Shown: in pieces, positions 1 through 64,000 of the stretch
How the letters are laid out: the number at the start of each line of letters is the position of its first letter
Position numbering within the stretch: position 1 is the stretch's first letter
Source: an uncultured Chloroflexia bacterium
GTDB taxonomy: Bacteria > Chloroflexota > Anaerolineae > B4-G1 > SLSP01
Length of the DNA stretch: 64,000 nucleotides
Assembly (NCBI GenBank): GCA_963751345.1
Contig: CAVVUS010000038.1
Span: forward strand, 32,001 to 96,000
Direction: 5' to 3'
Made by a program: the position numbers and the translations under genes
Notes under the pieces: model-generated
The model's input: only the letters and a program-made list of their open reading frames with translations
What the model was told of the DNA's origin: nothing
The model's database searches: none

Positions 1-761
1 CGCGCTGTCCCGAGTTTCGGGACGTCAAGGTCCGCCGCACGGCCCTGCGCAGCCTTAATCAGCGGGGCATTGAGGGGCTCGTCGTGATCGGCGGCAATGG
101 CTCGCTTATGGGTGCCCTTGCCCTCCACGAGATGAGCTTTCCGACCTTTGGCATCCCGGCGTCGATTGACAATGACGTGGCCGGGACCGATATGTCGGTG
201 GGCGTTGACACTACCCTGAACACGATCCTCGACGCCATCGATCGCATCAAGGATACGGCGTCTTCCCACCAGCGTGCGTTTCTGATCCAGGTGATGGGAC
301 GAGATTGCGGGTACCTCGCACTTGCCAGTGGGCTTGCCGGAGGCGCCGAGATGATCATGGTGCCCGAGCAGCACGGCCCCCCGGTTGAGGAGATTGCCGA
401 GACCGTGGTCGATGCGTACGTGCGGGGAAAGCACCACTGCATCATGGTCATCGCCGAAGGCTGGAAGCCCGGCACTCAAGCGGTGGAGGACTATCTCAGC
501 GCCCACAAGGACGATCTGGGATTCGACGTCCGGGTGACGGTGCTGGGGCACGTGCAGCGGGGCGGGCGACCCTCTGCGTTTGATAGGCTGCTGGCAACCC
601 GCATGGGTGCCTTTGCGGCGGATCGATTGCTGGATGGGGAAAGCGGCCATATGGTCGCTCTGCGCGGAAATCAGCTCGAGACGTTTCCCCTCTCGGATGC
701 AGTGGCCAAACTGCGGCCGCTCGACCTACGGCTGTTGGAGCTGGCGGATACGATGGACTAG
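1..761 (+). CDS. pfkA: ATP-dependent 6-phosphofructokinase (5' truncated by window edge)
   Basis: The frame is open from position 3 (RCPEF...VVIGGNGS). Motifs PASIDND, VMGRDCGYLAL and LGHVQRGG are typical of PfkA. Confidence 0.95.
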   Translation, partial: RCPEFRDVKVRRTALRSLNQRGIEGLVVIGGNGSLMGALALHEMSFPTFGIPASIDNDVAGTDMSVGVDTTLNTILDAIDRIKDTASSHQRAFLIQVMGRDCGYLALASGLAGGAEMIMVPEQHGPPVEEIAETVVDAYVRGKHHCIMVIAEGWKPGTQAVEDYLSAHKDDLGFDVRVTVLGHVQRGGRPSAFDRLLATRMGAFAADRLLDGESGHMVALRGNQLETFPLSDAVAKLRPLDLRLLELADTMD

Positions 762-810
762 CGGATGGTCGACTGCGCCGGTTCGGATCCTCCTGCCCGG
801 CGTGCTGCCA

Positions 811-1822
811 TCACTTCTCTCGACCCAGGAGGCGTTCTGCCAGACTGCGGAGCGCCTCTTGTGCAGGTCCGATGCCCCTCGTGCGTTCCAGAGCGTCAAG
901 TGCCTGCCCGTGATAGTGGGCGGCCCGCTCCTCGGTATATTCTCGGCTGCCGACCCGCTCAAGCTCGGATAGGGCCTGTTCTACCTGTCCATCGCTCAGA
1001 TCGGAACCGGTCAGTAGATGCTGCAGCGATTCGCTTGCCAGCATGCCGTACAGGATGGGCAACGTTTTCTTGCCCTTGCGGAGGTCCGACGCCACCGGCT
1101 TGCCTGTCCGAGCCGGGTCACCCCAGAGCCCCAGAATGTCGTCATACATCTGGAACGCAATGCCCAGCGCCTCCCCAAACTCTCGCAGAGCGTCGGCTTC
1201 GATCCGGCGATGCGCCGGCGATGATGCCACCCAGTTCCGCCGACAGACCTAACAGCGCGGCCGTCTTGCCACGCACCATCTCCAGGTACGCCGGCTCATC
1301 CGTTCTGGCGCGTGTTTCGAACTCCAGATCACGGCACTGTCCTTCGGTGATGTAGATAATGGTCTCTGTGAACCGGCTGGTCGCAAGCACGACCCGGTCA
1401 GCGGGGACGCCGTGGTCGACCAACTCAATCAGCCCACGGTACGAAAGAGCGAAGAGTGCGTCTCCGGCATTCAGCGCCTGGGGAATTCCCCAGAGTGCCC
1501 AGAGCGTCTCGCGCCCACGACGTATGCTGTCTTGATCCTCAATGTCGTCATGGATCAGCGTGAAGTTGTGGAGCAGTTCAACGGCTGCTGCCGCGCCCAC
1601 AGCTCGCTCCCACGCCTCACCTTGGGCCTGTACAGCCAGCAGGAGTATCAGTGGGCGAATGTGTTTTCCACCGTCGACCTGCACAGGCTCGAAGCTCCGA
1701 TCCAGCCAACCCAGGTGATAGCGCAACATACCGTAGAGCAGGGGAGGGCCGTCCTCTTGCGTGACAAGCAGGCGACGCATCTCGGCATCGAGGGCAGGGA
1801 AGTAAGCGGCTGTCAGATCCAC
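811..1822 (-). CDS. Polyprenyl diphosphate synthase (FPP/GGPP synthase family), frameshifted near 1200
   Basis: ORF 1142..1822 has GGKHIRP, LLHNFTLIHDDIED, GDAL, EGQCRD and KTA. ORF 811..1230 continues with AFQMYDDILG and SDLRKGKKT. Confidence 0.9.
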
Positions 1823-1842
1823 AATATCTCCATCACAATAAT

Positions 1843-2901
1843 CTAGCTGGAAGCACAGGCTCTGCTGCCGGAAGCGGCCATTTCGGCCTGTCTCAGGGCA
1901 GCGATATCCGCGGACCCCGTCACGAACATTGCGATTCTGAGTTGCCGGCGGAGGATATCCAGGCAGTCCCGGACCGTCTCAGGCGAGTCTGCGGCAGCCT
2001 TCAGTATGACGCTAGCCATCGTGGCGACGTCGGCGCCCAGGGCAATGCATTTCGCGATGTCGATGCCCGTCGTCAGGCCACCGCTGGCAATAAGCGGTAT
2101 TGTCGTGCTGACGCCGCGCACGAGCTGTAGCGACTCAGCCGTGGGGATGCCCCAGTTCCTGAACCCCGCGGCGATGTCACGCTCCACGACGCCGGTCTGT
2201 CGGAAGAACTCGACCTGACTCCACGATGTACCGCCCGCGCCGGCAACGTCGAGGGCAGCGACGCCGGCATCGATCAGCATTCGCGCGGCCCGGGCAGACA
2301 GTCCCCAACCGACCTCTTTGGCAATTACAGGAACCGTCAGGGTGGTGCAGACCTCCTCGATTCTCCCGACGAGGTTGGCAAATCGTGTGTCGCCCTCCGC
2401 CTGAAGGGCCTCCTGAAGCGGGTTGAGGTGCAGGAAGAGCCCATCGGCGTGCGTCACGTCGACGAGGCGCTGGCAGTCCTGCGCCGTGTAGCCGTAGTTG
2501 AGCTGAACGGCGCCGAGGTTGGCGAAGAGCACCAGGTCAGGGGCCACGTCTCGCATCTGAAAAGTCTCGGCGACCTCCGGGCGCTCCAGCATCGCCCGCG
2601 AGGATCCCAGCCCCATGCCGATGCCGGCATCCGCGGCTGCCTCAGCCAGGATGCGGTTGATCTGTCCGGTCTTCGGCGTGCCGCCGGTCATGGAAGCGAT
2701 GAGCAGAGGAAAGGAAAGCTTGTGCCCGAGGAACGATGTCGTCGTGTCGATCGCGTCGAGGTCGATCTCGGGAAGCGACTGGTGGACGAAGCGATACGCG
2801 TCGAGCCCTGGGTCGATCTCCGTGAAGGATACATCCTCTTCGAGGCTGATGCGCAGGTGCTCGTCTTTTCGTGCGCTAGTCGGCATAGGTTCGCTCTTCA
2901 C
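1843..2901 (-). CDS. fni: Type 2 (FMN-dependent) isopentenyl-diphosphate delta-isomerase
   Basis: Motifs [30 protein letters not shown] and GAGGTSW. The start may instead be ATG at 2886. Confidence 0.93.
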
Positions 2902-2925
2902 AGTCTCTCCGGGTCAGCAGCGGTG

Positions 2926-2984
2926 ACTATACCTGCTGTTGGAACAGGCGTCAAGCTTGACATCTGCCGCAGCGTCATTAGAAT
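2926..2984. promoter_or_regulatory. Back-to-back divergent sigma70 promoters for fni (-) and acpP (+)
   Basis: Minus strand: TTGACG (2954-2949), 17 nt, TATAGT (2931-2926). Plus strand: TTGACA (2957-2962), 16 nt, TAGAAT (2979-2984). Confidence 0.65.
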
Positions 2985-3054
2985 GTCGCCTAGGCAAGGA
3001 CGGACCGGTGCGCTTGGTCCGGCGGAGCACGATCACAACCTGAGGAGGAATGCG

Positions 3055-3291
3055 ATGAGCGACGACGTCTACGAGAAGGTCAAGGACATCATAGTTGATA
3101 CCCTCGCTGTCGAGGAGGACAAGGTGACCCCCGGGGCCAGCTTTCGGGAGGATCTCGGTGCGGACTCGTTGGACCTCGTTGAGCTGATTATGGCCTTTGA
3201 GGACGAGTTCGGCGGGCGCATCTCCGATGACGACGCTCGCAGCATCACCACTGTGCAGGGCGCCGTCGATTACCTCAAGAGCAAGGCGTAG
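3055..3291 (+). CDS. acpP: Acyl carrier protein
   Basis: Acidic 78-aa protein ([14 protein letters not shown]...) with the phosphopantetheine motif [30 protein letters not shown] lies upstream. Confidence 0.95.
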
Positions 3292-3324
3292 GTATCCGAC
3301 CGGCTGCGTCAGGCTGACGATCGA

Positions 3325-3353
3325 AGGCCACCGCTCGACGGTGGCCTCTTTTC
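3325..3353 (+). terminator. Intrinsic terminator after acpP
   Basis: Stem AGGCCACCG/CGGTGGCCT with a 5-nt loop, followed by CTTTT. Confidence 0.7.
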
Positions 3354-3386
3354 GTACTGCAGCGCCAGCTGCAGCAGCCCTTCTCC

Positions 3387-4377
3387 CTAGTGTGCGTACC
3401 CATTGGCCCTATACCACACGACCGCCTTGCGGAGAGCTTCCCGCGCCGGCGTATGGGGCAGGCCTAGTTCACGTACTGCTTTGCCCGGATCGAAGAACTC
3501 GTAGTTGCGCGAGAGGCGTACCTTGTCCGGCGTAGCGGTCGGCACACGGTGTGGATCCAGCGCTGGCCAACGCCGTGTCCGCATAGGCCCAGGCCATGGC
3601 TACCCAACGGGGAACGCGGAGACGCGCCGGAGGTCGGCCGGAGATCTCGGCCAGCAGATCGAGCACCTGCTTGAGGGTGAGGTTCTCACCGCCAAGGATG
3701 TATCGCTCTCCAACGCGCCCGAGTGTAGCCGCGAGCAGATGCCCTGTCGCCACGTCGTCGACATCGACGATATTCAGGCCCGTATCCAGGTAGCCAAACA
3801 TCCGACCGTTGAGGAAGTCGACGATGATCTGCCCCGTGGGCGTTGGCTTGTGATCACCCACGCCGACGGGCGTGCTTGGGTTGACGATCACGACCGGCAA
3901 ACCGCGTTGGGCGGCATCGTGCGCAACCTCTTCAGCGAGGAACTTGGAGCGCTGGTACGGCCCTATCCGATCATCCAGAGTGCCGAGTGTTTCCTCTGTC
4001 GACGGGACGTGGTCCTTGCGGATGCCCAGGGTGGCGACCGAGCTGGTGTAGACAATGCGCTGCACGCCTGCAGCTTCCGCAGCCTCCAGCACGCGGCGCG
4101 TGCCCTCCACATTGGCTTCGAAGAAATCCTGCCAGTCGTGCCCCCAATAGCTATAGAGGGCTGCCACGTGGAAGACCCAGTCGCAGCCGCGAACTGCGCT
4201 GCGCAGGCTGCCGGTGTCTCTCAGGTCGCCCGGCACCCGTTCCACGGCAAGACCCTCCAGTTGCCGCGTTGCGGATCCGGGGCGCACCAGCACCCGCACC
4301 TCGTGACCTGCCTCAAGCAGCCGGCGCACCACCGCCCCGCCTACGAACCCCGTCCCTCCGGTTACGAATGCGCGAAT
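3387..4377 (-). CDS. hpnA: Hopanoid-associated NAD-dependent sugar epimerase/dehydratase (HpnA type), frameshifted near 3560
   Basis: Rossmann motif FVTGGTGFVG, then HVAALY, YQRSK (YxxxK) and VNPSTPVGVGDHKPTPTG. The C-terminus KAVRELG...WYRANGY is in ORF 3387..3584. It lies in the shc/hpnH cluster. Confidence 0.85.
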
Positions 4378-4426
4378 GTCTCGCCTCCTATTCAGACCCG
4401 CCGGGATAGCGACACTTTCCGTCGCC

Positions 4427-5180
4427 TCACGGGGCAGTCGCTAGGCGACTGATGATGGTGGTGAGGTTGGTCCTCGCTTGTCGGGCGTTCCCGGAGAGGC
4501 GAGCCAACACTGCCAGGTGCCGAGGATGAAGCAGAAAGTAGGAGGCCACGGCTCCCCATTGCCACCTCCCGTCGGCGTTCAGCCACCGATCGAAAGGTGG
4601 AAGGACGTCGCGCCGGGTGTCCGTTACGGCACGAATGGCCACGAAGGGGACGCGCCGCTGCGAGGCTATCCTGGCAATCCAGTAGCTCTCCATATCGACG
4701 ATGTCCGCACCGGTAGCCACAAATAGGGTTTGTTTTCCCTCGACTGTGCAGATCGCCTGCGGTGTGGTCACGCCGCTTCCAATTCGAGACTCCACAGCCA
4801 TACCGTTCAGCACCTGGGCCGCGAGCCTAACCAAGCCGTCATCGGAACTGCAGTGTCCCGCCTGCGGGACTTCCCCCGTCGACGTCGTAGCACCAAGCAG
4901 CGTTGAGCATATGACCACGTCGCCCGCGCCCAACCGTGCCGCCAGTGCTCCGGCATAGCCGAACGACACTAACCCGCTGACGAGTGTAGCGATCCAGAAC
5001 GTCGCCGGCAGCCGCTTCGGCGCGTTCCCTGCCGGCACCGGTCTGGACCAGAAGGACTTCTCTCCCCCGAAACTCACCTCGGTACAGGCGGCGGGCCCGG
5101 CCCCCGTCGACCTCGGCAAGCCTCATCAGCCTTCGCAGGCCGGACAGCTCGTCTGCCAGGGCACAGAGGAGGGCGATCAC
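4427..5180 (-). CDS. hpnG: Hopanoid-associated nucleoside phosphorylase-like protein (HpnG/MTAN family), frameshifted near 4990-5100
   Basis: N-terminus IALLCALADE...QTGAG is in 4839..5180. C-terminal GYAGAL, VDMES and IRAVTD are in 4427..5119. It lies directly downstream of hpnH. Confidence 0.75.
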
Positions 5181-5202
5181 GTGTGACGCCAGGCGGCTCG
5201 TC

Positions 5203-6208
5203 TCAGCCGCCGGAGAGGCCCCATTTCAGGGTGTGCCACAGGTTTGACGGGCTCTTGGTAACCTCGGCCACAGCACTAGCCTCAAAGCCACAGTGGACCA
5301 TGCAATTCGCGCAGCGCGGATCGTTGCCGGGACCGTAGTTCTCCCACGGGGTCTCCTCCATGAGTTCACGGAACGAAGCGCAGTGTCCGTCGGTGATCAG
5401 ATAACAGGGCCGCTTCCATCCCTTGGGGTTTCGCGTAGGCGTGCTCCAGGGGAAGCAAGTCAGATCCCGGTTTCCCTGCCAGGAACTCCAGATAGAGAGG
5501 GGTGTTATAGAAGCTGAATTCCCGGCCCAGCTCGAATATCCGTCGGAAGGCTACAACCGCTGCCTCACGGTCGAGGAAGACGTCGGAATCGACCGCTTCA
5601 TACCCAAAGGCCGGCGTCAACATGATGCCGTCGGTAGGTATTCCCGAGAGCCGGGTGAAAAGCTGCTCTATCTCCCCCAGATCGGTGCCCCTGTAGATGG
5701 TGGTATTGGTCAGCACCTGGAAGCCGGCCCGCTTGGCGGCGGTCGCTGCGGCGATCGCCGTGTCGAAGACGCCGCTTCGCCCGGCGAATCCATCGTGGGT
5801 ACCGGCCAGCCCGTCGAGGTGAACGACGAAGCTGAGATAGGGACTGGGTTCGAACTTGGACAGCGACTCCTCCAGCAGCAGCCCATTGGTGCACAAGTGT
5901 ACGAATCGCCGCCCGGCGATGATCTGTCGCACAAGTCGATCGATCCCGGGATAGAGAAGCGGCTCGCCGCCGGTGATGCTGACCACGGGAGCGCCGGCCT
6001 CCTCGACGGCTGCCAGGCATTCCTCGACCGACAGGCTCTCATCAAGGATGTCGCGATACTCCCTGATGCGGCCGCAGCCAGCACAAGCGAGGTTACATCG
6101 GAAACTGGGCTCGAGCATCAGCACCAAGGGGAACCGCTTCCTGCCCTGGAGCTTGTTCTTTCCGAGATATGTGGTCAGTGACGCCGCGAGTTGCCACGAA
6201 AAACCCAT
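5203..6208 (-). CDS. hpnH: Radical SAM adenosylhopane synthase (HpnH), frameshifted near 5460
   Basis: LVLMLEPSFRCNLACAGCG (CxxxCxxC) and ITGGEPLL. The shifted-frame C-terminus reads GNDPRCANCMVHCGFEASAV, with the stop at 5203-5205. Confidence 0.9.
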
Positions 6209-6223
6209 CGTTGCATACCTCCG

Positions 6224-6682
6224 TCACGACCGCAGGCCGATGGCCCGGATCACCAGGTCAGGGTCGACCTCGGTGTCCACACAACCATCTTTGATAAGGG
6301 GAATAATGACGATGGCCGGGGTGCCGTTGTGATATTCGGACGCCCCTTCGACTGCCGCCACTCCCATGGTCAGCTCCTCAGGGCATGCTACGGCTACGAT
6401 TCCCTTCGGGTGAGTTTCCGTGACGAACTTGAGCGCCATCTTGCCCCCGGCTGCGATGCACATCCCTCGGTAACCGAGCCTCGTGGCCTCCTGCCTAAAG
6501 GCCGGGACCACGCAGGTCTCCGTGCAATCCTCGGGACATACGAGGCCCTCTTTGCCGAACTTACCCGGGCAACTCTTGCTGGGCCGCAGACACTGTGGGA
6601 GCAGCAGAATCCTCTCACCAGGCTCTGTACGTGCGAATGCCTCCTCGTTGGCCATATCCATCTCCCCGTCTCCTTTCCACAC
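6224..6682 (-). CDS. DUF116 family Cys-rich putative metal-binding protein
   Basis: The pattern ERILLLPQCLR, C-x-C cluster, IAAGG, GIVAVACPEEL, PLIKDGCVDTEVD matches DUF116. Confidence 0.75.
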   Translation of the reverse strand: MWKGDGEMDMANEEAFARTEPGERILLLPQCLRPSKSCPGKFGKEGLVCPEDCTETCVVPAFRQEATRLGYRGMCIAAGGKMALKFVTETHPKGIVAVACPEELTMGVAAVEGASEYHNGTPAIVIIPLIKDGCVDTEVDPDLVIRAIGLRS

Positions 6683-6747
6683 TATTCACCCAACTGGTGG
6701 CTTGCCAACCCCCCGCTTCGACCGCGGTTTCCTTCTCCAACCGAACG

Positions 6748-8731
6748 TCAGCGGTCCTCCCCCTGCTCGCGCCAACGCTGAAACCGTGCCAAGGCCATCA
6801 AAGGGAAGTAGATGCGATACATGTGATATCTGAGGTAGAAGGCCCTCGGAAACCCGGTCCCGGTATAAAGCTCTTCGTCCCACGTCCCGTCCGCAGCCTG
6901 CGTGTCCAGCAGATAGGCAACCCCTCTGAGGACCGCGTCGCTGTCGCCCTCGCCGCAGGCCAACAGGCCCATGATCGACCACGCCGTCTGCGAAGGGGTG
7001 CTTGCCCCCAGGCCCCGGAGTGACGGATCCTCGTAGGACTCGCAGGTCTCTCCCCATCCCCCATCCGGATTCTGGTGCTGCTTGAGCCACGCCACGCCCT
7101 GTTGGATGTAGGTCTCGGCTTCATCCTCGCCGGCTTCGTGAAGCGCGGGCAGCACCGCGCTAGTGCCGTAGACGTAGTTCACGCCCCAGCGCCCATACCA
7201 GGATCCGTCAGCTTCCTGCTCGCGTCTCAGATAGCTCAGTGCTCTCCGACAGGATGCCTGGCTACGCGGGTCGCCCAATTTGGCGAGGAGTTCCACTACG
7301 TGAGCCGTAACGTCCGCGGAGGTCGGGTCCAGGGGCGTCATGAAATCCGCAAAGGGGATCTTGGCCAGGATCTGCATATTGTTGTCCCGATCGAAGGCCG
7401 CCCATCCACCGTCCCCGCTCTGCATGTCCAGGATCCACCGCTGAGCTTTGTCTAGCGCCTCGACCTTGGCCTCTCGCTCCGGAAGATCCACCCGCAGCAA
7501 CGCCAGGGAGACCGCAACGGTATCATCTACGTCCGGATAGAGATCATTGTCAAACTCAAAGGACCACGCGCCCGGCTCCGTGTGGGGGTTCTTGACCTGC
7601 CAATCACCACCGGAGAGGACCTGCTCACCCAGAAGCCACCGGGCCGCCTTGACGAGGGCGGGATGGTCGCCGCTCAAGCCCGGAATCGCCCAGGGCGATC
7701 ACGGCCAACGCCGTATCCCAAATAGGGGACACTGCGGGTTGCAGGTGAAAGGTCGACTCGTCCTCCACAATGAACCTCTGCAGCCCGCCCAGGGCCTTCG
7801 CCATCACCGGATCGTCAAGCGAGCGGCCCACGCTCTTCAGTGCCATCAGGGAGTATACCCAGGGGAGCATAATGCCGCCCCAGCTACCGTCGGACTCCTG
7901 ATGATCCTCTATCCACTCTATCGCCTTCCGCAAGGCCCGTCCTCGCAGCGGGTGGAAGGGGAAGATATCCCAGGTCTTGAGCAGCCTGTCCAACAGCGTG
8001 AAAACCCCCTCCCAACTGAGGCGCTTGTCGGGCTTCGGTACGCGCCAGTGCAGGTGATCCCTGGGTTCGGTGTACAGCTCGAAGATGCTCTCCGATTCCG
8101 GTATGTGGCAGACCGGTTTCTGTGCGAGGACCACCATCAAGTCGACGATCGTGGCCCGCGCCCAGCTGGCGAATTCGTAGATGGTGAAGGGAGACCCATT
8201 GGGCAGCAGCATCAGTTCGGGGGGGATGGCAGGAAGGCCCTCCCAACCATACTGACCGAAGGGCGCGATGAGGGTCTTGGTGAAAGTGTGGGTCTTGTTG
8301 ACGCCGCCCTTGGACAGGATGTAGGCCCTCGCCCGCTGCATGGCAGCGTCCTCGGCGGGGACGCCGGCCAGCTTGAGCGCGAAATAGGCCTGGACACTGA
8401 CGTCGAGGTTGCCCGGGCCGCCCGTGTAGCTGCACCAGCCGCCATCGGGCAGTTGACGGCTTCGGAGGACGTTCACGATCTTGGCCTCGCGCTCGGGTTG
8501 CGGGATCCCGAGGAAGCGCATCAGGGGGATGTATCCTGCTGCGACGCTGACGTCCGATTCCAGTTCTCCCACCCAGTACCCGAGCGGAGCCTGTTGCCCC
8601 AGCAGATAGCTCCGGCATCTCGCAATTGCCTGGGACAGCGCCTCAGGGGTGATCCAAGCACTACCAACATCCTCCGAGTCGCGCACCCGGGCATTGACAC
8701 TCGCCATTATCTCCCCCGCCATCGCAGCCAA
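6748..8731 (-). CDS. shc: Squalene-hopene cyclase, frameshifted near 7680
   Basis: QW repeats (QAPLGYW, QLPDGGW, QESDGSW, QSGDGGW, QEADGSWYGRWGVNY), SPIWDTA, catalytic YPDVDDT and TGTGFPRAFYLRY. Confidence 0.95.
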
Positions 8732-8863
8732 CCGTCAGGATGCAAAGACCCCGGCCCTCTGTGCCCGTCGTGATGACCGGCAGGACAGGGAAGGCTTCGC
8801 AGTTGGTCACGCCGTGAGCCCCAAGCCGACGCCACGGCTGGTTGCCAGAGACAACTCCATCCC

Positions 8864-8951
8864 ATTATACGGGACGAAGTTGGAGGATGCAACCATCAAA
8901 ATGGTTTGAACTCTCAAACTCCTTGACGCCGCGGGTTGGCCGTGCTATAAT
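8864..8951. promoter_or_regulatory. Divergent sigma70 promoters (shc operon / yceD-rpoD) flanking two 6-4-6 palindromes
   Basis: Minus: TTGCAT (8892-8887), 17 nt, TATAAT (8869-8864). Plus: TTGACG (8923-8928), 17 nt, TG-C-TATAAT (8946-8951). Palindromes AACCAT-N4-ATGGTT (8891-8906) and GTTTGA-N4-TCAAAC (8904-8919). Confidence 0.75.
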
Positions 8952-8986
8952 TGCAATGTTAGTGGGACACGGAGGTAGTCCGTGCA

Positions 8987-9496
8987 ATGATAAAGCTGAA
9001 TCTTTCTTCACTAGCGCACGCTAGAGTTGGACGGCAAGAGTCGAAAGATCTCGATATTGAGGATGTGCCCGTTGGTGATACTGAGCTTCGGTACCTGCGG
9101 GGCCATCTTCAGTTTACTCGCGTCGCGGAAGGGATCCTGGTCCTAGGTGAGCTCGATGCTGAAGCCAAGACGGAGTGCACACGCTGTTTGACCCCCTTTT
9201 ACCAGCCGATCACGATCGAACTCGAGGATATCCTCAGTCTGCCCGGCGCGGGTCTCACGCCCGAGCGCCCGGTTCGAGTCAACGAGGATGGCTGGGTCGA
9301 TCTGGCTCCTCTGATTCGCGAATACGTCTGGTTGGGAATGCCGCCCAACCCGATATGCTCTTCTACATGCCAGGGATTGTGTCCTGAGTGTGGTGGAAAC
9401 AGGAACAATGGGGAATGCACGTGCGAGAACGTCGCAACGATTGATCCCCGTTGGGAGGCTCTGCGGCAGCTGGTGGATAAGCCCGGCGGGACGTAA
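8987..9496 (+). CDS. yceD: YceD/DUF177 family metal-binding protein
   Basis: [19 protein letters not shown]...CTC and C-terminal DPRWEALR. Confidence 0.9.
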
Positions 9497-9564
9497 GTCA
9501 CAGTAGCGTCTCACTGCCGGGTATCTCGGAAGCGTTTTGTGGATCTCACATTCCAAGGAGGCCT

Positions 9565-10731
9565 ATGGACGTAATTGCCGAGCTGCTGGAAAAGGCGGAA
9601 GCTCAGGGGTTTCTGACCGTTGACGATGTGCTGGAGGCCCTGGCATCGCTGCGGGGGCAGGAATCCCTTGAGAGCGTGCTTGCCGAGCTTCGACAGGCCG
9701 GCGTTGAGATCGAGGCCACGGACGATGATGAAGAGGAGGATGAGGACGACGTCGATATTGACTTCGCAGAGTCGCTAGAAGAAGACCTCGATTTGGATGA
9801 GGACGTCTACAACCTCGACGGCATAGGTGTGGACGACACCGTAGCGCTCTACCTCCGTGAGATGGCACGGGTGCCCTTGCTCAGCAATGAGGAAGAGGTG
9901 AGCCTGGCAAAGGCGATCGAGCGCGGGCGTGAGACAGAGAGATTGCTGCAGGATGGGAGCCTTACGGTTGAGGCACGGGCGTGCCTTGATCAGATCGTTC
10001 TTGAGGGGTTGGAAGCCCGCGACCACCTCATTCGCGCGAATACCCGCCTCGTCGTAAGCATCGCCAAGAAGTACATCGGAAGGAACGTGCCCTTTCTCGA
10101 TCTGATCCAGGAAGGCAACCTGGGGTTGATGAAGGCGGTCGAGAAGTTCGAATACCAGCGTGGCTATCGTTTCAGCACCTATGCCACGTGGTGGATTCGT
10201 CAGACGATCACGCGGGCAATTGCGGATCAGGGTCGCACGATTCGGGTTCCCGTGCACATGAGCGACCGGATTCGACGCCTTTACCGGCGTGCCCAGGAGA
10301 TCGAACAGGAGCGCGGCACCCGGCCGACGCCCGAGGAACTTGCGGTGGAGATGGGCCTTGAACCTCGTAAGGTCCAGTGGATGATGCGGGTTTCCTGGCA
10401 GCCGCTCAGCCTCGAACGTCCCGTCGGAGAGGATGAGGACAGCGAGCTGAGCAATTTCATTGAGGACGATCAGACACCTACGCCTCCCGATACCGCCTAC
10501 ACGGGCATGCTTCGTGACCGCATTGAAGAGGTGCTCTCGACGCTGAATCCACGTGAGGTCCGCATTCTGCGCATGCGCTTCGGCCTGCACAATGGCCGTA
10601 GCTATACGCTGGAGGAGGTCGGTCAGAAGTTTGGGCTAACGCGCGAGCGAATTCGCCAGATTGAGGGGCAAGCGCTGCGCCGTCTACGACATCCAAGCCG
10701 GAGCCGCGATCTGAAGGACTACCTCAGATAG
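9565..10731 (+). CDS. rpoD: Group 1 RNA polymerase sigma-70 factor (RpoD/SigA)
   Basis: Acidic region 1.1, [50 protein letters not shown] and TLEEVG...TRERIRQIE. Confidence 0.95.
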
Positions 10732-10755
10732 GCTATTGTAGGTACGCGACAGAGT

Positions 10756-10784
10756 GAAAGCCGCCAGCCTCGCTGGCGGCTTTC
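10756..10784 (+). terminator. Stem-loop terminator after rpoD
   Basis: Perfect 13-bp stem GAAAGCCGCCAGC/GCTGGCGGCTTTC with a 3-nt loop. Confidence 0.7.
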
Positions 10785-10855
10785 GGTTGTCAATGTCTCT
10801 GCCCGTCTTTTCATCAACCTTTGGTATACTACGTTTGTCTGGAAGAAGGAGGGAT

Positions 10856-12646
10856 ATGTCAGATCGTCAACAGAATGTCGAAGGAAAGCGGATCCTCGTC
10901 TCGGTAGCGTGGCCTTATGCGAATGGTGACCTACACGTGGGTCACCTGGCAGGCGCCTATCTGCCGGCAGATATCTTCGCGCGCTATCACCGTCTGGCCG
11001 GGGACGATGTGCTGATGGTGTCCGGGTCTGACTCACACGGAACGCCAGTGTCACTTCGCGCCGAGCAAGAGGGCGTGACCTCCACCGAGGTTTTTGAGCG
11101 CTTTCACCGGCGATTCCTGGAGACGCAGCAGGCGATCGGCATCTCCTACGATTTGTTCACGCATACTGACACGGCTAACCATCACAGGGTCTCACAGGGC
11201 ATGTTTACGGCGCTGCTCGAGAACGGCTATCTATACACCGAGAGTCAGAAGCAGTTCTACTCTGAAACGCTGGGACGCTTCCTCCCCGATCGCTACGTTG
11301 AGGGGACGTGCCCGTACTGCGGCTACACGGAGGCGCGCGGCGACCAATGTGACAACTGCGGGAAGATCCTCGATGCCCTGGAGCTTGGCAACCCGCGTAC
11401 CAAGATCGATGGTTCCATCCCCGTGATCCGCGAGACCGAGCACTTCTTCCTGGACCTCCCGAAGCTTGGTCCGGCGGTCGAGGCATACCTGGACGAGGAT
11501 AAGGAGGACTGGCGACCTGCGGTCCTGAACTTCTCTCGCAACTACGTGAAGGGCGGCCTCAGGGGACGGGCGATCACGCGCGACATTGAGTGGGGCATTC
11601 CCGTCCCGGTGGAAGGATACGAGGAGAAACGGCTCTACGTCTGGTTCGAGGCCGTGATCGGTTACCTGTCGGCAAGCATTGAGGAGTCCGATCTCCGCGG
11701 CGATCCGGAGCTATGGAAGGCCTGGTGGTACGAACCCGAGGCGGAGACCTATTACTTCATCGGCAAGGATAACACGGTGTTCCACACGGTGATCTGGCCC
11801 GCCGAGCTGATTGGCGTCGGACGCATCTACGAGGACGATACGACGAAGCGCTTGAACCTGCCGACGGATGTGCCCGCCAACGAGTTCATGAACCTTGCAG
11901 GTTCGCAGTTCTCAAAGAGCCGGGGCCACATGATCACACTGCCTGATCTGCTCTCCAGGTACGATCCGGATGCCTTGCGCTTCTATGTGACGGTCGTCAT
12001 GCCCGAGACGAGCGACAGTGACTTCCTCTGGGATGACTTTGTCCAGCGGAATAACGGGGAGTTGGTCGGCGTTTGGGGCAATCTGGCGCACCGCGTGCTG
12101 TCGTTCACCTACCGGCACTTCGGCGCTGTGCCGGAACCGGGCCCACTTGGCGAGGTGGATGAGGAACTCCTGGCGAGCGCCAAGGCGGGGTTCGACAGCG
12201 TCGGTCGGGAGTTGGCGGCATGCAACTTCAGGGCTGCGATGTCGGAGGCTTTGTCGCTGGCCCGTGAAGCGAACCGCTATCTGGAGGTCAAGTCACCCTG
12301 GACACAGATCAAGACCGACCGTGTCGCGGCTGGCACCACGCTCTACGTCGCACTTCAGACGATCAACGCGATCAAGACCCTGATCTCGCCCTTTCTCCCG
12401 TTCTCGGCCCAGAAACTGCACGAGCAGTTGGGCTACGAGATGCCGCTGTTTGGCCAACAGGTCATCCAAACGGTGGGAGAAGGCGATGATCTGCACGATG
12501 CGCTCAGATACGATGATAGCCAGGCCGCCGGTCGTTGGCTGTACGAGGAGCTGCCCGCCGGACGGCAGCTTGGCAAGCCCGAACCTCTGTTCCGCAAGCT
12601 CGATGACAGCGTCGTCGAGGACGAGATCGCGCGGATGGGAAGCTAG
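10856..12646 (+). CDS. metG: Methionine--tRNA ligase
   Basis: HIGH-type WPYANGDLHVGH, Zn knuckle CPYC...GDQCDNCG, YVWFEA, FIGKDN and KMSKS-like QFSKS. ATG follows RBS AAGGAGG. Confidence 0.96.
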   Translation: MSDRQQNVEGKRILVSVAWPYANGDLHVGHLAGAYLPADIFARYHRLAGDDVLMVSGSDSHGTPVSLRAEQEGVTSTEVFERFHRRFLETQQAIGISYDLFTHTDTANHHRVSQGMFTALLENGYLYTESQKQFYSETLGRFLPDRYVEGTCPYCGYTEARGDQCDNCGKILDALELGNPRTKIDGSIPVIRETEHFFLDLPKLGPAVEAYLDEDKEDWRPAVLNFSRNYVKGGLRGRAITRDIEWGIPVPVEGYEEKRLYVWFEAVIGYLSASIEESDLRGDPELWKAWWYEPEAETYYFIGKDNTVFHTVIWPAELIGVGRIYEDDTTKRLNLPTDVPANEFMNLAGSQFSKSRGHMITLPDLLSRYDPDALRFYVTVVMPETSDSDFLWDDFVQRNNGELVGVWGNLAHRVLSFTYRHFGAVPEPGPLGEVDEELLASAKAGFDSVGRELAACNFRAAMSEALSLAREANRYLEVKSPWTQIKTDRVAAGTTLYVALQTINAIKTLISPFLPFSAQKLHEQLGYEMPLFGQQVIQTVGEGDDLHDALRYDDSQAAGRWLYEELPAGRQLGKPEPLFRKLDDSVVEDEIARMGS

Positions 12647-12650
12647 AGGA

Positions 12651-12748
12651 GTGGGGGGCCGGGGCGAGCAGAGGGGCCCCTCTGCTGCCCCGGCCCTCTG
12701 CTCTTTCGCTCTTCCGTTCCGCCGCTCCCCTGCTGTTCTGCTTTTTCC
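12651..12748. repeat. Degenerate 8-bp tandem repeat with a purine-rich inverted arm (hairpin)
   Basis: Octamers from 12677: CCCCTCTG CTGCCCCG GCCCTCTG CTCTTTCG CTCTTCCG TTCCGCCG CTCCCCTG CTGTTCTG. Upstream GGGCCGGGGCGAGCAGAGGGG pairs with the first units. Confidence 0.6.
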
Positions 12749-12759
12749 TGTACTCCCTG

Positions 12760-15576
12760 GTTGTTCTGACCCTGGAGTCGCAGTCGATCTGGTGGGATGA
12801 GGGTATCAGCCTCCATCTGGCCGGATTATCCTGGGCCGCGATCGTGGCAGATCGCGCTGCCAACATCCATCCGCCCCTCTATTTCTTCATTCTCAAGGTC
12901 TGGACCTCGCTGGTTGGGTCGTCGCCGTTTACAGGACGCTACCTATCAGCCCTTTCGGTCACGCTGCTCCCTGCTGCCGTCTATCGCTTTGTCGGACGCC
13001 GGGTCGGGGAGCGTGCCGGGCTGATCACCTCATTGCTTGTCGCGTTGGCTCCCCCGATTGTCATCTACGGGCAGGAGACGCGTGCCTATGCGATGCTGCC
13101 TTTGGGTGTTCTGGCATTGTGGTCGCTGGCCTGGACGCCGGGGAAGGTCTCGGCACAGGTGGGGCTTCGCCGCTTGCGCCTCTTCCCTCCATGGCTTAGG
13201 CGAGGGCTGCTGTTGGGCGCCGTGCAGGCCTCGCTGCTGCTGACGCACTACGCCGGCGCCATTGCGATTGGCGGCGCGGCGGTTCTATTCATCGTGACCT
13301 CGCGGCGGCTGAGTCCCCGCGGCGCGCGCCGATGGGTCCTATACGAGTGGCTGATCGGCGCCGTTGTGACGTTGGCTATCGCCTCTCCGTGGGCGGTGGC
13401 CATCGCGTGGGCCGGCGTGGGGGGGCTGACCGCGCAGGCGGGCCTCGGCAACGCCTTTGCAGTGCCGGTACCGGCCCGGTACGTCGCGGCCTTGGTCGGG
13501 ATATTCCACACCACGGGGCTTCCCCAGGCGCTCGGCGACCCTGCTCTGGTGAGACCCTCCTTGCTGACCGGGTTTCTGCTGGTGGCGGCGCTCGTCTCGG
13601 CGCTCCTGTCGAGGGCCGAAAGGTCGCTTGGACTTGGCCTGACCCTCGTGCTGTGGCTGGTTCCCTTGCTGAGTGCGCCGGTTCTGTGGTGGCTAAGCCC
13701 CCAATCGCACCCCCGCTATCTCTTTCCGTTCGTGGTGGGCGGTTGGCTGGTCACGGGAATGGCGGTCGGTGACCGGTCTGCGCTCCGCCCGATTCGCGCG
13801 GCCCTGCTTGCCGCTGTCCTGGCTACAAGCCTGCTGGGGCTGCGCGCTTACCTTGTCGATCCTGCCTACGCCCGCAGTGACGTGCGTAGCGTGGCCGCGT
13901 ACCTGAGCACCTCTGCCAGGCCGGGCGACATGGTGGTCGTGCCGCCTACCGACTGGTCACTGGCGCAGTATGATCTGGGTGCTGCCCGACTGGCGATGCC
14001 GCCTCAGGTCTCGCGTGGGGACATGTCCTGGCTGGCCGAGAGAGCCGGACGCACGAGTGAGGTGTATTTGCTGGACTATGATCGCGGGGCGCTGGATCCG
14101 TCAGGGAGGCTCCGAGCCGAGCTGGCCTGGTCGGGTGTGCTCGTGTCGCGGATCCGATTCCAGGGCGTTTTCCTCGAAGCCTACGAGATGCGCGATGGCT
14201 TGACGGTACACGACTGCCAGCCGGTGCCGCCGGTGTGTGCAGAGGGAAGCGGTCCCTGTTTGGTGGGCGTTGCCTACCAGGCTCGCCCCGTTAGCGGTGC
14301 CGCACTGCCCATACGTCTCTGTTGGGATGGCCCGGGCGATGGGACACGGTATGCGGCATCGGTCCGTCTCTATGCTGCTACCGGCGTCGATGCGCCGGGA
14401 GGTGCCCTGGTCTCGTCTGACGAGCGCGTCTTGGTAGATGGGGCCGGTACCCCCACGGATACGTGGGCTGATGGTGGCCTCCACTCGTCGTACCACCTGC
14501 TGCCCGTGCCTGTCGGCGCATTGCCCGAAGCGTACCGGCTGGAAGTCGGCCTCTTCGATCCTTCCGACCCGGAGAGGGCGTGCTATTGAAGGGCGGGGGT
14601 CAGGCCGTGGCATCTGTCGACCTCGGTACCCTCCGTCCCCTCGTGAGGCCCTGGCGGGATGTGTCCCTCTATCCCGTCGCTGCAGCGCCGACCTCGCCCT
14701 CGCTCCCAGTGACCCCTTCTCTCTATCTGGATGGCGCGCGTGTCGATCGGGGGCAGGCTGCGCCCGGTGAGAGGATCTACATTACCCTCTGGTGGCGTAT
14801 CGTTGGTATCCCGCCCGCGGATGTCCAGCCTCTGGTCAAGTTGCAGCGGGGCGGCGAGACCGTGACGGTCAGCGCGCTTTCGACGATCTCCGCGGACTGG
14901 CCATCCGGACGGCCCCTGATGCAGGTTGCCGCGATGACGGTGCCACCGGATGCCGCGTCAGGCCGCGCTGAGGTCGTGGCTGCGGTCGATGGGCAGTCTG
15001 TAACGCTTGGTGAGGTCGTCATTCAGCCGGCGTCGCACCGGTTTGCGGCCCCCGAGGTGGCCCACATGGTGGGGGCAGGGGCGGGCGACGTCGCGACGTT
15101 GGTGGGGTATGACCTGGCGCCTCAGACGGCGGACGCGCCTGGGACGGCGGACGCGCCTGGGACGGCGGACGCGCCTGGAGACGGGGCACCGCCCCGTCTC
15201 TACGACAGGAGAGGCGCCTGAGACGGCGGGGGTCCAGGTTGGTGCCGGCGAGCCGCTCACAGTGACCCTCGTATGGCGCGCCGGAGAGGCTGCGTCGAAT
15301 CGGGACCTGAAGGTCTTCGTGCACCTGGTCTCTGACGATGGGCGGATCGTGGCGCAACACGATGCAGTGCCCGTGCAGTGGTCACGCCCGACGGGGGGAT
15401 GGGTCGTCGATGAGATCCTGGTCGACGTTCACCCCCTGGAATGGCAGGACCCCGACTTCTCCGGCGAGGCATATCTGCAGGTGGGTCTGTACGATGGTGT
15501 GACAGGTGTCCGAGTGACATGGGATGATGGTACAGACGCCCTGGTGCTGCCGACGAGAGTCCTGGTTGGCTACTGA
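12760..15576 (+). CDS. GT39/PMT-like (GT-C fold) membrane glycosyltransferase with C-terminal extracellular Ig-like domains, several frameshifts; start uncertain
   Basis: In-frame upstream of 12844 the sequence reads SQSIWWDEG...ADRAANIHPPLYF, then YGQETRAYAM, many TM helices and PRYL. C-terminal pieces (14580..15221, 15007..15576) contain ITLWW and KVFVHLV...AQHD...LQVGLYD. Confidence 0.75.
15125..15178 (+). repeat. 18-bp perfect tandem repeat x3 (encodes TADAPG)
   Basis: GACGGCGGACGCGCCTGG at 15125, 15143 and 15161. Confidence 0.95.
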
Positions 15577-15721
15577 CGCAACACCAAGCGCACGCCGTGG
15601 CACAGGCATCCCGAGTGGGGCTCCTTCCGCGTGGGCGCGGCTTGGTAGTTGACGCGGACCTGGTATCATATGTGGATACCGAGGGCACGCACCACGCCCG
15701 GGAATGCTACAAGGAGTGAGT

Positions 15722-18700
15722 ATGTCGCGCGAACTCGTGGGGCGCTGGGAGCGCATCCTCTATGTGCTGATTCTGGCTCTGGCTCTCTTCAGCCGCTTCT
15801 ATATGCTGGGCGATCGGGCGATCAGCCACGATGAGAGCATCCACACGAAGTTCTCCTGGAACCTCTATGCGGGAGACGGGTTTCAGCACAATCCGATGAT
15901 GCACGGGCCCCTGCTTTTCGAGGCGACCGCATTCATCTACTGGTTGCTGGGCCCCAGCGACTTCACCTCGCGGATTTTTGAGGCAGCGGCGGGCGTGGTG
16001 CTCGTGATGACACCTTTCCTCTTCCGGCGGTGGCTGGGACGCTCCGGGTCTCTCGTCGCCTCCGGGCTTCTGCTTCTGTCGCCGTCGATCTCCTATTACT
16101 CGCGCTACATCCGGCATGACGTACTCCTGATGCTCTCCGCGGTCCTGCTCCTGTGGGTGATGCTGCGGTTCCTCGAGTCCGGAAAGAAGGTGTGGCTCGC
16201 CTGGCTGGCAGCTTCCTTCTCGCTGATGTTCGCGACAAAGGAGGCCGCCTACATCTACACGGCGATCTTCGGCGCGCTGCTCTTCCTGCCGTTTGCCTGG
16301 CAGGTGATGACGGTGAAATGGGAGCACGGGCGGCTCTTCGTGGTTTTCGTCGTCCTGGTATGCCTTGGCCTGCTGATGGGCGTGGCTTTCGCGGCCTCGT
16401 TCCGTGACGGGCAGGTGAGCCAGGTGCCGCTGGATGACGCGGGTAACAGCAGCGTGGCAAGCACGGCCATTCCGCTTTGGGGTCGCGTCGCTGCCATAGC
16501 GGCGCTGGTCTCCCTGGGAATCGCGCTCCTCGTGATGCGGATTGGCATCGGCCGGCGCGAGCTTCAGCAGATTCGCCTCTTCGACCTCCTGATGGTGCTG
16601 GGCACGCTGACATTGCCACTTGGCTCGGCGTTCCTGATCAAGTTCACCACCGGCATCGATATGACGTTGGTCTACAATGCCGTGCGCACGGGGGACTTCT
16701 CGAGCATACCGGTTCCGAGCATCGTGACAATGTCCGTCGTGATTGCCGCCACATTGGTCGTGTCGATCGTCTTCGGGCTCCTCTGGGATCACAGGCATTG
16801 GCCCGTCGTTGCACTCATCCACTACTCGATCTTCATCGTTCTCTACACCACAGTCTTCACGTGGGCGTTTGGGGCGCTCTCGGGTCTGGTCGGAGGATTG
16901 GCTTACTGGCTCGCGCAGCAGGGCGTCAAGCGGGGCGATCAGCCGATCTACTATTATTTCCTGGTGGGACCCCTGTATGAGTACCTGGCGATCTCGCTGT
17001 CGCTCGGAGGGGGTGTGGCTGCGTTGGTCCAGGCTGTTCGAGGCCTACCCGGTCGACTACGGCCTCCCGCTCGGGATGAAGACGCCGTTCCGATCCGACG
17101 CCGGCCTGGATCTACCGTATCTCTTTCCGCTCTTCCTCTTGGGTTGGACCACGATGTCGTGGATTGCCTACACGATCGCCGGTGAGAAGATGCCCTGGCT
17201 TGTGGTCCACATCGCTCTCCCGAGCATCCTCCTTGCAGGCTGGGGCGCCGGTCGACTGCTGGATGGCGTGCCGTGGGCCGAAGCTGAGGATCGGGCCTGC
17301 AGCGCTCTTTGCCGTCACCCTTCCCCTCACGCTGGCTGCGCTGGTAGTCTTTGCCCGAAGTGTCTTGGGACTCCGTGCGGGCCTGCAGCAGGGCGTATCC
17401 CCGGCAGGGCTGGACCTGGCTCAGTTGGACTCGTATGGTTCTGCCCTTGGCGGCCTCGTCGGGTTGGTCGTCTTTGGGCTCCTGCTCTATCGCTCACTCG
17501 CCCGCCTCGGCGGTCGGATAGGCCTGCGTCTGGCGACGCTCCTGGCCGTGCTGGCGATGGCCGGCCTGACGGCGCGCACGATGGTGATGCTGAACTACAT
17601 CAACGACGATCTGGCAACGGAGCTTCTGGTCTACGCGCACGGGACGCCGGACATCAAGGTGGCACTGCAGCAGGTGCACGATGTGTCGTGGACCCAGACC
17701 GGGACGGCCGACGACGTCCGTGTTGCCTACGGCGAGGATGGATCCTGGCCTTTCACCTGGTATATGACAGAGTTTCCCAACAACTACTTCTACAGTATGT
17801 CCCCGGACCCGGCCCAGTTACTGGATTGTCCGGTCATCATCGCTGGCAGCCCGCAGTACGATGCCGTCGAGAGCATCATCGGCGACGACTACGTCGCCTT
17901 CGACTATCGCTATCTATGGTGGCCGATCCAGGATTACTTCGGGCTCACGTGGGGACGAGTTCGCGCTGCGCTCGCCGACCCCCAGATGCGACTGGCGCTG
18001 TGGGACATCGTGTGGCGCAGGGATTACACCCGGTACGCCGAGCTGAAGAATCCGGCGGCTCCGTTCGATCTCTTCAACTGGCCGTATCGCAAGGATTTCC
18101 GCCTCTACGTTCGACGGGATGTGGCCGAGGCAACGTGGCCAACCAGCCGGCCGGCGGGGGTTGCCCGCTACGTACAGCCTGTCGAGACGCCGCCTCCGGA
18201 TCCCTTTGCTGCCGGGGGGCGGAACCTCTCGCTGGTCAGCCAGGTGCTTCTGCCCGGTTCGGTGGTGCGCGGTATCGCCCAGGCAGCCGACGGCACCTTC
18301 TATGTGGCCGATACGCTCAACCACCGCATCTGGCATATCGGGCCCGATGGTCCGATCGATTCGTTCGGCGGGTACGGCACGGATGTGGGGCAGTTCAACG
18401 AGCCATGGGACGTGGCGGTCGGGCCGGACGGCAGCATCTACGTGGCGGACACGTGGAACCATCGCATCCAGAAGTTCGACGCTGGTTACGTCCCGGTTGC
18501 CAGTTGGGGCGGCATCGTCCAGGTGACGCAGATCGGTGAGCCGGGTGCGCAAGGTCTCTTCTACGGACCCCGCGGGATCGCCGTGAGCCCTGAAGGCGAC
18601 GTCTTCGTAGCGGACACGGGCAACAAGCGCGTTCAGGTTTTTGACGCCGACGGCAACTTCCTCCGCGAGTTTGGTGGTTGGGGGACGGGGCCGGGACAAC

Positions 18701-19098
18701 TGGATGAGCCGGTAGGCATCGCGATAAGCCCGGATGGCACGGTCGCGGTGGCGGACACGTGGAATCTCCGCGTGCAGCTCTTCGACGAACAAGGCGTGCC
18801 GCTGACGCAGTGGGACATTCCGACGTGGAACACCGAAAACCCGGATGAGAAGCCTTATCTCACCTGGGGCCCACTTGCGCAGGAAACGGCGGATGCCGGG
18901 CCATCCCTCGGGCTCTTCGTTACAGATTCACTGGGCCGTCGAGTGTTGGCATTCGACGCCAACGGCGCATACCAATGGGGACTGAGCGCGGCCGCCGGCG
19001 CCAAGGTGGCGTTCCCCCAAGGGCTGTTCGTGGCGGATGGCATTCTCTACGTGGCCGATGCTCAGAACGGCGAAGTGGCGGGGTTCGCCCTGCCCTAG
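15722..19098 (+). CDS. TIGR03663/Agl23-like GT-C membrane protein fused to an NHL-repeat beta-propeller, frameshifted near 17050-17280
   Basis: HDESIH, MMHGPLLF, YYSRYIRHD, ATKE, YWLAQQ, AGEKMPWL and LVYAH. C-terminal NHL repeats YVADTLNHRI, QFNEPWDVAV, YVADTWNHRIQKF and FVADTGNKRVQVF. Confidence 0.8.
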
Positions 19099-19103
19099 AA
19101 GAC

Positions 19104-19162
19104 GAAGATCCTTGGGGTTTGCGGCCCGAGCAGATCGGGCTTGACACCCCAAAGGTCTCTTC
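19104..19162. terminator. Interrupted hairpin between convergent genes
   Basis: TTGGGGT...GCCCGA-GCAGA-TCGGGC...ACCCCAA, with outer GAAGA...TCTTC. Confidence 0.45.
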
Positions 19163-20729
19163 AGGCGCCGCCGGGCACGCTGGGGTATCCCGTGATCTTG
19201 CGGATCTCCTCGTAGAGCGGCTGCAGCCGATCGTACATCCGCTTGTAGACACGCTGGTAGAGGCCGTCGTAGATCCTGCGCGTCTGCGGATCGGGCTCGA
19301 AGACCCGGCCGATGCGGGTCATCTCACTCACGGCGGTTTCGAAGTCCGGATGGAGACCCAGGCCCACAGCCGCATCGATGGCCGCGCCTAGACCCGAGGT
19401 CTCGTAAGTGTGCGGGCGGGCCGTGTGCATCCCGAAGATGTCTGCCGTCAACTGCAGTGCGGCATTGCTCTGTGAGCCGCCACCGGATACCCGCAGTTCG
19501 GTGACTTCGATGTGGCTGCGCCGTTCCGTGCGCTCCTTGCCTTCGCGTAGTGCGTACGCCAACCCCTCCAGGATGGCCCTGTAGAAGTGGGCGCGCGTGT
19601 GAACACCCCCGAAGCCGATGATGGCGCCCTTGGCCTCCGGTCCCGGCACCCGGATGCCGGGCGACCAATAGGGCTGGAGGATCAGCCCCATCGAGCCCGG
19701 CGGGGCCTCGTTGACGAGGTCCTCGAAGAGGCTCTCCGGCTCGACGCCTTGCTCGTCGGCCAGCCACTGTTCGAGGTGGCCGAACTCTTCCTTGAACCAA
19801 CTTACCATCCAGAAGCCGCGGTTGATCCCGATCTCGAGGCTGTAGTGGTTGGGAATCGCCGACGGATAGGGCGGGATGAGCGGGATCACCTCGGCGTACT
19901 TGGTGTGGGTCGTGTTGATCGTCGCCGTCGTCCCGTAGCTCAGGCACCCGATGTGCGGCTGAACGCCGCCGGCGCCGATGACCTCGCAAGCCTTATCGGC
20001 CGCAGCTGCGATCAACGGGAGACCCTGGGGTATGCCCGTGGCGGCCGCCGCCTCACGCGTGATCGTGCCCAGACGCCCGGCCGGCGGCACCAGCCGGGGA
20101 AGTAGCCTCGGGCTCATCGGCACCGCGCGCCACTTCCAGTCCCAGGATTTGCTCCATGCCAGCGCTTTGTAGTCAAACGGAAGGTAGCCAACCTGGCATC
20201 CGATGGAGTCCACGAAGTCGCCGGTCAGTCTGTGTGTGAGAAAGCCGGAGAGCAGCAGGTACTTGTGGGTGCGGCGCCAGATGTCCGGCTGATGGGTGCG
20301 GATCCAGTTGGCCTCAGCCTCGGCCTGTAGGTAAGCGACCGTCTCGGACATCCCTGTGAGGCTGAAGAGCCGTCCCCACAGCCCTCCCACCGGTTTGAGC
20401 GATTCGACCCTCCGCTGATCCAGCCATACGATGGCCGGTCGGAGTGGCGTGCCTTGGGCATCGACGTTCACCACGGTGCCCCGCTGCGTCGTCAGGGCAA
20501 CACCCGCGATGGCGTCGCGTGGCACGGTCGTGGTCTGCCATAGCCTCTGGCACGCTTCACAGAGCGTCTCCCAATAGTACAGCGGGTCTTGCTCGGCCCA
20601 TCCGGGCTTAGGCGAAACGTAGGGCTCAATGAGGATTCGCGCCTTGCTCACGAGGTTCCCCGCCAAGTCAAACAGGAGCGCCCGCACGCTTTGGGTGCCG
20701 TTATCGATAGCCAGGATGTGATCTTTCAT
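19161..20729 (-). CDS. FGGY-family carbohydrate kinase
   Basis: [43 protein letters not shown] and SGGGSQS. Confidence 0.9.
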
Positions 20730-20861
20730 AGTCCCCCGCTTCGCGCATGACCGATCGGCGTAGTATAGGCAGGGCAGAGAGCCGGTCAACTGCCAGCTGT
20801 GGCTTTCGGCGATCCCCATATCGTAGTACTATGGTGCCCAATGTGGGAAAAGGAGACGACA

Positions 20862-21557
20862 ATGGATTACACCTACGAACAGATCGCCAAGATGATTGAC
20901 CACTCGCTGCTCAACCCAACCCTGACCGCAGACGACCTCGAGGCGGGCATTCAGGTTGCGCTTGACTACGACGTAGGAAGCGTCTGCATCATGCCCTACT
21001 ATCTCGGACGGTGCGCGGAGCTGCTCGCGGGCAGCAGCGTCAAGGCCAGCACCACCATCGGGTTCCCTCATGGTGGTCACACGACGTCGACCAAGGTCGC
21101 CGAAGCCCGGCAGGCACTCGCCGACGGGGGGCAGGAGCTTGACACCGTCGTCAACATCAGCAAGGTGCTCAGTGGCGATTGGGACTATGTTCGGGCCGAT
21201 CTTGGCGCCGTAATCGAGCTGGTGCATGGCGCGGGCCAGAAGGTCAAGGTCATTTTCGAGAACTGCTACCTAGAGGACGCTCACAAGATCAAACTGTGCG
21301 AGATCTGCGCGGATCTGAGAGCTGATTGGGTGAAGACCTCCACCGGATACGGCAGCGGTGGCGCGACGGATGCCGACCTCAGGCTGATGCGGGCGCACTC
21401 GCCCGACTACGTCCAGGTCAAGGCAGCGGGCGGCGTGCGGACGCTGGATCGCTTGCTCGAAGTCCGCGCCATCGGTGTGACCAGGGTGGGGGCCTCGCGG
21501 ACGGTTACTATGCTCAACGAGACCCGCGAGCGGCTGGGCTTGCCACCGGTAGGCTAA
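20862..21557 (+). CDS. deoC: Deoxyribose-phosphate aldolase
   Basis: IDHSLL, IGFPHG, ELDTVVN, KVIFENCYL, WVKTSTGY, VKAAGGVR and RVGAS. Confidence 0.93.
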   Translation: MDYTYEQIAKMIDHSLLNPTLTADDLEAGIQVALDYDVGSVCIMPYYLGRCAELLAGSSVKASTTIGFPHGGHTTSTKVAEARQALADGGQELDTVVNISKVLSGDWDYVRADLGAVIELVHGAGQKVKVIFENCYLEDAHKIKLCEICADLRADWVKTSTGYGSGGATDADLRLMRAHSPDYVQVKAAGGVRTLDRLLEVRAIGVTRVGASRTVTMLNETRERLGLPPVG

Positions 21558-21608
21558 CGGCGCACCGTCTGCGTGGGCCGCTGGATCGCACGGGATCGGG
21601 CCTCGAAC

Positions 21609-21670
21609 CTTCCGGGTTGCTTCTGAGGTTGCCTTCGGATGAGGCAACCTGCGTCGAGCAACCCGGATGG
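21609..21670. terminator. Long interrupted hairpin between convergent deoC and the LiaF-like gene
   Basis: TCCGGGTTGCT...AGGTTGCCT-TCGGATG-AGGCAACCT...AGCAACCCGGA. Confidence 0.55.
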
Positions 21671-21707
21671 TGGTTCTACCTGGAGCACGTGAGTCGCCGG
21701 GGTCGCA

Positions 21708-22745
21708 TCAGTCGACGCTGAGGCTGCCCGATCCCTGGTCGACCGCAAGTTCGATCTGGTGGGTAGCGGCGTCGAAGCCCGGTGTCTCCCACACGCCGTC
21801 ACCATCCACCTTGCCGGAGATGAGGGTCAGCGTGTCACCTGGCCTGAAACTGCCGCTGCCGTGGTCCAGGGTCAGGCGCACTCCAACGTCTGAGGGCACG
21901 TGCAGGCGAAGTGCCCCGGAGCCCCCATCGACGTCGCCCGCGAAGCTCATCCGTGCGGGCAGGGTCAGGTCAACCGCGCCCGATCCCGCGTCCAGCTGTA
22001 GGCGATCGATGGCGAGGCCGGTGAGATCATAGTGACCGCTCCCGGAGCTTGCGTCGAGACGCAGATCAAGCGTTACGTCTGGGGAGAGCCCTACATCCCA
22101 CCTGTCCTGGCCATCGTCGAAGGTGAAGTTTCCGTAGGAGACACCTTGCAGGTAGGTGTCGAGCGTGATCGTCGCTTCGGAGCCCGACGAGTGGGCGTCA
22201 AACGCAAGCTTGCCCCGGTAGGCGATATCCGCTTCGATCACGTTCCCAGAATCCTCAAGTGCGCTGAGATAGCCAGGGGCGCTGGTCCAGTCAATGGTGA
22301 CCACAGCAGACTCAAGGCCGGTCGCGGGGTATTCGACGTGGTCGAACTGCAGGGTCGCGGGCCTGGCTAGATCCACGAGAAACGGCATCTGTTCGGCAAA
22401 CAGGGCGATGCCGATGGCGACCCCCACAAGTACGAGAACGAGCACGCCTCCTGCGACAGCCCCTGCGACCGACCGTCGTCCGATCAACACGTCGATTCCG
22501 AGGGCGATCACGGCGATGGGCCAGAAGCGCCACAGCACGGCCCATCCGGTCGCGGGAATGAGGCCAAGGTTGGATAGGAGCAGGAGGGCCCCGAACGCGA
22601 TCAACGCAATCGGCCAGAAGAAGGAGTGGCGGGCGCGACGCGCGCGAGTGTACTGGATTGCGCCCGGCACCGGGTGGGCGGCCGTCGGGAGCGGGCTATC
22701 AGGGCGCTTGTCTTCCTGTGGGGTGATCGTCTCTGGGTCTTGCAT
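21708..22745 (-). CDS. LiaF/DUF5668-like membrane protein with a C-terminal toast-rack (DUF2154/DUF4097-like) beta domain
   Basis: N-terminal FWPIALIAFGALLLLSNLG...WRFWP TM motif, then repeated DxGSG beta-strands. Confidence 0.7.
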   Translation of the reverse strand: MQDPETITPQEDKRPDSPLPTAAHPVPGAIQYTRARRARHSFFWPIALIAFGALLLLSNLGLIPATGWAVLWRFWPIAVIALGIDVLIGRRSVAGAVAGGVLVLVLVGVAIGIALFAEQMPFLVDLARPATLQFDHVEYPATGLESAVVTIDWTSAPGYLSALEDSGNVIEADIAYRGKLAFDAHSSGSEATITLDTYLQGVSYGNFTFDDGQDRWDVGLSPDVTLDLRLDASSGSGHYDLTGLAIDRLQLDAGSGAVDLTLPARMSFAGDVDGGSGALRLHVPSDVGVRLTLDHGSGSFRPGDTLTLISGKVDGDGVWETPGFDAATHQIELAVDQGSGSLSVD

Positions 22746-22825
22746 TATCTCCTCCGTATATGCCGGTTATGTACTACCTACTACGCGGCAACTGTGCGGA
22801 GGTTGCAGGCCGCTTCCGCGATTCG

Positions 22826-25220
22826 TCAGTCCTCCGTTCGAGGAACCTGTGGCTCGGGGAGTTCGCAGCTAAGCTCCACACCCTCGGGGTGGAGGGCCAG
22901 GAACACTTTCTCACCGGACAGGGGCAAGTCTGAGAACCGAACACCTGTTGCGGCGTAGAGGGCGTTTGCGATGGCCGGTGCTGTTTGGACCATCACATGC
23001 TCGCCTACCCCACGAGCGCCCCAGGGGCCGTCGTCGAGGGGCGTCTCGACGATGTCGCCGTGGATTTCACGCGGCGCGTCCATAGCGGTGGCGATCTTAT
23101 AGTCGACAAAGCTGGCGTTGATCGCGCGCCCCGCTGCATCGAACCGCAGTCCCTCAAACGCGGAACTCATCCCGTGGACGGCGCCGCCCTCGATCTGGGT
23201 CAGGACCAAGTCCGGGTTGATGGCCTTTCCGACGTCATACGCACTGGCGATCTTCAGGATGTCGATGGCGCCCGTCTCAGTGTCGACCTCCAAGTCCACC
23301 GCCTGGGCACCCACCGTATAGTGCACCACGGCGCGGGTCCCCTGCCCGGTCTCGGGGTCAAGCCCCGTGACGTAGGTCGGCATGAACTTCCCCGATCCTA
23401 CGACGGGTCCACCCTGCCAACCCTCGAACCCCTCGTTGGGCAGGCCGTAGATGACCATATGATTGAGGGGCTGCTCTCTCTCGGTGCGATAGGAGACGAC
23501 GACGCCATCCTTGATGTCGAGATCGTCGGGGTCCTCGTCCCAGTACTCGCGCTACGATGTCGAGTATCTTGACGCGGGCATCCTCCGCGGCAGCCTTGAC
23601 CGCGTTGCCCATCGACCACGTGAGCCGACTTGCGACTGTTTGCCACTCATATGGGCTGTACTTCGTGTCCACGGGGTTGGCCGAGACCCGGACCCAGGCG
23701 TAGGGAACGCCCAGGGCTTCTGCGGCGATCTGGGCTGCGACCGTGAACGCCCCCTGCCCGATCTCCTGGCCTCCGACGTAGACGTTGACCGTGGCGTCCT
23801 CGTTGAAGCGGACAATGGCCGAGCTGCCGGGGTTCGGCGGCATCGCGGGCGCTTTCCACATGATGGCGATCCCTCTGCCGCGCTTCTTGGTCGGGCTCGA
23901 GGGTCTGGGACTGTCCTCCCAGCCGATGGCCTGTGTGACCCTGTCAATGCAGGTGGGCAGGTCTACCTGCGGCATTGCCATCCCGGTGAGGATCGTGTCG
24001 CCCGTGCGCACGCAATTCCGGCGCCGGAAATCGGCGGGGTCCATGCCGATCCTCGTCGCGAGCTGATCCATGATCTGCTCGATGCCCCAGTGAATCTCGG
24101 GCATGCCGAATCCGCGCATCGCGCTGCCGATGGGATGGTTGGTGTAAACGCAGAGAGAATCACCTTTGACATTGGGGACGTCATAGGGGCCGGTGCAAGA
24201 GTAACCCGCAGCACGGGCGATGTTGACGCCATAGTCGTTGTAGGCGCCACCGCCGAAGTAGTAGGCCACTTCCATTGCGAGGAGACTGCCTTCAGCGTCA
24301 CATCCAATCTTGTACATCGCCACGAGGCTCTGACGGACATTGGTGGCGACGAACTCCTCCTCACGCGTCATCCGCACCTTGACCGGGCGCCCCTTCACCG
24401 CTCGCGCCAGCAGGGCGACGTTGGCCTCGATGGAGATGCCGGCCTTGCCCCCGAAACCGCCGCCGACGTAAGGCGATATCACGCGGACGTCGCCATGGGG
24501 AATGCCGAGGCTTTGGGCCAGTAGGTCGCGCTGTGCGAACGGCGACTGCGAAGCTGCCCAGACGGTGAGCTCATCAGAAGGGTCCCATCGGGCGATGGCC
24601 ACGTGGGTCTCGATCGGGGCGTGCTGGATCTGGGGTAAGGTGTACGTTCCCTCGACGATGGCAGCGCAGCGGGGCCAGGCCTCGTCCACGTCCCCCTTCC
24701 GGAGCTTGAAGTGCTCCGAGACATTGGTGCCGGGCACAGGGAAGATGAAGTTGACGACTTCGTAATCACCAAGGTCGGGATGGATCAGGGGGGCATCCGG
24801 CTGCGCGGCCTCGTAGGGATCGAAGACCGGCGGCAGCGGCTCGTAGTCCACGTGCACGAGTGCCGCGGCGCGCTCGGCAATCTCCTCGCTGACCGCGACA
24901 ACGCCGGCGACCGACTCTCCCACGTACCTCACACGGTCGTAAGCAAAGATGAAGCGATCTTTGAGATAGAGGCCCAGGCGGGTGGGGTTGTCCTGCCCGG
25001 TCACCACCGCCTTGACGCCGGGGAGCGCACGGGCCTGGCTAATATCGATGTTCTTGATCAGGCCGTGGGCGACGGGGCTGTGGATGATCTTGCCGTAGAG
25101 CAGGCCAGGCCCAAACGCCATGTCGTCCACGAACCTGGCGGAGCCTGTCACTTTGTCAACGGCGTCGACGCGCCGCACGCTTTGGCCGACAGGGCCACCT
25201 GTTTGCTTGGTGGGCATCAC
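22826..25220 (-). CDS. Xanthine dehydrogenase-family molybdopterin-binding (large) subunit, frameshifted near 23550
   Basis: RVDAVDKVTG, QHAPIETH, VGGGFGGK, AMRGFG, EIGQG, QTVASR, DVGKAINP, QIEGG and GARGVGE (catalytic Glu). Confidence 0.92.
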
Positions 25221-25240
25221 GCCATCCTCCTCTCAGCCGG

Positions 25241-25711
25241 TCAGGACAGCTCCGAGGCAGCCTGGACCGCCTCAATGATCCGCAAATAGCCCGTGCAACG
25301 ACACAGGTTGCCGACCAGCGCGGTGCGGATCTCGTCTTCGGTCGGATGGGGAACACGATCGAGGAGCGCCTTCGCAGACATGAGCATGCCAGGGGTGCAG
25401 AAACCGCATTGGATGGCATTGTGCTCGATGAAGGCTTCCTGGAGCGGGTGTAGGCTGCCGCCCGCACTGAGGCCCTCCACAGTCTCGATCTCAGCGCCAT
25501 CGGCCTCCGGCGCAAGTACCATACACGAGTTGACAGGCAGTCCGTTCACGATGACCGTGCAGGCGCCGCACTCTCCATTCTCGCAGCCCCTCTTGGGACT
25601 GGTGATGCCGAGCGACTCTCGAAGCACTTCCAGCAAGGTCTGGTTTGACCTGACGGCAACGGTGTAGGGGTCGCCATTGACCGTGATCGAGATCTCATGT
25701 AGCATCGGCAA
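25241..25711 (-). CDS. Xanthine dehydrogenase-family 2Fe-2S subunit
   Basis: GCENGECGACTV...NSC, QCGFCTPG and GNLCRCTGY. Confidence 0.95.
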   Translation of the reverse strand: MPMLHEISITVNGDPYTVAVRSNQTLLEVLRESLGITSPKRGCENGECGACTVIVNGLPVNSCMVLAPEADGAEIETVEGLSAGGSLHPLQEAFIEHNAIQCGFCTPGMLMSAKALLDRVPHPTEDEIRTALVGNLCRCTGYLRIIEAVQAASELS

Positions 25712-25717
25712 CTCCTT

Positions 25718-25775
25718 CGTTTGAGCGTTTCAACGTTGACGCGTTGGGACGTGCTAACGTGTCAACGTGGAAACG
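25718..25775. repeat. Degenerate 8-bp periodic repeat (CGT-N5) forming a hairpin
   Basis: CGT occurs at 25718, 25726, 25734, 25742, 25750, 25758 and 25766, an exact 8-bp period. ACGTTGACGCGTT pairs with AACGTGTCAACGT. Confidence 0.75.
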
Positions 25776-26643
25776 ATCCTCTTGATGGCCCGGCGGCTGA
25801 GGGTAATGACCATCGCCTGGCGGTACTCGAGCCCGGATCGGATATCGGAGATCGGACAGCAGCAGCCATAGGCCGAGGCGGCGGCACGGTCGATGGCCGT
25901 CATCGTCGAGGCTGTGTTGCAGGATGGCCTCCGACTCGGTCGATCGCAGCGGCGTAGGCCCGACGGCACCGAGGGCGAGGCGCCAAGCATAGGTGCCATC
26001 CGTCTGGTGCTGCCATCACGGCGACACTTACGATGGACAGATCGCCCGCCTTGCGCCTGCTCAGCTTCTCGTGGTAGCTAAGCGCTCCGGCGGGAGGCGT
26101 GGGGATCATCAGCCCTGCGACAAGCTCGCCACGACGCAGGGCGTTGTGCCGCGGCCCGACGAAGAAGTGGGAGACCGGCAACGAACGGTCTCCCTCTGGT
26201 CCCCGGATCAGCACCATAGCCTCGAGGACGTAGAGCGCGGGCGCGGTGTCGGCGGCGGGCGAGGCAGTGCAGATATTCCCCCCGATCGTCGCGCGGTTCC
26301 TGACTTGTTCGTTGCCCACCGAGGCCGCTGCCTGTGCCAGAAGCTCCCAGCGGCTCCTTACGATCTCGGACCTTGCCAGCTCATTCATGCTGACGGCAGC
26401 GCCGACGCGCAGACAGGTCGACGGAGCGTTGCCACAACCGGGTCCGCCGTCAACACACAATAGGTCGTGCATGCCGGGCAGGCCCTTGATATCGACCACG
26501 ACGTCGGGCGCCAGACGACCATCGCGGATGAGTGGGATCACGTCGGTGGTGCCGGCGACGGGCACCACGATTCTGCCCGGTTGGGCAAGAAGCTCGAAGG
26601 CTTCCTCGAAGCTCGTCGGTCGGTGGTAGTCAAATGGCTGCAT
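25754..26643 (-). CDS. Xanthine dehydrogenase-family FAD-binding subunit, frameshifted near 25900-26000
   Basis: MQPFDYHRPTS, VAGTTD, QVRNRATIGGNICTASPAAD and C-terminal PISDIRSGLEYR. Confidence 0.9.
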
Positions 26644-26703
26644 CGCGCTCGCCTCCTGCCCCGCTGGAGACCGGACCGCGGTCCGGTCTCCATCAGGTAC
26701 GAC

Positions 26704-28045
26704 TTACTCTGTCGCGACGTTTCCGGGTGGAAAGAGGACGAAAATCAGGTTAAGCAGTATGCCGACGACCGCACCGGTAGCGATAGCGGGGAGCCCGTCC
26801 GGGAAGATACCGGGGACCGTGATCGCGATGAATCCGCCTCCCAGGATCTGCCCGCCGATCGCGATGATCGTCACGACGGCACCGACGGCCAGTTGGCGAG
26901 GATCAAAGAGGTTCACCTTCTCTGACTGGATCAGCGCGATACCTTGCATTCCGATCACGCCGAAGAGGTAGATGGCGAGACCCCCGGTGACCGCGGTCGG
27001 GATCGTGTTCACCATAGCCGTGAGCTTGCCGATGAAGCCAAGGAGTATGGCGATCGCCGCGGCCATCGAGGAGTGCGGGGCCGGAGTAGTTGCGAGTGAT
27101 GGCCATCAGGGAGTTGTTCTCGCCGTAGTTTGTCCCAGCCACGCCGCCGAAGAGCCCGTTGATGAAGTCGCCCAGGCCGTCCAGTACCAGGTTCTTGCCG
27201 ATGTGCTGGCTCAGCTCGTAGCGCTTCTTCCCCAGGTTATCGGCCAGGGTGTCGACGTAGAGGCTGATCTGGTAGAGGTGCGCGGTCGACTCCGGGATGG
27301 TTGCGATGGCGATAACTGCGATGGCAGCCACCGACTCCCACGCCCTGGGATCCCCGAACGCGGGTAGGGTGAACCTCGGGATCGCGAAGAAGCTGGCGGC
27401 TCCGACCGACGTCAGGTCCACCAGGCCGAAGGGGATGCTCACGAGGTAACCAAAGACCGCGCCCAAGAGAATCGGCAAGAGCCCGATGAAGCCTCTGCCC
27501 TGCAGATAGACCGAGAAGACGATCGTGGCCAACAGGGTCAGAATGGCGACGATCCAGTTGGCGGACGCCATATCCAGAGCAGAGCCCCCCAGCGTGACGC
27601 CGATGACCAACGCAACGGACCCGGTCAGCACAGGCGGGAGAACCTTGTCCAGGAACGCCTTGCCCGCCCAGACGATGATGAAGCCGACCACGATGTTGGC
27701 CAGGCCGGTGGCTACGATACCGACCTGCGCGAGGCGCACGGCCTCGCCGGCGTATTGGCCGAACTGGGCGTGCGTGAGTGTGAGCGTCGCGGCGATGTAG
27801 CTGAATGATGAGCCGTAGTAGAGTGGGATGAACTTGCCGATCCACACGTACGAGAGCACCAGTGCTACGGCGGTCGCCACGCCGGATACCGTCAGGACGG
27901 TGCCGACATCAAAACCTACAAGTAGTGCAACGAGAACGGTCGCGGGGAACATCGTCAGCACGTGCTGGAAACCGAGCAGCACGAGCTGGCCCACCGGGGG
28001 GGCGTCGTTAGGAAGGAACCCCCACACCTTGCGCTTCTCTGCCAT
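26704..28045 (-). CDS. NCS2 nucleobase:cation symporter, UraA/PyrP-like, frameshifted near 27065
   Basis: GFQHVLTMF (QH motif), YGSSFSYI, PPVLTG, IPESTAH and the NAT signature TNYGENNSLMAITRNYS. Confidence 0.9.
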
Positions 28046-28183
28046 TTGAGACCTCCTACTTGGCTACGGATAATGGTTGGCTGGAAGGGAAAAACGATGA
28101 CTGCCGCCAAGGTTATGCCACAGATTGCCTATTGATCACCCCCTTTCTCGATGTCTCGCCGCTGCCCCAGAAGCCTCGCAGAG

Positions 28184-28534
28184 CTAGAGCGGCTCATACT
28201 TGAGCCCGAAGACCGGCTCGCCGGACACATAGCGTACCGGCTCCCAACTGGGCTTCAGCGCGATGCCGGTATGGATACCTTCGAGGGACTCAGCCTTGAT
28301 CTGTCCCATGGCCTTGATCCCGTTGTCGAACTGCGCAATGCCGATGATCAGGAATCGCTCGTCGAACCCCCAGGGAAGGTTGAAGATCTGCGTGTAGGCC
28401 AGCAGCGTCGCGTTGCCCTCAGGTGCGATCTCCTCGAAGTCCCTATGGTGGCACTCCAGGCATCGTTCGTGTCGTGGGTAGTGGATGTGCCCGCAGTGCT
28501 TACACTTGTACCCCGTGATCTTGATCTCACTCAT
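28184..28534 (-). CDS. DUF35 Zn-ribbon/OB-fold protein (thiolase partner)
   Basis: CKHCG...CLECH zinc ribbon followed by an OB-fold (AYTQI). It lies immediately downstream of the thiolase gene. Confidence 0.85.
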   Translation of the reverse strand: MSEIKITGYKCKHCGHIHYPRHERCLECHHRDFEEIAPEGNATLLAYTQIFNLPWGFDERFLIIGIAQFDNGIKAMGQIKAESLEGIHTGIALKPSWEPVRYVSGEPVFGLKYEPL

Positions 28535-28535
28535 C

Positions 28536-29762
28536 TCACACCTCTTCCCGGGACGCCCGCTTCAGCACCGTGGCCAGGACGTTGTTGCCGAACCCGCCGA
28601 AGTTCACGGCCAGACCCATCCTGAGCATCCTTGACCTGGCGGTCTGCCGGAAGCTCGTGTCGAAGCTGCCAGGTCAGGTCCACCACCTGTGCGACGCCGG
28701 TGGCGCCTACGGGATGCCCGCGTGCCTTGAGGCCGCCGGACACATTGATAGGGATCTTGCCCCCAAGCCGGGTCTCGCCTCCGAGGGCAGCCTTCCCACC
28801 CTCGCCCTTGGCGAAGAAGCCAACGTGCTCGCTCTCCGCGATTTCCAGGATGGTGAAGGCGTCGTGGAGTTCGGCCACGTCGACGTCCTCCGGTCTCGCC
28901 TTCGCCCGAGCAAATGCCTGTCGAGCGGCCAAGGTGACGGCCTTCAGGTCGGTTGGGTCATCACGCTCCTGTAGCGTGTGGGTGTCGGTCGCCTGTCCGA
29001 TCCCCGCGACAACCACGGGTATCCTCTTCGTCAGCTCGGCTGCCATAGCCAGCGGGCAAAGGAGCACGGCGGCAGCCCCGTCACTGACCGGGCATGCATC
29101 ATAGAGGTGCAGCGGGTCAGCGACCGTGCGGGTTGTTGACGACCGAGTGTGGGCTGTCCAGGATGCCCTCCTTGGTGATGAGCATCTCCACGTGTGCGTA
29201 GGGGTTGAGTGCGCCCATCTCCTGGTTCTTGATGGCGACGGCCACGAGCATCTCTCGGGTCAGCCCGTACCTCTCCATGTAGAGCCGGGTGAACATCCCC
29301 GCCATCCCCGGCAAAGTGATGCCGTAGGGGTACTCGACGCGAGGGTGGGTCAGCGTGGCCACGAAGTCGGTGGCACGCCAGCCCGTGACCTCGCGCATCT
29401 TCTCCCCCCCGGCAACGAGAACCACGTCGGCGTAACCCGAGGCGACAGCCTGCACCCCATTCTTGATCGGCGGAGGCCCCCGAGGCCGGCCCGTTCTCGA
29501 CGAGGTCGGCTGCCGCGGGTAACAGCGCCAGGCGGTCCACCAGCGCGCTCGCAATGCCCGTCTGGTGTTGGAGGATTCCGCCCCCCATATTGGCCACGTA
29601 GACCGCATCGACCGCGGCCTTGTTCCCCAGAGCCGCATCGTCCAGGGCCTTGAGCGAGGCATACGCCAGCATATCCACCAGGGTATCCTGGTCGCGGCGA
29701 CCAAAGGGGATCATGCCCACGCCGATGATCGCGACCTCCCTGCCGTACGTCGTGTCTGCCAT
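28536..29762 (-). CDS. SCP2/archaeal-type thiolase-fold protein lacking the nucleophilic Cys, about 3 frameshifts
   Basis: VAIIGVGM, VENGPASG (canonical VExxCASG), GGEKM, NPYAH, ELHDAF, SGGLKARGHPVGATG and C-terminal VNFGGFGNN. Assembled from ORFs 29031..29762, 29117..29704 and 28531..29067. Confidence 0.85.
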
Positions 29763-29765
29763 GCC

Positions 29766-30457
29766 TTACCTCCCCTTCAGCCCTGCGATTTTCTCGCGGA
29801 TCATCGCCTCATCGGCGATGACGATCTCTTGCTCCGCAAGGGCCAGCAGATCCTCGGGAACGGGCCGGTCACCGACTACGAGCCGATCCTTGCTGGCGAA
29901 GTAGAGGTCGCGGGTCAGCCGGTACGATGGCGCGCCACCCAGTTCGTGCGGAATGGTCGTCGGCTCCAGGCCATATTCGGTCATCCAGCGGCGGAACCCG
30001 ATTGGGCTCTCGGCGACGATCAGTACCTCATCCTGGCCCAGATACTCGATGTGATGCTCCATCTTCGCCGCGAAGAGGTGCGCGCCGATGCGCAGCCCGC
30101 GATCGATGGCCAGCGTGTGCAGGCTCATACCCGTCCCCTGGGTGTACATCCGGCTGTTGACCAGCCCGGCCAATATGCCGTCGACCTGTCCGATCAGACA
30201 GAACTCGTTCTGGACGCGGTAGTACTGCCACGCGAGAAGCTCGGCGTAGACGCGGGCGCCCACGACATTGTAGTAGTCCCGGTCGATGAAGAGCGTCGGA
30301 TGCACGACCTTCAGCAGCGTCGGCACGTCCTCGCGCTGTCACCTCGCGCACGACCATACGCTTCCCATTGGCCAGCGTGATGACCTTGGGAGGGTAGGGC
30401 GGTTGCGGGATACTCCGGCGGTCGGAGGATGGCCTCCAATTCCATGTCAACTGCCAT
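29766..30457 (-). CDS. Uncharacterised GNAT-fold-like protein, frameshifted near 30340-30420
   Basis: ATG at 30457 follows AAGGAG. Pieces include KVITLANGKRMVVRE, LIGQVDGILAGLVNSR and SLHTLAIDRGLRIGAHLF (resembles GNAT motif A, R-G-x-x-I-G). Confidence 0.55.
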
Positions 30458-30461
30458 CGTT

Positions 30462-31341
30462 CTAGCTCCTTGCTCTTACCTGGCGGTTGAGGCTCTCAAC
30501 GTGTGCCGGGTTGTAGGCGTCACCGAACTTGGTCTTGGGCAGGCCGGCCTTCGTCGCCATCAGCGGCGTCGTAGCGATCGTCCTCCAGGAAGGCGACACA
30601 TCGGCCGATACTCGACTCCCCGTCGACGAAGCGCCACGGGAAGAACCCGATCTGCACGCGTTGGTTGACCAGCAGGTCGATCTCCCCGCCGATACACTCG
30701 GCGTGGATGATCCCCTCGGGGAACATCTCGATGTGCATCAACTGATACTTCGTGTCATCGAAGACGTCGGCCAGACCGGCGCCGTACTTCGCCTGGAAGT
30801 GTGCCTCTGCCTCACGCGCCTGGCGCGGCATCCAGTCGCGGATGATGGTGTTCATCGGATGGTCCGCGCTGCCGCAGTCGACGCCGATCCAGCGCAGCTT
30901 CTTCTCCTTGGCCCAGATCGCGAACTCACGGTCGGGTCCGGGGTGCTGGACCATGTAGCGGATCTCGTTGGCGGTCGGCATGTCCCACCCGAAGTGGTGG
31001 AAGCCCGTGTGGATGATCAGGATGTCGCCCTCCTTCACCTCCACCCGATCCTCGATCATCTTCGACGTGTAGATGTCGTAATCTGCGACGACGTCCGAGA
31101 GATCGACGACCGCGGCCTCGTGGACCAGGTAGTCCATCTGAAGGTCGGCGATGTCCTTGCCGGCGGTGAAGAAGTGGATCTCACCGTCGAGATGCGTTCC
31201 CAGGTGGTTGGAGTGGGTCACCACCTGACCGTTGGCGCCGTTGGGCGCCAGTCGCTTGAAGTACTTCACCTGGAGTGGCTCATAGGTCGGCCACGGCGGG
31301 GTACCAATGCCCAGCGGAATAGTAAGGTCCAGTAGCTTCAT
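30462..31341 (-). CDS. Cyclase family (kynurenine formamidase/isatin hydrolase-like) metal-dependent amidohydrolase, frameshift near C-terminus
   Basis: LLDLTIPL, HSNHLGTHLDG (HxGTHxD), ILIIHTG, IGVDCGSADH, HAE and GESSIGR. Confidence 0.9.
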
Positions 31342-31354
31342 CTCTCACACCCTC

Positions 31355-32773
31355 CTATCGAGTTCTTGGGTCTATGCAGACAGCCTTCAGTGCATCGAAC
31401 GCCTGTTCGAAGCATTCCCGTGGAGCGCGGACGAGTCCGGCCCCCACCATTCCGATGCCCGGTTGCTTGTGGGCGATGCCCGTGTTGATGAAGGGCAGGA
31501 TGCCTGTAGCCATCACCTTGCGCACGTCAATGCCCAGCGGCGTTCCGCGGAAGTCGAGCACGGGCACGGTGAACGACTCGTGCTCTCCAGCCGTGATCTC
31601 GTACATTTCGCTCGTGACACTCAACGCTAGGCTGGCGGTGCCGCCGACAAAGCGCACGATCGCGGGAGCTGCCGCCATCGCAAACCCTCCGAGACCGCCC
31701 GTCTCGGTGATGCTGGAGTCCCCAATGTCGGGGTTGGCATCCTCTGCTGTGAAACCCGGGAGCCACATACCATCGACGACCGGCGCGGGCGCGGTGAACC
31801 ACCGGTCGGGAAGGCCGGCAACGCGTATCCCGAAGTCGGTTCCGTTCCGCGCCATCACGGTGACCAGCGAGCTGCCCTCAACCGTCTCTGCCGGCTCCAG
31901 CATCGCCTTGACCGTAGCCATGGAGAGGTTGAGGAAGAAGTGATCGTTGCTGTCGATGAACCGGAGCACACGGCTGGCGATGGCCTTGGTTGTTACCCCG
32001 ATCAGGGTCGGCGCGATCTGGCGTATCAGGAGCGACGTGGCGGCCCGGTTGCGGTTGTGGACTTCGTCGCCCATATGCAGGGCCTGTGCGATGATGCTAC
32101 GAAGGTCGATGGGGCCGGTCTTGGCGATCGTCCGTCGCAGCGTGGGATAGAGGTCGGACTCCATCCACTTCAGGTGGTCGAGGACGTCATCGCCATAGGC
32201 CCCGTAGCGGAGCACGCGGCCCAGGCCCTCATTCTGAGTCGCGTAGGCCCTGTTGCCGAAGGTCTCGTTCTCGACGATGAACACGGGCATTGAGGGCGAG
32301 ACGATGCCGGCCATGGGCCCTACCGTGTGGTGGTGATGACAGGGGTCGAATGCGATGGCGCCGGACGCGGCGAGGTCGGCGGCGGCCTCGTACGACTCCG
32401 CCCAGCCCTCATAGACGATCGCCCCCATCACGGCGCCGCGCTGGGGCCCACACATCCGATCCCAGGTGATAGGGGGCCCGGCGTGAAGGATCATGCGTTC
32501 CTCCATACCGGGGATCGTGTTCTTGGCGACGCCCATGCCCACCAACAGCGGGCGGCTGCTGCGGATCCTATCGATGGCCTCTGCGTTGGCCGCATCGATG
32601 TCGACGCCCTGCCTGGTGGTGGTCAATGGCACAAATCCCGCTAGCGGTGGACGCCAGTCGACGTGGATCACCTCCGCACTCTGAGCCCTGAGACTCTCGC
32701 TGAAGTCCTCCAGGCCGACGTTGATGGCCCTAATCGGTTGGTCGAACAGGTCGTGGATTGCCATAGTCTTCAC
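31355..32773 (-). CDS. DUF1116 family protein (YlbE/YahG; AllG-like)
   Basis: VDWRPP, ILHAGPP, PCHHH..VGPMAG, NEGLG..LRYG, MGDEVHNRN, NDHFFLN, RNGTDFGI, DIGDSSITE and INTGIAH. Confidence 0.92.
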   Translation of the reverse strand: MKTMAIHDLFDQPIRAINVGLEDFSESLRAQSAEVIHVDWRPPLAGFVPLTTTRQGVDIDAANAEAIDRIRSSRPLLVGMGVAKNTIPGMEERMILHAGPPITWDRMCGPQRGAVMGAIVYEGWAESYEAAADLAASGAIAFDPCHHHHTVGPMAGIVSPSMPVFIVENETFGNRAYATQNEGLGRVLRYGAYGDDVLDHLKWMESDLYPTLRRTIAKTGPIDLRSIIAQALHMGDEVHNRNRAATSLLIRQIAPTLIGVTTKAIASRVLRFIDSNDHFFLNLSMATVKAMLEPAETVEGSSLVTVMARNGTDFGIRVAGLPDRWFTAPAPVVDGMWLPGFTAEDANPDIGDSSITETGGLGGFAMAAAPAIVRFVGGTASLALSVTSEMYEITAGEHESFTVPVLDFRGTPLGIDVRKVMATGILPFINTGIAHKQPGIGMVGAGLVRAPRECFEQAFDALKAVCIDPRTR

Positions 32774-32793
32774 TCCTTCCCGACAGCGGGCCG

Positions 32794-34379
32794 CTAAGCC
32801 AGGACGTAACCCACGAGGCGTGCTGCCGCGGCGTTTGTCGGTAGAACGATGACGCCGGCAGACCGCAGCACCTCTTCCTGTGCCGTGGCATTCTGCGGGT
32901 CCCCATCGGTGCCGCAGACGTGGGCGACAAAGATGATCGACCTACCTGCTTCCGCCAGGAACGACTGGGCCTCCCGAATCGCCTCCACCGCGGCGCCGGC
33001 GGGATCGGGATGCACTCCGTAGCCCAGGACGACGTCAAGATAAATGACGGCAGTTTCGGGATCGCGCGCCTCCTGCACGATGCGCCGGTTGCGGAGCGAG
33101 GGATCAAGCATCGGGTGCAGTCTCCCGACCGTGAACTCGTCCTCGCCAAGATCGATTGCCGTGTGACCCTGACTGAGCGTTCGAGTCCGGCAGCCTTGCG
33201 CTCTCGTCCACCGGCGCGTTGGACAGGATCTGGCCCTTGCCCAGCATCTTGCCCAAGATCAGCTGCGTCTCATAGCAGAAAGTGCCACCACTGAAGAGAC
33301 CCCTGAAATAGCGCTGGCGGCGATGCAGCGAGGAGCGGAGGTCCGGAGCGCGGGCCCGTAAGCCTCCTGTCGCGATCGCGAAGTTCCGTCAACGCCGCCT
33401 CCGGGTCGGAGCCCACCGCCAGTTCGGCAGCAATCACGGCGGCTTTCTCCAGCGTTGAGGCGGCGATGGCCCCGGCTTGCCTGATCGGCTTCTTCTTACC
33501 GCCCAGGAAGCAGACGACCGTGGGTTTCTCACTCTCTTTCAACTGCCCGAGCACCAACTCGGCGACCTCTGGTGCGGGAGGTTTGGACACGAGGACGAGC
33601 ACCCGGGTATCGTCGTCGGCCTGCAGTGCCTTGAGCCCCTCCAGCATCATCGTGCCACCGACGGCAGCCGAGAGGTCCCTTCCGCCGGTGCCGATCGCCT
33701 GGGTGATGCCGACACCACGCCGCGCCAATTCACAGGTCACAGCCTGGAGTCCGGTGCCGCTGGCTGCGACGATGCCGATACCTCCGGGAGTTGGGGGTGT
33801 CCTGAGAACCTGATTGGCAAAGCCAAGGGCCACCCCGTTGATAATGGCTGTGCCCGCATCGGGGCCCATCACGAGCAGGCCCCGGTCGCGACCGACCTGT
33901 TTCAGGCTTACCTCATCCTGGAGCGATACGTTGTCGCTGAAGAGGAAGACGTGTAGATTGTGGTCGAGCGCCTCGCGGGCAACACCCGCGGCGTACTGGC
34001 CCGCGACCGATATCAGCGCGATGTTGGCGTGTTCCAGTTGCCTGACGGCCCGATCGATCGTCTTGGGTGGGATTGCCCGGCCTTCTGTGCCCGGCTTCGG
34101 CGCCCGCGACGCCTTGAGGGCGCCAGAGGCATGTTCCAGGGCCGCATCGGCTGAGGCTGCAGACGCGGCCCGCACAGAAATGACGAGGTCGTCGGCCGAT
34201 GCAGCCGCCGCTTCCGGGGTCAGCAGGTCCGCATTGGTAAGGATGCCCTTGTTCGCCGCCGTTCCCATAACGACGGCGGCGTCCGTGATCCCTTCGAGGG
34301 TCAGCAGTACCTGGGCAATCTCGAGAAGCGTCATGGAGTCATAGTATTCGCCGCGTTTCACGTCGGTCTTGGTGATCAA
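32794..34379 (-). CDS. fdrA: FdrA family acyl-CoA synthetase-like protein (YahF/AllF-like), frameshifts near 33170-33360
   Basis: YYDSMTL, VMGTAANK, LISVAGQYA, FSDNV, MGPDAGT, ASGTGLQ, GTGGRDL, LVSKPP, GLFSGGTF, DLGEDEFTVGRLHPMLDP, LDVVLGYG and CGTDGDPQ. Confidence 0.92.
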
Positions 34380-35261
34380 AGTGACCTCCTCACAGCTTCA
34401 TAGCCACGTATGAATCCGTGGAGCATATCGAACCCCGACGTTGCGCCGTGGGCGAGGACGTCTGTGACAGCTCGCTTCAGATTGCCGTCCGGGCCCAGGC
34501 CCAATGTGTCCAACAATCGGTGCCATCGCTCGTCCGCCAGGCCCTCGCTTGCGGCATAGAGAAAAGCGCGACTCAACGACGTGGTGAGAGGATAGGCTGC
34601 CTGTGTGATAGCACGGCAGAGCGGCTGTCGATGCGGGTGATGTCCGGCCCACATGGCGAGCATGATGCCCGCCAACACGTCGTCCCCCGAGGGTGTCAGG
34701 CCGACGCCAAGCCCTGCCATCCGCCCGGCGGCGCTGGAGATCGCAGCAACGTCGGGTGACCCGCCCGTCGTGGGCCTGCCAAGCGCGGCTACGAGCTGCG
34801 TCAGGGAGGAGTCGAGGGCTTGAGCGGCGGCCCGCGCCTGTCGGTGAGGGGCCGACTGGGGCGCCGTGGTTACGAGTGAGCCTAGCTGTTGGAGAGCGAT
34901 CTCAGAGATGCGGAGATCCTCCCATCGCGGCCGTGGGTCCCAGACGGTCGTTCGTGCGGTGATGGTGAGCGACCAGTGACCGATCCTCAGATCCATCGGT
35001 GTCTTCCACGCGGGGACATCCCTACTCCTCTGGCCTGAGCCAGGATGTGATGGCGGGGGCAGGCGCCGCACCACGATGTGGAAGGGGCCGTTGCCAAGCT
35101 CGGGCTCGACGAGCGCCACGATCTCGTGGCCCGGTCGTGATGTGCCCAAGGCGATGAGGTCCACCGCTCTCCTGAAACGGGCCAGGCGTCTGAGAGCGAC
35201 AATCTCGGAACCAAAGCGGTCGAGAACAGGCGCGCTGATGCTGAGAACCTCTGCGTGGCAT
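34376..35261 (-). CDS. DUF2877 family protein (YlbF/YahE; AllH-like); start uncertain
   Basis: GNGP, GLGVGLTPSGDDVLAG, TTSLSRAFL and HGATSGFDMLHG. The ORF-track extension to 35494 runs through a terminator and structured RNA and is probably non-coding. Confidence 0.85.
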
Positions 35262-35293
35262 AAAACGGGCCACCGATTGGTGATCGGTGGCCC
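35262..35293 (-). terminator. Intrinsic terminator/attenuator directly upstream of the DUF2877 gene
   Basis: Minus strand reads GGGCCACCGAT-CACCA-ATCGGTGGCCC-GTTTTA (11-bp perfect stem plus U-tract). Confidence 0.75.
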
Positions 35294-35602
35294 ATAGGCA
35301 TCACTTGGGGGGGTGGGGAGCGTCGCCGCAACCGGTGGCTTGAGAGCGAGTCCAGGCCCCTGGCTCGCCGTATTCAAGCGACGATCGCTGCGGGCCCCTT
35401 CACTGCGAAGCGTCCCGGTGCGGAACTCCGCCGGGCATTTCCGTTCCCCTGGTTGGGCGTGCGTCTCGTGAAAAGGGCCTCTCTGGAGGGGCACGTGACT
35501 CTCGCTCTCGGGATAGGGAAGCTTGACTCATCACAGGCCGAATGCAGCATCCTGGGGCGGGACCGGGCCTCTTTCCTGGCGGCGCACGATCCGCTGCCCT
35601 GC
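35294..35602 (-). ncRNA. Candidate structured leader RNA/ncRNA of unknown family
   Basis: It lies between a consensus promoter and a terminator. Nested helices: GAGAGCGAG/CTCGCTCTC, GCCCCT/AGGGGC, GGCCCTTTTCAC/GTGAAGGGGCC, CCCGG/CCGGG and GCGGA/TCCGC. Confidence 0.5.
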
Positions 35603-35608
35603 AACGGA

Positions 35609-35673
35609 ATTGTAGTGAGGTGCTAAGTTTTTGTCAAGCCACGGCTTGACGTCGCGCGGCCTCGGGTTACAAT
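35609..35673. promoter_or_regulatory. Divergent sigma70 promoters (catabolic operon leader / plsC)
   Basis: Minus: TTGACA (35637-35632), 17 nt, TACAAT (35614-35609). Plus: TTGACG (35646-35651), 16 nt, TACAAT (35668-35673). Confidence 0.75.
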
Positions 35674-35680
35674 CGAAGGC

Positions 35681-36421
35681 ATGGTTGCCGCCGATCCACA
35701 CTACACTTACCCACGGCGCCGGGTCCTCCGATCGCTCATACAGCGTGTCACCCGGTTCGTCTTCGCCGTGATCTCCGACTTCCACATCGTGGGTCGCGAG
35801 AACTTGCCTCCTTCTGGGCCGTTGCTGGTCGTCAGCAACCACTTTAGTTTCCTCGACCCTGTGGCGATGCTGACCGTATCGCCATGGCCGATTGAGTTCG
35901 TGGGTGGTTTCACGACCCCCAACGCCCCAAAGGGCGTCGGGGGGTTCCGCAAGCTCTGGGGCTACTATCCTGTCTATCGAGGTACTGGGTCACAGGTTGC
36001 CTTCCGCGCGGCTCAAGCCATCTTCAACCAACACGGCGTCCTGGGCATCTTCCCGGAGGGGTCGAGCGCTCACGCCCTGCTCCGCCCGCCCAGACCTGGT
36101 GCGGCCTTCATGGCGGCCCGATCTGAGGTACCCATCCTGCCGATGGCTATGGATGGCCTGATCGATGTCTTTCCCAGGCTAAGACGTGGCCGACGCCAGC
36201 ACGTGGTCGTGCGCGTGGGCGAGCCCATCGGTCCCTTCTCGGCCCCTGGGCGCGGCCGCCAGCGCCGCGCGCGGCTGGAGGAAATCGGCCACGAGATCAT
36301 GAAGAGTATTGCTGATCTCCTGCCCGCCGAGCGTCGTGGCTACTATTCCGATGATCCCGACGTCCGGGCTGCGGCTGCGGGCCTGGACTATTTTCCGTGG
36401 GATGAAGAACCTGAAGGCTGA
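35681..36421 (+). CDS. plsC: 1-acyl-sn-glycerol-3-phosphate acyltransferase family protein
   Basis: NHFSFLD (HxxxxD), IFPEGS, GAAFMA and PILPMA. Confidence 0.85.
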   Translation: MVAADPHYTYPRRRVLRSLIQRVTRFVFAVISDFHIVGRENLPPSGPLLVVSNHFSFLDPVAMLTVSPWPIEFVGGFTTPNAPKGVGGFRKLWGYYPVYRGTGSQVAFRAAQAIFNQHGVLGIFPEGSSAHALLRPPRPGAAFMAARSEVPILPMAMDGLIDVFPRLRRGRRQHVVVRVGEPIGPFSAPGRGRQRRARLEEIGHEIMKSIADLLPAERRGYYSDDPDVRAAAAGLDYFPWDEEPEG

Positions 36422-36446
36422 TGAGGTCATAGAGGAGGCCAACGCC

Positions 36447-37797
36447 ATGTCAACACTCACTCAAGGGGCCAAGCTGCTTCGCAGGAAGCGGTGGGCGTGG
36501 TACATGTACGATTTCGGCAACTCGGCCTATGCTGCCGTCGTGTTGCTGGCGGTCTTCTCCGCCTATTTCAAGGGTCAGGTCGTCGGAGGCGCCGAGGGCT
36601 CGCGCCTCTGGGGGATCTCGGTGGGTGTGGCGATGCTCGTGGTGGCCATTATCTCACCGATTTTGGGTGCGATCGCCGACTTCTCCGGCGCGAAGAAGCG
36701 GTTCCTCTTCGTTTTCACGGCAATTGCCTGCACTATTCACGGGCATGCTCTTTTTCGTTGGACCGGGAAACGTTGTCATGGGCATGCTTTTCTTCATCCT
36801 GGCCGAGATCGGCTATCGAGGAGCCCAAGTCTTCTACAACTCGCTGCTGCCCGAGATCGCTGACTCGGATGACATCGGCCGGGTCTCCGGGATCGGCTGG
36901 GCCATCGGGTCCGCCGGGGGCGTTCTCTGTCTTTTCATTATCCTTCCGCTGATCATGATTTTTCAGGGTTCGCTGATGGTGAGGCTCTCGTTTGTCATAA
37001 CCGCTGTCTTCTTCGCGCTTTCGGCGATCCCGATCTTTGTGAGTCTGAAGGAGTCGGGGCAGCCTCAACAGCTTCCGGCAGGTGAGAACTACCTTACCCT
37101 GGGGTTCAAGCGCACACGTGAAACCGTGCGCCGCGCGGGCAGTTTCACAGAGTTCCTCAAGTTTGCCGGCGCCTTCGTCATCTACAACGATGGCGTGATG
37201 ATGGCGATGAACTTCGCTTCCATCATCGGTGCCGTGCTCTTTGGCATGCAGCAGACCGAACTCATCATCTTTGTCATCGTGGTGCAGGTCACGAACGTCG
37301 CCGGTGCCTACGTGCTTGGGCATCTGGTGGACCGGTTCGGAGGCAAGCGCGCGTTGATCGTCTCCATCCTGCTGATGGTGGTGGCGATCGTGCTGATGTT
37401 CTTTGCGACCACCTCGCTCTTTTTCTTCTTCGTGGGTGCGTTGGCAGGGTTCGCGATGGCCGGGATGCAATCGGTCAGCCGCACAATGGTCGGCGTGCTC
37501 AGCCCGGTGGGCCAGAGCGCCGAGTTCTATGGCTTTTTCGCCGTGGCAGGTCGAACATCGTCCTTTATCGGGCCGGCCGTCTATGGCGGCGTGGCCTATC
37601 GCGTGGCGAAGTGGTATGAGGCGATGCCAGGCTGGACTGCAGTAACTGCAGAGCAGGCGGGACAGCGTGCTGCCATTCTGTCCATCGGGGTCTTTTTGCT
37701 GGTAGGGTTGGCCGTTCTGACCTCGGTCAATGAGCGTCGCGCGCGGACGGCCTATCGGACGGGTATGGAGGCTGAGAACCTGGCCCAGGCGGGCTGA
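36447..37797 (+). CDS. MFS transporter, UMF1/Atg22-like family, frameshifted near 36735
   Basis: WYMYDFGNSAY, SPILGAIAD, VFYNSLLP, YNDGV, QSVSRT and AEFYGFF. Confidence 0.88.
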
Positions 37798-37824
37798 ACT
37801 CTCTGCCGTCTCCCTGAAACGTGT

Positions 37825-37862
37825 GAAGGACCGGGGCACCCTCGAGGGTGCCCCGGTCCTTC
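37825..37862. terminator. 38-bp perfect palindrome downstream of the MFS gene
   Basis: GAAGGACCGGGGCACCCTC|GAGGGTGCCCCGGTCCTTC. Confidence 0.7.
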
Positions 37863-37911
37863 GTATTCCAGGAGGCCTGAGGTGCTGCCAGAACACTCCT
37901 GGTTTCATATT

Positions 37912-37953
37912 ATTAATCTAGTACTTGACAATTACAAGTATCTAGGTTAATAT
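37912..37953 (+). promoter_or_regulatory. Sigma70 promoter overlapped by an operator-like inverted repeat
   Basis: TTGACA (37925-37930), 17 nt, TAATAT (37948-37953). TACTTG-N7-CAAGTA (37922-37940) with outer ATTAA.CTAG/CTAG.TTAAT arms, in an AT-rich island. Confidence 0.7.
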
Positions 37954-37991
37954 TGTTACATAATCTTTCAGAAGCTCAACGGAGGTCATCC

Positions 37992-38922
37992 ATGGGCGCA
38001 GAGAGCCTTGAAGCTGTTTTGGTCGACGAACAGACTGTGAACTACGAAGGGGCTGAGTCGGTGCACGCTTCGCTGCGGATGGGCAGCGGCCAAGTCCACG
38101 TGGAGGGTGGGGCGGAGCAGCTGATGCACGCTCACTTCGAATACTCGCACCCGGACTGGAAGCCCGAGGTCGAGTACCACGTCACAGAGGGGGTTGGGCA
38201 CCTGGAGGTGCGCCAACCTAACCTGCTGAGGACGCTCAGCGTGAATCCCCAGTACACCTGGGAGCTTGCCTTCGGCGATGGGGCTCCCACGGATCTTGGC
38301 GTGAAACTTGGTTCGGGCAACGCCGACCTCGACCTGGACGGGACGAGTATTGCAGAACCTCAACGCGGCTGTAGGAAGTGGCCGCATCGACGTCAGTGCG
38401 ACGGAGGGTGGCCCGCATCTGAAATCGATCTCGCTCAAGGCGGGCAGTGGCCGGGCGACCGTGAGCCTTGACGGCAGCTATGACAACCTGGAACGCGTTG
38501 ATCTCTCGAATGCAAGTGGCGTGAACGAAGTGCGCCTGCATGGTGTCTATCCCCAGATGCGCCATTTGAAAGTGCGCAGTGCCAGCGGACGCACTGTACT
38601 CGAGCTCGGAGGCAATCTTGCCGTCCTGGAGTCCGCTTCAGTGAGCGCAGCCAGCGGGAACGTGCTCGTGGAACTTGCGGATGTCGTTGGGCACGATGTC
38701 AACCTGACCATCAACTGCGTCTCCGGCACCGCCACAGTTCGATACGCCGCAGGCATGGGGGTCTCCGCTCGATTTTCCTCAGTCTCCGGTCGGGTCGAGG
38801 CAGCGGGCTTCCGCAAGGTCGAGGGTAAGTATGTCAACGAGGCCTATGAGACGGCTGAAGCGCACGTGCATCTCGTCATGTCGACGGTGAGCGGCAAGCT
38901 GATCCTGCAACCTGCTGAGTAG
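37992..38922 (+). CDS. Toast-rack/DUF2154-like beta-solenoid protein, frameshifted near 38350
   Basis: LRMGSGQVHVEGG...WKPEVEY followed by repeated (A/V)GSG and (A/V)SG strands. RBS GGAGG. Confidence 0.65.
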
Positions 38923-38935
38923 TCAGCGCGTAGAT

Positions 38936-38977
38936 GGATGTATACCGCTGCCGCACTGCGGCAGGCGGTATACATCC
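38936..38977. terminator. Long hairpin after the toast-rack gene
   Basis: GGATGTATACCGC-TGCCGCA-C-TGCGGCA-G-GCGGTATACATCC. Confidence 0.6.
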
Positions 38978-39019
38978 TATTGTGTTGGCCACTCTGGGTG
39001 GGCAAGGAGGCTGGGATCT

Positions 39020-39220
39020 ATGGAGCGTCGACAGGGCTGTCTGGTGGGCTTGCTCAAGCTCGCCGTCCTGGATGCTGTATTTGACTGGCTCCAGGAGCGA
39101 TTCGGCTTTGGCCGGGGGTGCTCCTGTGGCGGTATGGGGTGCGGCGTGATTCTGTTGCTGCTCTTCATTGTGTTGGCTTGCTCGGTAGTTACAGGGACCG
39201 ATTGGTTTCGATTCTGGTAG
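39020..39220 (+). CDS. Small Cys/Gly-rich membrane protein (66 aa)
   Basis: Strong RBS AAGGAGG. MERRQGCLVGLL...GCSCGGMGCG followed by a TM helix. Confidence 0.7.
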   Translation: MERRQGCLVGLLKLAVLDAVFDWLQERFGFGRGCSCGGMGCGVILLLLFIVLACSVVTGTDWFRFW

Positions 39221-39253
39221 GCTTCACCTACTCCGGTAGGCTTCACCTACTCT
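39216..39253 (+). repeat. 19-bp tandem duplication with internal mini-hairpins
   Basis: GGTAGGCTTCACCTACTCC / GGTAGGCTTCACCTACTCT. Each unit folds as GTAGG-CTTCA-CCTAC. Confidence 0.85.
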
Positions 39254-39348
39254 GGTACGCCCGAACTCGTTTCGATTTTCATGGCTTGTGTCTGGGCGTA
39301 GGTCTGCTATCATTCCCTGGTTGAGCGTGACCACATCCTCCTCCAGGG

Positions 39349-40872
39349 GTGATAATGAACCACAGACTACGTACTTACTGGTTTCGTGCCGGCATGGTCG
39401 GGGTGGCGTTGGCGCTTTTCGCTGCGGGCTGTCGCCGTGAGGTGATTGTCCCGGGCAGTGAGCTAGGCGGGACGCCGGGCACCCCGTTTACCGTCGGTGG
39501 GGCCCGCGGCGCACAGCAACTGGAGAGTACCGGCCCGCTGATTCCTCCAACCGCGACCCCAACGAGGATGCCACCGAAGACCACGGCGACGGAGTATACC
39601 GTCCAGTCCGGCGACACGATGTACGGCATCGCCTCGGCCTATGGGACGACGATCGATTCCCTCGTGCAGCTCAACGGGCTGGCCGACGCGGACCACTTGG
39701 CGATTGGTCAGGTCCTGAAGATCTCTATGGACGCCGAGCACGTCGGCCCCAGCGATCCCTTGATCCCCGACAGCGAGCTGGTCTACGGTCCGAGCTTTGC
39801 CGGTTTCGACATTGCGGCGGAGGTCGCGCGCCATCCGGGCTATCTTGCCGGCTACTCTGAGCTGGTCGGAGCGCGAGAGCTGACCGGCGCCGAGATTGTG
39901 GCTCTGGTAGCTGAGCAGTACAGCGTGGGCCCCCGTCTGCTTCTGGCAATGCTCGAACTGCGCGGAGGCTGGCTCTCCAATCCCACGCCTTCCCCGGACC
40001 AACAGCTCTTCCCTCTCGGATATCAGCGCGGCGAGTACTGGGAAGGGCTCTACTATCAATTGTGCCAGGCGGCCAATGCACTGAACATCGGTGCCTATGG
40101 CTGGTGGCTTGACACGCTGTGGCTGGTGCAGACCGGGGATGGGGCCTTCATCCAGTATGCGCCAGGGCTAAATGCAGGCACAGCGGGTGTCCAGAAGATG
40201 CTGGCCGATACGGCGGATTCGTATGAAACGTGGCTCGCCGACATCAGGAGGTTTCGCGAGATCTACACAAGCCTCTTTGGCGACCCCTTTCAGTATGCGG
40301 TCGAGCCTCTGATCCCGATGAACACCCAGGCACCGACGATGGAACTCCCCTGGGCCGAGGATGAGACCTGGTACTATACCGGAGGGCCGCACCCGGGGTG
40401 GGGGAGCGATGGAGCAGGATCCGCGATCGACTTTGTCACCGACGAGGAGAACATCGGGTGCGCCGTCAGCCAGCGGTGGGAGACAGCTGTCGCCGCCGGA
40501 ACGATCGTGGAAAGCCAGGACGGGATGGTGCTGGAGGACCTGGATGACGATGGATTCGTCGGCACGGGATGGGTCGTGCTCTATATGCACGTAGCAGCGG
40601 AGGGACGCGTCGAGATCGGAACGCACGTCGACGTTGGCGACCCCATAGGGCACCCGTCATGCGAGGGAGGAGTGTCCGACGCATCTCATCTTCACCTCGC
40701 CCGCCGCATGAATGGCGTCTGGATCGCTGCGGATGATCCGGCCTACCCGATGTCGCTCTCCGGATGGACTCCTGTGCGCGGCGTGGAGGCCTACGAGGGC
40801 ACCCTTGTCCGCGGCGATGAGGTACGGACGGTCTGCGAGTGCTGGGAGGCCATCAACGCGGTCAAGCGCTGA
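39349..40872 (+). CDS. LysM plus M23-family peptidoglycan endopeptidase, probable lipoprotein
   Basis: Lipobox FAAGC, LysM YTVQSGDTMYGIA...NGL, and M23 motifs H...AIDF, LYMH and HLH. Confidence 0.85.
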   Translation: MIMNHRLRTYWFRAGMVGVALALFAAGCRREVIVPGSELGGTPGTPFTVGGARGAQQLESTGPLIPPTATPTRMPPKTTATEYTVQSGDTMYGIASAYGTTIDSLVQLNGLADADHLAIGQVLKISMDAEHVGPSDPLIPDSELVYGPSFAGFDIAAEVARHPGYLAGYSELVGARELTGAEIVALVAEQYSVGPRLLLAMLELRGGWLSNPTPSPDQQLFPLGYQRGEYWEGLYYQLCQAANALNIGAYGWWLDTLWLVQTGDGAFIQYAPGLNAGTAGVQKMLADTADSYETWLADIRRFREIYTSLFGDPFQYAVEPLIPMNTQAPTMELPWAEDETWYYTGGPHPGWGSDGAGSAIDFVTDEENIGCAVSQRWETAVAAGTIVESQDGMVLEDLDDDGFVGTGWVVLYMHVAAEGRVEIGTHVDVGDPIGHPSCEGGVSDASHLHLARRMNGVWIAADDPAYPMSLSGWTPVRGVEAYEGTLVRGDEVRTVCECWEAINAVKR

Positions 40873-40878
40873 ACCCTT

Positions 40879-42970
40879 TCATACGGGCGCGATGCTTATG
40901 CGCACGTCAACGGCCCAGATGCCGCTACCCTCCGCGCCAACCACCAGGGGGTTGATGTCGACCCCATCTATGTTGGGGAAGTCGATCGCCAACTGACCCA
41001 GACGACGCAGGGCGTCGACGACGCCCTCAATGTCACGTGGCGGCATCCCGCGGATGCCCTGCAGGATCCGTCCGGCTGCCGTTTCCATCACCATGCTGTG
41101 GGCATCGGCAACGCCAATCGGCGCGAGGCGGAAGGCCACGTCCCTCAGGACCTCGACCAGGGTTCCTCCCAGGCCGAACATGAGGACTGGGCCAAACTGG
41201 GGGTCGCGCTGCATCCCCAGGATGACTTCCTGGCCCGCAGGTGCCATGCGCTGGAGCATGGCACGCCGCTCGGCGTGCGGACCGACCAGTTCGGCGAAGA
41301 CCTCTGCGACCGCACCTGCATCCGCCAGATTCAGCCTCACGCCTCCCACATCGGCCTTGTGAATCACGTCTGGCGCGATCACCTTCATCGCCAGCGGGTA
41401 GCCCAGTGAGTCTGCGAGCGCTGTCACCTCATCCGGCGTGGTCGCGATTCCCGACTGTGGCACGCGAATGCCGTATGCCGAGGCGACCAACGCCGATTGC
41501 TGTGCATCCAGAAACCCAGGCCCGGCACCGTCCAGGTGCCGGCTCAGCACCGAGCGGACCCGGTCCCGGTCTACGCCTGCGATGGTCTCAGGCAGTGCCA
41601 CGGGGCGATCCCGAAGGTGGCGATAGGCCAACAAGCTGGCCAGCGCGCGACCGGCCCGGTTGGGGTCCTGGTAGAACGGCACACCCTCGCGGTTGAGCAG
41701 GTCAACCGCCTCCGTGATGCTCTCCCCGCCTACCAGGCAGCAGACGACGGGCTTTGCTGCGCTCTGAGCTGCCATAATGACGTTCCGGGCGACTTCAATG
41801 ACGGGCGTGATGGCTTGAGGGACGAAAACAGCCATCAGCATGTCGACGCTCTCGTCCCTGAGCAGTAGCTCACCCGCGGTCCTGTACATTTCGGCCTGGG
41901 GGCCGCCCAGCATATCGACAGGGTTGCCCAATTGGGCGCCCCTCGGCGTCACCTCCCGGAGCCGTGCCATCGTCTCCGGACTGAGGTCCGCCATCGTCAG
42001 GCCGCAGCGGTCCAGTTCATCGGCCGCCAATGCGGCAGGCCCCCCTGCATTGGTCAGGATGGCGACCCGGTTGCCCAGAGGCAGTGGCTGCGTGGCCAGG
42101 GCCATCGCGACGTCGTTCTGCTCCTGGAGCGATTCGACAACCAGGACGCCTGCGCGGTGGCAGGCCGCGCGATAGGCTTGCTCGTTGCCTGCGAGGGCGC
42201 CGGTGTGCGAGGCGACGGCTCGCGTCCCCGCCGCCGTGAGCCCGGCCTTGAGCATGACCACGGGTTTCTGTCTGATAGACGCCCGCGGCGGCCTCGACGA
42301 AGCGGCGCCCATCGGGAAGGCCCTCGGCATAGACATTGATGACGCGTGTGAAAGGGTCGGACTTCATCATCTCGATCCCGTCGGCAATGTCAACGTCAAG
42401 CTGATTCCCCAGGCTGGCAATGCGGCTGTATCCCACGCCGACACCTCGCGCCCAATCGACCGTTCCACCGGCGATGGCGCCCGAGTGCGAGACAAACCCT
42501 ATGTGGCCCGGCCTGGGCATCGCCGTGATGAAGGTGGTGTCGAGCGGCACGTGCGTGTCCATCACCCCGACGCAGTTCGGACCAATCAGGCGCATGTTGT
42601 AGTCGTCGGCTATCACCTTGAGCTGGCGCTCCAGCTCGACGCCCTCAGGACCGGACTCCCTGAAGCCTCCGCTAATGACGATCACGGTGCGCAATCCCCT
42701 GTCGCCACACTGGCGCAGCGCCTGCGGCACGAGAGGGGCCGGAATCATGATCACGGCTAGCTCAACCGGATCCGGTACGGCCTCAATAGACGGATAGACC
42801 TCTAGACCCAGGATCTCCCCGCCCCGTGGGTTGACGGGATAGATCGGTCCGGGGTAGCCGCACCGCTTGAGGTTCCGGACCACGCCGTGGCTCAGCTTAT
42901 CGGGATCCGAGCTCGCCCCGATGATGGCGACGCCGTCGGGATTGAAGAAGGTCTCCAGGGTGTCGGTCAT
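40879..42970 (-). CDS. Acetate/acyl-CoA ligase (ADP-forming), fused alpha-beta, frameshifted near 42280
   Basis: AIIGAS, YPVNP, GPNCVG, SHSGA, ASHTGALAG (phospho-His), TNAGG, NPVDM, HKADVGGV, DPQFGPV..FGLGG and DINPL. Confidence 0.9.
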
Positions 42971-43050
42971 ATGATTAGCCTCCGTGAGCTAGCCAGCATT
43001 CACAGGGATATGTTAGGTAAGAGGTGGCCTTTGTCCAGGCGCGCACGGGG

Positions 43051-44184
43051 TCACAGTCGGGCACGCCACACCCTGAATCGGTGACCCTCGGCGGCTACCC
43101 CCACCGACCCGAAGTGCTTCTCCAACCAGGGCCGGTAGTCCAGGAAGGTGTTTGCGACGAGGAAGACTCGTCCGCCAGGCTTGAGGACGCGGGCGGCTTC
43201 TCTCACGAAGAGCTGCGAGACGTCGAAACTGGTATCATGGCCGCGGTGGAAGGGTGGGTTGGTGACGACGGTGTCGACGCTCCCGTCCGGCACGGCGGCG
43301 GCGCCCGGACAGAGATGGGCCACGGCATCGGGGTATCCGTTTGCCGCCAGAGTCCGGCGTGTGCCGGCGACGGCACGCGCCGACACGTCGGTTGCGATGA
43401 GCCGTGCGCCACGGCGCGCGGCGGCGAGCCCTACGAGCCCCGTGCCACAGCCCAGATCCAGAACCACGGTTCCGGGCGCCACGACCATCGCTTCGATCAG
43501 AGCCGCCGCCCCTACATCCAGCCGATCATTGGCAAACACGCCAACACAACTGACCAGCTCGGTCGACTGACCTGCGACCTCGATCCGACGGGTATCGAAC
43601 ACCACGTGTGGGGGAGAGATGCCCGGCTCAGGGGCGTAAGCCAGCACGGCATGATAGCCGCCCTTGCGGTTGACGACCCCGGCGCGCCCGCATACGCGAC
43701 GGGCCTCATCGAGCGCGCCCCTGACCCCCTCCTGAGTCGCCCCGACCAGGATCATCCTTCCTCCGGGCTCGAGCACCGACGCGCTCAGCCGGATCAACTG
43801 TACCTGCAGGTCCCTTCCGCGAGGCAGGTGCAGCAGTGACAGCCCACACCTGTGCAGTGGCAGGCCCGCAAAGTCCCAGGCCGTGCTCATTTGCGGAAGG
43901 GGCAGGCCATTCACAGCGAAACTTGACCTGAGCGATAGCTGCTCGGCGATACTGTCGTGCCACGTTGTGACAGTGGCACCCGACCGGGAGGCCCAGATGG
44001 CGGCTCCGGTCGCGCCCGGGCCGGCGACGAAGACCGAGGTAGCCTGTATCTGTCTGACCGCGCCAAAGAGCGCTGCCTGAGCCATGCCAAAGGTCGCTGC
44101 GCCCGGTAGATACACCAGGCGCGCTGGTCCATCCGGGAGCGCGCAGACTTCGTCCGTTAGCCATCGCTCAACACGCGTCTCCAT
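43051..44184 (-). CDS. Class I SAM-dependent methyltransferase, RsmC/RlmG-like
   Basis: GVFANDRLDVG, VLDLGCGTG, TNPPFH and LVAN. Likely start is METRVERW at 44184. Confidence 0.85.
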   Translation of the reverse strand: METRVERWLTDEVCALPDGPARLVYLPGAATFGMAQAALFGAVRQIQATSVFVAGPGATGAAIWASRSGATVTTWHDSIAEQLSLRSSFAVNGLPLPQMSTAWDFAGLPLHRCGLSLLHLPRGRDLQVQLIRLSASVLEPGGRMILVGATQEGVRGALDEARRVCGRAGVVNRKGGYHAVLAYAPEPGISPPHVVFDTRRIEVAGQSTELVSCVGVFANDRLDVGAAALIEAMVVAPGTVVLDLGCGTGLVGLAAARRGARLIATDVSARAVAGTRRTLAANGYPDAVAHLCPGAAAVPDGSVDTVVTNPPFHRGHDTSFDVSQLFVREAARVLKPGGRVFLVANTFLDYRPWLEKHFGSVGVAAEGHRFRVWRARL

Positions 44185-44346
44185 TGTCTTCTCTTCTGTC
44201 TTTTCTTCTTTATTATTTGTACGACCAATATGGTGGTTACAAAGTCGAGGCGTGCTATAATCCCTGTCGTGCGGTTTCCGCTGAGTTCGTCTCTGGATTG
44301 TACAACGACAGAGAACACTTTCATACTTGGGGGCTAGGGGGAACGA

Positions 44347-45306
44347 ATGGTCAACGTTCAAGATTTCTGTCGCCAGCTCGTCACGAATGTGGAGCACGTC
44401 ATCGTTGGCAAGTCCTCAGCCGTTCAGTTGGCCGTCATCGGCCTGTTGAGCCGGGGGCATCTTCTCATAGAGGACGTGCCCGGCGTCGGCAAGACGATGC
44501 TGGCGCGAAGCCTCTCCCGGTCGATGGGCTGTAGTTTTGGGCGCATCCAATTCACGCCCGATTTGCTGCCCAGTGACGTCACCGGCGTCTCTATATACAA
44601 CCAGGGCACGCGCGAGTTCGAGTTTCAGCCGGGACCTATCATGTCCCAGATCGTGCTGGTCGATGAGATCAATCGCGCGACGCCCAAGACGCAATCGGCT
44701 CTTCTGGAGGCGATGGAAGAGCGACAGGTCACGGTAGACGGCGTAACACATCCACTTCCTCAGCCGTTCATGGTCCTGGCGACACAGAACCCCATCGAGT
44801 ACGAGGGGACCTACTCACTGCCTGAGGCGCAGCTCGACCGGTTCCAGATGCGCATCGACCTTGGCTATCCGGCGCTGCGCGATGAGATCGAGGTCCTCGA
44901 CCGTCAGCAGTTCCACCATCCTGTGCTTGACCTGGAGCCGGTCGTGACCTCGGACGAGTTGCTGGCAGCGCAGGAGGAGATCAAGACGGTCTTCGTGTCG
45001 CCTTCGGTGAAAGAGTATATTGTTCGTTTGGTACAGAGGACGCGGCAGCACCCCGATGTGTATCTGGGTGCCAGTCCTCGTGGCAGCCTCATGCTGTATC
45101 GCACCGCTCAAGCGCGGGCTGCGATGTACGGACGTGTCTACGTGCTTCCTGACGACGTCAAATTCATCGCTCCCTATGTCCTCAGCCATCGTCTCATCAT
45201 CAGCCCCAGCGCACGGTTGCGGAATGTGCAGGCTCAGCAGGTGCTGAGCGCCATCCTGGAACAGCTGCCGATGCCCGAACCCGAACGAGAGAGAACCCCC
45301 GCATAG
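44347..45306 (+). CDS. moxR: MoxR family AAA+ ATPase
   Basis: [43 protein letters not shown] and GASPRG. Confidence 0.95.
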
Positions 45307-45407
45307 GGGGCATCAGATCGTTCGCTGCCTCGCGGGGGTCGTCGAAAGGTGCGCCAGACAACGTTGGCTAACGCGTGGCGAGCGGCTTATCAACACTGAG
45401 GTGAGGT

Positions 45408-46727
45408 GTGGCTGAGATACTTGGCGAGGAGCCGAAACGCAGACCTCGGATCGCGCTGAGGGCGTGGCTGGTGCCCGTCCTCTTCATCGTCGTCGTGGTA
45501 ACGCAGTTGCTGACGCCCTACCGCGGGTGGCGGATCCTGATTGTGGGACTTGGCGGCGTCTTTATCCTGAGTTGGTTCTGGTCGCGATCGTTGGCCAGAG
45601 GTCTGGACCTCACACGCCAGATGCGCTTCGGCTGGGCCCAGGTTGGCGACCGGCTGGTCGAGCGGTTCACCGTAGCCAATAACCGGTGGGCGCCTGCCGT
45701 CTGGGCCGAGATCCACGATCGCTCCACGCTGCCCGGCTATCGCGTGAGCCGGGGAACCGGCATTTCAGGTTTTGACACGATCCGCTGGCATACCGAGGCG
45801 GTGTGCCAGCGGCGTGGCCTCTTCATGTTGGGGCCGACGCAGATCTGGACGGGGGATCCTTTCGGTATCTTCTCCGTGACGCTGGACTTCCCTGCCTCCC
45901 TGCCCTTGCTCGTGCTCCCGCCGATCGTGCCGCTCCCCAGTATTCAGGTCGCTCCGGGTGGAAGGTCCGGTGAGGCCCGGCCCCGCGCCAATATCGTGGA
46001 CCGCACGGTGAGCGCGGCGACTGTGCGCGAGTACGCCTCGGGTGACAGTCGCCGGTGGATTCACTGGCGCACGACCGCACGGCAGGGCGACCTGTATGTG
46101 CGCCAGTTCGAAAGTACCCCGGTCGGCGACTGGTGGATCCTGCTGGACATGGACCGTCACGTCCAGGCCGGCGAGGGTGAGGACGCCACCGATGAGCACG
46201 GCGTCGTGCTGGCGGCATCGTTGGCCGACAGAGCGGTCAGGTTGCGCCGAGCCGTGGGTATCCTGGCGGAGGGCGAGGATCTGGTATGGATGCCTCCGGC
46301 TCAGGGCGAAGGACAGCGCTGGGAGATCCTGAGATCGCTGGCCCTCGTCAACCGGGGGTCCAGGCCGTTGGCCGACGTGTTGTCCCGGGTGGGCCCCAGT
46401 CTCGGCCAGTACGCAAGTCTCGTCATCATCACACCCTCGACCGAGACCGCGTGGGTGGAGGAAATGGTCTCGCTGGTGCGCCAAGGCGTGGTTCCCACCG
46501 TGTTGTTGCTCGATCCCGCCTCGTTCGGCGGGCCGGGTCGTATGGATGCGGTCAAGGCGTCCCTCATGAATCTTCGCGTAGCCTTCTACGAGATTACGAA
46601 AGATGTCCTGAATCTGCCGGATATCCATCCGGGGCGGCAGGGGCAAGTAGAGTGGCGCGTGCTGGGTACCGGGAAGGCGATTCCGGTGCGGAAGGATGAT
46701 CAGGTGGCCTGGAGAACACTGGCATGA
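45408..46727 (+). CDS. DUF58 domain protein
   Basis: GDPFG and VREYASGDSRRWIHWRTTAR..LYVRQFE, with an N-terminal TM pair. Confidence 0.92.
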   Translation: MAEILGEEPKRRPRIALRAWLVPVLFIVVVVTQLLTPYRGWRILIVGLGGVFILSWFWSRSLARGLDLTRQMRFGWAQVGDRLVERFTVANNRWAPAVWAEIHDRSTLPGYRVSRGTGISGFDTIRWHTEAVCQRRGLFMLGPTQIWTGDPFGIFSVTLDFPASLPLLVLPPIVPLPSIQVAPGGRSGEARPRANIVDRTVSAATVREYASGDSRRWIHWRTTARQGDLYVRQFESTPVGDWWILLDMDRHVQAGEGEDATDEHGVVLAASLADRAVRLRRAVGILAEGEDLVWMPPAQGEGQRWEILRSLALVNRGSRPLADVLSRVGPSLGQYASLVIITPSTETAWVEEMVSLVRQGVVPTVLLLDPASFGGPGRMDAVKASLMNLRVAFYEITKDVLNLPDIHPGRQGQVEWRVLGTGKAIPVRKDDQVAWRTLA

Positions 46728-49144
46728 GCTATAGGACTGGCAGACCCAAGGGTGTTTCCGGCCGGCTAACGCGCGCACTGCGCCCAAGGGCGCTCCTCGC
46801 CTGGGTGCTGCTCCTCTTGGTCGTGCTGAGTACAACCTCCGGCCTGACGACCGCCGTCAAAAACCTGGAGGCTCTTTACATCTTCACCGTCGCCGTCATT
46901 GCGGTCACCGTCGGCTGGCTGCTTGCGCTGCTGCCGATGCAGGGCTGGATGGCCGGGGTGCTCGGTACCTTGTTTGGCATCGAGTACCTGTTGGTCCGTG
47001 TCGGTGGGCTGGGAGACAGCCTGGTTGGGATTGTGGGGGCCGCCGTGCGACTGGCACGGCAGGTTGTGGACTGGTACTTCACCGAACAGCCCCCTGACTG
47101 GGCCCCGTTGCCCACGCTCTACGTCAACCTGTGGGTAGATATGGGCACGCTGTTGGCCCGTACAACCAGCTGGTTGTCAGGCCTGATATCGAAGACCGGT
47201 ACTCGTGACATCGTGGGTTCGGCTTTGGTGTGGGGACTTGGCGTGTGGCTCTACAATGTCTGGGCAGGATTCGTCGTGCGCAGACACCACAAGCCACTCC
47301 TGGGCATGCTGCCCGGTGGCCTCCTGCTGAGCTTCGTGCTTTCGTACACCGGGACCAATCCCTATATTCTGCTTCCGGTCGTGGGCCTGACCCTGGTGTT
47401 GATGGCCGTGATGAGTCAGACCAAGCGCGAGGAAGCCTGGACCGTACGTGACGTCGACTACTCTCAGGGATTGTGGGGTGACGTCGCGGTCGCCGCTACG
47501 GGTATTTCCATTGCGCTCGTCCTGGCCGCCGCTATCGCTCCCTCGATCACGGCCGAGAAGATCGCGAATTGGATCCGCGACGTGACGGCCTCCGAGCAGC
47601 AGACGCGCACGGAGGCCGTCGCCGAGGGGCTGGGCCTGGAGCAGCATCCTGAGCCCGCCCCGCCTGCGCCTCCACTCGCACTGCAGTTGACGACCGATCT
47701 GCCCACGCGTCACCTCATTGGCTCCGGTCCCGAGCTCTCCCGTCAGGTCGTGATGTACATCGAGACGGGGGAACTGCGACCGCTGTCCGGTGAAGAGATA
47801 CCTATGACCGAGGTGCCACGCCACTATTGGCGAAGCATGACCTATGACTGGTATTTCGGGCGCGGCTGGGCCACGAGCAATACCGCGCTCGTCGACCACG
47901 CCGCCGGTGAGACGCTGACCGACGTACAGGGCGACTATCTGCAGCCGCTGAGGCAGACTGTGCGGCTTGTGGGTGATCAGGCAGGCGGCATCGTCTTCGT
48001 TGATGGTGTGCTCGTCTCTGTCGATCAGGATTTCAGCGCAGCGCTGCGTTGGGGAGATGAAGTCTATGGCGCGACGACGCCTGCCCGCAGCTATACTGCC
48101 GATTCGCTCATCAACGTCGCATCCGTGGAGCAGCTGCGCGCCGCATCGCCGGACTATCCCGAGACGATCCTGGAGCGTTATCTCGAGCTGCCCGCGGACG
48201 AGCCCGAGCGGGTCATCGCGCTGGCTCGCAGTCTGACGGCCACGGAGCCGACGGAGTACGACCGTGCCGTGGCCATTGAGCAGTACCTGCGCCAATTCCC
48301 ATATACCCTCGACGTTCCTACCCCCGGCCCGAGCGACGATATCGCCGATTACTTCCTTTTCAACCTGCAGGAAGGTTACTGCGATTACTATGCCACCGCC
48401 ATGGTGGTCCTGGCACGTGCGGCGGGGCTGCCGTCCCGTCTGGTTGTTGGCTATGTCAATGGCAGGTATGATCCCGCGGTCGCGCGGTACATCGTCACGG
48501 CGGCTGATGCCCACGCTTGGCCTGAGATCTACTTCCCGGGGTACGGGTGGATACAGTTCGAGCCCACGGGCGGTCGCCCGCCGATCCATCGCCGGACGAC
48601 CGAGCAGACCGCGCTGCCAACGCCAAGTGCATCCACCACGCTGCCTCTGGTGTCGCCAGACGCCGACTCGGCGACGGCGACGCCGATGGCGTCCGGCCTG
48701 TGGCTCTTGATCGGCGTCGGCGCTGTTGTTGCAGCCGTCGGTGCCGGCACTGGGCTGGACAGCATGCGCTTGCTCCTGGCCACGCCGGAGGGGATGGTCG
48801 GGCGCCTGCAGCGTCGCCTCAGGACGCACGCGAAACGTCTGCGGACGGCGACGCGCAGCGGCGACACACCTCGCGAGCTCGCCGACACGCTCGTGCAGCG
48901 TCTCAAGGCGATCGGTACGTCGCATGGTTTCTCCGGCGTGGAGCTGGTGGAGCCTGCTGCCGACGAGGTGCAGGAGTTGACAGACTATTACATTGAGACG
49001 TGGTACAGCCCCGCACCCGATGTGTCGGGGGTACGGCGTAGGCAGGTGGTGTGGACGTGGTGGCGACTCAGGTGGCGTCTGTGGTTGGCCTGGCTGTGGC
49101 GTCGAACGGAGGACGACGCGGGACCCGGTCATGACGATAGCTGA
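46724..49144 (+). CDS. Membrane transglutaminase-like protein (TgpA/DUF3488 type)
   Basis: Multiple TM helices, YWRS, GYCDYYATAM (catalytic Cys), DAHAWPEIYF and WIQFEPT. Confidence 0.9.
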   Translation: MSYRTGRPKGVSGRLTRALRPRALLAWVLLLLVVLSTTSGLTTAVKNLEALYIFTVAVIAVTVGWLLALLPMQGWMAGVLGTLFGIEYLLVRVGGLGDSLVGIVGAAVRLARQVVDWYFTEQPPDWAPLPTLYVNLWVDMGTLLARTTSWLSGLISKTGTRDIVGSALVWGLGVWLYNVWAGFVVRRHHKPLLGMLPGGLLLSFVLSYTGTNPYILLPVVGLTLVLMAVMSQTKREEAWTVRDVDYSQGLWGDVAVAATGISIALVLAAAIAPSITAEKIANWIRDVTASEQQTRTEAVAEGLGLEQHPEPAPPAPPLALQLTTDLPTRHLIGSGPELSRQVVMYIETGELRPLSGEEIPMTEVPRHYWRSMTYDWYFGRGWATSNTALVDHAAGETLTDVQGDYLQPLRQTVRLVGDQAGGIVFVDGVLVSVDQDFSAALRWGDEVYGATTPARSYTADSLINVASVEQLRAASPDYPETILERYLELPADEPERVIALARSLTATEPTEYDRAVAIEQYLRQFPYTLDVPTPGPSDDIADYFLFNLQEGYCDYYATAMVVLARAAGLPSRLVVGYVNGRYDPAVARYIVTAADAHAWPEIYFPGYGWIQFEPTGGRPPIHRRTTEQTALPTPSASTTLPLVSPDADSATATPMASGLWLLIGVGAVVAAVGAGTGLDSMRLLLATPEGMVGRLQRRLRTHAKRLRTATRSGDTPRELADTLVQRLKAIGTSHGFSGVELVEPAADEVQELTDYYIETWYSPAPDVSGVRRRQVVWTWWRLRWRLWLAWLWRRTEDDAGPGHDDS

Positions 49145-50390
49145 TTCCCTGTATCGGCTCGCTTTGGCCCTGGGGCTTGGCATCCTGATCGGCGTGCAGC
49201 GCGAGGCAGCCTACGATGAGCCCGAAGGCAAGCTCTTCGCCGGCGCTCGAACCTTTGCGCTGATCAGTCTGGCAGGCTATGTGCTGGCCACTGCGGGCAG
49301 CGAAGCGGGATCGGCCCTGCCCTTCGTCGGGGGCCTCCTGGTGCTGGGCGTGCTGCTGGCCCTGGCATATCACGCGGATGTAGCGGTCGGCAAGCCGGGT
49401 ATGACGACCGAGATGTCGGCGATCGTGACCTTCGGGACGGGGGGGCTGTGCTACTGGGGTATGTTGCCGCTCGCCGCCGCGCTCGGCGTCACCGTCATGG
49501 CAATGCTCTCACTCAAACACGAGTTCCGCAGCTTCACCCACGCCGTCACGCGGGAGGATATCTACGCGATCGTGAAGTTCGCGGTGATCAGTGTCATCAT
49601 CCTGCCGCTCCTGCCCAACGACACCTTCGCACCCGCGCCGCTGGACGTGCTGAACCCGCACAAGGTCTGGCTGATGGTGGTCTTTATCAGTGGCATCAGC
49701 TTCCTGGGCTACGTTCTGATCAAGCTCGTGGGGACACGTCGCGGCATCGGGCTGACGGGCCTGCTGGGAGGCATCGCATCGAGCACCGCCGTGACCCTCA
49801 GTTTTGCGCAGCGCAGCAAAGAGACCCAGGAGCTTTCGCGCCCCTTTGCGTTGGCGATCCTGGTTGCCTGGGCGGTGATGTTTGTGCGTGTACTCGCCAT
49901 CGTCTTCGCGCTCGCCCCCGAGCTGGCCCGAAGACTGGTCGTCCCAATGGTGGCAGCGGCAGGCGTGGGCCTGGTCTATTGCGGCTACCTCTACTTCATC
50001 CAATGGTCCACGGAAAAGGATACCTTCGAGTTCTCGAACCCCTTTGAGCTCGGACCGGCGTTGCGCTTTGGCCTGATCTACGCTGTCGTGCTCGTGGTCT
50101 CACGGGCCGCCCAACTGTATTTCGGAAGTGTCGGAGTCTACATCTCCAGCTTTGTCTCAGGTCTGGCTGACGTGAATGCTATCACGTTGTCGATGGTTGA
50201 TCTCAGTCAGAAGATGGACGGTTTGGGGCCCCTCGTTGCCTCGCGGGCGGTCGTCATCGCCGCGATGGCGAACACAGTATTCAAGGGCGTCTTTGCCGTC
50301 TCGACGGGCTCGCGCGGGCTGCGCCGGGCGCTCCTGCCTGGGTTGGGTTTGATGCTCGCCGTGGGCGCCGTCACGGGCCTGCTGATCTGA
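49131..50390 (+). CDS. MgtC/SapB family membrane protein with DUF4010
   Basis: LGILIGVQRE, AGARTFALI, GMTTE, LNPHKVWLMVV, GGIASSTAVT, NPFEL and GLADVNAI. Confidence 0.9.
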   Translation: MTIADSLYRLALALGLGILIGVQREAAYDEPEGKLFAGARTFALISLAGYVLATAGSEAGSALPFVGGLLVLGVLLALAYHADVAVGKPGMTTEMSAIVTFGTGGLCYWGMLPLAAALGVTVMAMLSLKHEFRSFTHAVTREDIYAIVKFAVISVIILPLLPNDTFAPAPLDVLNPHKVWLMVVFISGISFLGYVLIKLVGTRRGIGLTGLLGGIASSTAVTLSFAQRSKETQELSRPFALAILVAWAVMFVRVLAIVFALAPELARRLVVPMVAAAGVGLVYCGYLYFIQWSTEKDTFEFSNPFELGPALRFGLIYAVVLVVSRAAQLYFGSVGVYISSFVSGLADVNAITLSMVDLSQKMDGLGPLVASRAVVIAAMANTVFKGVFAVSTGSRGLRRALLPGLGLMLAVGAVTGLLI

Positions 50391-50404
50391 TCGACCGGCT
50401 GCAG

Positions 50405-51041
50405 ATGCCAGATGCTAGCAGCGCATTACAGAGGGCGCAGAAGAAGACCGTGGTAGCCGCCATCATTGCTGTGGCCGGCTCCTTCACGCTGTGGGCGGCC
50501 GTGCACACGCTCCTGGCGAGCCGCTGGCTGAAACGCCGGGCGCGGCGCGTGATCGGTGAGGCGGGATGCCGCTGGTACCGGATCGTCTACGTCGGGTTCT
50601 CGGTGATGTCCCTGCTTCCCGTGCTCGCCCTCGTGCCCCTGCTGCCGGATCGGACGCTCTACAGCGTGCCAAGCCCGTGGCGGTACGCGATGATGGGCGT
50701 CGAGCTGGCGGCACTCGTGGCCCTGATTGTCTCGCTCTTCCAGGCGGGTGTGCTGCATTTTGTGGGCCTGTCCCAACTCTTGGGCGACGATCTCCCGGCC
50801 CCGGGCCGGCTGCAGGTGCGGGGTTTCTATCGCTTGGGTTCGTCACCCCAACTACGTCTTTGGTGCCGTGGTTATCTGGTTGCTGCCGGTGATGACGGTG
50901 AATCTGTTGGCCCTCTTTGTGGCGATGACCCTCTATCTCGTCATCGGCTCCTACCACGAGGAGGCGCTCCTGGCTGACGAGTACGGCGAGGCCTACGAAC
51001 AATACCGCGCATCAGTCCCGCGCTTCTTCCCGAGATTCTGA
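50405..51041 (+). CDS. NnrU/ICMT-family membrane methyltransferase-like protein (MddA-like), frameshifted near 50835
   Basis: HTLLAS, RWYRIVY, FVGLSQ, then VRHPNY, EE..L..YG..YEQYR..VPRFFP. Confidence 0.75.
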
Positions 51042-51071
51042 CGCGGCCCACTGCCCGCCGGTAAGAAAAGC

Positions 51072-51103
51072 AAAGCGCAGCGCCGATCTCGGCGCTGCGC
51101 TTT
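51072..51103. terminator. Bidirectional terminator downstream of tRNA-Gly
   Basis: AAAGCGCAGCGCCGA-TC-TCGGCGCTGCGCTTT with A/T tracts on both sides. Confidence 0.8.
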
Positions 51104-51109
51104 CTGTTG

Positions 51110-51181
51110 AGCGGGTGAGGGGGCTCGAACCCCTGACATTCAGCTTGGGAAGCTGACGTTCTACCACTGAACTACACCCGC
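51110..51181 (-). tRNA. tRNA-Gly (anticodon CCC)
   Basis: Acceptor GCGGGTG/CACCCGC, D-arm GTTCAGTGGTAGAAC, anticodon arm TCAGC-TTCCCAA-GCTGA and T-loop GGTTCGAG. CCA is not encoded. Confidence 0.95.
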
Positions 51182-51202
51182 GCGTACTCTGAACTGCCTG
51201 CA

Positions 51203-53431
51203 TTATAGCATGGGGTCTGAAAAACGCAACGGTGCCTTAGGCTCCGTCAGGCGCGTCACGAGTCCGGTGTTGCGCTGGGCGATGCGGTCGTTCGCGACGG
51301 CAATTGCCAGGGCCCGGCGATCGCCGACCAGGACGACGAGGCCCCGCGCCCGAGTGATTGCCGTGTAGAGCAGATTGCGCTGGAGCATCATGTAGTGCTG
51401 CATCAGGATCGGGATGACCACCGCCGGGAACTCCGACCCCTGCGATTTGTGGATGCTCACGGCGTACGCGTGAACGAGCTCGTCAAACTGCGACGGCTCG
51501 TAGACGACGTCCAGACCATCGAAGTTGACGGACATCACTTGGTCCTCCAGGTCAACACGGTTGATAGTACCCATGTCACCGTTGAAGACCTGGCGATCGT
51601 AGTCGTTCTGGATTTGCATCACGCGATCGCCAAGACGAAAGACGCGAGATCCGTGAGCAAATGCGGTTCTGGCCTCGGTCGGCGGGTTGAGCTGCGCCTG
51701 AAGGCGCGCGTTGAGCGCGGTGACGCCACAGGCGCCGCGATGCATCGGGCTGAGAACCTGGATGTCGTTGCGGGGATCGAGGCCAAACTTGGCCGGAATG
51801 CGATGCGCGACGATGTCCACCACGAGGTCGGCGGCTCGTTCAGGATCGGGCTGTCGAAAGAGGTAGAAGTCAGCCGCTTCCTGTCCGAAGACCGGCAGCC
51901 TGCCGGAGTTGACCCGGTGGGCATTCACGACGATGAAGCTGTCCTCTGACTGCCTGAAGATTGTGCCCAGCCGCGTGACCGGCACGACGCCGCTCCGGAT
52001 CAGGTCGTGCAGCACGTTGCCGGCACCGACAGAGGGCAACTGGTCGGCATCGCCGACCAGCAGCAGGTGAGTGCCGGCCTCGACGGCCTTGAGCAGATGG
52101 TTCATCAGCAAGATGTCGACCATCGACGCCTCGTCGACGATGACCAGGTCCGCGTCCAGGGGATTTTCGCGGTCGCGAAGGAAAGCGTCCGCGCGGCCGG
52201 GATTGTACTCGAGCAAACGGTGGATGGTCTTCGCGGGCAGGCCGGTCGTCTCGGTAAGCCGTTTGGCAGCGCGCCCGGTCGGCGCCGCGAGCAGCACGGT
52301 TCTGTCTTTGGCATGCAGCAGCTCAATCAGGCTTCCCATGATCGTGCTCTTGCCCGTTCCAGGGCCGCCGGTGAGGATGCTGACGCGTTCCGTCAGGGCC
52401 ATGATGATGGCCGCCCGTTGGTCTTCGACCAGTCGGATGGGGTTTCGGGTCGCCAGCCAGTCGAATGCGGCCTCCCATGCCACCGAGTCGAAGAGTTCAA
52501 GCCGGTCGAGCCGGCTGCCCTGGAGCTGCAGGATCTTGTTCGCGACGCCCTTCTCTGCGTAGTAGAAGGCGGGGAGATAGATGGCGGTGGTCGGAGGATC
52601 GGCATCGATCTCGACCGATATCAGCTCCTCGACTGCGATCAGTGCATCCAGGGCGGGGATGCACTTGTCAGACTCCACCTCCAGGAGCTCGGCAGCCTTC
52701 GCGATGAGCTCCTCGCGGACGCCGTAACAGTGTCCGTCGTCGGTGAAGGTGCCCAGGACGTAGTTCAGACCGGCCTGGATACGTTCGGTGGCGTCCACCG
52801 GCATCCCGAGCTGTCGAGCGATCTTGTCTGCCGTCTTGAACCCAATGCCGCGGATATCTTTGGCCAACTGGTAGGGCGTGTGTTGGACGACCCAGGCTGC
52901 AGCATCGCCATAGTGCTTGTAGATCTTGACCGCCAGCCCGGTACTCACGCCGTGGCTCTGCAGGAAGAGCATGATCTCCTTGATCTGCTTCTGCTCCTCC
53001 CAGGCCTCTGCAACCCTCGCCGCGCGCTTCGGGCCGATCCCAGGCACCTCACGCAGACGCTGTACGTCCTGCTCGATCACGTCCAGCGTCCGTAGACCGA
53101 AGTAGTCGACGATACGGGCGGCATTGACGGGGCCGACTCCTTTGACGAGGCCGCTGCCGAGGTACTTGCGGATGCCCTCGATCGTGGCGGGCAGCTTCAC
53201 CGCATACGACTCGATTTCGAATTGGCGCCCATATCGCGGGTGTGTCGTCCACGTGCCCCGAAGGCGGAGGGACTCACCGACGTTGACACCGGCAAGCGCT
53301 CCGACGACGGTCACCTCGTAGGACTTCCCCGCCGGGATCAGCCGAGCGACGGTGTAGCCGTTCTCCTCGTTCTGATAGGTAAGACGCTCGAGGGTGCCCT
53401 CGAGCGTTCCAAGACCGATCTGCGTCTGCAT
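51203..53431 (-). CDS. recD2: ATP-dependent RecD2-like DNA helicase
   Basis: N-terminal YQNEENGYTV, YLGSGLVKGVG, HhH, TGGPGTGKS, APTGRAAKR, DEASM, GDADQLPSVGAG, IFRQ and SIHKSQGSEF. Confidence 0.95.
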   Translation of the reverse strand: MQTQIGLGTLEGTLERLTYQNEENGYTVARLIPAGKSYEVTVVGALAGVNVGESLRLRGTWTTHPRYGRQFEIESYAVKLPATIEGIRKYLGSGLVKGVGPVNAARIVDYFGLRTLDVIEQDVQRLREVPGIGPKRAARVAEAWEEQKQIKEIMLFLQSHGVSTGLAVKIYKHYGDAAAWVVQHTPYQLAKDIRGIGFKTADKIARQLGMPVDATERIQAGLNYVLGTFTDDGHCYGVREELIAKAAELLEVESDKCIPALDALIAVEELISVEIDADPPTTAIYLPAFYYAEKGVANKILQLQGSRLDRLELFDSVAWEAAFDWLATRNPIRLVEDQRAAIIMALTERVSILTGGPGTGKSTIMGSLIELLHAKDRTVLLAAPTGRAAKRLTETTGLPAKTIHRLLEYNPGRADAFLRDRENPLDADLVIVDEASMVDILLMNHLLKAVEAGTHLLLVGDADQLPSVGAGNVLHDLIRSGVVPVTRLGTIFRQSEDSFIVVNAHRVNSGRLPVFGQEAADFYLFRQPDPERAADLVVDIVAHRIPAKFGLDPRNDIQVLSPMHRGACGVTALNARLQAQLNPPTEARTAFAHGSRVFRLGDRVMQIQNDYDRQVFNGDMGTINRVDLEDQVMSVNFDGLDVVYEPSQFDELVHAYAVSIHKSQGSEFPAVVIPILMQHYMMLQRNLLYTAITRARGLVVLVGDRRALAIAVANDRIAQRNTGLVTRLTEPKAPLRFSDPML

Positions 53432-53437
53432 GGATAC

Positions 53438-53511
53438 ATTGTACCAAGGCTGATATCGTGGAGCAACCACCGCCGTACGTTGCTTGACGGTTCGACCGTT
53501 TTGTGTATAAT
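53438..53511. promoter_or_regulatory. Divergent promoters for recD2 (-) and the tRNA pair (+)
   Basis: Minus: TTGCTC (53466-53461), 17 nt, TG-G-TACAAT (53443-53438). Plus: TTGACG (53484-53489), 16 nt, TATAAT (53506-53511). Confidence 0.7.
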
Positions 53512-53522
53512 GCCATCCGCGA

Positions 53523-53594
53523 TGCGGGGTGGAGCAGTGGCAGCTCGTCGGGCCCATAACCCGAAGGTCGGTGGTTCGAATCCATCCCCCGCTA
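53523..53594 (+). tRNA. Initiator tRNA-fMet (CAT)
   Basis: Unpaired 1:72, three G-C pairs in the anticodon stem (TCGGG-CCCATAA-CCCGA) and T-loop GGTTCGAATCC. Confidence 0.93.
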
Positions 53595-53601
53595 CTGGCT
53601 T

Positions 53602-53673
53602 GGCGAGGTAGCTCAATGGCAGAGCAGGGGACTCATAAGCCCTTGGTTGGCAGTTCAAATCTGCCTCTCGCCA
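53602..53673 (+). tRNA. tRNA with CAT anticodon (elongator Met or lysidine-modified Ile2)
   Basis: Acceptor GGCGAGG/TCTCGCC, D-arm GCTC-AATGGCA-GAGC, loop CTCATAA and T-arm GGCAG-TTCAAAT-CTGCC. Confidence 0.9.
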
Positions 53674-53679
53674 CAGCGC

Positions 53680-53708
53680 AAACGGCCCGACTGATGTCGG
53701 GCCGTTTT
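53680..53708. terminator. Intrinsic terminator after the tRNA pair
   Basis: AAACGGCCCGAC-TGAT-GTCGGGCCGTTTT. Confidence 0.85.
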
Positions 53709-53734
53709 GCATTCCCCGTTATGCTACGTCCGGC

Positions 53735-54067
53735 TTAGTGTCGTCGCTGGCAGTGACTGGACCAGGTGTCTCGAGTGGGGATGTAGACGGTCACCGCGAC
53801 AATCTCGTCGTAGTCGCTGTAGTCGCAGACCACGTGGACGTGGAGATCGGTGCCGCGGTATTTCCCTGAGACAAGGGCGCGTCGACGATCGGGATAGCGC
53901 TCCACGACCTCGCCGGTCAAGATAGCGTAGATGATATCCTTGCCGCGGATTCCCTCTTTGTGGGCTTCGCGCAGCGCGTGTTCGGACACACGTAGCGCGG
54001 TCCTACCGGCAAAGAGGTCCTCCCGATAGGGGAGGCCCGGCGCAGACTCGTACATTTGGGATGCCAT
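53735..54067 (-). CDS. DUF4258 domain protein (putative RelE/BrnT-like toxin)
   Basis: The pattern SEHALRE...IL.GEVVERYP...LHVHVVC...AVTVYIP...W is typical of DUF4258. Confidence 0.7.
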   Translation of the reverse strand: MASQMYESAPGLPYREDLFAGRTALRVSEHALREAHKEGIRGKDIIYAILTGEVVERYPDRRRALVSGKYRGTDLHVHVVCDYSDYDEIVAVTVYIPTRDTWSSHCQRRH

Positions 54068-54130
54068 GGCTCGATGGAGCGCCGCCGGGTGGAGACGTAA
54101 CGTATCCGCTGACCCGGCCGGGCTTGCCCG

Positions 54131-55362
54131 CTACTCGTACCTCAGCGCGTCAATCGGATTGAGCGCCGCCGCCCGTTGGGCGGGGTAAATGCCAAAGAAC
54201 AGCCCGACCGACGCCGAGAACAGCGTCGCCAATGCCACGGCTCCGGCGGTGATGACAGCCTGGAAGCCGTCCTGCCGCAGGAAGTAGCTGATGGCCGTCG
54301 CGCCGGTAGCCCCGATCAGGATCCCAATACCGCCCCCAAAGGTGGAAAGCATGATGGCCTCGCTCAGGAATTGCCACAGGATGTCTCTTCTCCGAGCCCC
54401 GACGGCTTTTCGCAGACCGATCTCTCGCGTCCTTTCGGTGACAGATACGAGCATGATGTTCATAATGCCGATGCCCCCGACAAGCAGGCTGATGCCGGCG
54501 ATTGCGCCGAGGAAGGTCGTCAAGACACCGGTTATCTGCTGAAACGTCCCAACGAGATCGGCCTGACTGATGGCCGTGAAATCATCGGGCTGGCCCGGTC
54601 CGATGCGGTGACGCTGGCGCAGGATGATCGAGACTTCTGCGATGGCCGCGTTCATCCGGCCTTCGGACGTGGCCTGCACATAGATCAGCGAGAGACGCGG
54701 CTCGCCCGTGTTGGTGCGTCGAGGGAAGATGCGGCTGAGTGCTGTGCTCAACGGGATGAGGATAACGTCGTCCTCGTTCTGGAAGCTGCTACCCCCGCGC
54801 TTCTCCAGAACGCCGATGACGCGGAAGGGAGATCCGTTGATCCGGATGATCTCACCCGTGGGATCGGGGGTCTCGGGGAAGAAGTAGGCGGCGGTGCTTG
54901 AGCCGAGGACGGCAACCCGTCCCCTGGCCTGCTCGTCGGCTGAGGAGATGAACTGCCCGGTCGTGGTGGGCCAGTTCCGCACCAGCTCGTATTCGGGCGT
55001 GACGCCGTCAACGGTGACACTTCGATCGTAGCCCGGGGTCGTCACCGTCGCTGTGCCCTGTACCAGCGGGGCGACCCTGAGCACATCAGGGGCGGCCACA
55101 GGGTCGGCAATGGCGTCCGCGTCCTTGAGTGTGAGATATGCCGGGCGCTGTAATTGCTGTTGGAAGGAGCCAGGGATGACAAAGAAGAGGTTCGTCCCGA
55201 TGGCCTCGAACTGGTTGGTGATGTAGGCCTGAACGCCCTCGCCGACCGACATCAGTGTGATCACGGCGCCGACACCGATGATGATGCCGAGCATTGTGAG
55301 CGCGGACCGTAGTTTGTTCGTCGTCAGCGCTCGCAGCGCGAGGCGCACGCCCTCGAGTAGCT

Positions 55363-55366
<4 letters not shown>
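54131..55366 (-). CDS. MacB-like ABC transporter permease
   Basis: [42 protein letters not shown] and PIDALRYE. Confidence 0.95.
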
Positions 55367-56116
<750 letters not shown>

Positions 56117-56129
56117 CGTTATTGCCCGC

Positions 56130-57530
56130 TCATGCGCAGGCTGGCCCTTGGATGCTGAGAAGATTCGTGGGCTCTGCCACTAACGCGACAGTTGCCCCTT
56201 GGTCGAGCCCTGAAGTGACCTGGGTCAAGGTATCGTTCCGTACCCCGATCGTGATGGGAACGCGCTCAGGTGTCCCGTTGCTGACAACATAGGTGTAGAT
56301 CTGGTCCGAGGTCTGGTCCGTCTGCACGGCCCAGTTCGGGACGATCAGGACATCCTGGACGACACCGGTCGTAATCGTCGCACTGGCGGTCATCCCTTCC
56401 CGGACCTGCGCTCCCTGTGTATCGCCAGTTGGACCCGGACAGGATAGGTGACGGTGCCGGTGCCGGTCTGCGCCAGCATCTCAATGCGCTCCACAGTGCC
56501 CGCGAAGATCGTGTCGGGATAGGCATCAAGAACCAACTGGACGTCCTGTCCCTGGTGCACGTTGCCGATGTCAATCTCGTCCACCAGCAGATCCACGTAG
56601 AGCGTCGAGTCATCGAGGATCGTGACAGCCGGCAGGCCTGCCACGGCGGGGGTATCGGCCTGTACGTTGACGGCAGAGACGATGCCCGACACCGGGGCCG
56701 TGAGATTCACGGAGTCGAGGTTGGCCTTCGCCTGCTCCAACCTCACCTGTACCTGCGCGAGCGCAAGCTCCAGGTTACGCACCTGCTTTGCATCCGCGCC
56801 ATCCTTCAGTTGCGTCAGGCTTTGTGACGCGCGCCGGTAGCGCTCGTAGGCAGAAAGATACTGGCTCTGTGCCTGCTGGATCGCGTAGTCACTCTTGAGC
56901 TGGGTAACTCCTACATTACCTTCCGCCTGCATATAGGAGGCAGTGACCCCGGCGCCGTAGGCTTCGGGGATCCCATATCGATCGAGCGTGCTGATCACAG
57001 AGTTATAGGCATCCTCGGCGTTCTTCGCCGCCTGCTGCGCGCGCGTCTCATCAATCTGAGCCTGTGTGAGTGCAACTTGCTCATTCGCATCTGCCACTTG
57101 CATAGCCTGCACGCTCTCCTGGATGGACAACTCGGCCTGCGCGATCTGGCTCTCGGTGGCGGGTTTCTGAAGTTGGCGGAGGTTGATCTCCGCCTGCGTC
57201 AGGTCCAACTCGACCTGGCGCATCGCATCCACAAGCGACGTGTCATCCAGTTGCGCCAGCACCTGCCCCTGCTCGACGCGATCCCCCGCCTCGACGTCGA
57301 CCATCCTGACGGTTCCCTGCGAGGTGAACGTCAGGTCGTACTGGCCAGCCACGACCACGTTTCCGCTGGCGGCGACGGTGATCTCGACATTGCCGAGGGT
57401 CACCTCCGCTGTCCGCAGGATCTCAGCCCTCAGTTGCGCCTGGGCCAGCTGGTGGTTGCGATACCAGAGCCCGCCCGCGATCGCCACCGATCACCACTAC
57501 CACCACGATCCAGATTAACACGCGCTTCAT
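56130..57530 (-). CDS. Efflux periplasmic adaptor (MFP/HlyD-like) subunit, frameshifted near 57485 and 56400
   Basis: N-terminal anchor [30 protein letters not shown], coiled coil, TAPVSG, VDEIDIG and GMTASA..VLIVP. Confidence 0.88.
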
Positions 57531-57606
57531 CAAAGCTCCTCGAACCATCGCTGCCGAGCGTCTGTGTAATAGTCCATTTCTGCTCTCGTCCTCAGGGCGC
57601 CCTGAG

Positions 57607-59007
57607 TCAGGGCCCGAAGGGGCCGCCCTGCCGTACGCCGCCCTGCGGACGCTGGAAGAGCAGGCTGCGTTGTTGCTGTGTGACGAGCACGACCTCATCG
57701 CCTTCCGCCAGTCCGGATAGCACTTCTGTGTCGGTCTCGTTCTGGCGTCCCAACGTCACGATCGCCCGTTCGGGCGTTCCATTGACCAGCCTCAGGCAGT
57801 AGGTCTCTGCGGTAGTCTGGTCCAACTGGATCGCCCAGTTGGGCACCAGCAGAACGTTCTTGACCACTTCTGTACTGATCTTCACACTCCCCGTCATCCC
57901 ATCGAAAACCGTTGTGGCACCCACATTCTGTACCCTGAGACGCACCTGGTACGCGACGAGGCCGCCGAGATCGGTGGCTGCGGGGGCGATGCTGTAGACA
58001 GTGCAGGGGAGCGTGACGTCCGGGTACGCGTCGAGGGTCAGCTCAGCAGTTTGCCCGACGGTCACGGTGCCGATATCTATCTCGTCGATGGTTACGTCGA
58101 CGTAGTATTCGCTATCATCAATCAGCGTGAGCGCCGTGCCACCCGCCCGATAGAGGGCGCTCTCCTGGACGGCGACGTCTGCGACGATGCCTGCGTAGGG
58201 CGCCGTGATGGTCGCCGCGTCAAGGGAACGTTGCGCCTGCTCGAGCTGGATCTTGGCCTGATCGACCTGCACCTGTTTCTGCTGGACGACGTCCGGATCC
58301 GGTGGCTTATTGAGGTCGTCAAGATTGGACTGAGCCTGCAGGTAAGTGGCGTAAGCTGACTTGTACTGAGACTCAGCCTGCTTCTGGGTGATGTCGGCGT
58401 TCAGATGGGCTATCTGCTCCTGGGCCTCCGCTTCGTGCAGCGCCGTCAGGGCGCGGTCTTTGGCGCCCCAATCTTCGGTGTCACGCCATGTGATGAAGGC
58501 CTGCTCGCGCTGCCGTTGGGCCTGTACGATCGTAGCGTCGGCATTGACTCGAGCTGTCTCCTTGCCCAGGCGAGCAACCTCCAGAGCCTTCGCCGCGTTG
58601 TTCAGGGCCACTTGCGCTACCTCGACGTCCGTCGGGTCGGCGGGTGCCAGCTCAGTGTCAAGGGCAAGCTGCGCCTGCTCGACCGAGATCTGGGCCTGTC
58701 GCACCGCGCGGGTCAGGTCGGTGGTGTCGAGTTCAGCCAGCGTCTGTCCCTGCTGCACCCTATCGTTGGGTGCGACGAGCACCCGGGCGACCGTGCCGGT
58801 CACGTCGCCGGCTATATTGGTCTGCTGCTTGACGGCAATATTGCCGCTTGCAGAGACGCTTATTTGCAGGTCTCCGCGGGTCACGCTGCCAGTTCGCAGG
58901 ATCTGCTGACTGGTTTGGGCCGCACTCCGTTGGCGGAGCCAGAGCACTCCACCGACGGCCCCGCCTACCAAGATGATGACGAGGCCCCATATGACCAGCT
59001 TGCGCAT
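57607..59007 (-). CDS. Efflux periplasmic adaptor (MFP/HlyD-like) subunit
   Basis: TM anchor, DRVQQGQTLAELD, ITAPYAG, IDEIDIG, DAYPD and GLAEGDEVV. Confidence 0.92.
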   Translation of the reverse strand: MRKLVIWGLVIILVGGAVGGVLWLRQRSAAQTSQQILRTGSVTRGDLQISVSASGNIAVKQQTNIAGDVTGTVARVLVAPNDRVQQGQTLAELDTTDLTRAVRQAQISVEQAQLALDTELAPADPTDVEVAQVALNNAAKALEVARLGKETARVNADATIVQAQRQREQAFITWRDTEDWGAKDRALTALHEAEAQEQIAHLNADITQKQAESQYKSAYATYLQAQSNLDDLNKPPDPDVVQQKQVQVDQAKIQLEQAQRSLDAATITAPYAGIVADVAVQESALYRAGGTALTLIDDSEYYVDVTIDEIDIGTVTVGQTAELTLDAYPDVTLPCTVYSIAPAATDLGGLVAYQVRLRVQNVGATTVFDGMTGSVKISTEVVKNVLLVPNWAIQLDQTTAETYCLRLVNGTPERAIVTLGRQNETDTEVLSGLAEGDEVVLVTQQQRSLLFQRPQGGVRQGGPFGP

Positions 59008-59181
59008 GATTTATCTCCGTTATAATTGACTCGGGTCATAATTGACCGGAGTCATTATAGCAGCGCTGCGCTCTGAGGCAATCGGTAATGCGAAGAGACA
59101 CAGAAAGGGAGTAGACGCGGGTGTCTGCTCCCGCAAGCAGGGGAGTGCCCCGTGGCGGGCACTGTAGCGCCCGACAGTTAC

Positions 59182-60189
59182 CTAGATCTCGCGCAGCGTT
59201 CTCCGTAGATACGGCAGCAGCGCGTGACTCTTCCCGGCACCCACCGCGACACACGCCATCGGAGCATCGGCCACGTAGACCGGGACACCTGTCTCCTGCG
59301 TAAGGAGCTGGTCGAGATTGCGCAGCAGAGATCCGCCGCCGATCATGGTCATCCCGCGGTCGATGATGTCGGAAGCCAACTCAGGCGGCGTGCGTTCGAG
59401 AACCGACTTCACCATGTTGATGATGAGAGCGATCGGTTCTTCCAGCGCCTCTACGACGTCGTCGCTAGAAATCTCGACGCTGCGAGGAAGCCCGGTAACC
59501 TGGTCCCGGCCCTGGACTTCCATACGCAGCGGTTCCTCCAGGGCGAGCGCTGCACCGATACGGATCTTTGCCTCTTCCGCGCTGGGCTGACCCAGCATAA
59601 GGTTGTACTTGCGGCGGACGTAGCTGGCGATAGCCTCGTCCATCCGGACGCCGCCCTCACGGATGGCCGACGACGTGACCACACCGTAGACCGAGAGTAC
59701 GGCCGCCTGACTTGTGCCGCCGCCGAGGTCGACCACCATATGCCCCCCGGGCGTGTGGATCGGCAGGCCTGCCCCAATGGCACCCGCAATCGGCTCCGGA
59801 ATGCGGTAGGCGCGACTCGCCCCCGCTTCCAGCGCTGCCTCTTGGACGGCGCGCCGCTCAACTTGCGTGGCGCCAAACGGAACCGTCACGCAGACACGCG
59901 GTTTGAAGAGCCGTACCTTGCCGATGGCCCGGTTGATGAAGTAGAAAAGCATCTTCTGTGTGACACGGTAGTCGGCAATAACGCCGGCCCGCAGCGGGCG
60001 CCGAACGACAATGGTCTCGGGTGCTCGTCCCATCATGGCCCGAGCTTCTTCGCCGACCGCGACGACCTCGCCGGTCTCCAGCTCTTGGGCGACGACCGAC
60101 GGTTCCTGCAGGACAATACCCCGCCCTCGTACGTAGACGAGGACGTTGACCGTCCCAAGGTCAATCCCTAGCTCTTCAACAAATGGCAT
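59182..60189 (-). CDS. mreB: Rod shape-determining protein MreB
   Basis: GIDLGTVN, EPSVVA, RPLRAGVIAD, EPIAGAIGAGLP, VDLGGGT, PPELASDI and GGGSLL. Confidence 0.93.
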   Translation of the reverse strand: MPFVEELGIDLGTVNVLVYVRGRGIVLQEPSVVAQELETGEVVAVGEEARAMMGRAPETIVVRRPLRAGVIADYRVTQKMLFYFINRAIGKVRLFKPRVCVTVPFGATQVERRAVQEAALEAGASRAYRIPEPIAGAIGAGLPIHTPGGHMVVDLGGGTSQAAVLSVYGVVTSSAIREGGVRMDEAIASYVRRKYNLMLGQPSAEEAKIRIGAALALEEPLRMEVQGRDQVTGLPRSVEISSDDVVEALEEPIALIINMVKSVLERTPPELASDIIDRGMTMIGGGSLLRNLDQLLTQETGVPVYVADAPMACVAVGAGKSHALLPYLRRTLREI

Positions 60190-60267
60190 AACGGCTTGAG
60201 TTCTCCGGGCTGTGCGCTGGCGTCCACCAGCGGTTTATGCAATGTGGTGTCAACAACATCCGGATGA

Positions 60268-61827
<1,560 letters not shown>

Positions 61828-61829
61828 AC

Positions 61830-62135
61830 ATGGCGGTGCCCGGAACGCTCCATCTGACGGTCCTGACGCCCGAACAGCTGGTGCTTCACGTCGACGCAGC
61901 ACAGAAGGTACGGCTCAAGCTGGTGGATCAGGCGTGGCTCAGTATCTATCCGTACCACGAGTCACTGGTTGCCGAGATCCTGCCCGGTCCGCTGCAGTAC
62001 GATACAGAGATTGAGACCGGCGAGATCATGGTAGGCTCGGGCATTCTCCAGGTGGATGGCGACGAAGTCGTCGTCCTCACCAGCGGGCTGCAGCATGATG
62101 GACCGCCCTTCTGCGACGGGCGACCTGGAGGGTGA
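61830..62135 (+). CDS. atpC: ATP synthase epsilon subunit (C-terminal helix probably continues in the shifted frame to about 62220)
   Basis: LHLTVLTPE...IYPYH...PG...GSGIL beta-sandwich, located directly after atpD. Confidence 0.8.
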   Translation: MAVPGTLHLTVLTPEQLVLHVDAAQKVRLKLVDQAWLSIYPYHESLVAEILPGPLQYDTEIETGEIMVGSGILQVDGDEVVVLTSGLQHDGPPFCDGRPGG

Positions 62136-62239
62136 GCGATCTCCGGTTCGACCGGTTGGCAGAGCAACTGACGGCTGACCTCAACGCTCGCGCCGACCGT
62201 CCGCCAAATCGGAGCAGTGAGGAGAGGCACCGAGCCCAG

Positions 62240-62524
62240 ATGATCATCACTGCGGGCGTCGTTCCTTGGTTCGTCTTTGGTGTTGTTCTCAGCATTGTCC
62301 ATGGGTTCCGGATCGCTCGGGCCGTAGGGCGAATTTCGCCAGATAGGTCGTCTGGTGTCCGGATGGGGGTTTTTGCCGGGTATCTGATGCGGTATCTGAC
62401 TGTCGTGGTGGCTATGACGCTGGCTGTACAGCAGAGCGCCGCAGCCTGCGTTTCGGTCTCGTTGGGTATGGTGGTGGGGCGCTGGTTTACGGTCTATCGG
62501 AGAGTATCGGGCACGGCCGGCTGA
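62240..62524 (+). CDS. AtpR/AtpI-like small membrane subunit of N-ATPase
   Basis: ATG at 62240 after GAGGAGAGG. Three hydrophobic helices with intramembrane Arg (YLMRY, VVGRW), located between atpC and atpB. Confidence 0.6.
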   Translation: MIITAGVVPWFVFGVVLSIVHGFRIARAVGRISPDRSSGVRMGVFAGYLMRYLTVVVAMTLAVQQSAAACVSVSLGMVVGRWFTVYRRVSGTAG

Positions 62525-62558
62525 GCTCGACCCCGGCAGTGCGGAGAGGAGTGCGGCG

Positions 62559-63197
62559 ATGGACAATGTCTTTCCCAGAGTAGTCTTCAGCATCTTCGGG
62601 GTGCCGGTCAGAAACACCGTCGTGTCCTCCTGGATCACGATCGTCCTTATTCTTGCGGTCGTGTGGATTCTGCGGAAGACGGTGCCTGTGGCCCTGGAGA
62701 TGGTGATGGACTTCCTTCGCAGCACCGTTTCTGATGTGATGGGTGATATCCCCGCCGATCCCTACATTCCCTTCGTAGGCACGTTGATGCTCTACCTATT
62801 GGTAGCCAACAACGTTGGCGTCGTGCCACTGATCGAGACGCCGACGAAGGATATCAACACTCCGATAGCACTGGCTGTCATCGTCTTTGTGGCCGTTCAC
62901 GTTTTCGCCGTGCAACGCAAGGGCGCTCTGGGATATCTCAAAGAGTTCGCCTCCCCGTTGATTGTGCTGGACCTTATCGGGCAGGTGAGCCGCACGATGT
63001 CGCTGTCGATAAGGCTCTTCGGCAACATCCTCGCGGGCGATATCATTGTCGCCGTGATCTTTATGCTCGTGAAGCCCATCGCGCCGCTGCCGATGATTGT
63101 ATTGGGTCTAGTGACCGGGGTCCTCCAGGCCTACATTTTCGTAAGCATAGCACTGAGCGCGATTTCATCGGCTGTCCAACCTCGCAATCCCAGTTAG
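62559..63197 (+). CDS. atpB: ATP synthase Fo subunit a
   Basis: ANNVG, TPTKDIN, SRTMSLSIRLFGNI and LQAYIF. Confidence 0.95.
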   Translation: MDNVFPRVVFSIFGVPVRNTVVSSWITIVLILAVVWILRKTVPVALEMVMDFLRSTVSDVMGDIPADPYIPFVGTLMLYLLVANNVGVVPLIETPTKDINTPIALAVIVFVAVHVFAVQRKGALGYLKEFASPLIVLDLIGQVSRTMSLSIRLFGNILAGDIIVAVIFMLVKPIAPLPMIVLGLVTGVLQAYIFVSIALSAISSAVQPRNPS

Positions 63198-63241
63198 TTG
63201 CCTGGGGCGAACGCACAGACTCAAGACAAAGGAGCAGAACT

Positions 63242-63523
63242 ATGGCACAGTTGGATCCGGGTACATTGATCACCATCGTGACGATTCTGACCGCGGGTGT
63301 CGGCATGGTCCTTGGCGCGATCCTGCCCGCCGTGGTCGAGGGGCGGGCCGTGCTCAGGGCCCTGGATGGGATGGTGCGTCAACCTGAGGTGGCAAATGAT
63401 CTCCGAAACACATTGATCGTGTCGATGGCCCTCCTGGAGACCACCGCCATCTATGTGCTGCTGGTGGTCCTCATCCTACTCTTCGCGAATCCTCTTCTCG
63501 ACCGCTTCTTTCCGACGGGGTGA
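63242..63523 (+). CDS. atpE: ATP synthase Fo subunit c, N-ATPase type
   Basis: PAVVEG, RQPE loop, LETTAIY and C-terminal LFANP. Confidence 0.95.
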   Translation: MAQLDPGTLITIVTILTAGVGMVLGAILPAVVEGRAVLRALDGMVRQPEVANDLRNTLIVSMALLETTAIYVLLVVLILLFANPLLDRFFPTG

Positions 63524-63545
63524 GCCTATGCAGAGCAAGGAATAG

Positions 63546-64000
63546 ATGATGCTTCAGTTGGATCTTGCGACTATTCTGTGGCAGGTAGTCAATTTCCTCA
63601 TTCTCTTTGTGGCATTGTACTTCCTCCTGTTCAAGCCCGTGATGGCAGCGATCAGGAAGCGCGAGGATCTGCGACAACAACAGGCGCGCAAGCTGGAGGA
63701 GGACCGCACTGCGGCTGCTGCGCTGCGTTCCGAGTTGGAGTCACGGCTGTCATCGGCAGAGGAAGAGGCTGAAGTGATCATCAGCCGTGCCAAGGATCAG
63801 GCTGAGGTGGAGCGGGGAACCCTGGTTGAGGAGGCGCGGGCTGAGGTTGAGCGCATCCTGACGGAGGCTCACGCGGACGCCTACCGCCTGAAGCGGCAGT
63901 CGGTTGATGAGTTTCACGATGAGCTGCTGTCCGCCGTGCTGGACGTCAGCGGTCTGGTGATCGGCAAGGTAGCGCCCGATGGCCTCCATACCTCGCTGGT
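63546..64000 (+). CDS. atpF: ATP synthase Fo subunit b (3' truncated by window edge)
   Basis: MMLQLDLATILWQVVNFLILFVALYFLLFKPV followed by a charged coiled coil. The frame is open to the window end. Confidence 0.9.
   Translation, partial: MMLQLDLATILWQVVNFLILFVALYFLLFKPVMAAIRKREDLRQQQARKLEEDRTAAAALRSELESRLSSAEEEAEVIISRAKDQAEVERGTLVEEARAEVERILTEAHADAYRLKRQSVDEFHDELLSAVLDVSGLVIGKVAPDGLHTSL

What the first reader, a model, noticed from the sequence alone, without database searches (positions are those of the whole stretch)
22826..35261. Candidate undescribed anaerobic oxidative pyrimidine (N-heterocycle) catabolic operon
Seen: eleven co-oriented, tightly packed genes, in transcription order DUF2877, fdrA, DUF1116, cyclase-family amidohydrolase, GNAT-like, thiolase-fold, DUF35, NCS2 permease, then XDH-family FAD, 2Fe-2S and Mo subunits. 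Known: FdrA/YlbE/YlbF act in E. coli anaerobic allantoin use as the oxamate carbamoyltransferase on the acyl-ureide oxalurate. XDH-family enzymes hydroxylate N-heterocycles without O2, including uracil to barbiturate in the oxidative pyrimidine pathway. Cyclase-family enzymes hydrolyse cyclic and formyl amides. No allantoinase, allantoate amidohydrolase, ureidoglycolate dehydrogenase, barbiturase or carbamate kinase gene is present in the locus. Inference: uracil/thymine is imported and oxidised to (methyl)barbiturate; the cyclase opens the ring as a non-homologous barbiturase; the FdrA trio cleaves ureidomalonate phosphorolytically or CoA-dependently, conserving energy; and the Cys-less thiolase/DUF35 (and GNAT) process the malonyl product to acetyl/propionyl-CoA. 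I do not recognise this combination as a described pathway.
Basis: partly seen in the sequence, partly recalled or inferred. Interest (0 to 1): 0.9.

Follow-up and report, generated by a model that had tools for sequence, protein, structure and literature searches.

The report
Undescribed conserved nucleobase-breakdown gene cluster
This is a real, tightly packed set of eleven genes that recurs across several bacterial phyla and probably lets oxygen-avoiding bacteria break down a uracil-like ring compound by a route nobody has described, although its exact substrate and chemistry are still unproven.

Summary

In this assembly 7 of the 11 genes carry 12 one-base frame changes. Short-read contigs from other runs lack the extra base at 7 of those 12 sites, and dN/dS stays low downstream of them. 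They are therefore most likely consensus errors, not pseudogenes.

The gene set is co-conserved in at least four gene orders in Chloroflexota, Eisenbacteria, Sumerlaeota, Riflebacteria and others, including the isolate Longilinea arvoryzae.

New here:
- The orphan has a GNAT fold.
- All 78 thiolase-like orthologues lack both catalytic cysteines.
- Orphan, thiolase-like protein and DUF35 are predicted to form one complex.
- The permease keeps UraA's uracil-binding residues.
- The FdrA trio is 35-49% identical to E. coli oxamate carbamoyltransferase.

My literature searches found no description of this combination.

A uracil-type oxidative pathway is plausible but untested. The individual enzyme assignments remain inference.

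The parts
34376..35494 (-). AllH / DUF2877 homologue (third subunit of the oxamate-carbamoyltransferase-type trio). The start codon is uncertain.
   Evidence: Pfam PF11392 AllH, 83 bits. The G002 orthologue is 35% identical over 114 aa to the C-terminus of E. coli YlbF/AllH. No frame change.
32794..34379 (-). FdrA / AllF homologue (succinyl-CoA-synthetase-alpha-like). Two one-base frame changes near 33360 and 33178 in this assembly.
   Evidence: CoA_binding hit in the window. The G002 orthologue passes NCBIfam NF004760 FdrA (456 bits against a 433 cut-off) and is 38% identical over 511 aa to E. coli FdrA. Frame changes. Contigs lack the extra base at 33178 and 33360.
31355..32773 (-). AllG / DUF1116 homologue
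   Evidence: Pfam PF06545 AllG, 329 bits. 49% identical over 409 aa to E. coli YlbE/AllG. Intact.
30462..31341 (-). Cyclase-family (PF04199) metal-dependent hydrolase. One frame change near 30565.
   Evidence: Pfam Cyclase, 106 bits. The sequence HLGTHLDGEIH is kept and many His/Asp/Glu are conserved in 58 orthologues. 75-89% identical across phyla. The only solved relative is kynurenine formamidase, 34 bits.
29766..30457 (-). Orphan 229-aa GNAT-fold protein. Two frame changes near 30406 and 30340.
   Evidence: No Pfam or NCBIfam hit. 2867 homologues, all without a functional name. 187 representatives in the 50%-identity library. AF2 model pLDDT 90.4. Foldseek gives GNAT acetyltransferases, E 1e-7, TM 0.43-0.51. 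Contigs lack the extra base at 30338.
28536..29762 (-). Thiolase-fold protein lacking both catalytic cysteines. Three frame changes near 29468, 29128 and 28624.
   Evidence: Thiolase_N and Thiolase_C_1 hits. Best solved relatives are 7yvy and the archaeal thiolase 6esq/6et9. ENGPASG and ELHDAF are found in 78 of 78 orthologues. Contigs lack the extra base at all three sites.
28184..28534 (-). DUF35 protein (zinc ribbon plus OB fold)
   Evidence: The G002 orthologue hits zf-ChsH2 PF12172 and weakly BbsA. Four Cys are invariant in 21 orthologues. Intact.
26704..28045 (-). NCS2 nucleobase permease of the uracil (UraA) type. One frame change near 27067.
   Evidence: Xan_ur_permease. Best NCBIfam model is uracil permease, 219 bits, below the 477 cut-off. 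UraA structures score 156 bits against 33 for UapA, and the residues aligned with UraA E241, H245, G289, E290 and F73 are conserved.
25754..26643 (-). FAD subunit of the XDH-family enzyme. Two frame changes near 26000 and 25899.
   Evidence: FAD_binding_5; CO_deh_flav_C in the G002 orthologue. No Cys is conserved at 95% or more in 43 orthologues, so there is no 4Fe-4S loop. Contigs lack the extra base at 25897/25899.
25241..25711 (-). 2Fe-2S subunit
   Evidence: Fer2_2 and Fer2. Intact.
22826..25220 (-). Molybdopterin subunit of the XDH-family enzyme. One frame change near 23546.
   Evidence: Ald_Xan_dh_C, MoCoBD_1 and MoCoBD_2 split over two ORFs; one 796-aa protein in G002. No NCBIfam equivalog reached: XdhA 545 against 780, 4-HBCR alpha 526 against 994. 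The nearest solved structure is 1rm6, 345 bits.
35609..35637 (-). Promoter-like site upstream of AllH (TTGACA-17-TACAAT)
   Evidence: 11 of 12 consensus positions match. This is a consensus match only.

Best explanation
The locus is one operon-like catabolic module for a small ureide-containing N-heterocycle, most likely uracil or thymine or a close analogue, used by anaerobic Chloroflexota and a scattering of other phyla.

- The eleven families and their order.
- Their co-conservation across phyla in several gene orders.
- The GNAT fold of the orphan protein.
- Loss of both thiolase cysteines in every orthologue examined.
- Homology of the FdrA/AllG/AllH trio to the E. coli oxamate carbamoyltransferase.
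- UraA-type substrate-binding residues in the permease.
- Absence of the 4Fe-4S loop in the FAD subunit.

Inferred chemistry:
1. The base is imported by NCS2. In other lineages a Bmp-type ABC transporter or another transporter takes this role.
2. The Mo/FAD/2Fe-2S enzyme hydroxylates it with water (uracil to barbiturate).
3. The cyclase-family metallohydrolase opens the ring to an N-acyl-urea (ureidomalonate).
4. The AllFGH-type enzyme cleaves the acyl-urea with phosphate. By analogy with oxalurate this gives carbamoyl phosphate, which the unlinked carbamate kinase turns into ATP. This avoids urea in an organism in which no urease was found.
5. A GNAT, Cys-less thiolase-fold and DUF35 complex carries out a non-thiolytic step on the C3 (malonyl-type) remainder. 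That step may be decarboxylation or acyl transfer to CoA, ending in acetyl or propionyl units.

The frame interruptions in this window are assembly errors, so the module is probably intact in the organism.
For: Families and order.

Co-conservation:
- 80 loci were fetched with the orphan protein.
- Orphan, thiolase-like and DUF35 genes are adjacent in all loci that extend far enough (thiolase in 78 of 80, DUF35 in 76 of 80).
- Among the 28 loci of at least 20 kb: cyclase 25, FdrA 25, AllG 23, AllH 18, FAD 22, 2Fe-2S 24, Mo 22; all nine core families in 18.
- No other family occurs in more than 8 of the 80 loci.

Ureide chemistry: AllG 49%, FdrA 38% and AllH 35% identity to the E. coli proteins, which as a purified complex interconvert oxalurate + Pi and oxamate + carbamoyl phosphate (abstract and Discussion of PMC11326118).

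Pyrimidine lead:
- UraA-type permease with conserved binding residues.
- Bmp/PnrA-type ABC transporter in a variant locus.
- A separate ygeW/ygeX/carbamate-kinase/XDH cluster for purines in the same genome.
- No urease alpha found in a genome that is 93% complete.
- No allantoinase above the cut-off.

Complex: ipSAE 0.81 (runs 0.77, 0.82, 0.81) against a best control of 0.00. The mark was reached by 58 of 80 solved complexes and 2 of 110 mismatched pairs. The runs agree in at least 90% of contacts and the partner's pLDDT is at least 85. These counts hold only roughly, because I supplied my own alignments and three chains.

Intactness:
- Contigs 95-99% identical to the window lack the extra base at 25897/25899, 28624, 29128, 29468, 30338, 33178 and 33360.
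- dN/dS against G002 is 0.05-0.28 in segments downstream of the frame changes, the same as upstream.
- G002 has all eleven genes intact.
Against: - No direct evidence ties the Mo enzyme to uracil. It reaches no equivalog cut-off, and its closest solved relative acts on an aroyl-CoA.
- The permease is below the uracil-permease cut-off (219 bits against 477) and is present in only 8 of the 28 long loci. Other loci carry TRAP or DMT-like transporters.
- No carbamate kinase lies in the cluster here or in any of the 80 loci's conserved families.
- Longilinea instead has acetate kinase and an ADP-forming acetyl-CoA synthetase beside the cluster. This would fit an acyl-phosphate product other than carbamoyl phosphate.
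- The genome also has a dihydropyrimidinase-type gene above its cut-off, so a reductive pyrimidine route may already exist.
- The role of the most conserved part, the GNAT/thiolase-like/DUF35 triad, is a guess.
- In two long loci (L090, L074) the triad occurs without the cyclase or the Mo enzyme within 10 kb.
- At site 33178 one run (X3) has depth 2.4 with no omission listed.
- Five of the twelve coding frame-change sites have no listed row.
Confidence: 0.5

Rival explanations
1. Purine or ureide variant. The Mo enzyme oxidises a purine (hypoxanthine or xanthine). The cyclase hydrolyses a purine-derived ring (for example a parabanate- or allantoin-like compound) to oxalurate. The trio is a true oxamate carbamoyltransferase, as in E. 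coli.
For: The trio is homologous to the characterised oxalurate enzyme at 35-49% identity. NCBIfam's best model for the Mo and FAD subunits is E. coli-type XdhA/XdhB. In nitrifiers, allFGHK sits beside genes for purine-derived ureides (passages of PMC12625717).
Against: The permease matches UraA, not the xanthine/urate carrier UapA (156 against 33 bits), and has Glu at the UraA E290 position. No allantoinase is above the cut-off and no allantoin genes are in the locus. The genome has a separate purine-type cluster with its own XDH-like enzyme and carbamate kinase. The XdhA and XdhB cut-offs are not reached. This reading gives the triad no role.
Confidence: 0.15
2. CoA-thioester route for a heteroaromatic or aromatic acid. 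FdrA works as an acyl-CoA synthetase. The Mo enzyme acts on the acyl-CoA, like 4-hydroxybenzoyl-CoA reductase or furoyl-CoA dehydrogenase. The GNAT, thiolase-like and DUF35 proteins process CoA esters, and the cyclase opens the ring.
For: 4-Hydroxybenzoyl-CoA reductase alpha is by far the nearest solved relative of the Mo subunit: 345 bits against 256 for the next. FdrA carries CoA_binding and Ligase_CoA domains. GNAT, thiolase-fold and DUF35 proteins are typical acyl-CoA enzymes. Acetate kinase and an ADP-forming acetyl-CoA synthetase flank the Longilinea cluster.
Against: The FAD subunit has no conserved cysteines, so the 4Fe-4S loop that I recall as defining 4-HBCR is missing. FdrA always travels with AllG, and usually AllH, as in the carbamoyltransferase. 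The transporters are nucleobase or nucleoside types in many loci. The thiolase-like protein cannot form an acyl-enzyme through the usual cysteine.
Confidence: 0.15
3. Decaying relic. The frame changes are real, and in this organism the cluster is a set of recent pseudogenes.
For: There are 12 frame changes in 7 genes. One-base changes are about four times denser per kb than in the rest of the window: 15 in 12.7 kb against 16 in 51.3 kb.
Against: Every listed contig that lacks a base does so at one of these sites. There are no nonsense codons or large deletions. dN/dS stays low downstream of the shifts. The changes are almost all +1 insertions, and the same kind occurs elsewhere in the window.
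Confidence: 0.05

Closest known systems
E. coli allFGH(K): oxamate carbamoyltransferase of anaerobic allantoin degradation (Kim and Kim 2024, PMC11326118)
   Same: Three adjacent genes of the same three families. 38%, 49% and 35% identity. Anaerobic ureide catabolism.
   Different: No carbamate kinase in the operon. No allB/C/D/E neighbours. Here the trio is embedded with a Mo hydroxylase, a cyclase-family hydrolase and a GNAT/thiolase-like/DUF35 triad. The substrate is unknown.
Oxidative pyrimidine pathway of Rhodococcus and relatives (uracil to barbiturate to ureidomalonate to urea + malonate; Soong et al., as cited in PMC3758960)
   Same: The proposed first intermediates would be the same. 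An XDH-family three-subunit enzyme would fit the first step (its subunit make-up is recalled, not checked).
   Different: No AtzD/barbiturase-family gene was found in the genome, although that search's control rang nowhere, so it is weak evidence. Ring opening would be by an unrelated cyclase-family enzyme. Ureide cleavage would be by phosphorolysis instead of hydrolysis to urea. The hosts are anaerobes.
Archaeal thiolase/HMG-CoA synthase/DUF35 complex (6esq, 6et9) and the PhlA/PhlC/PhlB acyltransferase (5m3k)
   Same: A thiolase-fold protein (244 and 107 bits) together with a zinc-ribbon DUF35 protein and a third catalytic partner. A complex is predicted.
   Different: The partner is a GNAT-fold orphan, not a condensing enzyme. 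Both catalytic cysteines are lost in 78 of 78 orthologues. A 7-residue insertion (204-210), absent from 7yvy in the printed alignment, forms the predicted interface.
Ltp2-ChsH2(DUF35) steroid side-chain aldolase (6ok1)
   Same: Thiolase fold with a DUF35 partner. Described as working without the thiolase cysteines (recalled, not checked here).
   Different: Only 101 bits. No GNAT partner there. Different pathway context.
4-Hydroxybenzoyl-CoA reductase (1rm6)
   Same: Nearest solved relative of the Mo subunit (345 bits). Three-subunit enzyme of anaerobes.
   Different: The FAD subunit lacks conserved cysteines for the extra 4Fe-4S cluster. The NCBIfam cut-off is missed by far, 526 against 994.
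E. coli ygeW-ygeX-yqeA-xdhD type anaerobic urate cluster (PMC12507026)
   Same: Anaerobic N-heterocycle catabolism with an XDH-family enzyme, carbamoyl transfer and ATP formation through carbamate kinase.
   Different: That system is present separately in this genome on contig C18. It shares no family with the studied cluster other than the XDH-type subunits.

Membership tests
Oxamate carbamoyltransferase AllF-AllG-AllH | Three adjacent genes of the FdrA, DUF1116 (AllG) and DUF2877 (AllH) families | tested here: met
   Pfam and NCBIfam hits. FdrA is above the NF004760 cut-off (456 against 433).
Oxamate carbamoyltransferase AllF-AllG-AllH | Sequence homology to the purified E. coli subunits | tested here: met
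   38% over 511 aa, 49% over 409 aa, 35% over 114 aa.
Oxamate carbamoyltransferase AllF-AllG-AllH | Operon partner carbamate kinase (allK) and neighbouring oxalurate-forming genes allB/C/D/E | tested here: not met
   Carbamate kinase is only on another contig. No allantoinase is above the cut-off. The flanks are unrelated.
Oxamate carbamoyltransferase AllF-AllG-AllH | Activity: oxalurate + Pi to oxamate + carbamoyl phosphate | not testable with these tools
   Needs an enzyme assay.
XDH-family molybdenum hydroxylase | Mo subunit (hammerhead plus two MoCo-binding domains), FAD subunit and 2Fe-2S subunit | tested here: met
Xanthine dehydrogenase proper (XdhA/XdhB, PucD) | Score above the curated equivalog cut-off | tested here: not met
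   XdhA 545 against 780; pucD 412 against 784; XdhB 174 against 310.
4-Hydroxybenzoyl-CoA reductase | Cysteine loop for a 4Fe-4S cluster in the FAD subunit (feature recalled), and the equivalog cut-off | tested here: not met
   No Cys is conserved at 95% or more in 43 FAD-subunit orthologues. Alpha subunit 526 against 994, beta 136 against 405.
Thiolase (acetyl-CoA C-acyltransferase) | Nucleophilic Cys in the CASG motif and acid/base Cys in HDCF (SCP2/archaeal type) | tested here: not met
   PASG and HDAF in the alignment to 7yvy and 6esq, and in 78 of 78 orthologues.
Thiolase-fold/DUF35 multi-protein enzymes | DUF35 with a four-Cys zinc ribbon encoded next to the thiolase-fold gene, and physical association with a third partner | tested here: inconclusive
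   Four invariant Cys. Adjacency in 76 of 80 loci. The model supports binding of the GNAT partner, 0.81 against a best control of 0.00; the mark was reached by 58 of 80 solved complexes and 2 of 110 mismatched pairs. There is no experiment.
GNAT superfamily | GNAT fold | tested here: met
   AF2 pLDDT 90.4. Foldseek probability 1.00 to many GNATs, TM 0.43-0.51. Atlas neighbours carry Acetyltransf_1.
GNAT superfamily | Sequence-profile match and the canonical Q/R-x-x-G-x-G/A CoA loop (motif recalled) | tested here: not met
   No Pfam or NCBIfam hit. The loop reads R-G-L-R-I-G-A, which does not fit the spacing.
Cyclase family PF04199 (kynurenine formamidase / isatin hydrolase type) | Profile match and the His/Asp metal motif HxGTHxD...H | tested here: met
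   106 bits. HLGTHLDGEIH. These His and Asp are conserved in 58 orthologues. The arylformamidase equivalog is not reached, 40 against 223.
NCS2 uracil permease (UraA type) | Residues aligned with UraA F73, E241, H245, G289 and E290 (their roles are recalled) | tested here: met
   Alignment to 5xls and 3qe7.
NCS2 uracil permease (UraA type) | Equivalog cut-off | tested here: not met
   219 bits against 477.
Classical oxidative pyrimidine pathway | Barbiturase of the AtzD/TrzD family | tested here: inconclusive
   No PF09663 match in G000, but the control rang in none of the 14 genomes.

The most novel reading that the evidence does not exclude
This would be the first anaerobic, oxidative pyrimidine fermentation pathway.

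A Mo hydroxylase and a cyclase-family 'barbiturase analogue' would make an N-acyl-urea. Two new enzyme types would then dismantle it:
- an AllFGH-type phosphorylase that conserves the ureide bond as an acyl phosphate, either carbamoyl phosphate or, after decarboxylation to acetylurea or propionylurea, acetyl or propionyl phosphate;
- a GNAT, Cys-less thiolase-fold and DUF35 complex that is a previously unknown non-thiolytic decarboxylase or acyl-transfer machine.

Together they would give substrate-level ATP from uracil or thymine without producing urea.
Probability: 0.3. Interest if true: 0.85.

Novelty: new variant of a known kind. Interest (0 to 1): 0.68.

Why it matters
Known anaerobic pyrimidine breakdown is reductive. 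The oxidative route is known from only a few aerobes, and it uses unrelated ring-opening and ureide-cleaving enzymes.

A conserved ten- to eleven-gene module in abundant but poorly cultured anaerobes (Anaerolineae, Eisenbacteria and others) would:
- add a nucleobase-recycling route to sediment, soil and digester nitrogen and carbon cycling;
- give a second physiological substrate to the recently discovered three-subunit carbamoyltransferase;
- assign a first function to an orphan GNAT family and to a conserved cysteine-free thiolase-fold/DUF35 complex.

The module is directly testable because a cultured isolate, Longilinea arvoryzae KOME-1, carries it.

Tried and rejected
- Selenocysteine or an in-frame stop in FdrA: rejected. 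The break is a frame change, not a TGA read-through.
- Homopolymer errors as the cause of the frame changes: the inserted bases are mostly not in homopolymer runs. I left the error mechanism open.
- Greedy ORF calling in GC-rich loci gave wrong genes, for example a 982-aa 'thiolase' in L095. I replaced it with tblastn labels and ORF clustering.
- Neighbours of the triad in the Spirochaetota locus L090 gave no informative Pfam hits.
- Eisenbacteria locus L095 has TRAP, beta-lactamase-domain and split M20 genes upstream. They are found in only 1-2 of the 80 loci, so I did not count them as part of the module.
- Carbamate kinase, acetate kinase, CN_hydrolase and carboxyltransferase as conserved members: rejected. 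Each is in at most 5 of the 80 loci.
- The barbiturase family search was uninformative because its control was silent.
- Sequencing runs: only small shares of the stretch were held (at most 0.15 of the sampled words). I draw no habitat claim from them. Parts of the stretch without contig cover say nothing.
- I did not build a phylogeny of the Mo subunit against characterised uracil, nicotinate and xanthine enzymes. The tools give no sequences of the characterised enzymes as usable records, and, as far as I recall, no uracil dehydrogenase gene has been identified.
- Supplements of PMC11326118 and PMC12625717 (synteny figures, docking tables) could not be seen. They might show related gene neighbourhoods.

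Full report
**Observation**

The window is 63% G+C and corresponds to G000:C38:32001-96000 in a 5.4-Mb assembly of 49 contigs. Between 22826 and 35494, all on the minus strand, Pfam finds the following, in transcription order:
- AllH (DUF2877)
- an FdrA-like CoA-binding protein
- AllG (DUF1116)
- a cyclase-family protein
- a protein with no family hit
- thiolase N- and C-terminal pieces
- an NCS2 permease
- FAD_binding_5
- 2Fe-2S
- a molybdopterin subunit split over two ORFs

The flanks are unrelated. Downstream lie a LiaF-like protein, DeoC and an FGGY kinase. Upstream, transcribed divergently, lie an acyltransferase and an MFS transporter. Start and stop coordinates were fixed. Spacers run from -4 to 42 nt, apart from one of 138 nt before the permease. 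A strong sigma-70-like match lies upstream of AllH (a consensus match only).

**Frame interruptions**

Several window ORFs were too short. The closest relative, G002, belongs to the same genus, is 86% identical in DNA and is colinear over all 64 kb. It has eleven uninterrupted genes.

Laying its proteins on the window shows 12 frame changes inside coding sequence: Mo 1, FAD 2, NCS2 1, thiolase 3, GNAT 2, cyclase 1, FdrA 2. One more lies just upstream of the FAD start. AllG, 2Fe-2S, DUF35 and AllH have none.

The changes are nearly all single inserted bases, mostly outside homopolymer runs. The same kind occurs elsewhere in the window, for example at 42276, 55755 and 57482, but less densely: 15 single-position events in the cluster against 16 in the other 51 kb.

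Two tests argue against real pseudogenes.
- First, contigs of four public runs were laid on 22800-35500. These were coded soil and salt-marsh metagenomes, and most laid pieces were 95-99% identical to the window. They lack one base at 25897/25899, 28624, 29128, 29468, 30338, 30460/30463, 31364, 33178 and 33360. Seven of these places are coding frame-change sites. Five coding sites (23546, 26000, 27067, 30406, 30565) have no listed row, and at 33178 one run shows depth without an omission.
- Second, dN/dS against G002 is 0.05-0.28 in segments downstream of the shifts, no higher than upstream.

I conclude that the interruptions are consensus errors of this assembly, or at most private and very recent.

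**Is it a unit?**

The protein without a family is 229 aa in G002. It has 2867 homologues at E <= 0.001, none with a functional name. It has only 187 representatives in the library clustered at 50% identity. It is thus a compact orphan family.

Using it as a probe, 80 loci were fetched from species-representative genomes. They include Anaerolineae, Thermoflexia, Caldilineaceae, Eisenbacteria, Sumerlaeota, Riflebacteria, Fibrobacteraceae, Spirochaetota, Armatimonadota, Acidobacteria, one record labelled archaeon, and the isolate Longilinea arvoryzae KOME-1.

tblastn with the eleven G002 proteins, plus an AllH profile, gave these results:
- The orphan, thiolase-like and DUF35 genes are always adjacent where the contig allows (thiolase in 78 of 80 loci, DUF35 in 76 of 80).
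- Among the 28 loci of at least 20 kb: cyclase 25, FdrA 25, AllG 23, AllH 18, FAD 22, 2Fe-2S 24, Mo 22, NCS2 8.
- All nine core families are present in 18 of those 28. Several of the misses lie at the edge of the 10-kb flank.

At least four different gene orders occur. Clustering all unlabelled ORFs found no further family in more than 8 of the 80 loci. One of the two families that reached 8 loci turned out to be a divergent AllH.

The distribution is patchy. A high-identity cyclase orthologue is found in 15 of 40 relatives. The orphan is found in 3 of 301 genomes sampled evenly over the phylum, G000 included. This is the pattern of an accessory catabolic module that moves between lineages.

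**What the parts are**

- *FdrA, AllG, AllH.* FdrA passes NCBIfam's FdrA model. The three proteins are 38%, 49% and 35% identical to E. coli FdrA, YlbE and YlbF. The purified E. coli complex interconverts oxalurate + Pi and oxamate + carbamoyl phosphate (abstract and Discussion of PMC11326118).
- *Cyclase.* It keeps the His/Asp metal motif and is unusually conserved, at 75-89% identity between phyla. It is only remotely like any solved enzyme: kynurenine formamidase, 34 bits.
- *Orphan protein.* It folds with high confidence (pLDDT 90.4) into a GNAT fold (consistent). Invariant positions in the 30-row alignment A2 are G93, G97, S111, H113, G124, K131 and G153.
- *Thiolase-fold protein.* It is closest to archaeal-type thiolases (7yvy 277 bits, 6esq 244 bits). 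It reads PASG for CASG and HDAF for HDCF, and does so in 78 of 78 orthologues. It cannot be a conventional thiolase.
- *DUF35.* It has an invariant four-cysteine ribbon.
- *Predicted complex.* A three-chain prediction places the GNAT protein on the thiolase-like protein. The score is 0.81 (runs 0.77, 0.82, 0.81) against a best control of 0.00. The mark was reached by 58 of 80 solved complexes and 2 of 110 mismatched pairs. These counts hold only roughly, because I used my own alignments and three chains. The runs agree in at least 90% of contacts and the partner's pLDDT is at least 85. The contacts involve thiolase residues 189-210, which include a 7-residue insertion absent from 7yvy in the printed alignment, and GNAT residues 26-31, 120-129 and 190-195. 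The model supports binding; it does not show it.
- *Permease.* It matches E. coli UraA (156 bits) far better than UapA (33 bits). It keeps the residues aligned with UraA F73, E241, H245, G289 and E290. That these residues bind uracil is recalled, not checked. It is below NCBIfam's uracil-permease cut-off.
- *Mo subunit.* It reaches no equivalog cut-off. Its nearest solved relative is 4-hydroxybenzoyl-CoA reductase alpha (345 bits). However, the FAD subunit has no conserved cysteine in 43 orthologues, so the extra 4Fe-4S cluster of that reductase (recalled) is absent.

**Genome context**

- G000 has a carbamate kinase above its cut-off, but on contig C18. There it sits with a GntR regulator, two OTCase-fold carbamoyltransferases, a PLP enzyme, DUF6909 and another FAD/2Fe-2S/Mo set. 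This resembles the ygeW/ygeX/yqeA/xdhD cluster assigned to anaerobic urate breakdown (passage of PMC12507026).
- No allantoinase is above its cut-off.
- No urease alpha was found in this genome, which is 93% complete.
- A dihydropyrimidinase-type gene is present.
- Variant loci carry other neighbours. A Bmp/PnrA-type ABC transporter is in 3 loci, with its permeases in 5. A CN_hydrolase is in 5 loci, and a carboxyltransferase in 2.
- In Longilinea an acetate kinase and an ADP-forming acetyl-CoA synthetase flank the cluster.

**Mechanism**

The shown facts fit a catabolic module for a small ureide-bearing heterocycle, taken up by nucleobase-type carriers.

A Mo enzyme hydroxylates uracil or thymine with water, giving (methyl)barbiturate. 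A metallohydrolase opens the ring to ureidomalonate. This is the homologue of oxalurate that is longer by one methylene group. The AllFGH-type enzyme then cleaves it with phosphate.

Each of those assignments is inference from context.

The GNAT, Cys-less thiolase-fold and DUF35 triad is the most conserved part, and it needs a role. GNAT-fold malonyl-thioester decarboxylases exist (recalled), so decarboxylation or CoA transfer of the malonyl-type remainder is my best guess.

An alternative order is equally open. Ureidomalonate could first be decarboxylated to acetylurea, which phosphorolysis would then split into acetyl phosphate and urea. That order would fit the acetate kinase next to the Longilinea cluster.

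The rivals are a purine/oxalurate variant and a heteroaroyl-CoA route. Both are weakened by the permease type, by the separate purine cluster, by the missing 4Fe-4S loop, and by the constant company of AllG with FdrA. Neither is excluded.

**Novelty**

Five full-text searches found no paper describing this gene combination or an anaerobic oxidative pyrimidine route. They covered the trio's names, barbiturase/ureidomalonase/oxidative pyrimidine, DUF35 + FdrA + cyclase + XDH, barbiturate + uracil + anaerobic + molybdenum, and new pyrimidine pathways in anaerobes. The oxidative pathway is described there only as the aerobic barbiturase and ureidomalonase route (passages of PMC3758960). Subscription-only papers and supplements were not searchable.

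I rate this a new variant of a known kind: a nucleobase or ureide catabolic cluster built partly from known families, containing what looks like a new multi-protein enzyme.

**Verdict**

The cluster is a real, conserved and undescribed unit. A pyrimidine substrate is favoured but unproven, and the individual enzyme roles are open.
- Interest is 0.68.

Noticed in passing
G000:C18:221000-240999 (L103): A second N-heterocycle cluster in the same genome. It encodes a GntR regulator, two OTCase-fold carbamoyltransferases, carbamate kinase (366.5 bits, above the cut-off), a PLP enzyme, a fused FAD+2Fe-2S protein, DUF6909 and a Mo subunit that is also split over two ORFs. It resembles the ygeW/ygeX/yqeA/xdhD urate cluster.
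   Followed up: partly
window 1195, 3557, 4397, 4983, 7677, 17091, 38354, 42276, 55755, 57482: Single-base insertions relative to the colinear relative G002 also occur outside the cluster. Some split ORFs, for example 40882-42363 / 42020-42988 and 55366-55857 / 55499-56179. Indel quality is therefore a problem across this assembly, and it is about four times denser inside the cluster.
   Followed up: partly
L011:9547-10770 (thiolase-like orthologue), residue 223: A cysteine (C223, in DACPVSDG) is invariant in 17 orthologues, where the two aligned solved thiolases have Ser. It might be a relocated catalytic residue.
   Followed up: no
L052 (Longilinea arvoryzae) 697-1896 and 12359-14599: An acetate kinase lies directly upstream of the cluster and an ADP-forming acetyl-CoA synthetase lies downstream. 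This hints at an acetyl-CoA or acetyl phosphate end product. It was seen in this locus only.
   Followed up: partly
L045-L048, L054: A variant of the cluster in which a CN_hydrolase follows DUF35. Two or three extra cyclase paralogues (35-43% identity) follow AllG in L045-L047. A carboxyltransferase (L045, L047) and a Bmp-type ABC transporter (L045) lie upstream.
   Followed up: partly
window 30462-31341 and its orthologues: The cyclase is 75-89% identical between phyla, whereas the Mo, FdrA and DUF35 proteins of the same loci are 27-63% identical. That is unusually strong constraint.
   Followed up: no
window 35609-35673: Back-to-back promoter-like sites lie in the 186-nt divergent spacer between AllH and the acyltransferase gene.
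   Followed up: no
window 25754-26643 (FAD subunit), about residues 60-80: The window's FAD subunit has a short Cys-rich stretch (LLCVDGGPGCGNAPSTCL). None of its cysteines is conserved at 95% or more among 43 orthologues.
   Followed up: partly

Follow-up and report, generated by a model that had tools for sequence, protein, structure and literature searches.

A conserved clade of Cys-less thiolase-fold proteins with proline at the nucleophile site, encoded beside DUF35 and GNAT-fold genes in a putative nucleobase-degradation operon

A thiolase-like gene in the window, the 64,000-nucleotide stretch of DNA from an uncultured Chloroflexia bacterium analysed here, encodes a protein with proline in place of the nucleophilic cysteine of thiolases. 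The best explanation overall, to which we assign a probability of roughly 40%, is an intact Cys-less thiolase-fold protein with a decarboxylase or carboxyl-transfer role in a nucleobase-degrading operon. We infer its substrate and reaction from motifs and neighbouring genes only.

The gene occupies positions 28536..29762 of the minus strand, matches the Pfam families Thiolase_N and Thiolase_C_1 and encodes about 407 amino acids when read through. The minus-strand ATG at 29762 starts a frame reading ...AADLVENGPASGASA. Within the motif VENGPASG, the CCG codon at 29487..29489 (minus strand) places Pro92 at the site of the thiolase nucleophile. The sequence-only reading had drawn attention to this codon and to the fact that it differs from TGC and TGT in all three bases; both points hold on direct reading, and the Pro is kept in orthologues and homologues. 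In the window, the gene is spread over four frames, as each of three sites, at about 29468, 29128 and 28624 in the alignment to the orthologue of the related genome G002 (89% nucleotide identity), carries one surplus base. Frame A (29466-29762) contains VENGPASG, frame B (29120-29476) the EKM/Thiolase_N part and frame C (28534-29139) the motifs ELHDAF and GHPVGATG, and the C-terminal 34 residues are again in the phase of frame A (28539-28640). The intact G002 protein matches Thiolase_C_1 with an E-value of 2.1e-42 and Thiolase_N with 8.3e-27. The frameshifts in this gene and in several of its neighbours had been overlooked in the sequence-only reading.

The three frameshifts are most likely assembly artefacts, because isolated +1 insertions outnumber single-base deletions by 26 to three across the window when it is compared with a syntenic relative, and because none of the four independent short-read contigs spanning a site has the extra base. 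For the comparison with G002, whose ORF set included opposite-strand shadow ORFs, only indel positions were used. A true pseudogene in this strain, with three real insertions and a dead thiolase-like gene, would account for three frameshifts within 1.2 kb of deposited sequence, and the contigs lacking the extra bases are 95-99% alike and may therefore stem from sister strains. This is nevertheless extremely unlikely, as insertions of the same kind hit many unrelated genes of the window, and the thiolase-like gene differs from its G002 counterpart by 116 synonymous and 28 non-synonymous changes. The resulting dN/dS of 0.061 shows that the gene is functional and under purifying selection.

All five related genomes in which a match covers the full length (G002, G015, G009, G013 and G003) have intact orthologues of 396-407 amino acids, and VENGPASG, ELHDAF and GHPVGATG were read in each of them. 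Across the phylum sample, an orthologue occurred in 5 of 300 other genomes; the fragmented gene of the source genome itself (G000) left that genome below the threshold. Among the best 120 homologues from a set of 5.8 billion proteins, 119 carry [VI]ENGPASG (the pattern matched nothing in the remaining one), 120 carry ELHDAF and 118 GHPVGATG. The Pro is likewise conserved in 29 [VI]ENGPASG loci from about ten phyla; the Cys-site residue of loci was read by alignment, and this reading is unreliable for L073 and L092. A word search of sequencing runs returned small shares only (0.30 of the words at most). An alignment of 16 thiolase-like orthologue sequences with 52-79% identity (A4) is invariant at E89-N-G-P-A-S-G95, H299-D300, G348-H349-P350 and N386-F-G-G-F-G-N-N393. 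The Pro at the Cys site is thus neither chance nor error.

In a quick IQ-TREE phylogeny of 84 rows, a Cys-less split of 33 rows received an SH-aLRT value of 99 and comprised all 18 Pro rows and 15 of the 19 Ser rows, with every Cys row outside it; the orthologue clade of ten rows was equally well supported (SH-aLRT 99). This tree places the thiolase-like protein in a well-supported superclade of Cys-less (Pro/Ser) sequences that includes ST0096-like proteins. Pro may have arisen more than once (four changes were counted on the tree), which speaks against the main reading. Together, the 119 of 120 homologues, the linkage at 29 loci and the tree split bear out the proposal that the exchange of Cys for Pro marks a conserved clade tied to this operon. 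Nineteen positions invariant among the orthologues occur in less than 15% of Cys-type relatives. They include G91, P92, S97, R123, H139, Y144, L150, F157, N210, F387, F390, N392 and N393, which lie in or near the thiolase active-site motifs. These residues speak for remodelling of the active site and not for its decay.

Compared with genuine thiolases, the protein retains the fold and has lost both catalytic Cys residues. An AlphaFold2 model (pLDDT 83.4) has 7YVY, 6ESQ/6ET9 and 4YZO as its nearest solved folds; it is poor at residues 131-148 (pLDDT <50), a span that holds the clade-specific H139 and Y144, which counts against the main reading. The nucleophilic Cys of the CxS motif in 7YVY and 6ESQ lies opposite Pro92 in a HMMER alignment, and this Pro is invariant in A4. 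The acid/base Cys of the HDCF motif is Ala in ELHDAF, a substitution that the sequence-only reading had overlooked. HDAF is non-diagnostic by itself, as Ala is also found there in 24 of 85 Cys-bearing cluster representatives, which again counts against the main reading. The His of HDxF and the His of GHP, which form the enolate oxyanion hole, are present in the window as previously noted, and H299 and H349 are invariant in A4. Proline has no backbone NH. In PhlC, the acyl oxyanion hole consists of the backbone NH of Cys88 itself and Gly385 (PMC6392133). Replacement of Cys by Pro therefore removes both the thiol and an oxyanion-hole NH. Lacking the nucleophile together with its backbone NH, the protein, as far as its sequence tells, cannot catalyse the acetyl-CoA acetyltransferase reaction, and the non-thiolytic role suggested earlier is borne out by the loss of the nucleophile.

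The nearest relatives of known structure are archaeal-type acetoacetyl-CoA thiolases, namely 7YVY (PFC_04095 of P. furiosus) and 6ESQ/6ET9, the thiolase/HMG-CoA synthase/DUF35 complex of M. thermolithotrophicus. They are closest both by sequence (E 2.8e-81 and 3.3e-71 with 40% and 38% identity for 7YVY and 6ESQ) and by fold (TM 0.84-0.90, 38-41% identity), and share the HDxF and GHP motifs and the pairing with a small DUF35 protein. However, 7YVY and 6ESQ have the nucleophilic Cys and 6ESQ also the HDCF Cys where our protein has Pro and Ala; the third partner is HMG-CoA synthase in the 6ESQ/6ET9 complex and a GNAT-fold protein here, in an operon that appears catabolic. ST0096 of Sulfolobus tokodaii (4YZO) is a thiolase-like protein that is also Cys-less, with a Ser of its NTSGSG motif aligned to Pro92 and HDM- where HDCF is expected. 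Proteins with the ST0096 motif fall into the same Cys-less superclade (SH-aLRT 99), whereas 4YZO itself is outside the tree; it differs from our protein by Ser instead of Pro and shares about 37% identity. The available text of PMC6392133 gives no published function for ST0096. PhlC and MucB belong to the Friedel-Crafts acylases PhlACB and MucABC, which resemble the predicted complex in being repurposed ACAT/DUF35 assemblies with a third subunit and a rewired active site. They keep the Cys and GHx and lose HDxF (PMC12960953), which is the opposite motif pattern and sets the thiolase-like protein apart from these C-acyltransferases.

A further precedent is provided by the steroid side-chain aldolases Ltp2-ChsH2 and Sal-Shy, in which a Cys-less thiolase fold is complexed with DUF35 and performs non-thiolytic C-C chemistry on a CoA thioester via an enolate. 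The corresponding retro-aldol or other C-C lyase activity on a 3-hydroxyacyl-CoA, proposed before by analogy with these enzymes, finds some encouragement in the match to 6OK1 (sequence E 8.1e-28). The catalytic Tyr at the first position of their YDHF/YDCY motif, which PMC12329534 describes as required, is His in the thiolase-like protein (HDAF), and the Ltp2-type aldolase reading was rejected because this Tyr is missing. Moreover, DUF35 is a free protein here rather than a domain of a preceding MaoC-type hydratase, hydratase and steroid genes are absent from the operon, and the aldolases belong to a different pathway and to separate clades far from the archaeal-type thiolases (PMC12329534), to which our protein is closest. 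An Ltp2/Sal-type lyase is therefore very unlikely. Of the interpretation offered by the sequence-only reading, the clade, the partner genes, the His motifs and the non-thiolytic role stand, and this analogy falls.

The predicted partners are encoded in tight succession on the minus strand. The DUF35 gene (28184..28534; 116 amino acids, a Cys4 zinc ribbon and an OB fold, zf-ChsH2 6.9e-07) starts one nucleotide past the thiolase-like stop, and the four zinc-ribbon Cys residues are invariant in a further alignment (A5). Upstream, the GNAT-fold gene (29766..30457; split by extra bases near 30338 and 30406, 229 amino acids in G002) stops three nucleotides before the thiolase-like ATG. Its product has no significant Pfam family; the PDB entries that Foldseek listed for its AlphaFold2 model (pLDDT 87.7) are GNAT acetyltransferases or else annotated as uncharacterised or as putative acetyltransferases (best E 2.5e-07). 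Both neighbours pointed out earlier are thus real, and they adjoin the thiolase-like gene in 29 (DUF35) and 28 (GNAT) of the 29 [VI]ENGPASG loci. From this adjacency we infer a complex of the thiolase-like, DUF35 and GNAT-fold proteins.

Further upstream, also on the minus strand, follow genes for a metal amidohydrolase-like protein of the cyclase family (PF04199; 30520..31341, 1.8e-30, 292 amino acids in G002), an AllG-like protein (PF06545, formerly DUF1116; 31355..32773, 1.3e-98), an FdrA/AllF-like protein with CoA_binding and Ligase_CoA domains (32794..34379, split near 33177) and an AllH-like protein (PF11392, formerly DUF2877; 34376..35494, 2.5e-23). The G002 copy of the FdrA/AllF-like protein matches the FdrA model NF004760 with 456 bits, above its cut-off. 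Downstream of the DUF35 gene, on the same strand, lie an NCS2 nucleobase permease gene (Xan_ur_permease; 26700..28045 with an approximate lower bound, split near 27067), whose best NCBIfam model is uracil permease at a score below the cut-off of that model, and a molybdenum hydroxylase of the xanthine dehydrogenase (XDH) family (22826..26643). Profile matches assign to the latter an FAD subunit (25900-26643), a 2Fe-2S subunit (25241-25711) and an Mo subunit (22826-25220, split near 23546). When the loci were clustered all against all, additional 'conserved families' emerged, which were rejected as shadow ORFs of GC-rich DNA.

Among the 29 [VI]ENGPASG loci, many of which are incomplete, AllG occurs in 15, FdrA in 15 and XDH in 16, while the GNAT-fold gene, AllG and FdrA were found in none of 29 Cys-type loci. 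At locus L099, a PnrA/Bmp nucleoside ABC transporter takes the place of the permease. At a threshold of E<=1e-30, Pro-type genes were found without a GNAT-fold gene in G085, G169, G187 and G304, four genomes of another family; at the two of these loci that were read, those of G169 and G187, the Pro-type gene and DUF35 stand beside the cyclase and AllH genes. Conversely, G264 has cyclase, GNAT and AllH genes without a thiolase-like gene. By this gene content the GNAT-fold partner is dispensable, a further point against the main reading. The distribution also bears on the possibility that the thiolase-like protein is a catalytically dead scaffold, its dimer and DUF35 merely holding the GNAT-fold protein or the AllFGH-like enzyme. 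Such a role is consistent with the gaps of 1-3 nucleotides between the genes and the absence of both catalytic Cys residues, and has parallels in the inactivated HMGS-like PhlA and MucA of Friedel-Crafts acylase complexes; in known DUF35 complexes, one thiolase-fold subunit can be inactive yet needed for assembly (PMC12960953 and PMC6392133). A mere scaffold would, however, be free to drift where the former active-site motifs are the best-conserved parts across phyla and are surrounded by new invariant residues, and the thiolase-like gene also occurs without the GNAT-fold gene. We regard a scaffold as unlikely.

In keeping with its predicted functions, the operon is most likely one of nucleobase degradation, with uracil or thymine via barbiturate as the leading candidate substrate route. 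Ureidomalonate is a one-carbon-longer analogue of oxalurate, the substrate of AllFGH. The FdrA, AllG and AllH homologues are shared with the AllFGH oxamic transcarbamylase, which forms carbamoyl phosphate from an N-carbamoyl amide (PMC11326118); the E. coli system has no thiolase-like, DUF35 or GNAT-fold protein. An arcC gene was found in the genome. The barbiturase of the known oxidative pyrimidine pathway belongs to the cyanuric-acid-hydrolase family. Literature searches of openly accessible article texts returned no account of such a cluster with barbiturase, ureidomalonase or uracil dehydrogenase, nor of a module combining DUF1116, DUF2877 and DUF35. Queries for DUF35 with thiolase and catalytic cysteine gave no account of the module, those for DUF35 with GNAT nothing relevant among the matches listed, and those for 7YVY and 4YZO just a mention of 4YZO.

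In the thiolase fold, the CoA thiolate normally sits where it can attack an acyl carbonyl. One may thus consider Cys-independent thiolysis or acyl transfer, in which bound CoA thiolate attacks a ring or N-acylurea carbonyl and yields a malonyl-type thioester; with barbiturate or ureidomalonate as example substrates, the bond energy would be kept in that thioester. As this reaction would lead one to expect, the operon encodes two CoA-linked folds (GNAT and FdrA) and lacks any classical CoA transferase or ligase acting on a C3 acid. Yet Pro removes the oxyanion-hole NH needed to stabilise the tetrahedral intermediate, reverse N-acyl transfer suits the GNAT fold better, and the carboxylase neighbours of archaeal Pro-type genes are left unexplained. 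We consider this chemistry quite unlikely.

Judging by its motifs and gene neighbours, the thiolase-like protein is probably a non-thiolytic enzyme which generates a thioester enolate and decarboxylates a malonyl-type CoA ester. With Pro for the nucleophilic Cys and Ala for the HDCF Cys, the covalent half of thiolase chemistry is wholly lost, and the remaining His pair (HDAF, GHP) would bind the thioester carbonyl and stabilise its enolate. Its partners would be the free-standing DUF35 zinc-ribbon protein and, in the majority of lineages, the GNAT-fold protein, which presumably binds acyl-CoA; with them the subunit would decarboxylate (or transfer the carboxyl group of) a malonyl-type CoA thioester to give acetyl-CoA, or propionyl-CoA when thymine is the source. 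The NCS2 permease, the XDH-family hydroxylase, the cyclase-family amidohydrolase and a carbamoyl-phosphate-forming AllFGH-like enzyme would be the other members of the system. By analogy with the archaeal thiolase/HMG-CoA synthase/DUF35 complex, the irreversible decarboxylation may draw forward an unfavourable reaction that comes before it.

The case for a malonyl- or methylmalonyl-CoA decarboxylase-type role, already raised from the sequence, appears strengthened, because the enolate-stabilising His pair is kept and because related archaeal Pro-type genes are immediate neighbours of biotin carboxyltransferase/BCCP or methylmalonyl-CoA genes. A BCCP gene is directly upstream of the thiolase-like gene in all six archaeal VE[ST]GPSSG loci, and a gene for an OadA-like 5S carboxyltransferase is upstream in five of them (the sixth contig ends). 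The IDNAPASG locus L054 is flanked by acyl-CoA carboxyltransferase/biotin carboxylase and methylmalonyl-CoA epimerase/mutase genes. Against the main reading, acyl-CoA carboxylase genes also flank 4 of 29 Cys-type loci, at 1.5-6 kb. Known decarboxylating proteins of the ketosynthase type (KSQ/CLF) carry Gln, not Pro, for the active-site Cys and act on ACP-bound malonyl, which likewise counts against it. The Pro excludes our protein from that group, and no ACP gene was found among the operon genes scanned; by analogy it may work like KSQ/CLF without being a member. TbSLP, the SCP2-thiolase-like protein of Trypanosoma brucei (5AB4-5AB7), has a thiolase fold without the Cys; it binds malonyl-CoA and slowly decarboxylates it, with a kcat of 0.005 per s (cited in PMC12329534). 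This weak precedent also tells against the main reading, since the activity is very low and the authors' successors now suspect an aldolase (PMC12329534). TbSLP further differs in its YDCF motif, the lack of DUF35, an identity of 22% and its disputed function.

A more far-reaching and, taken as a whole, doubtful proposal is that Pro-type thiolase-like proteins constitute a new class of acyl-CoA carboxyl-handling subunits, which would use the thiolase oxyanion hole solely to make or trap the enolate of acetyl- or propionyl-CoA. In bacteria, their substrate would be a malonyl-type thioester originating in the pyrimidine ring, which they would decarboxylate with DUF35 and the GNAT-fold protein; in the absence of oxygen, uracil could thus yield acetyl-CoA, hence ATP, besides carbamoyl phosphate. 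In Thorarchaeota, this fold would stand in for the transcarboxylase 12S subunit, together with 5S (OadA-like) and BCCP.

Many members of the family are labelled 'acetyl-CoA acetyltransferase' in the source databases, and through such labels the metabolic reconstructions of Anaerolineae, Bacillota, Acidimicrobiia, Asgard archaea and others acquire a spurious thiolase reaction. A cultured strain, Anaerocolumna aminovalerica DSM 1283, carries the operon (locus L030, with the thiolase-like, DUF35 and GNAT-fold genes at 7321-9653), and the question is therefore directly testable. The Pro-type clade is the hallmark of an operon of ten genes that is conserved across phyla and may contain genes still missing from a pyrimidine pathway that conserves energy under anoxia. 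The clade would represent a fourth rewiring of the thiolase/DUF35 platform, besides thiolase proper, the Friedel-Crafts acylases and the steroid aldolases.

The thiolase-like gene of the window lies on the minus strand (28536-29762) and encodes about 407 amino acids when read through. Its frame from the ATG at 29762 reads MADTTYGREVAIIGVGM...AADLVENGPASGASA and contains the codon CCG at 29489-29487 (minus strand), so that the proline reported by the sequence-only reading was recovered on re-reading, as residue 92. Downstream of ...GASA this frame yields arginine-rich nonsense, and the EKM/Thiolase_N part (29120-29476, minus strand; Thiolase_N, 2e-11) lies in a different frame. The part carrying ELHDAF and GHPVGATG was located at 28534-29139 (minus strand; Thiolase_C_1, 1.5e-38), the final 34 residues at 28539-28640 (minus strand) and the DUF35 gene (116 aa) at 28184-28534 (minus strand), its start 1 nt past the thiolase-like stop. 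Compared with the orthologue of G002, a syntenic relative with an intact operon (89% nucleotide identity), the gene has one surplus base at each of three sites, near 29468, 29128 and 28624.

One G002 contig is syntenic with the entire window (84-88% identity) and revealed 35 isolated non-multiple-of-three indels in the window, among them 26 +1 insertions and 3 single-base deletions. The insertions, 10 of which adjoin homopolymers, occur for example at 3559, 4399, 17091, 23546, 27067, 30338, 33177, 36732 and 57482, and the indels strike many unrelated genes, including those for the XDH Mo subunit, the permease, the GNAT-fold protein, the cyclase and FdrA. This bias, with genes split window-wide, suggests that extra bases were inserted systematically during assembly; fragmentation of gene calls on the source genome is to be expected. 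Logan contigs from four public metagenome runs, mostly 95-99% alike to the window and possibly derived from sister strains, were placed on the gene. The extra base was absent from all four bridging contigs, at low depth (2.6-4.6): one contig of run X3 at 28624, another of X3 at 29468, and one each of X1 and X4 at 29128. With the extra bases dropped, the dN/dS of the gene versus G002 was 0.061 (116 synonymous and 28 non-synonymous differences), compared to 0.02-0.12 for neighbour genes, indicating purifying selection. Because of the indel bias, the bridging contigs and the low dN/dS, we conclude that the gene is functional and that its frameshifts are very probably assembly artefacts; a true pseudogene, as the broken frame might suggest, is hardly credible.

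The proline is a conserved feature. A DNA search over 30 relatives gave full-length matches in five (G002, G015, G009, G013 and G003), plus a fragment at a contig end in G010. Each of the five full-length copies is an unbroken ORF (396-407 aa) that encodes VENGPASG, ELHDAF and GHPVGATG. The best 120 homologues among 5.8 billion proteins show 79-100% identity and, if named at all, are labelled Anaerolineae or Chloroflexota. Of these, [VI]ENGPASG was found in 119, the pattern matching nothing in the remaining one, while ELHDAF was present in 120 and GHPVGATG in 118. Since proline is thus kept in relatives and homologues alike, the suspicion that close homologues have cysteine at this site fails. 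HMMER alignments paired Pro92 with the nucleophilic Cys of 7YVY and 6ESQ, and the HDAF Ala with the HDCF Cys of 6ESQ. In 16 orthologues from many phyla (52-79% identity), ENGPASG and NFGGFGNN are invariant, as are H299 (HDAF) and H349 (GHP), in line with the retained His motifs noticed earlier. Moreover, 19 orthologue-invariant positions occur in <15% of Cys-type relatives, among them G91, P92, S97, R123, H139, Y144, L150, F157, N210, F387, F390, N392 and N393, which lie within or beside thiolase active-site motifs. These invariant motifs and clade-specific positions point to an active site that is remodelled, not decayed; a role as a pure scaffold appears unlikely. The AF2 model (pLDDT 83.4; low confidence at residues 131-148 and 208-210) shows a normal archaeal-type thiolase fold, with TM values of 0.84-0.90 to 7YVY/6ESQ and 0.81 to 4YZO.

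In PhlC, the oxyanion hole holding the acetyl-Cys carbonyl is formed by two main-chain NH groups, those of Cys88 itself and Gly385 (PMC6392133). As Pro92 provides neither a thiol nor a backbone NH, the covalent half of the thiolase mechanism is abolished in two ways and the protein is unable to form an acyl-enzyme; Cys-independent thiolysis or acyl transfer is accordingly a rather doubtful alternative. The enolate-stabilising His pair is kept. An analogy to the Ltp2-ChsH2 retro-aldolase, drawn in the sequence-only reading, did not hold: Ltp2 and Sal aldolases use the Tyr that opens YDHF/YDCY (PMC12329534), and because His stands at this catalytic position here, an Ltp2/Sal-type aldolase is not supported and an aldolase-type lyase is very improbable.

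The wider family was sampled as 50%-identity cluster representatives, 340 aa or longer, from the best 150 HMMER hits, giving 129 sequences with the query. The nucleophile site is occupied by Cys in 85, Ser in 19, Pro in 10, Asp in 6, Gly in 3 and another residue or a gap in 6; the closest relatives of the thiolase-like protein outside its own cluster share no more than 50% identity with it. In a FastTree phylogeny of 142 rows, a single Cys-free node, weakly supported, unites all Pro rows with 14 Ser rows. A quick IQ-TREE analysis (LG+C20 PMSF) of 84 rows, with the orthologue loci reduced to every second one and the Cys rows to a random draw of 34 of the 85, recovered a split (SH-aLRT 99) containing all 18 Pro rows, 15 of the 19 Ser rows and nothing else, with a 10-row orthologue clade at support 99. 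Both trees alike require four changes for Pro. The solved Ser-type member ST0096 (4YZO) is without known function according to a passage of PMC6392133. Several Ser-type Cys-less relatives (P0134, P0161, P0172, P0210, P0225, L058, L066) have about 500 aa compared to the usual 380-400, and some may be fused to DUF35; at the loci L058 and L066, AllG and FdrA are found close by, at L058 also a cyclase gene, but XDH is lacking.

In the intact G002 copy, the operon encodes, in order, AllH-like, FdrA-like and AllG-like proteins, a cyclase-family hydrolase, a 229-aa protein without Pfam family, the thiolase-like protein, DUF35, an NCS2 permease nearest to uracil permease, and XDH-family FAD, 2Fe-2S and Mo subunits. 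For the 229-aa protein, the AF2 model (pLDDT 87.7) shows a GNAT fold, and its sequence carries an RGLRxGA motif; the Foldseek matches listed are GNAT acetyltransferases or uncharacterised or putative-acetyltransferase entries, and ESM Atlas names also bear on it. A scan of GTDB species genomes gave 80 loci, in which the Cys site was read by alignment and neighbours by HMMs built here. At the 29 [VI]ENGPASG loci, many of them truncated, DUF35 was adjacent in all 29 and the GNAT-fold gene in 28 (the exception being a 1.7-kb contig), with AllG in 15, FdrA in 15, AllH in 13, cyclase in 11, XDH in 16 and NCS2 in 4. The 29 Cys-type loci showed adjacent DUF35 in 17, cyclase and XDH in one each, and no GNAT, AllG, FdrA, AllH or NCS2. 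The pairing of the gene with DUF35 noted earlier is thereby borne out, and NGPASG does mark an operon-tied clade. It extends over Chloroflexota, Bipolaricaulota, Verrucomicrobiota, Bacillota, Acidimicrobiia, Thermotogota, Elusimicrobia, Ignavibacteria, Spirochaetota and Heimdallarchaeota, among others, and a cultured organism, Anaerocolumna aminovalerica DSM 1283, has the operon in full.

Among 300 genomes sampled evenly over the phylum, only five contained an orthologue (E<=1e-140), and the GNAT-fold gene was missing at E<=1e-30 from four of these (G085, G169, G187, G304), all with AllG 13-15 kb off on the same contig. The loci read in G169 and G187 have the order cyclase, thiolase-like, DUF35, AllH; that of G169 (L099, C8:81000-100000) carries XDH, CoxG and a PnrA/Bmp nucleoside ABC transporter upstream and no GNAT-fold gene. 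Conversely, G264 (L100, C18:13000-32000) lacks a thiolase-like gene but carries AllH, cyclase and the GNAT-fold gene, the last followed by a PlsC-like acyltransferase. Given these GNAT-less and thiolase-less loci, the GNAT-fold protein is a frequent, not an obligatory partner. In the window, an acyltransferase gene of this PlsC family (PF01553; about 35700-36420, plus strand; G002 copy L015:17194-17931) diverges from the operon at its AllH end. Near the Mo-hydroxylase end, genes for an FGGY sugar kinase and deoxyribose-phosphate aldolase (DeoC, over cut-off) at about 19100-21500 are consistent with nucleoside catabolism. Further off, at about 3400-8300 (minus strand), this Anaerolineae genome has a hopanoid-type cluster, whose G002 copy encodes squalene-hopene cyclase, radical SAM with DUF3463, PNP_UDP_1 phosphorylase, NAD-dependent epimerase/dehydratase and DUF116.

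The nine loci with other Pro motifs lack the GNAT/AllG set as judged by our HMMs. Six of them, four named Thorarchaeota, one unclassified archaeon and one more, carry VE[ST]GPSSG. In all six, the gene immediately upstream of the thiolase-like one encodes a biotin carrier protein; an OadA-like 5S carboxyltransferase (PYC_OADA and HMGL) is encoded upstream in five, the sixth contig being cut. This order, 5S carboxyltransferase, biotin carrier, Pro-type gene, spans 5870-9155 in L056 and recurs in L033, L043, L045, L059 and the cut L036. At L054 (IDNAPASG), acyl-CoA carboxyltransferase/biotin carboxylase lies on one side and methylmalonyl-CoA epimerase/mutase on the other, and the Thr-type L029 has mutase and epimerase within 8 kb. 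Acyl-CoA carboxylase genes also occur in 4 of the 29 Cys-type loci, but 1.5-6 kb off. The carboxylase neighbours of the archaeal genes thus suggest a link between Pro-type proteins and carboxylated acyl-CoA substrates that does not depend on the bacterial operon. The Thorarchaeota trio possibly acts as a transcarboxylase or decarboxylase, with the thiolase fold in place of the 12S subunit.

In open-access main texts, no paper on the Pro-type clade or module was found. The thiolase/DUF35 platform is known; new is the combination of lost and kept motifs in the Pro-type protein, which is unlike that of thiolases, Friedel-Crafts acylases and steroid aldolases. The company of the gene is DUF35, mostly a GNAT-fold protein, and a nucleobase-type operon. 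We tentatively propose (probability about 0.4) that the protein binds a malonyl-type CoA thioester, which would be decarboxylated or pass on its carboxyl via the thioester enolate, with acetyl-CoA as product. That a Cys-less thiolase fold is capable of malonyl-CoA decarboxylation, albeit very slowly, is shown by TbSLP (as cited in PMC12329534). In the operon, uracil would be hydroxylated to barbiturate by the XDH-like enzyme, the ring opened by the cyclase-family hydrolase or the GNAT-fold protein, and the ureido group phosphorolysed to carbamoyl phosphate by the AllFGH-like enzyme. The last step is drawn by analogy from oxalurate, the AllFGH substrate (PMC11326118), of which ureidomalonate is the homologue. 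A carbamate kinase is encoded on another contig of the genome (366.5 bits, over cut-off). The thiolase-like protein would then dispose of the remaining C3 fragment, and an ADP-forming acetyl-CoA synthetase encoded about 6 kb from the operon (about 40700-42800, minus strand; CoA_binding_2, Succ_CoA_lig and ATP-grasp_5; 701 aa in G002) could turn the resulting acetyl-CoA into ATP.

Follow-up and report, generated by a model that had tools for sequence, protein, structure and literature searches.

A conserved terminator-like hairpin within the probable AllH reading frame of an uncultured Chloroflexia bacterium, a candidate for translation-coupled attenuation

The interval upstream of the DUF2877 (AllH) gene in an uncultured Chloroflexia bacterium can be read as a promoter, a 5′ untranslated region of ~107 nt and 76 translated codons fused to AllH, with a hairpin at the end of these codons that would act as a translation-coupled attenuator of the catabolic cluster downstream. 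Judging from sequence comparison, we give this complete reading an even chance of being right. The hairpin, together with the U-rich rare codons that follow, is the only element of the interval conserved at the RNA level. The window referred to throughout is the whole stretch of DNA that was analysed (64,000 nt; positions 32,001 to 96,000 of contig CAVVUS010000038.1, assembly GCA_963751345.1), and all coordinates are positions within it. Negative positions in relatives are counted in nucleotides upstream of the AllH body, and locus handles (L003, L004, etc.) denote AllH loci of other genomes. The features of the interval and its surroundings are as follows:

34376..35266, minus strand: AllH (DUF2877, PF11392) body, with its stop codon at 34378-34376
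35259..35266, minus strand: U-rich tract G TTTT ATG, read as the rare codons GTT TTA and containing an out-of-frame ATG (35261-35259)
35267..35293, minus strand: terminator-like hairpin of 27 nt (11-bp stem, 5-nt loop), lying in the AllH frame
35267..35494, minus strand: probable N-terminal extension of AllH, 76 codons in frame, spanning most of a structured RNA supposed earlier
35377-35375, minus strand: TTG, alternative in-frame start
35492..35494, minus strand: GTG, most likely the AllH start; no other in-frame start lies between it and the upstream stop
35495..35602, minus strand: predicted 5′ untranslated leader of ~107 nt, containing two in-frame TGA codons (35533-35528) that form the upstream limit of the AllH frame
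35609..35637, minus strand: sigma-70-type promoter, with -35 TTGACA (35637-35632), a 17-nt spacer and -10 TACAAT (35614-35609)
35646-35673, plus strand: divergent, back-to-back promoter TTGACG-16-TACAAT, with both hexamers kept in L003, L004 and L006
35646..35683, plus strand: the same divergent promoter region up to the ATG (35681) of an acyltransferase gene that diverges from the same spacer
Downstream of the leader, minus strand: catabolic cluster encoding AllH/DUF2877 (PF11392), an FdrA-like CoA-binding protein, AllG (PF06545), a cyclase, a xanthine/uracil-type permease, and the FAD, 2Fe-2S and molybdopterin subunits of a xanthine-dehydrogenase-like enzyme

AllH is a DUF2877 subunit, and Pfam names this family as part of oxamate carbamoyltransferase. 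The match to PF11392 (E 2.5e-23, 83.3 bits against a cut-off of 25) covers residues 260-364 of the 372-aa open reading frame (ORF), and the FdrA-like gene (CoA_binding) adjoins the AllH stop codon directly. Given the divergent promoter and the acyltransferase ATG that lie on its other side, the upstream limit of the leader is set. No regulator gene was noted in the cluster from the gene and domain annotation of the window. Among the papers listed in a literature search on DUF2877, AllH and oxamate carbamoyltransferase, none dealt with regulation of these genes. DNA contigs from four runs confirmed the sequence without indels, with one strain variant noted; for a related strain, 8 substitutions were listed and indels were absent. 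A query for runs containing a 1001-nt stretch of the sequence listed none of RNA. A repeat or mobile element was set aside, as the 441-nt region matches only itself in its own genome.

AllH was present in 10 of 22 genomes of the genus (the window genome counted in) and in 91 genomes of a class-wide sample of 401. Upstream regions were compared across the nine genus loci with enough upstream sequence, and stop and start codons were counted in a clade set of seven leaders. The closest relative is L003 (genome G002), with an AllH 67% identical to that of the window; a scan of a named genome collection with the single AllH protein returned one close relative only. A metagenome scan gave 80 loci, almost all of them distant (≤43% identity), and the hairpin was found in none. 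In an identity profile over 3.9 kb, the leader of the window genome and that of G002/L003 share 70–95%, neighbouring genes and spacers share 80–90%, and the AllH body is an outlier at 60–77%. We had considered the leader unusually conserved (82% identity between window and L003), and dropped this view since flanking genes and spacers are equally identical; leader identity with L003 is thus no evidence of constraint.

The promoter that the first-pass annotation had placed on the minus strand was borne out at 35637-35609, with 11 of 12 consensus matches in a promoter scan that returned three promoter-like sites in a 3-kb region (0.7 expected). The pattern TTGACAA-N17-TAnAnT is kept in seven of the nine genus loci, at −286 to −383 from the AllH body, and also occurs in other genera with a long leader behind it (L013 at −335, L014 at −336 and L030 at −262). 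By this comparison, the promoter is genuine and conserved. The predicted transcription start lies near 35602 on the minus strand. Among clade members, the 5′ untranslated region ranges from 34 to 126 nt, and L011 has a ~92-nt insertion relative to L010 that falls within it, outside the extension.

The AllH frame runs unbroken through the hairpin up to 35527, and its most likely start is the GTG at 35494, according to the comparison of upstream regions; the public gene call for this ORF (P0002) is 372 aa long. Each of the seven clade loci has an in-frame start at −216 to −243. No clear Shine-Dalgarno sequence was read from the alignment ahead of the GTG or its counterparts. Within the last 255 nt, none of the seven clade leaders has a stop in the AllH frame. 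Over the whole leaders, this frame contains 7 stops, all at −258 or farther, compared with 20 and 16 in the other two frames and a mean of 19.2 in shuffled leaders (minimum 7 in 2000 shuffles). One member, L004, has no stop in any forward frame and is therefore uninformative in these counts. Outside the genus, an in-frame stop occurs 0–228 nt upstream of AllH in 51 of 52 loci, the exception being L119 (stop at −549), and nearly all of these loci have a canonical start 3–13 codons before an S-x-S motif. These 52 loci combine the 23 and 29 rows of two surveys, with one row cut by a contig end, and with rows aligning only after query residue 15 dropped from the 23-row survey.

Between the hairpin and the first strand of AllH, the in-frame codons of the window are GTT TTA TGC CAC GCA GAG GTT CTC. 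They include no canonical or near-cognate start, and neither the window nor L003 has an in-frame ATG, GTG, TTG, CTG, ATT, ATC or ATA there. Given this absence, translation would have to start upstream, and the hairpin would be read as the peptide GPPITNRWP. AllH homology begins at ~35256 in all relatives (residue ~4–7 of the stretch encoded by 34376..35266), and S9 and S11 of this stretch are invariant or nearly so in ten AllH sequences. An AlphaFold2 model based on a 26-sequence alignment predicts a confident fold from about residue 79, with a first β-strand (CHAEVLSIS, residues 79–87) at a pLDDT of ~97 and a mean pLDDT of 80.5. Another candidate start, a GTG near 35170 with AGGAGA ahead of it, was rejected, as it is not conserved in L003 and would delete the first conserved strands. 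Translation of 35262-35494 as the DUF2877 N-terminus, the outcome that the first-pass annotation had set against its own proposal of a structured RNA, is where the comparative evidence points.

What the extension encodes seems to matter little. Residues 1–74 are modelled with a pLDDT below 50. Between the window and L003, 3 codons of the extension differ synonymously and 38 nonsynonymously, and the three codon positions share the mismatches evenly (19/21/19). No amino-acid similarity was detected between the extensions of different lineages (z <2), and their composition resembles that of translated non-coding DNA. An in-frame codon model does outperform off-frame models in the extension at all seven clade loci, by 0.08–0.19 nats per codon compared with 0.19–0.35 in the AllH body, a weakly gene-like signal that partly reflects the absence of stops. 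The only indel between window and L003 inside the extension is 12 nt long, and this, together with the ~92-nt insertion in the 5′ untranslated region and the lack of indels in the related strain, fits a reading frame. Selection shifts sharply at the hairpin, as seen in the comparison of L010 with L011: upstream of it, we counted ~4 synonymous and 15 nonsynonymous differences (by eye from the alignment), and in the 40 codons downstream 3 and 0. Given the stop-free AllH frame, the conserved position of the in-frame start and the lack of a start after the hairpin, 35494-35267 is most likely a ~76-codon N-terminal extension of AllH, unconstrained in sequence and predicted to be disordered. It would serve as a translated spacer that is free in sequence.

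The hairpin behaves differently. Its sequence is GGGCCACCGAT / CACCA / ATCGGTGGCCC (35293-35267), followed by G-TTTT-A, and it folds at −24.5 kcal/mol (z −4.4; none of 200 shuffles as good), giving the stable GC-rich stem-loop characteristic of an intrinsic terminator. A hairpin of 27 nt lies directly before the AllH body in six of the nine genus loci with upstream sequence, with arms that are invariant in L003, L004 and L006 and have one extra A in L010/L011, and with a total length of always 27 nt across lineages. Fold energies range from −24 to −27 kcal/mol in five hairpin-bearing loci (L011 left out), with z from −3.1 to −4.4 where tested, and all 11 pairs are retained between the window and L003. 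At the degenerate conserved columns of the hairpin (G, P, R and P), the same codon is used in 4 of 4 across four lineages, compared with 2 of 54 such columns in the AllH body. By this measure, the hairpin is under constraint at the nucleotide level. It is absent from L007 and L008, though both have the open AllH frame, and hairpins at this place reach at most −18.6 kcal/mol in 29 class-level loci. The possibility that it belongs to a repeat family was rejected, with 4 sites per strand in its own genome compared with 2 for a control pattern.

The eight nucleotides after the hairpin contain four or five T in all four lineages, whereas only 4.4% of in-frame 8-nt windows in the genes of the window have at least four. 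They also use codons that are rare in these genes, where TTA makes up ~0% of leucine and GTT 11% of valine codons. The tract is short, with only four U in the window (G-UUUU-A) and GUUUCA, GUACUGUUU, GUUUUG and UGUCUCUUUU in relatives. It is weaker in L003, L004 and L010 than in the window, and falls below the length required by our terminator scan, which caught only the inner five pairs of the stem. The same arms recur in a hairpin at window positions 3326-3346, with TCTTTT after it, behind an ORF that we read by eye as an acyl-carrier protein, so the motif does occur in a normal terminator position in this genome. Taken together, the hairpin and its U-rich codons are built like an intrinsic terminator that sits inside a reading frame. 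The first-pass annotation was right about the conserved stem and the presence of a short U-tract, and wrong in placing the start of DUF2877 coding sequence directly behind them: the ATG at 35261-35259 is in another frame than AllH, and is not conserved (ATA in L003).

From these elements, an attenuation mechanism can be proposed. Transcripts would start near 35602, and ribosomes would load at the GTG at 35494, with the extension as a lead-in to the folded AllH body right behind the hairpin. A ribosome close behind the RNA polymerase would melt or cover the hairpin and so permit read-through into the operon, and a transcript with an untranslated extension would end at ~35262. Expression of the whole operon (AllH, the FdrA-like protein, AllG, the cyclase, the permease and the molybdenum hydroxylase subunits) would then hinge on translation initiation at the leader. 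Of these steps, we infer that the extension is translated, that transcription terminates at the hairpin and that ribosomes relieve this termination.

The arms of the hairpin raise a question that the attenuator reading does not itself answer, given that they are frozen in sequence and lack covariation, which a plain terminator would not require. They could form a sequence-specific site, either a stem-loop in the RNA that a regulatory protein recognises or a palindrome in the DNA (9-bp arms, 9-bp spacer) at which a dimeric repressor acts as a roadblock, with the resemblance to a terminator being secondary. Arms that are invariant rather than merely complementary in four lineages with otherwise unrelated leaders, and a total length held constant at 27 nt, would suit such a site. 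However, there is no adjacent regulator gene, and the motif is not repeated at other operons, with site counts near those of the control pattern both in the window genome and across the 22 genus genomes (1–5 per strand compared with 0–3). GC-rich 9-bp arms with a free spacer are also unusual for operators, and a terminator would account for the T-rich rare codons selected behind the hairpin. We consider a recognition site unlikely, though it survives slightly better than the explanations that follow.

An untranslated leader of ~340 nt that senses a ligand or protein, and in whose expression platform the hairpin would be the terminator, was the proposal of the first-pass annotation. Several features of the locus agree with such a system: a long leader (190–340 nt) behind a conserved promoter, both in the genus and in other genera of the family, a cluster that lacks a regulator gene, a conserved terminator-like hairpin, and a block at ~35460-35519 that is 95% identical between the window and L003. 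The analysis of the leader itself, however, does not support a structured RNA. The whole 348-nt transcript folds at −144.7 kcal/mol compared with a shuffle mean of −138.2 (z −1.11, a level reached by 14 of 100 shuffles). A covariance-model search of the whole window against Rfam 15 at gathering score returned only three tRNAs, all elsewhere, and a search of the leader at E up to 10 returned three hits of 12–17 bits against thresholds of 40–50, which we regard as noise. The loci of six relatives searched at E up to 1 gave one match, to a microRNA model and outside the leader, and no family reached threshold at the leader in the window or in these six loci. The same results speak against a 6S-like non-coding RNA, also suggested earlier.

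The nested long-range helices described for this region fared little better. The complementary segments are all present in the window, yet in L003 the four helices lose 3 of 9, 1 of 6, 5 of 11 and 1 of 5 pairs. In all, 10 of 31 pairs are broken, one becomes G-U and none is compensated, so that the covariation sought in relatives did not appear. RNAalifold reported 3 compensatory pairs of 90, on two sequences, a number that cannot validate helices. Across the leaders of five lineages, no 6-mer is common to all five, and the 7- to 9-mers common to three or four lineages, where an aptamer core might have been seen, consist of the hairpin arms and adjoining bases only. A second GCCACCG, thought to compete with the terminator stem, is indeed present at 35339-35333, but its pairing with the 3′ arm (E −15.2, z 0.1) is no better than in shuffled leaders, and the position reads GCAATTC in L003. 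More generally, the best upstream partner of either arm was no better than in shuffles in five of six leaders, L006 alone standing out (z −3.2). Lacking a conserved antiterminator partner, the leader has no visible switch.

The expression platform of a riboswitch is likewise not apparent, as the search for canonical and near-cognate in-frame starts between the hairpin and the first AllH strand was negative. The open AllH frame also counts against an untranslated leader, as does the identity with L003, which is at the level of neighbouring genes and spacers. Small conserved ORFs in other frames were considered separately and rejected: a 76-aa ORF in frame +1 is common to the window and L003, and nothing comparable was seen in L004, L006, L010, L011 or L008. 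We judge a sensing leader of this kind improbable. Of the earlier proposal, some form of attenuation remains plausible, and the structured-RNA form of it is not supported.

The lack of a start codon behind the hairpin could also be met by a non-canonical one. Under this explanation, translation would begin right behind the hairpin, with the GGTGG of the 3′ arm acting as a sequestered Shine-Dalgarno-like element. The leader would then lie outside the coding sequence, and the hairpin would act on translation rather than on transcription. Six nucleotides after GGTGG, there is a TTG in L006 and a CTG in L004, and an ancestral start behind the hairpin is possible for this reason. The metagenome locus L029 reads the same GGTGGCCC in another frame and then an ATG, and L009 and L013 have a start codon inside a hairpin at the same place. 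Against this, the position reads TTA in the window, TCA in L003 and CTC in L010/L011, none of them known start codons, and the 255-nt stop-free AllH frame in all seven leaders would be left unaccounted for. We find it hard to favour this explanation, and hold it to be about as improbable as the sensing leader.

Equally improbable in our view is an absence of regulation, in which AllH could do without its disordered extension and the hairpin would be incidental or mRNA-stabilising. The unconstrained extension and the hairpin-less loci L007 and L008 agree with it; conservation of the hairpin and the T-rich codons as nucleotides across lineages argues for a function. The related suggestion of an independent non-coding RNA ending at the hairpin falls short because it would leave AllH without a promoter-proximal start codon and matches nothing in Rfam. 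None of these alternatives accounts for the missing start and the stop-free frame together as simply as translation does.

Translation-coupled attenuation through the AllH leader would have familiar relatives. In pyrBI and other enterobacterial leader-peptide attenuators, a leader ORF runs through the terminator hairpin, and a ribosome following closely suppresses termination. The leader peptides of the pyrBI type are short, end before the structural gene, and carry regulatory codons or U-rich pause sites; the window leader differs in that no codon runs, pause motif or antiterminator were found in it. Terminator-type riboswitches, as collected in Rfam families, resemble the window in that a catabolic operon is preceded by a promoter and by a long leader with a terminator-like hairpin. 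They differ from it in the features reported above, since the window has no aptamer match, conserved core, covariation or post-terminator start, and its leader is in frame and stop-free.

The closest described system is bmrB-bmrCD of Bacillus subtilis, where the genes downstream are reported to be controlled by an intrinsic terminator that lies in a translated leader ORF (PMC4191407). There, the terminator precedes the structural genes and translation of the leader ORF decides read-through, the arrangement that we propose for the window. The small bmrB ORF stands apart from the structural genes, ends at a stop of its own and harbours three alternative stem-loops (PMC4191407). The window leader ORF, in contrast, continues in frame into the first enzyme subunit (372 aa, no intervening stop), has one hairpin and no conserved alternative pairing, and is known here from sequence. 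In Mycobacterium tuberculosis, conditional premature termination within ORFs is reported to be linked to translation, with most sites attributed to Rho (bioRxiv 10.1101/2022.06.01.494293). The putative termination site of the window likewise lies inside an ORF; unlike those sites, it looks intrinsic and is conserved at a single, constant position of one gene.

A more specific form of the proposal can be put forward tentatively, and we would put the chances of it being correct well below those of the general attenuator reading. It is that of a ‘fused leader’ attenuator, in which the terminator sits in the frame of the first enzyme behind ~75 codons that are selected only for being translatable and stop-free, such that transcription of the cluster would be gated by whether a ribosome has loaded at the distant upstream start and drawn level with the polymerase. 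The frozen arms might, in addition, be a docking site for a factor.

Should the attenuation model fail, what remains is a correct call of the promoter and hairpin, and a re-annotated AllH start. The start-codon calls of DUF2877 proteins in this genus depend on recognising an extension of this kind, and, in GC-rich genomes more widely, a long ‘structured leader’ may turn out to be an in-frame, unconstrained N-terminal extension. If the model is true, the locus would represent a compact means of coupling transcription of a nitrogen-heterocycle catabolic cluster to translation, requiring neither a regulator protein nor a riboswitch aptamer, in a lineage of uncultured Chloroflexia where gene regulation is almost unstudied.

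Compared with the closest relative (locus L003), the most divergent stretch of our genome is the body of AllH itself (34376-35266, minus strand), which the identity profile puts at 60-77% at the nucleotide level; the acyltransferase, MFS and FdrA-like genes reach 80-90%. The promoters of AllH and of the acyltransferase gene, by alignment, have kept both of their hexamer pairs in L003 and in the further same-genus loci L004 and L006. These promoters lie back to back, and the divergent acyltransferase gene looks leaderless. The features discussed here are as follows, in window numbering:

35646-35683, plus strand: acyltransferase promoter and start, with the -10 element TACAAT ending at 35673 and the ATG at 35681
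3326-3346, plus strand: hairpin GGCCACCG-CTCGA-CGGTGGCC, followed by TCTTTT
32730-34379, minus strand: FdrA-like ORF (369 aa; CoA_binding at residues 201-291) and downstream ORF
23358-25217 and 22826-23455, minus strand: molybdopterin-binding large subunit, as two overlapping ORFs
28531-29759, minus strand: thiolase C-terminal-like ORF (178 aa), overlapping a 243-aa ORF

In two AllH loci from other genera of the family (L009 and L013), a hairpin occupies the same place as that of the clade (positions -45 to +15 relative to the first AllH codon) and is weaker (-16 to -17 kcal/mol), with arms unlike those of the clade hairpin. The AllH start codon of both loci lies inside this hairpin, and its 3′ arm covers Trp-Pro codons. 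The long AllH leader of L014, from another genus, opens with a ~67-nt stem structure within the first ~80 nt past the promoter (about -300 to -220 from AllH), followed by CTTTTGTTTTG. The leader thus carries a terminator-like element close to its 5′ end, one that has no sequence relationship to our own leader. Within the window, the arm sequence of the AllH hairpin recurs in the hairpin at 3326-3346, which, unlike the AllH hairpin, stands in a normal terminator position, directly 3′ of an ORF taken by eye for an acyl-carrier protein.

Elsewhere in the catabolic cluster, the MoCoBD_2 domain is shared out over the two ORFs of the molybdopterin-binding large subunit, a split that could reflect a frameshift or an assembly error. 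The thiolase C-terminal-like ORF and its 243-aa neighbor, which had no Pfam match, may represent another split gene. The FdrA-like ORF is short, at only 369 aa, and the 139-aa ORF that follows it likewise had no Pfam match. Given that the TTG start of the FdrA-like ORF (34379) adjoins the AllH stop codon, the sequence suggests translational coupling between AllH and the FdrA-like gene.
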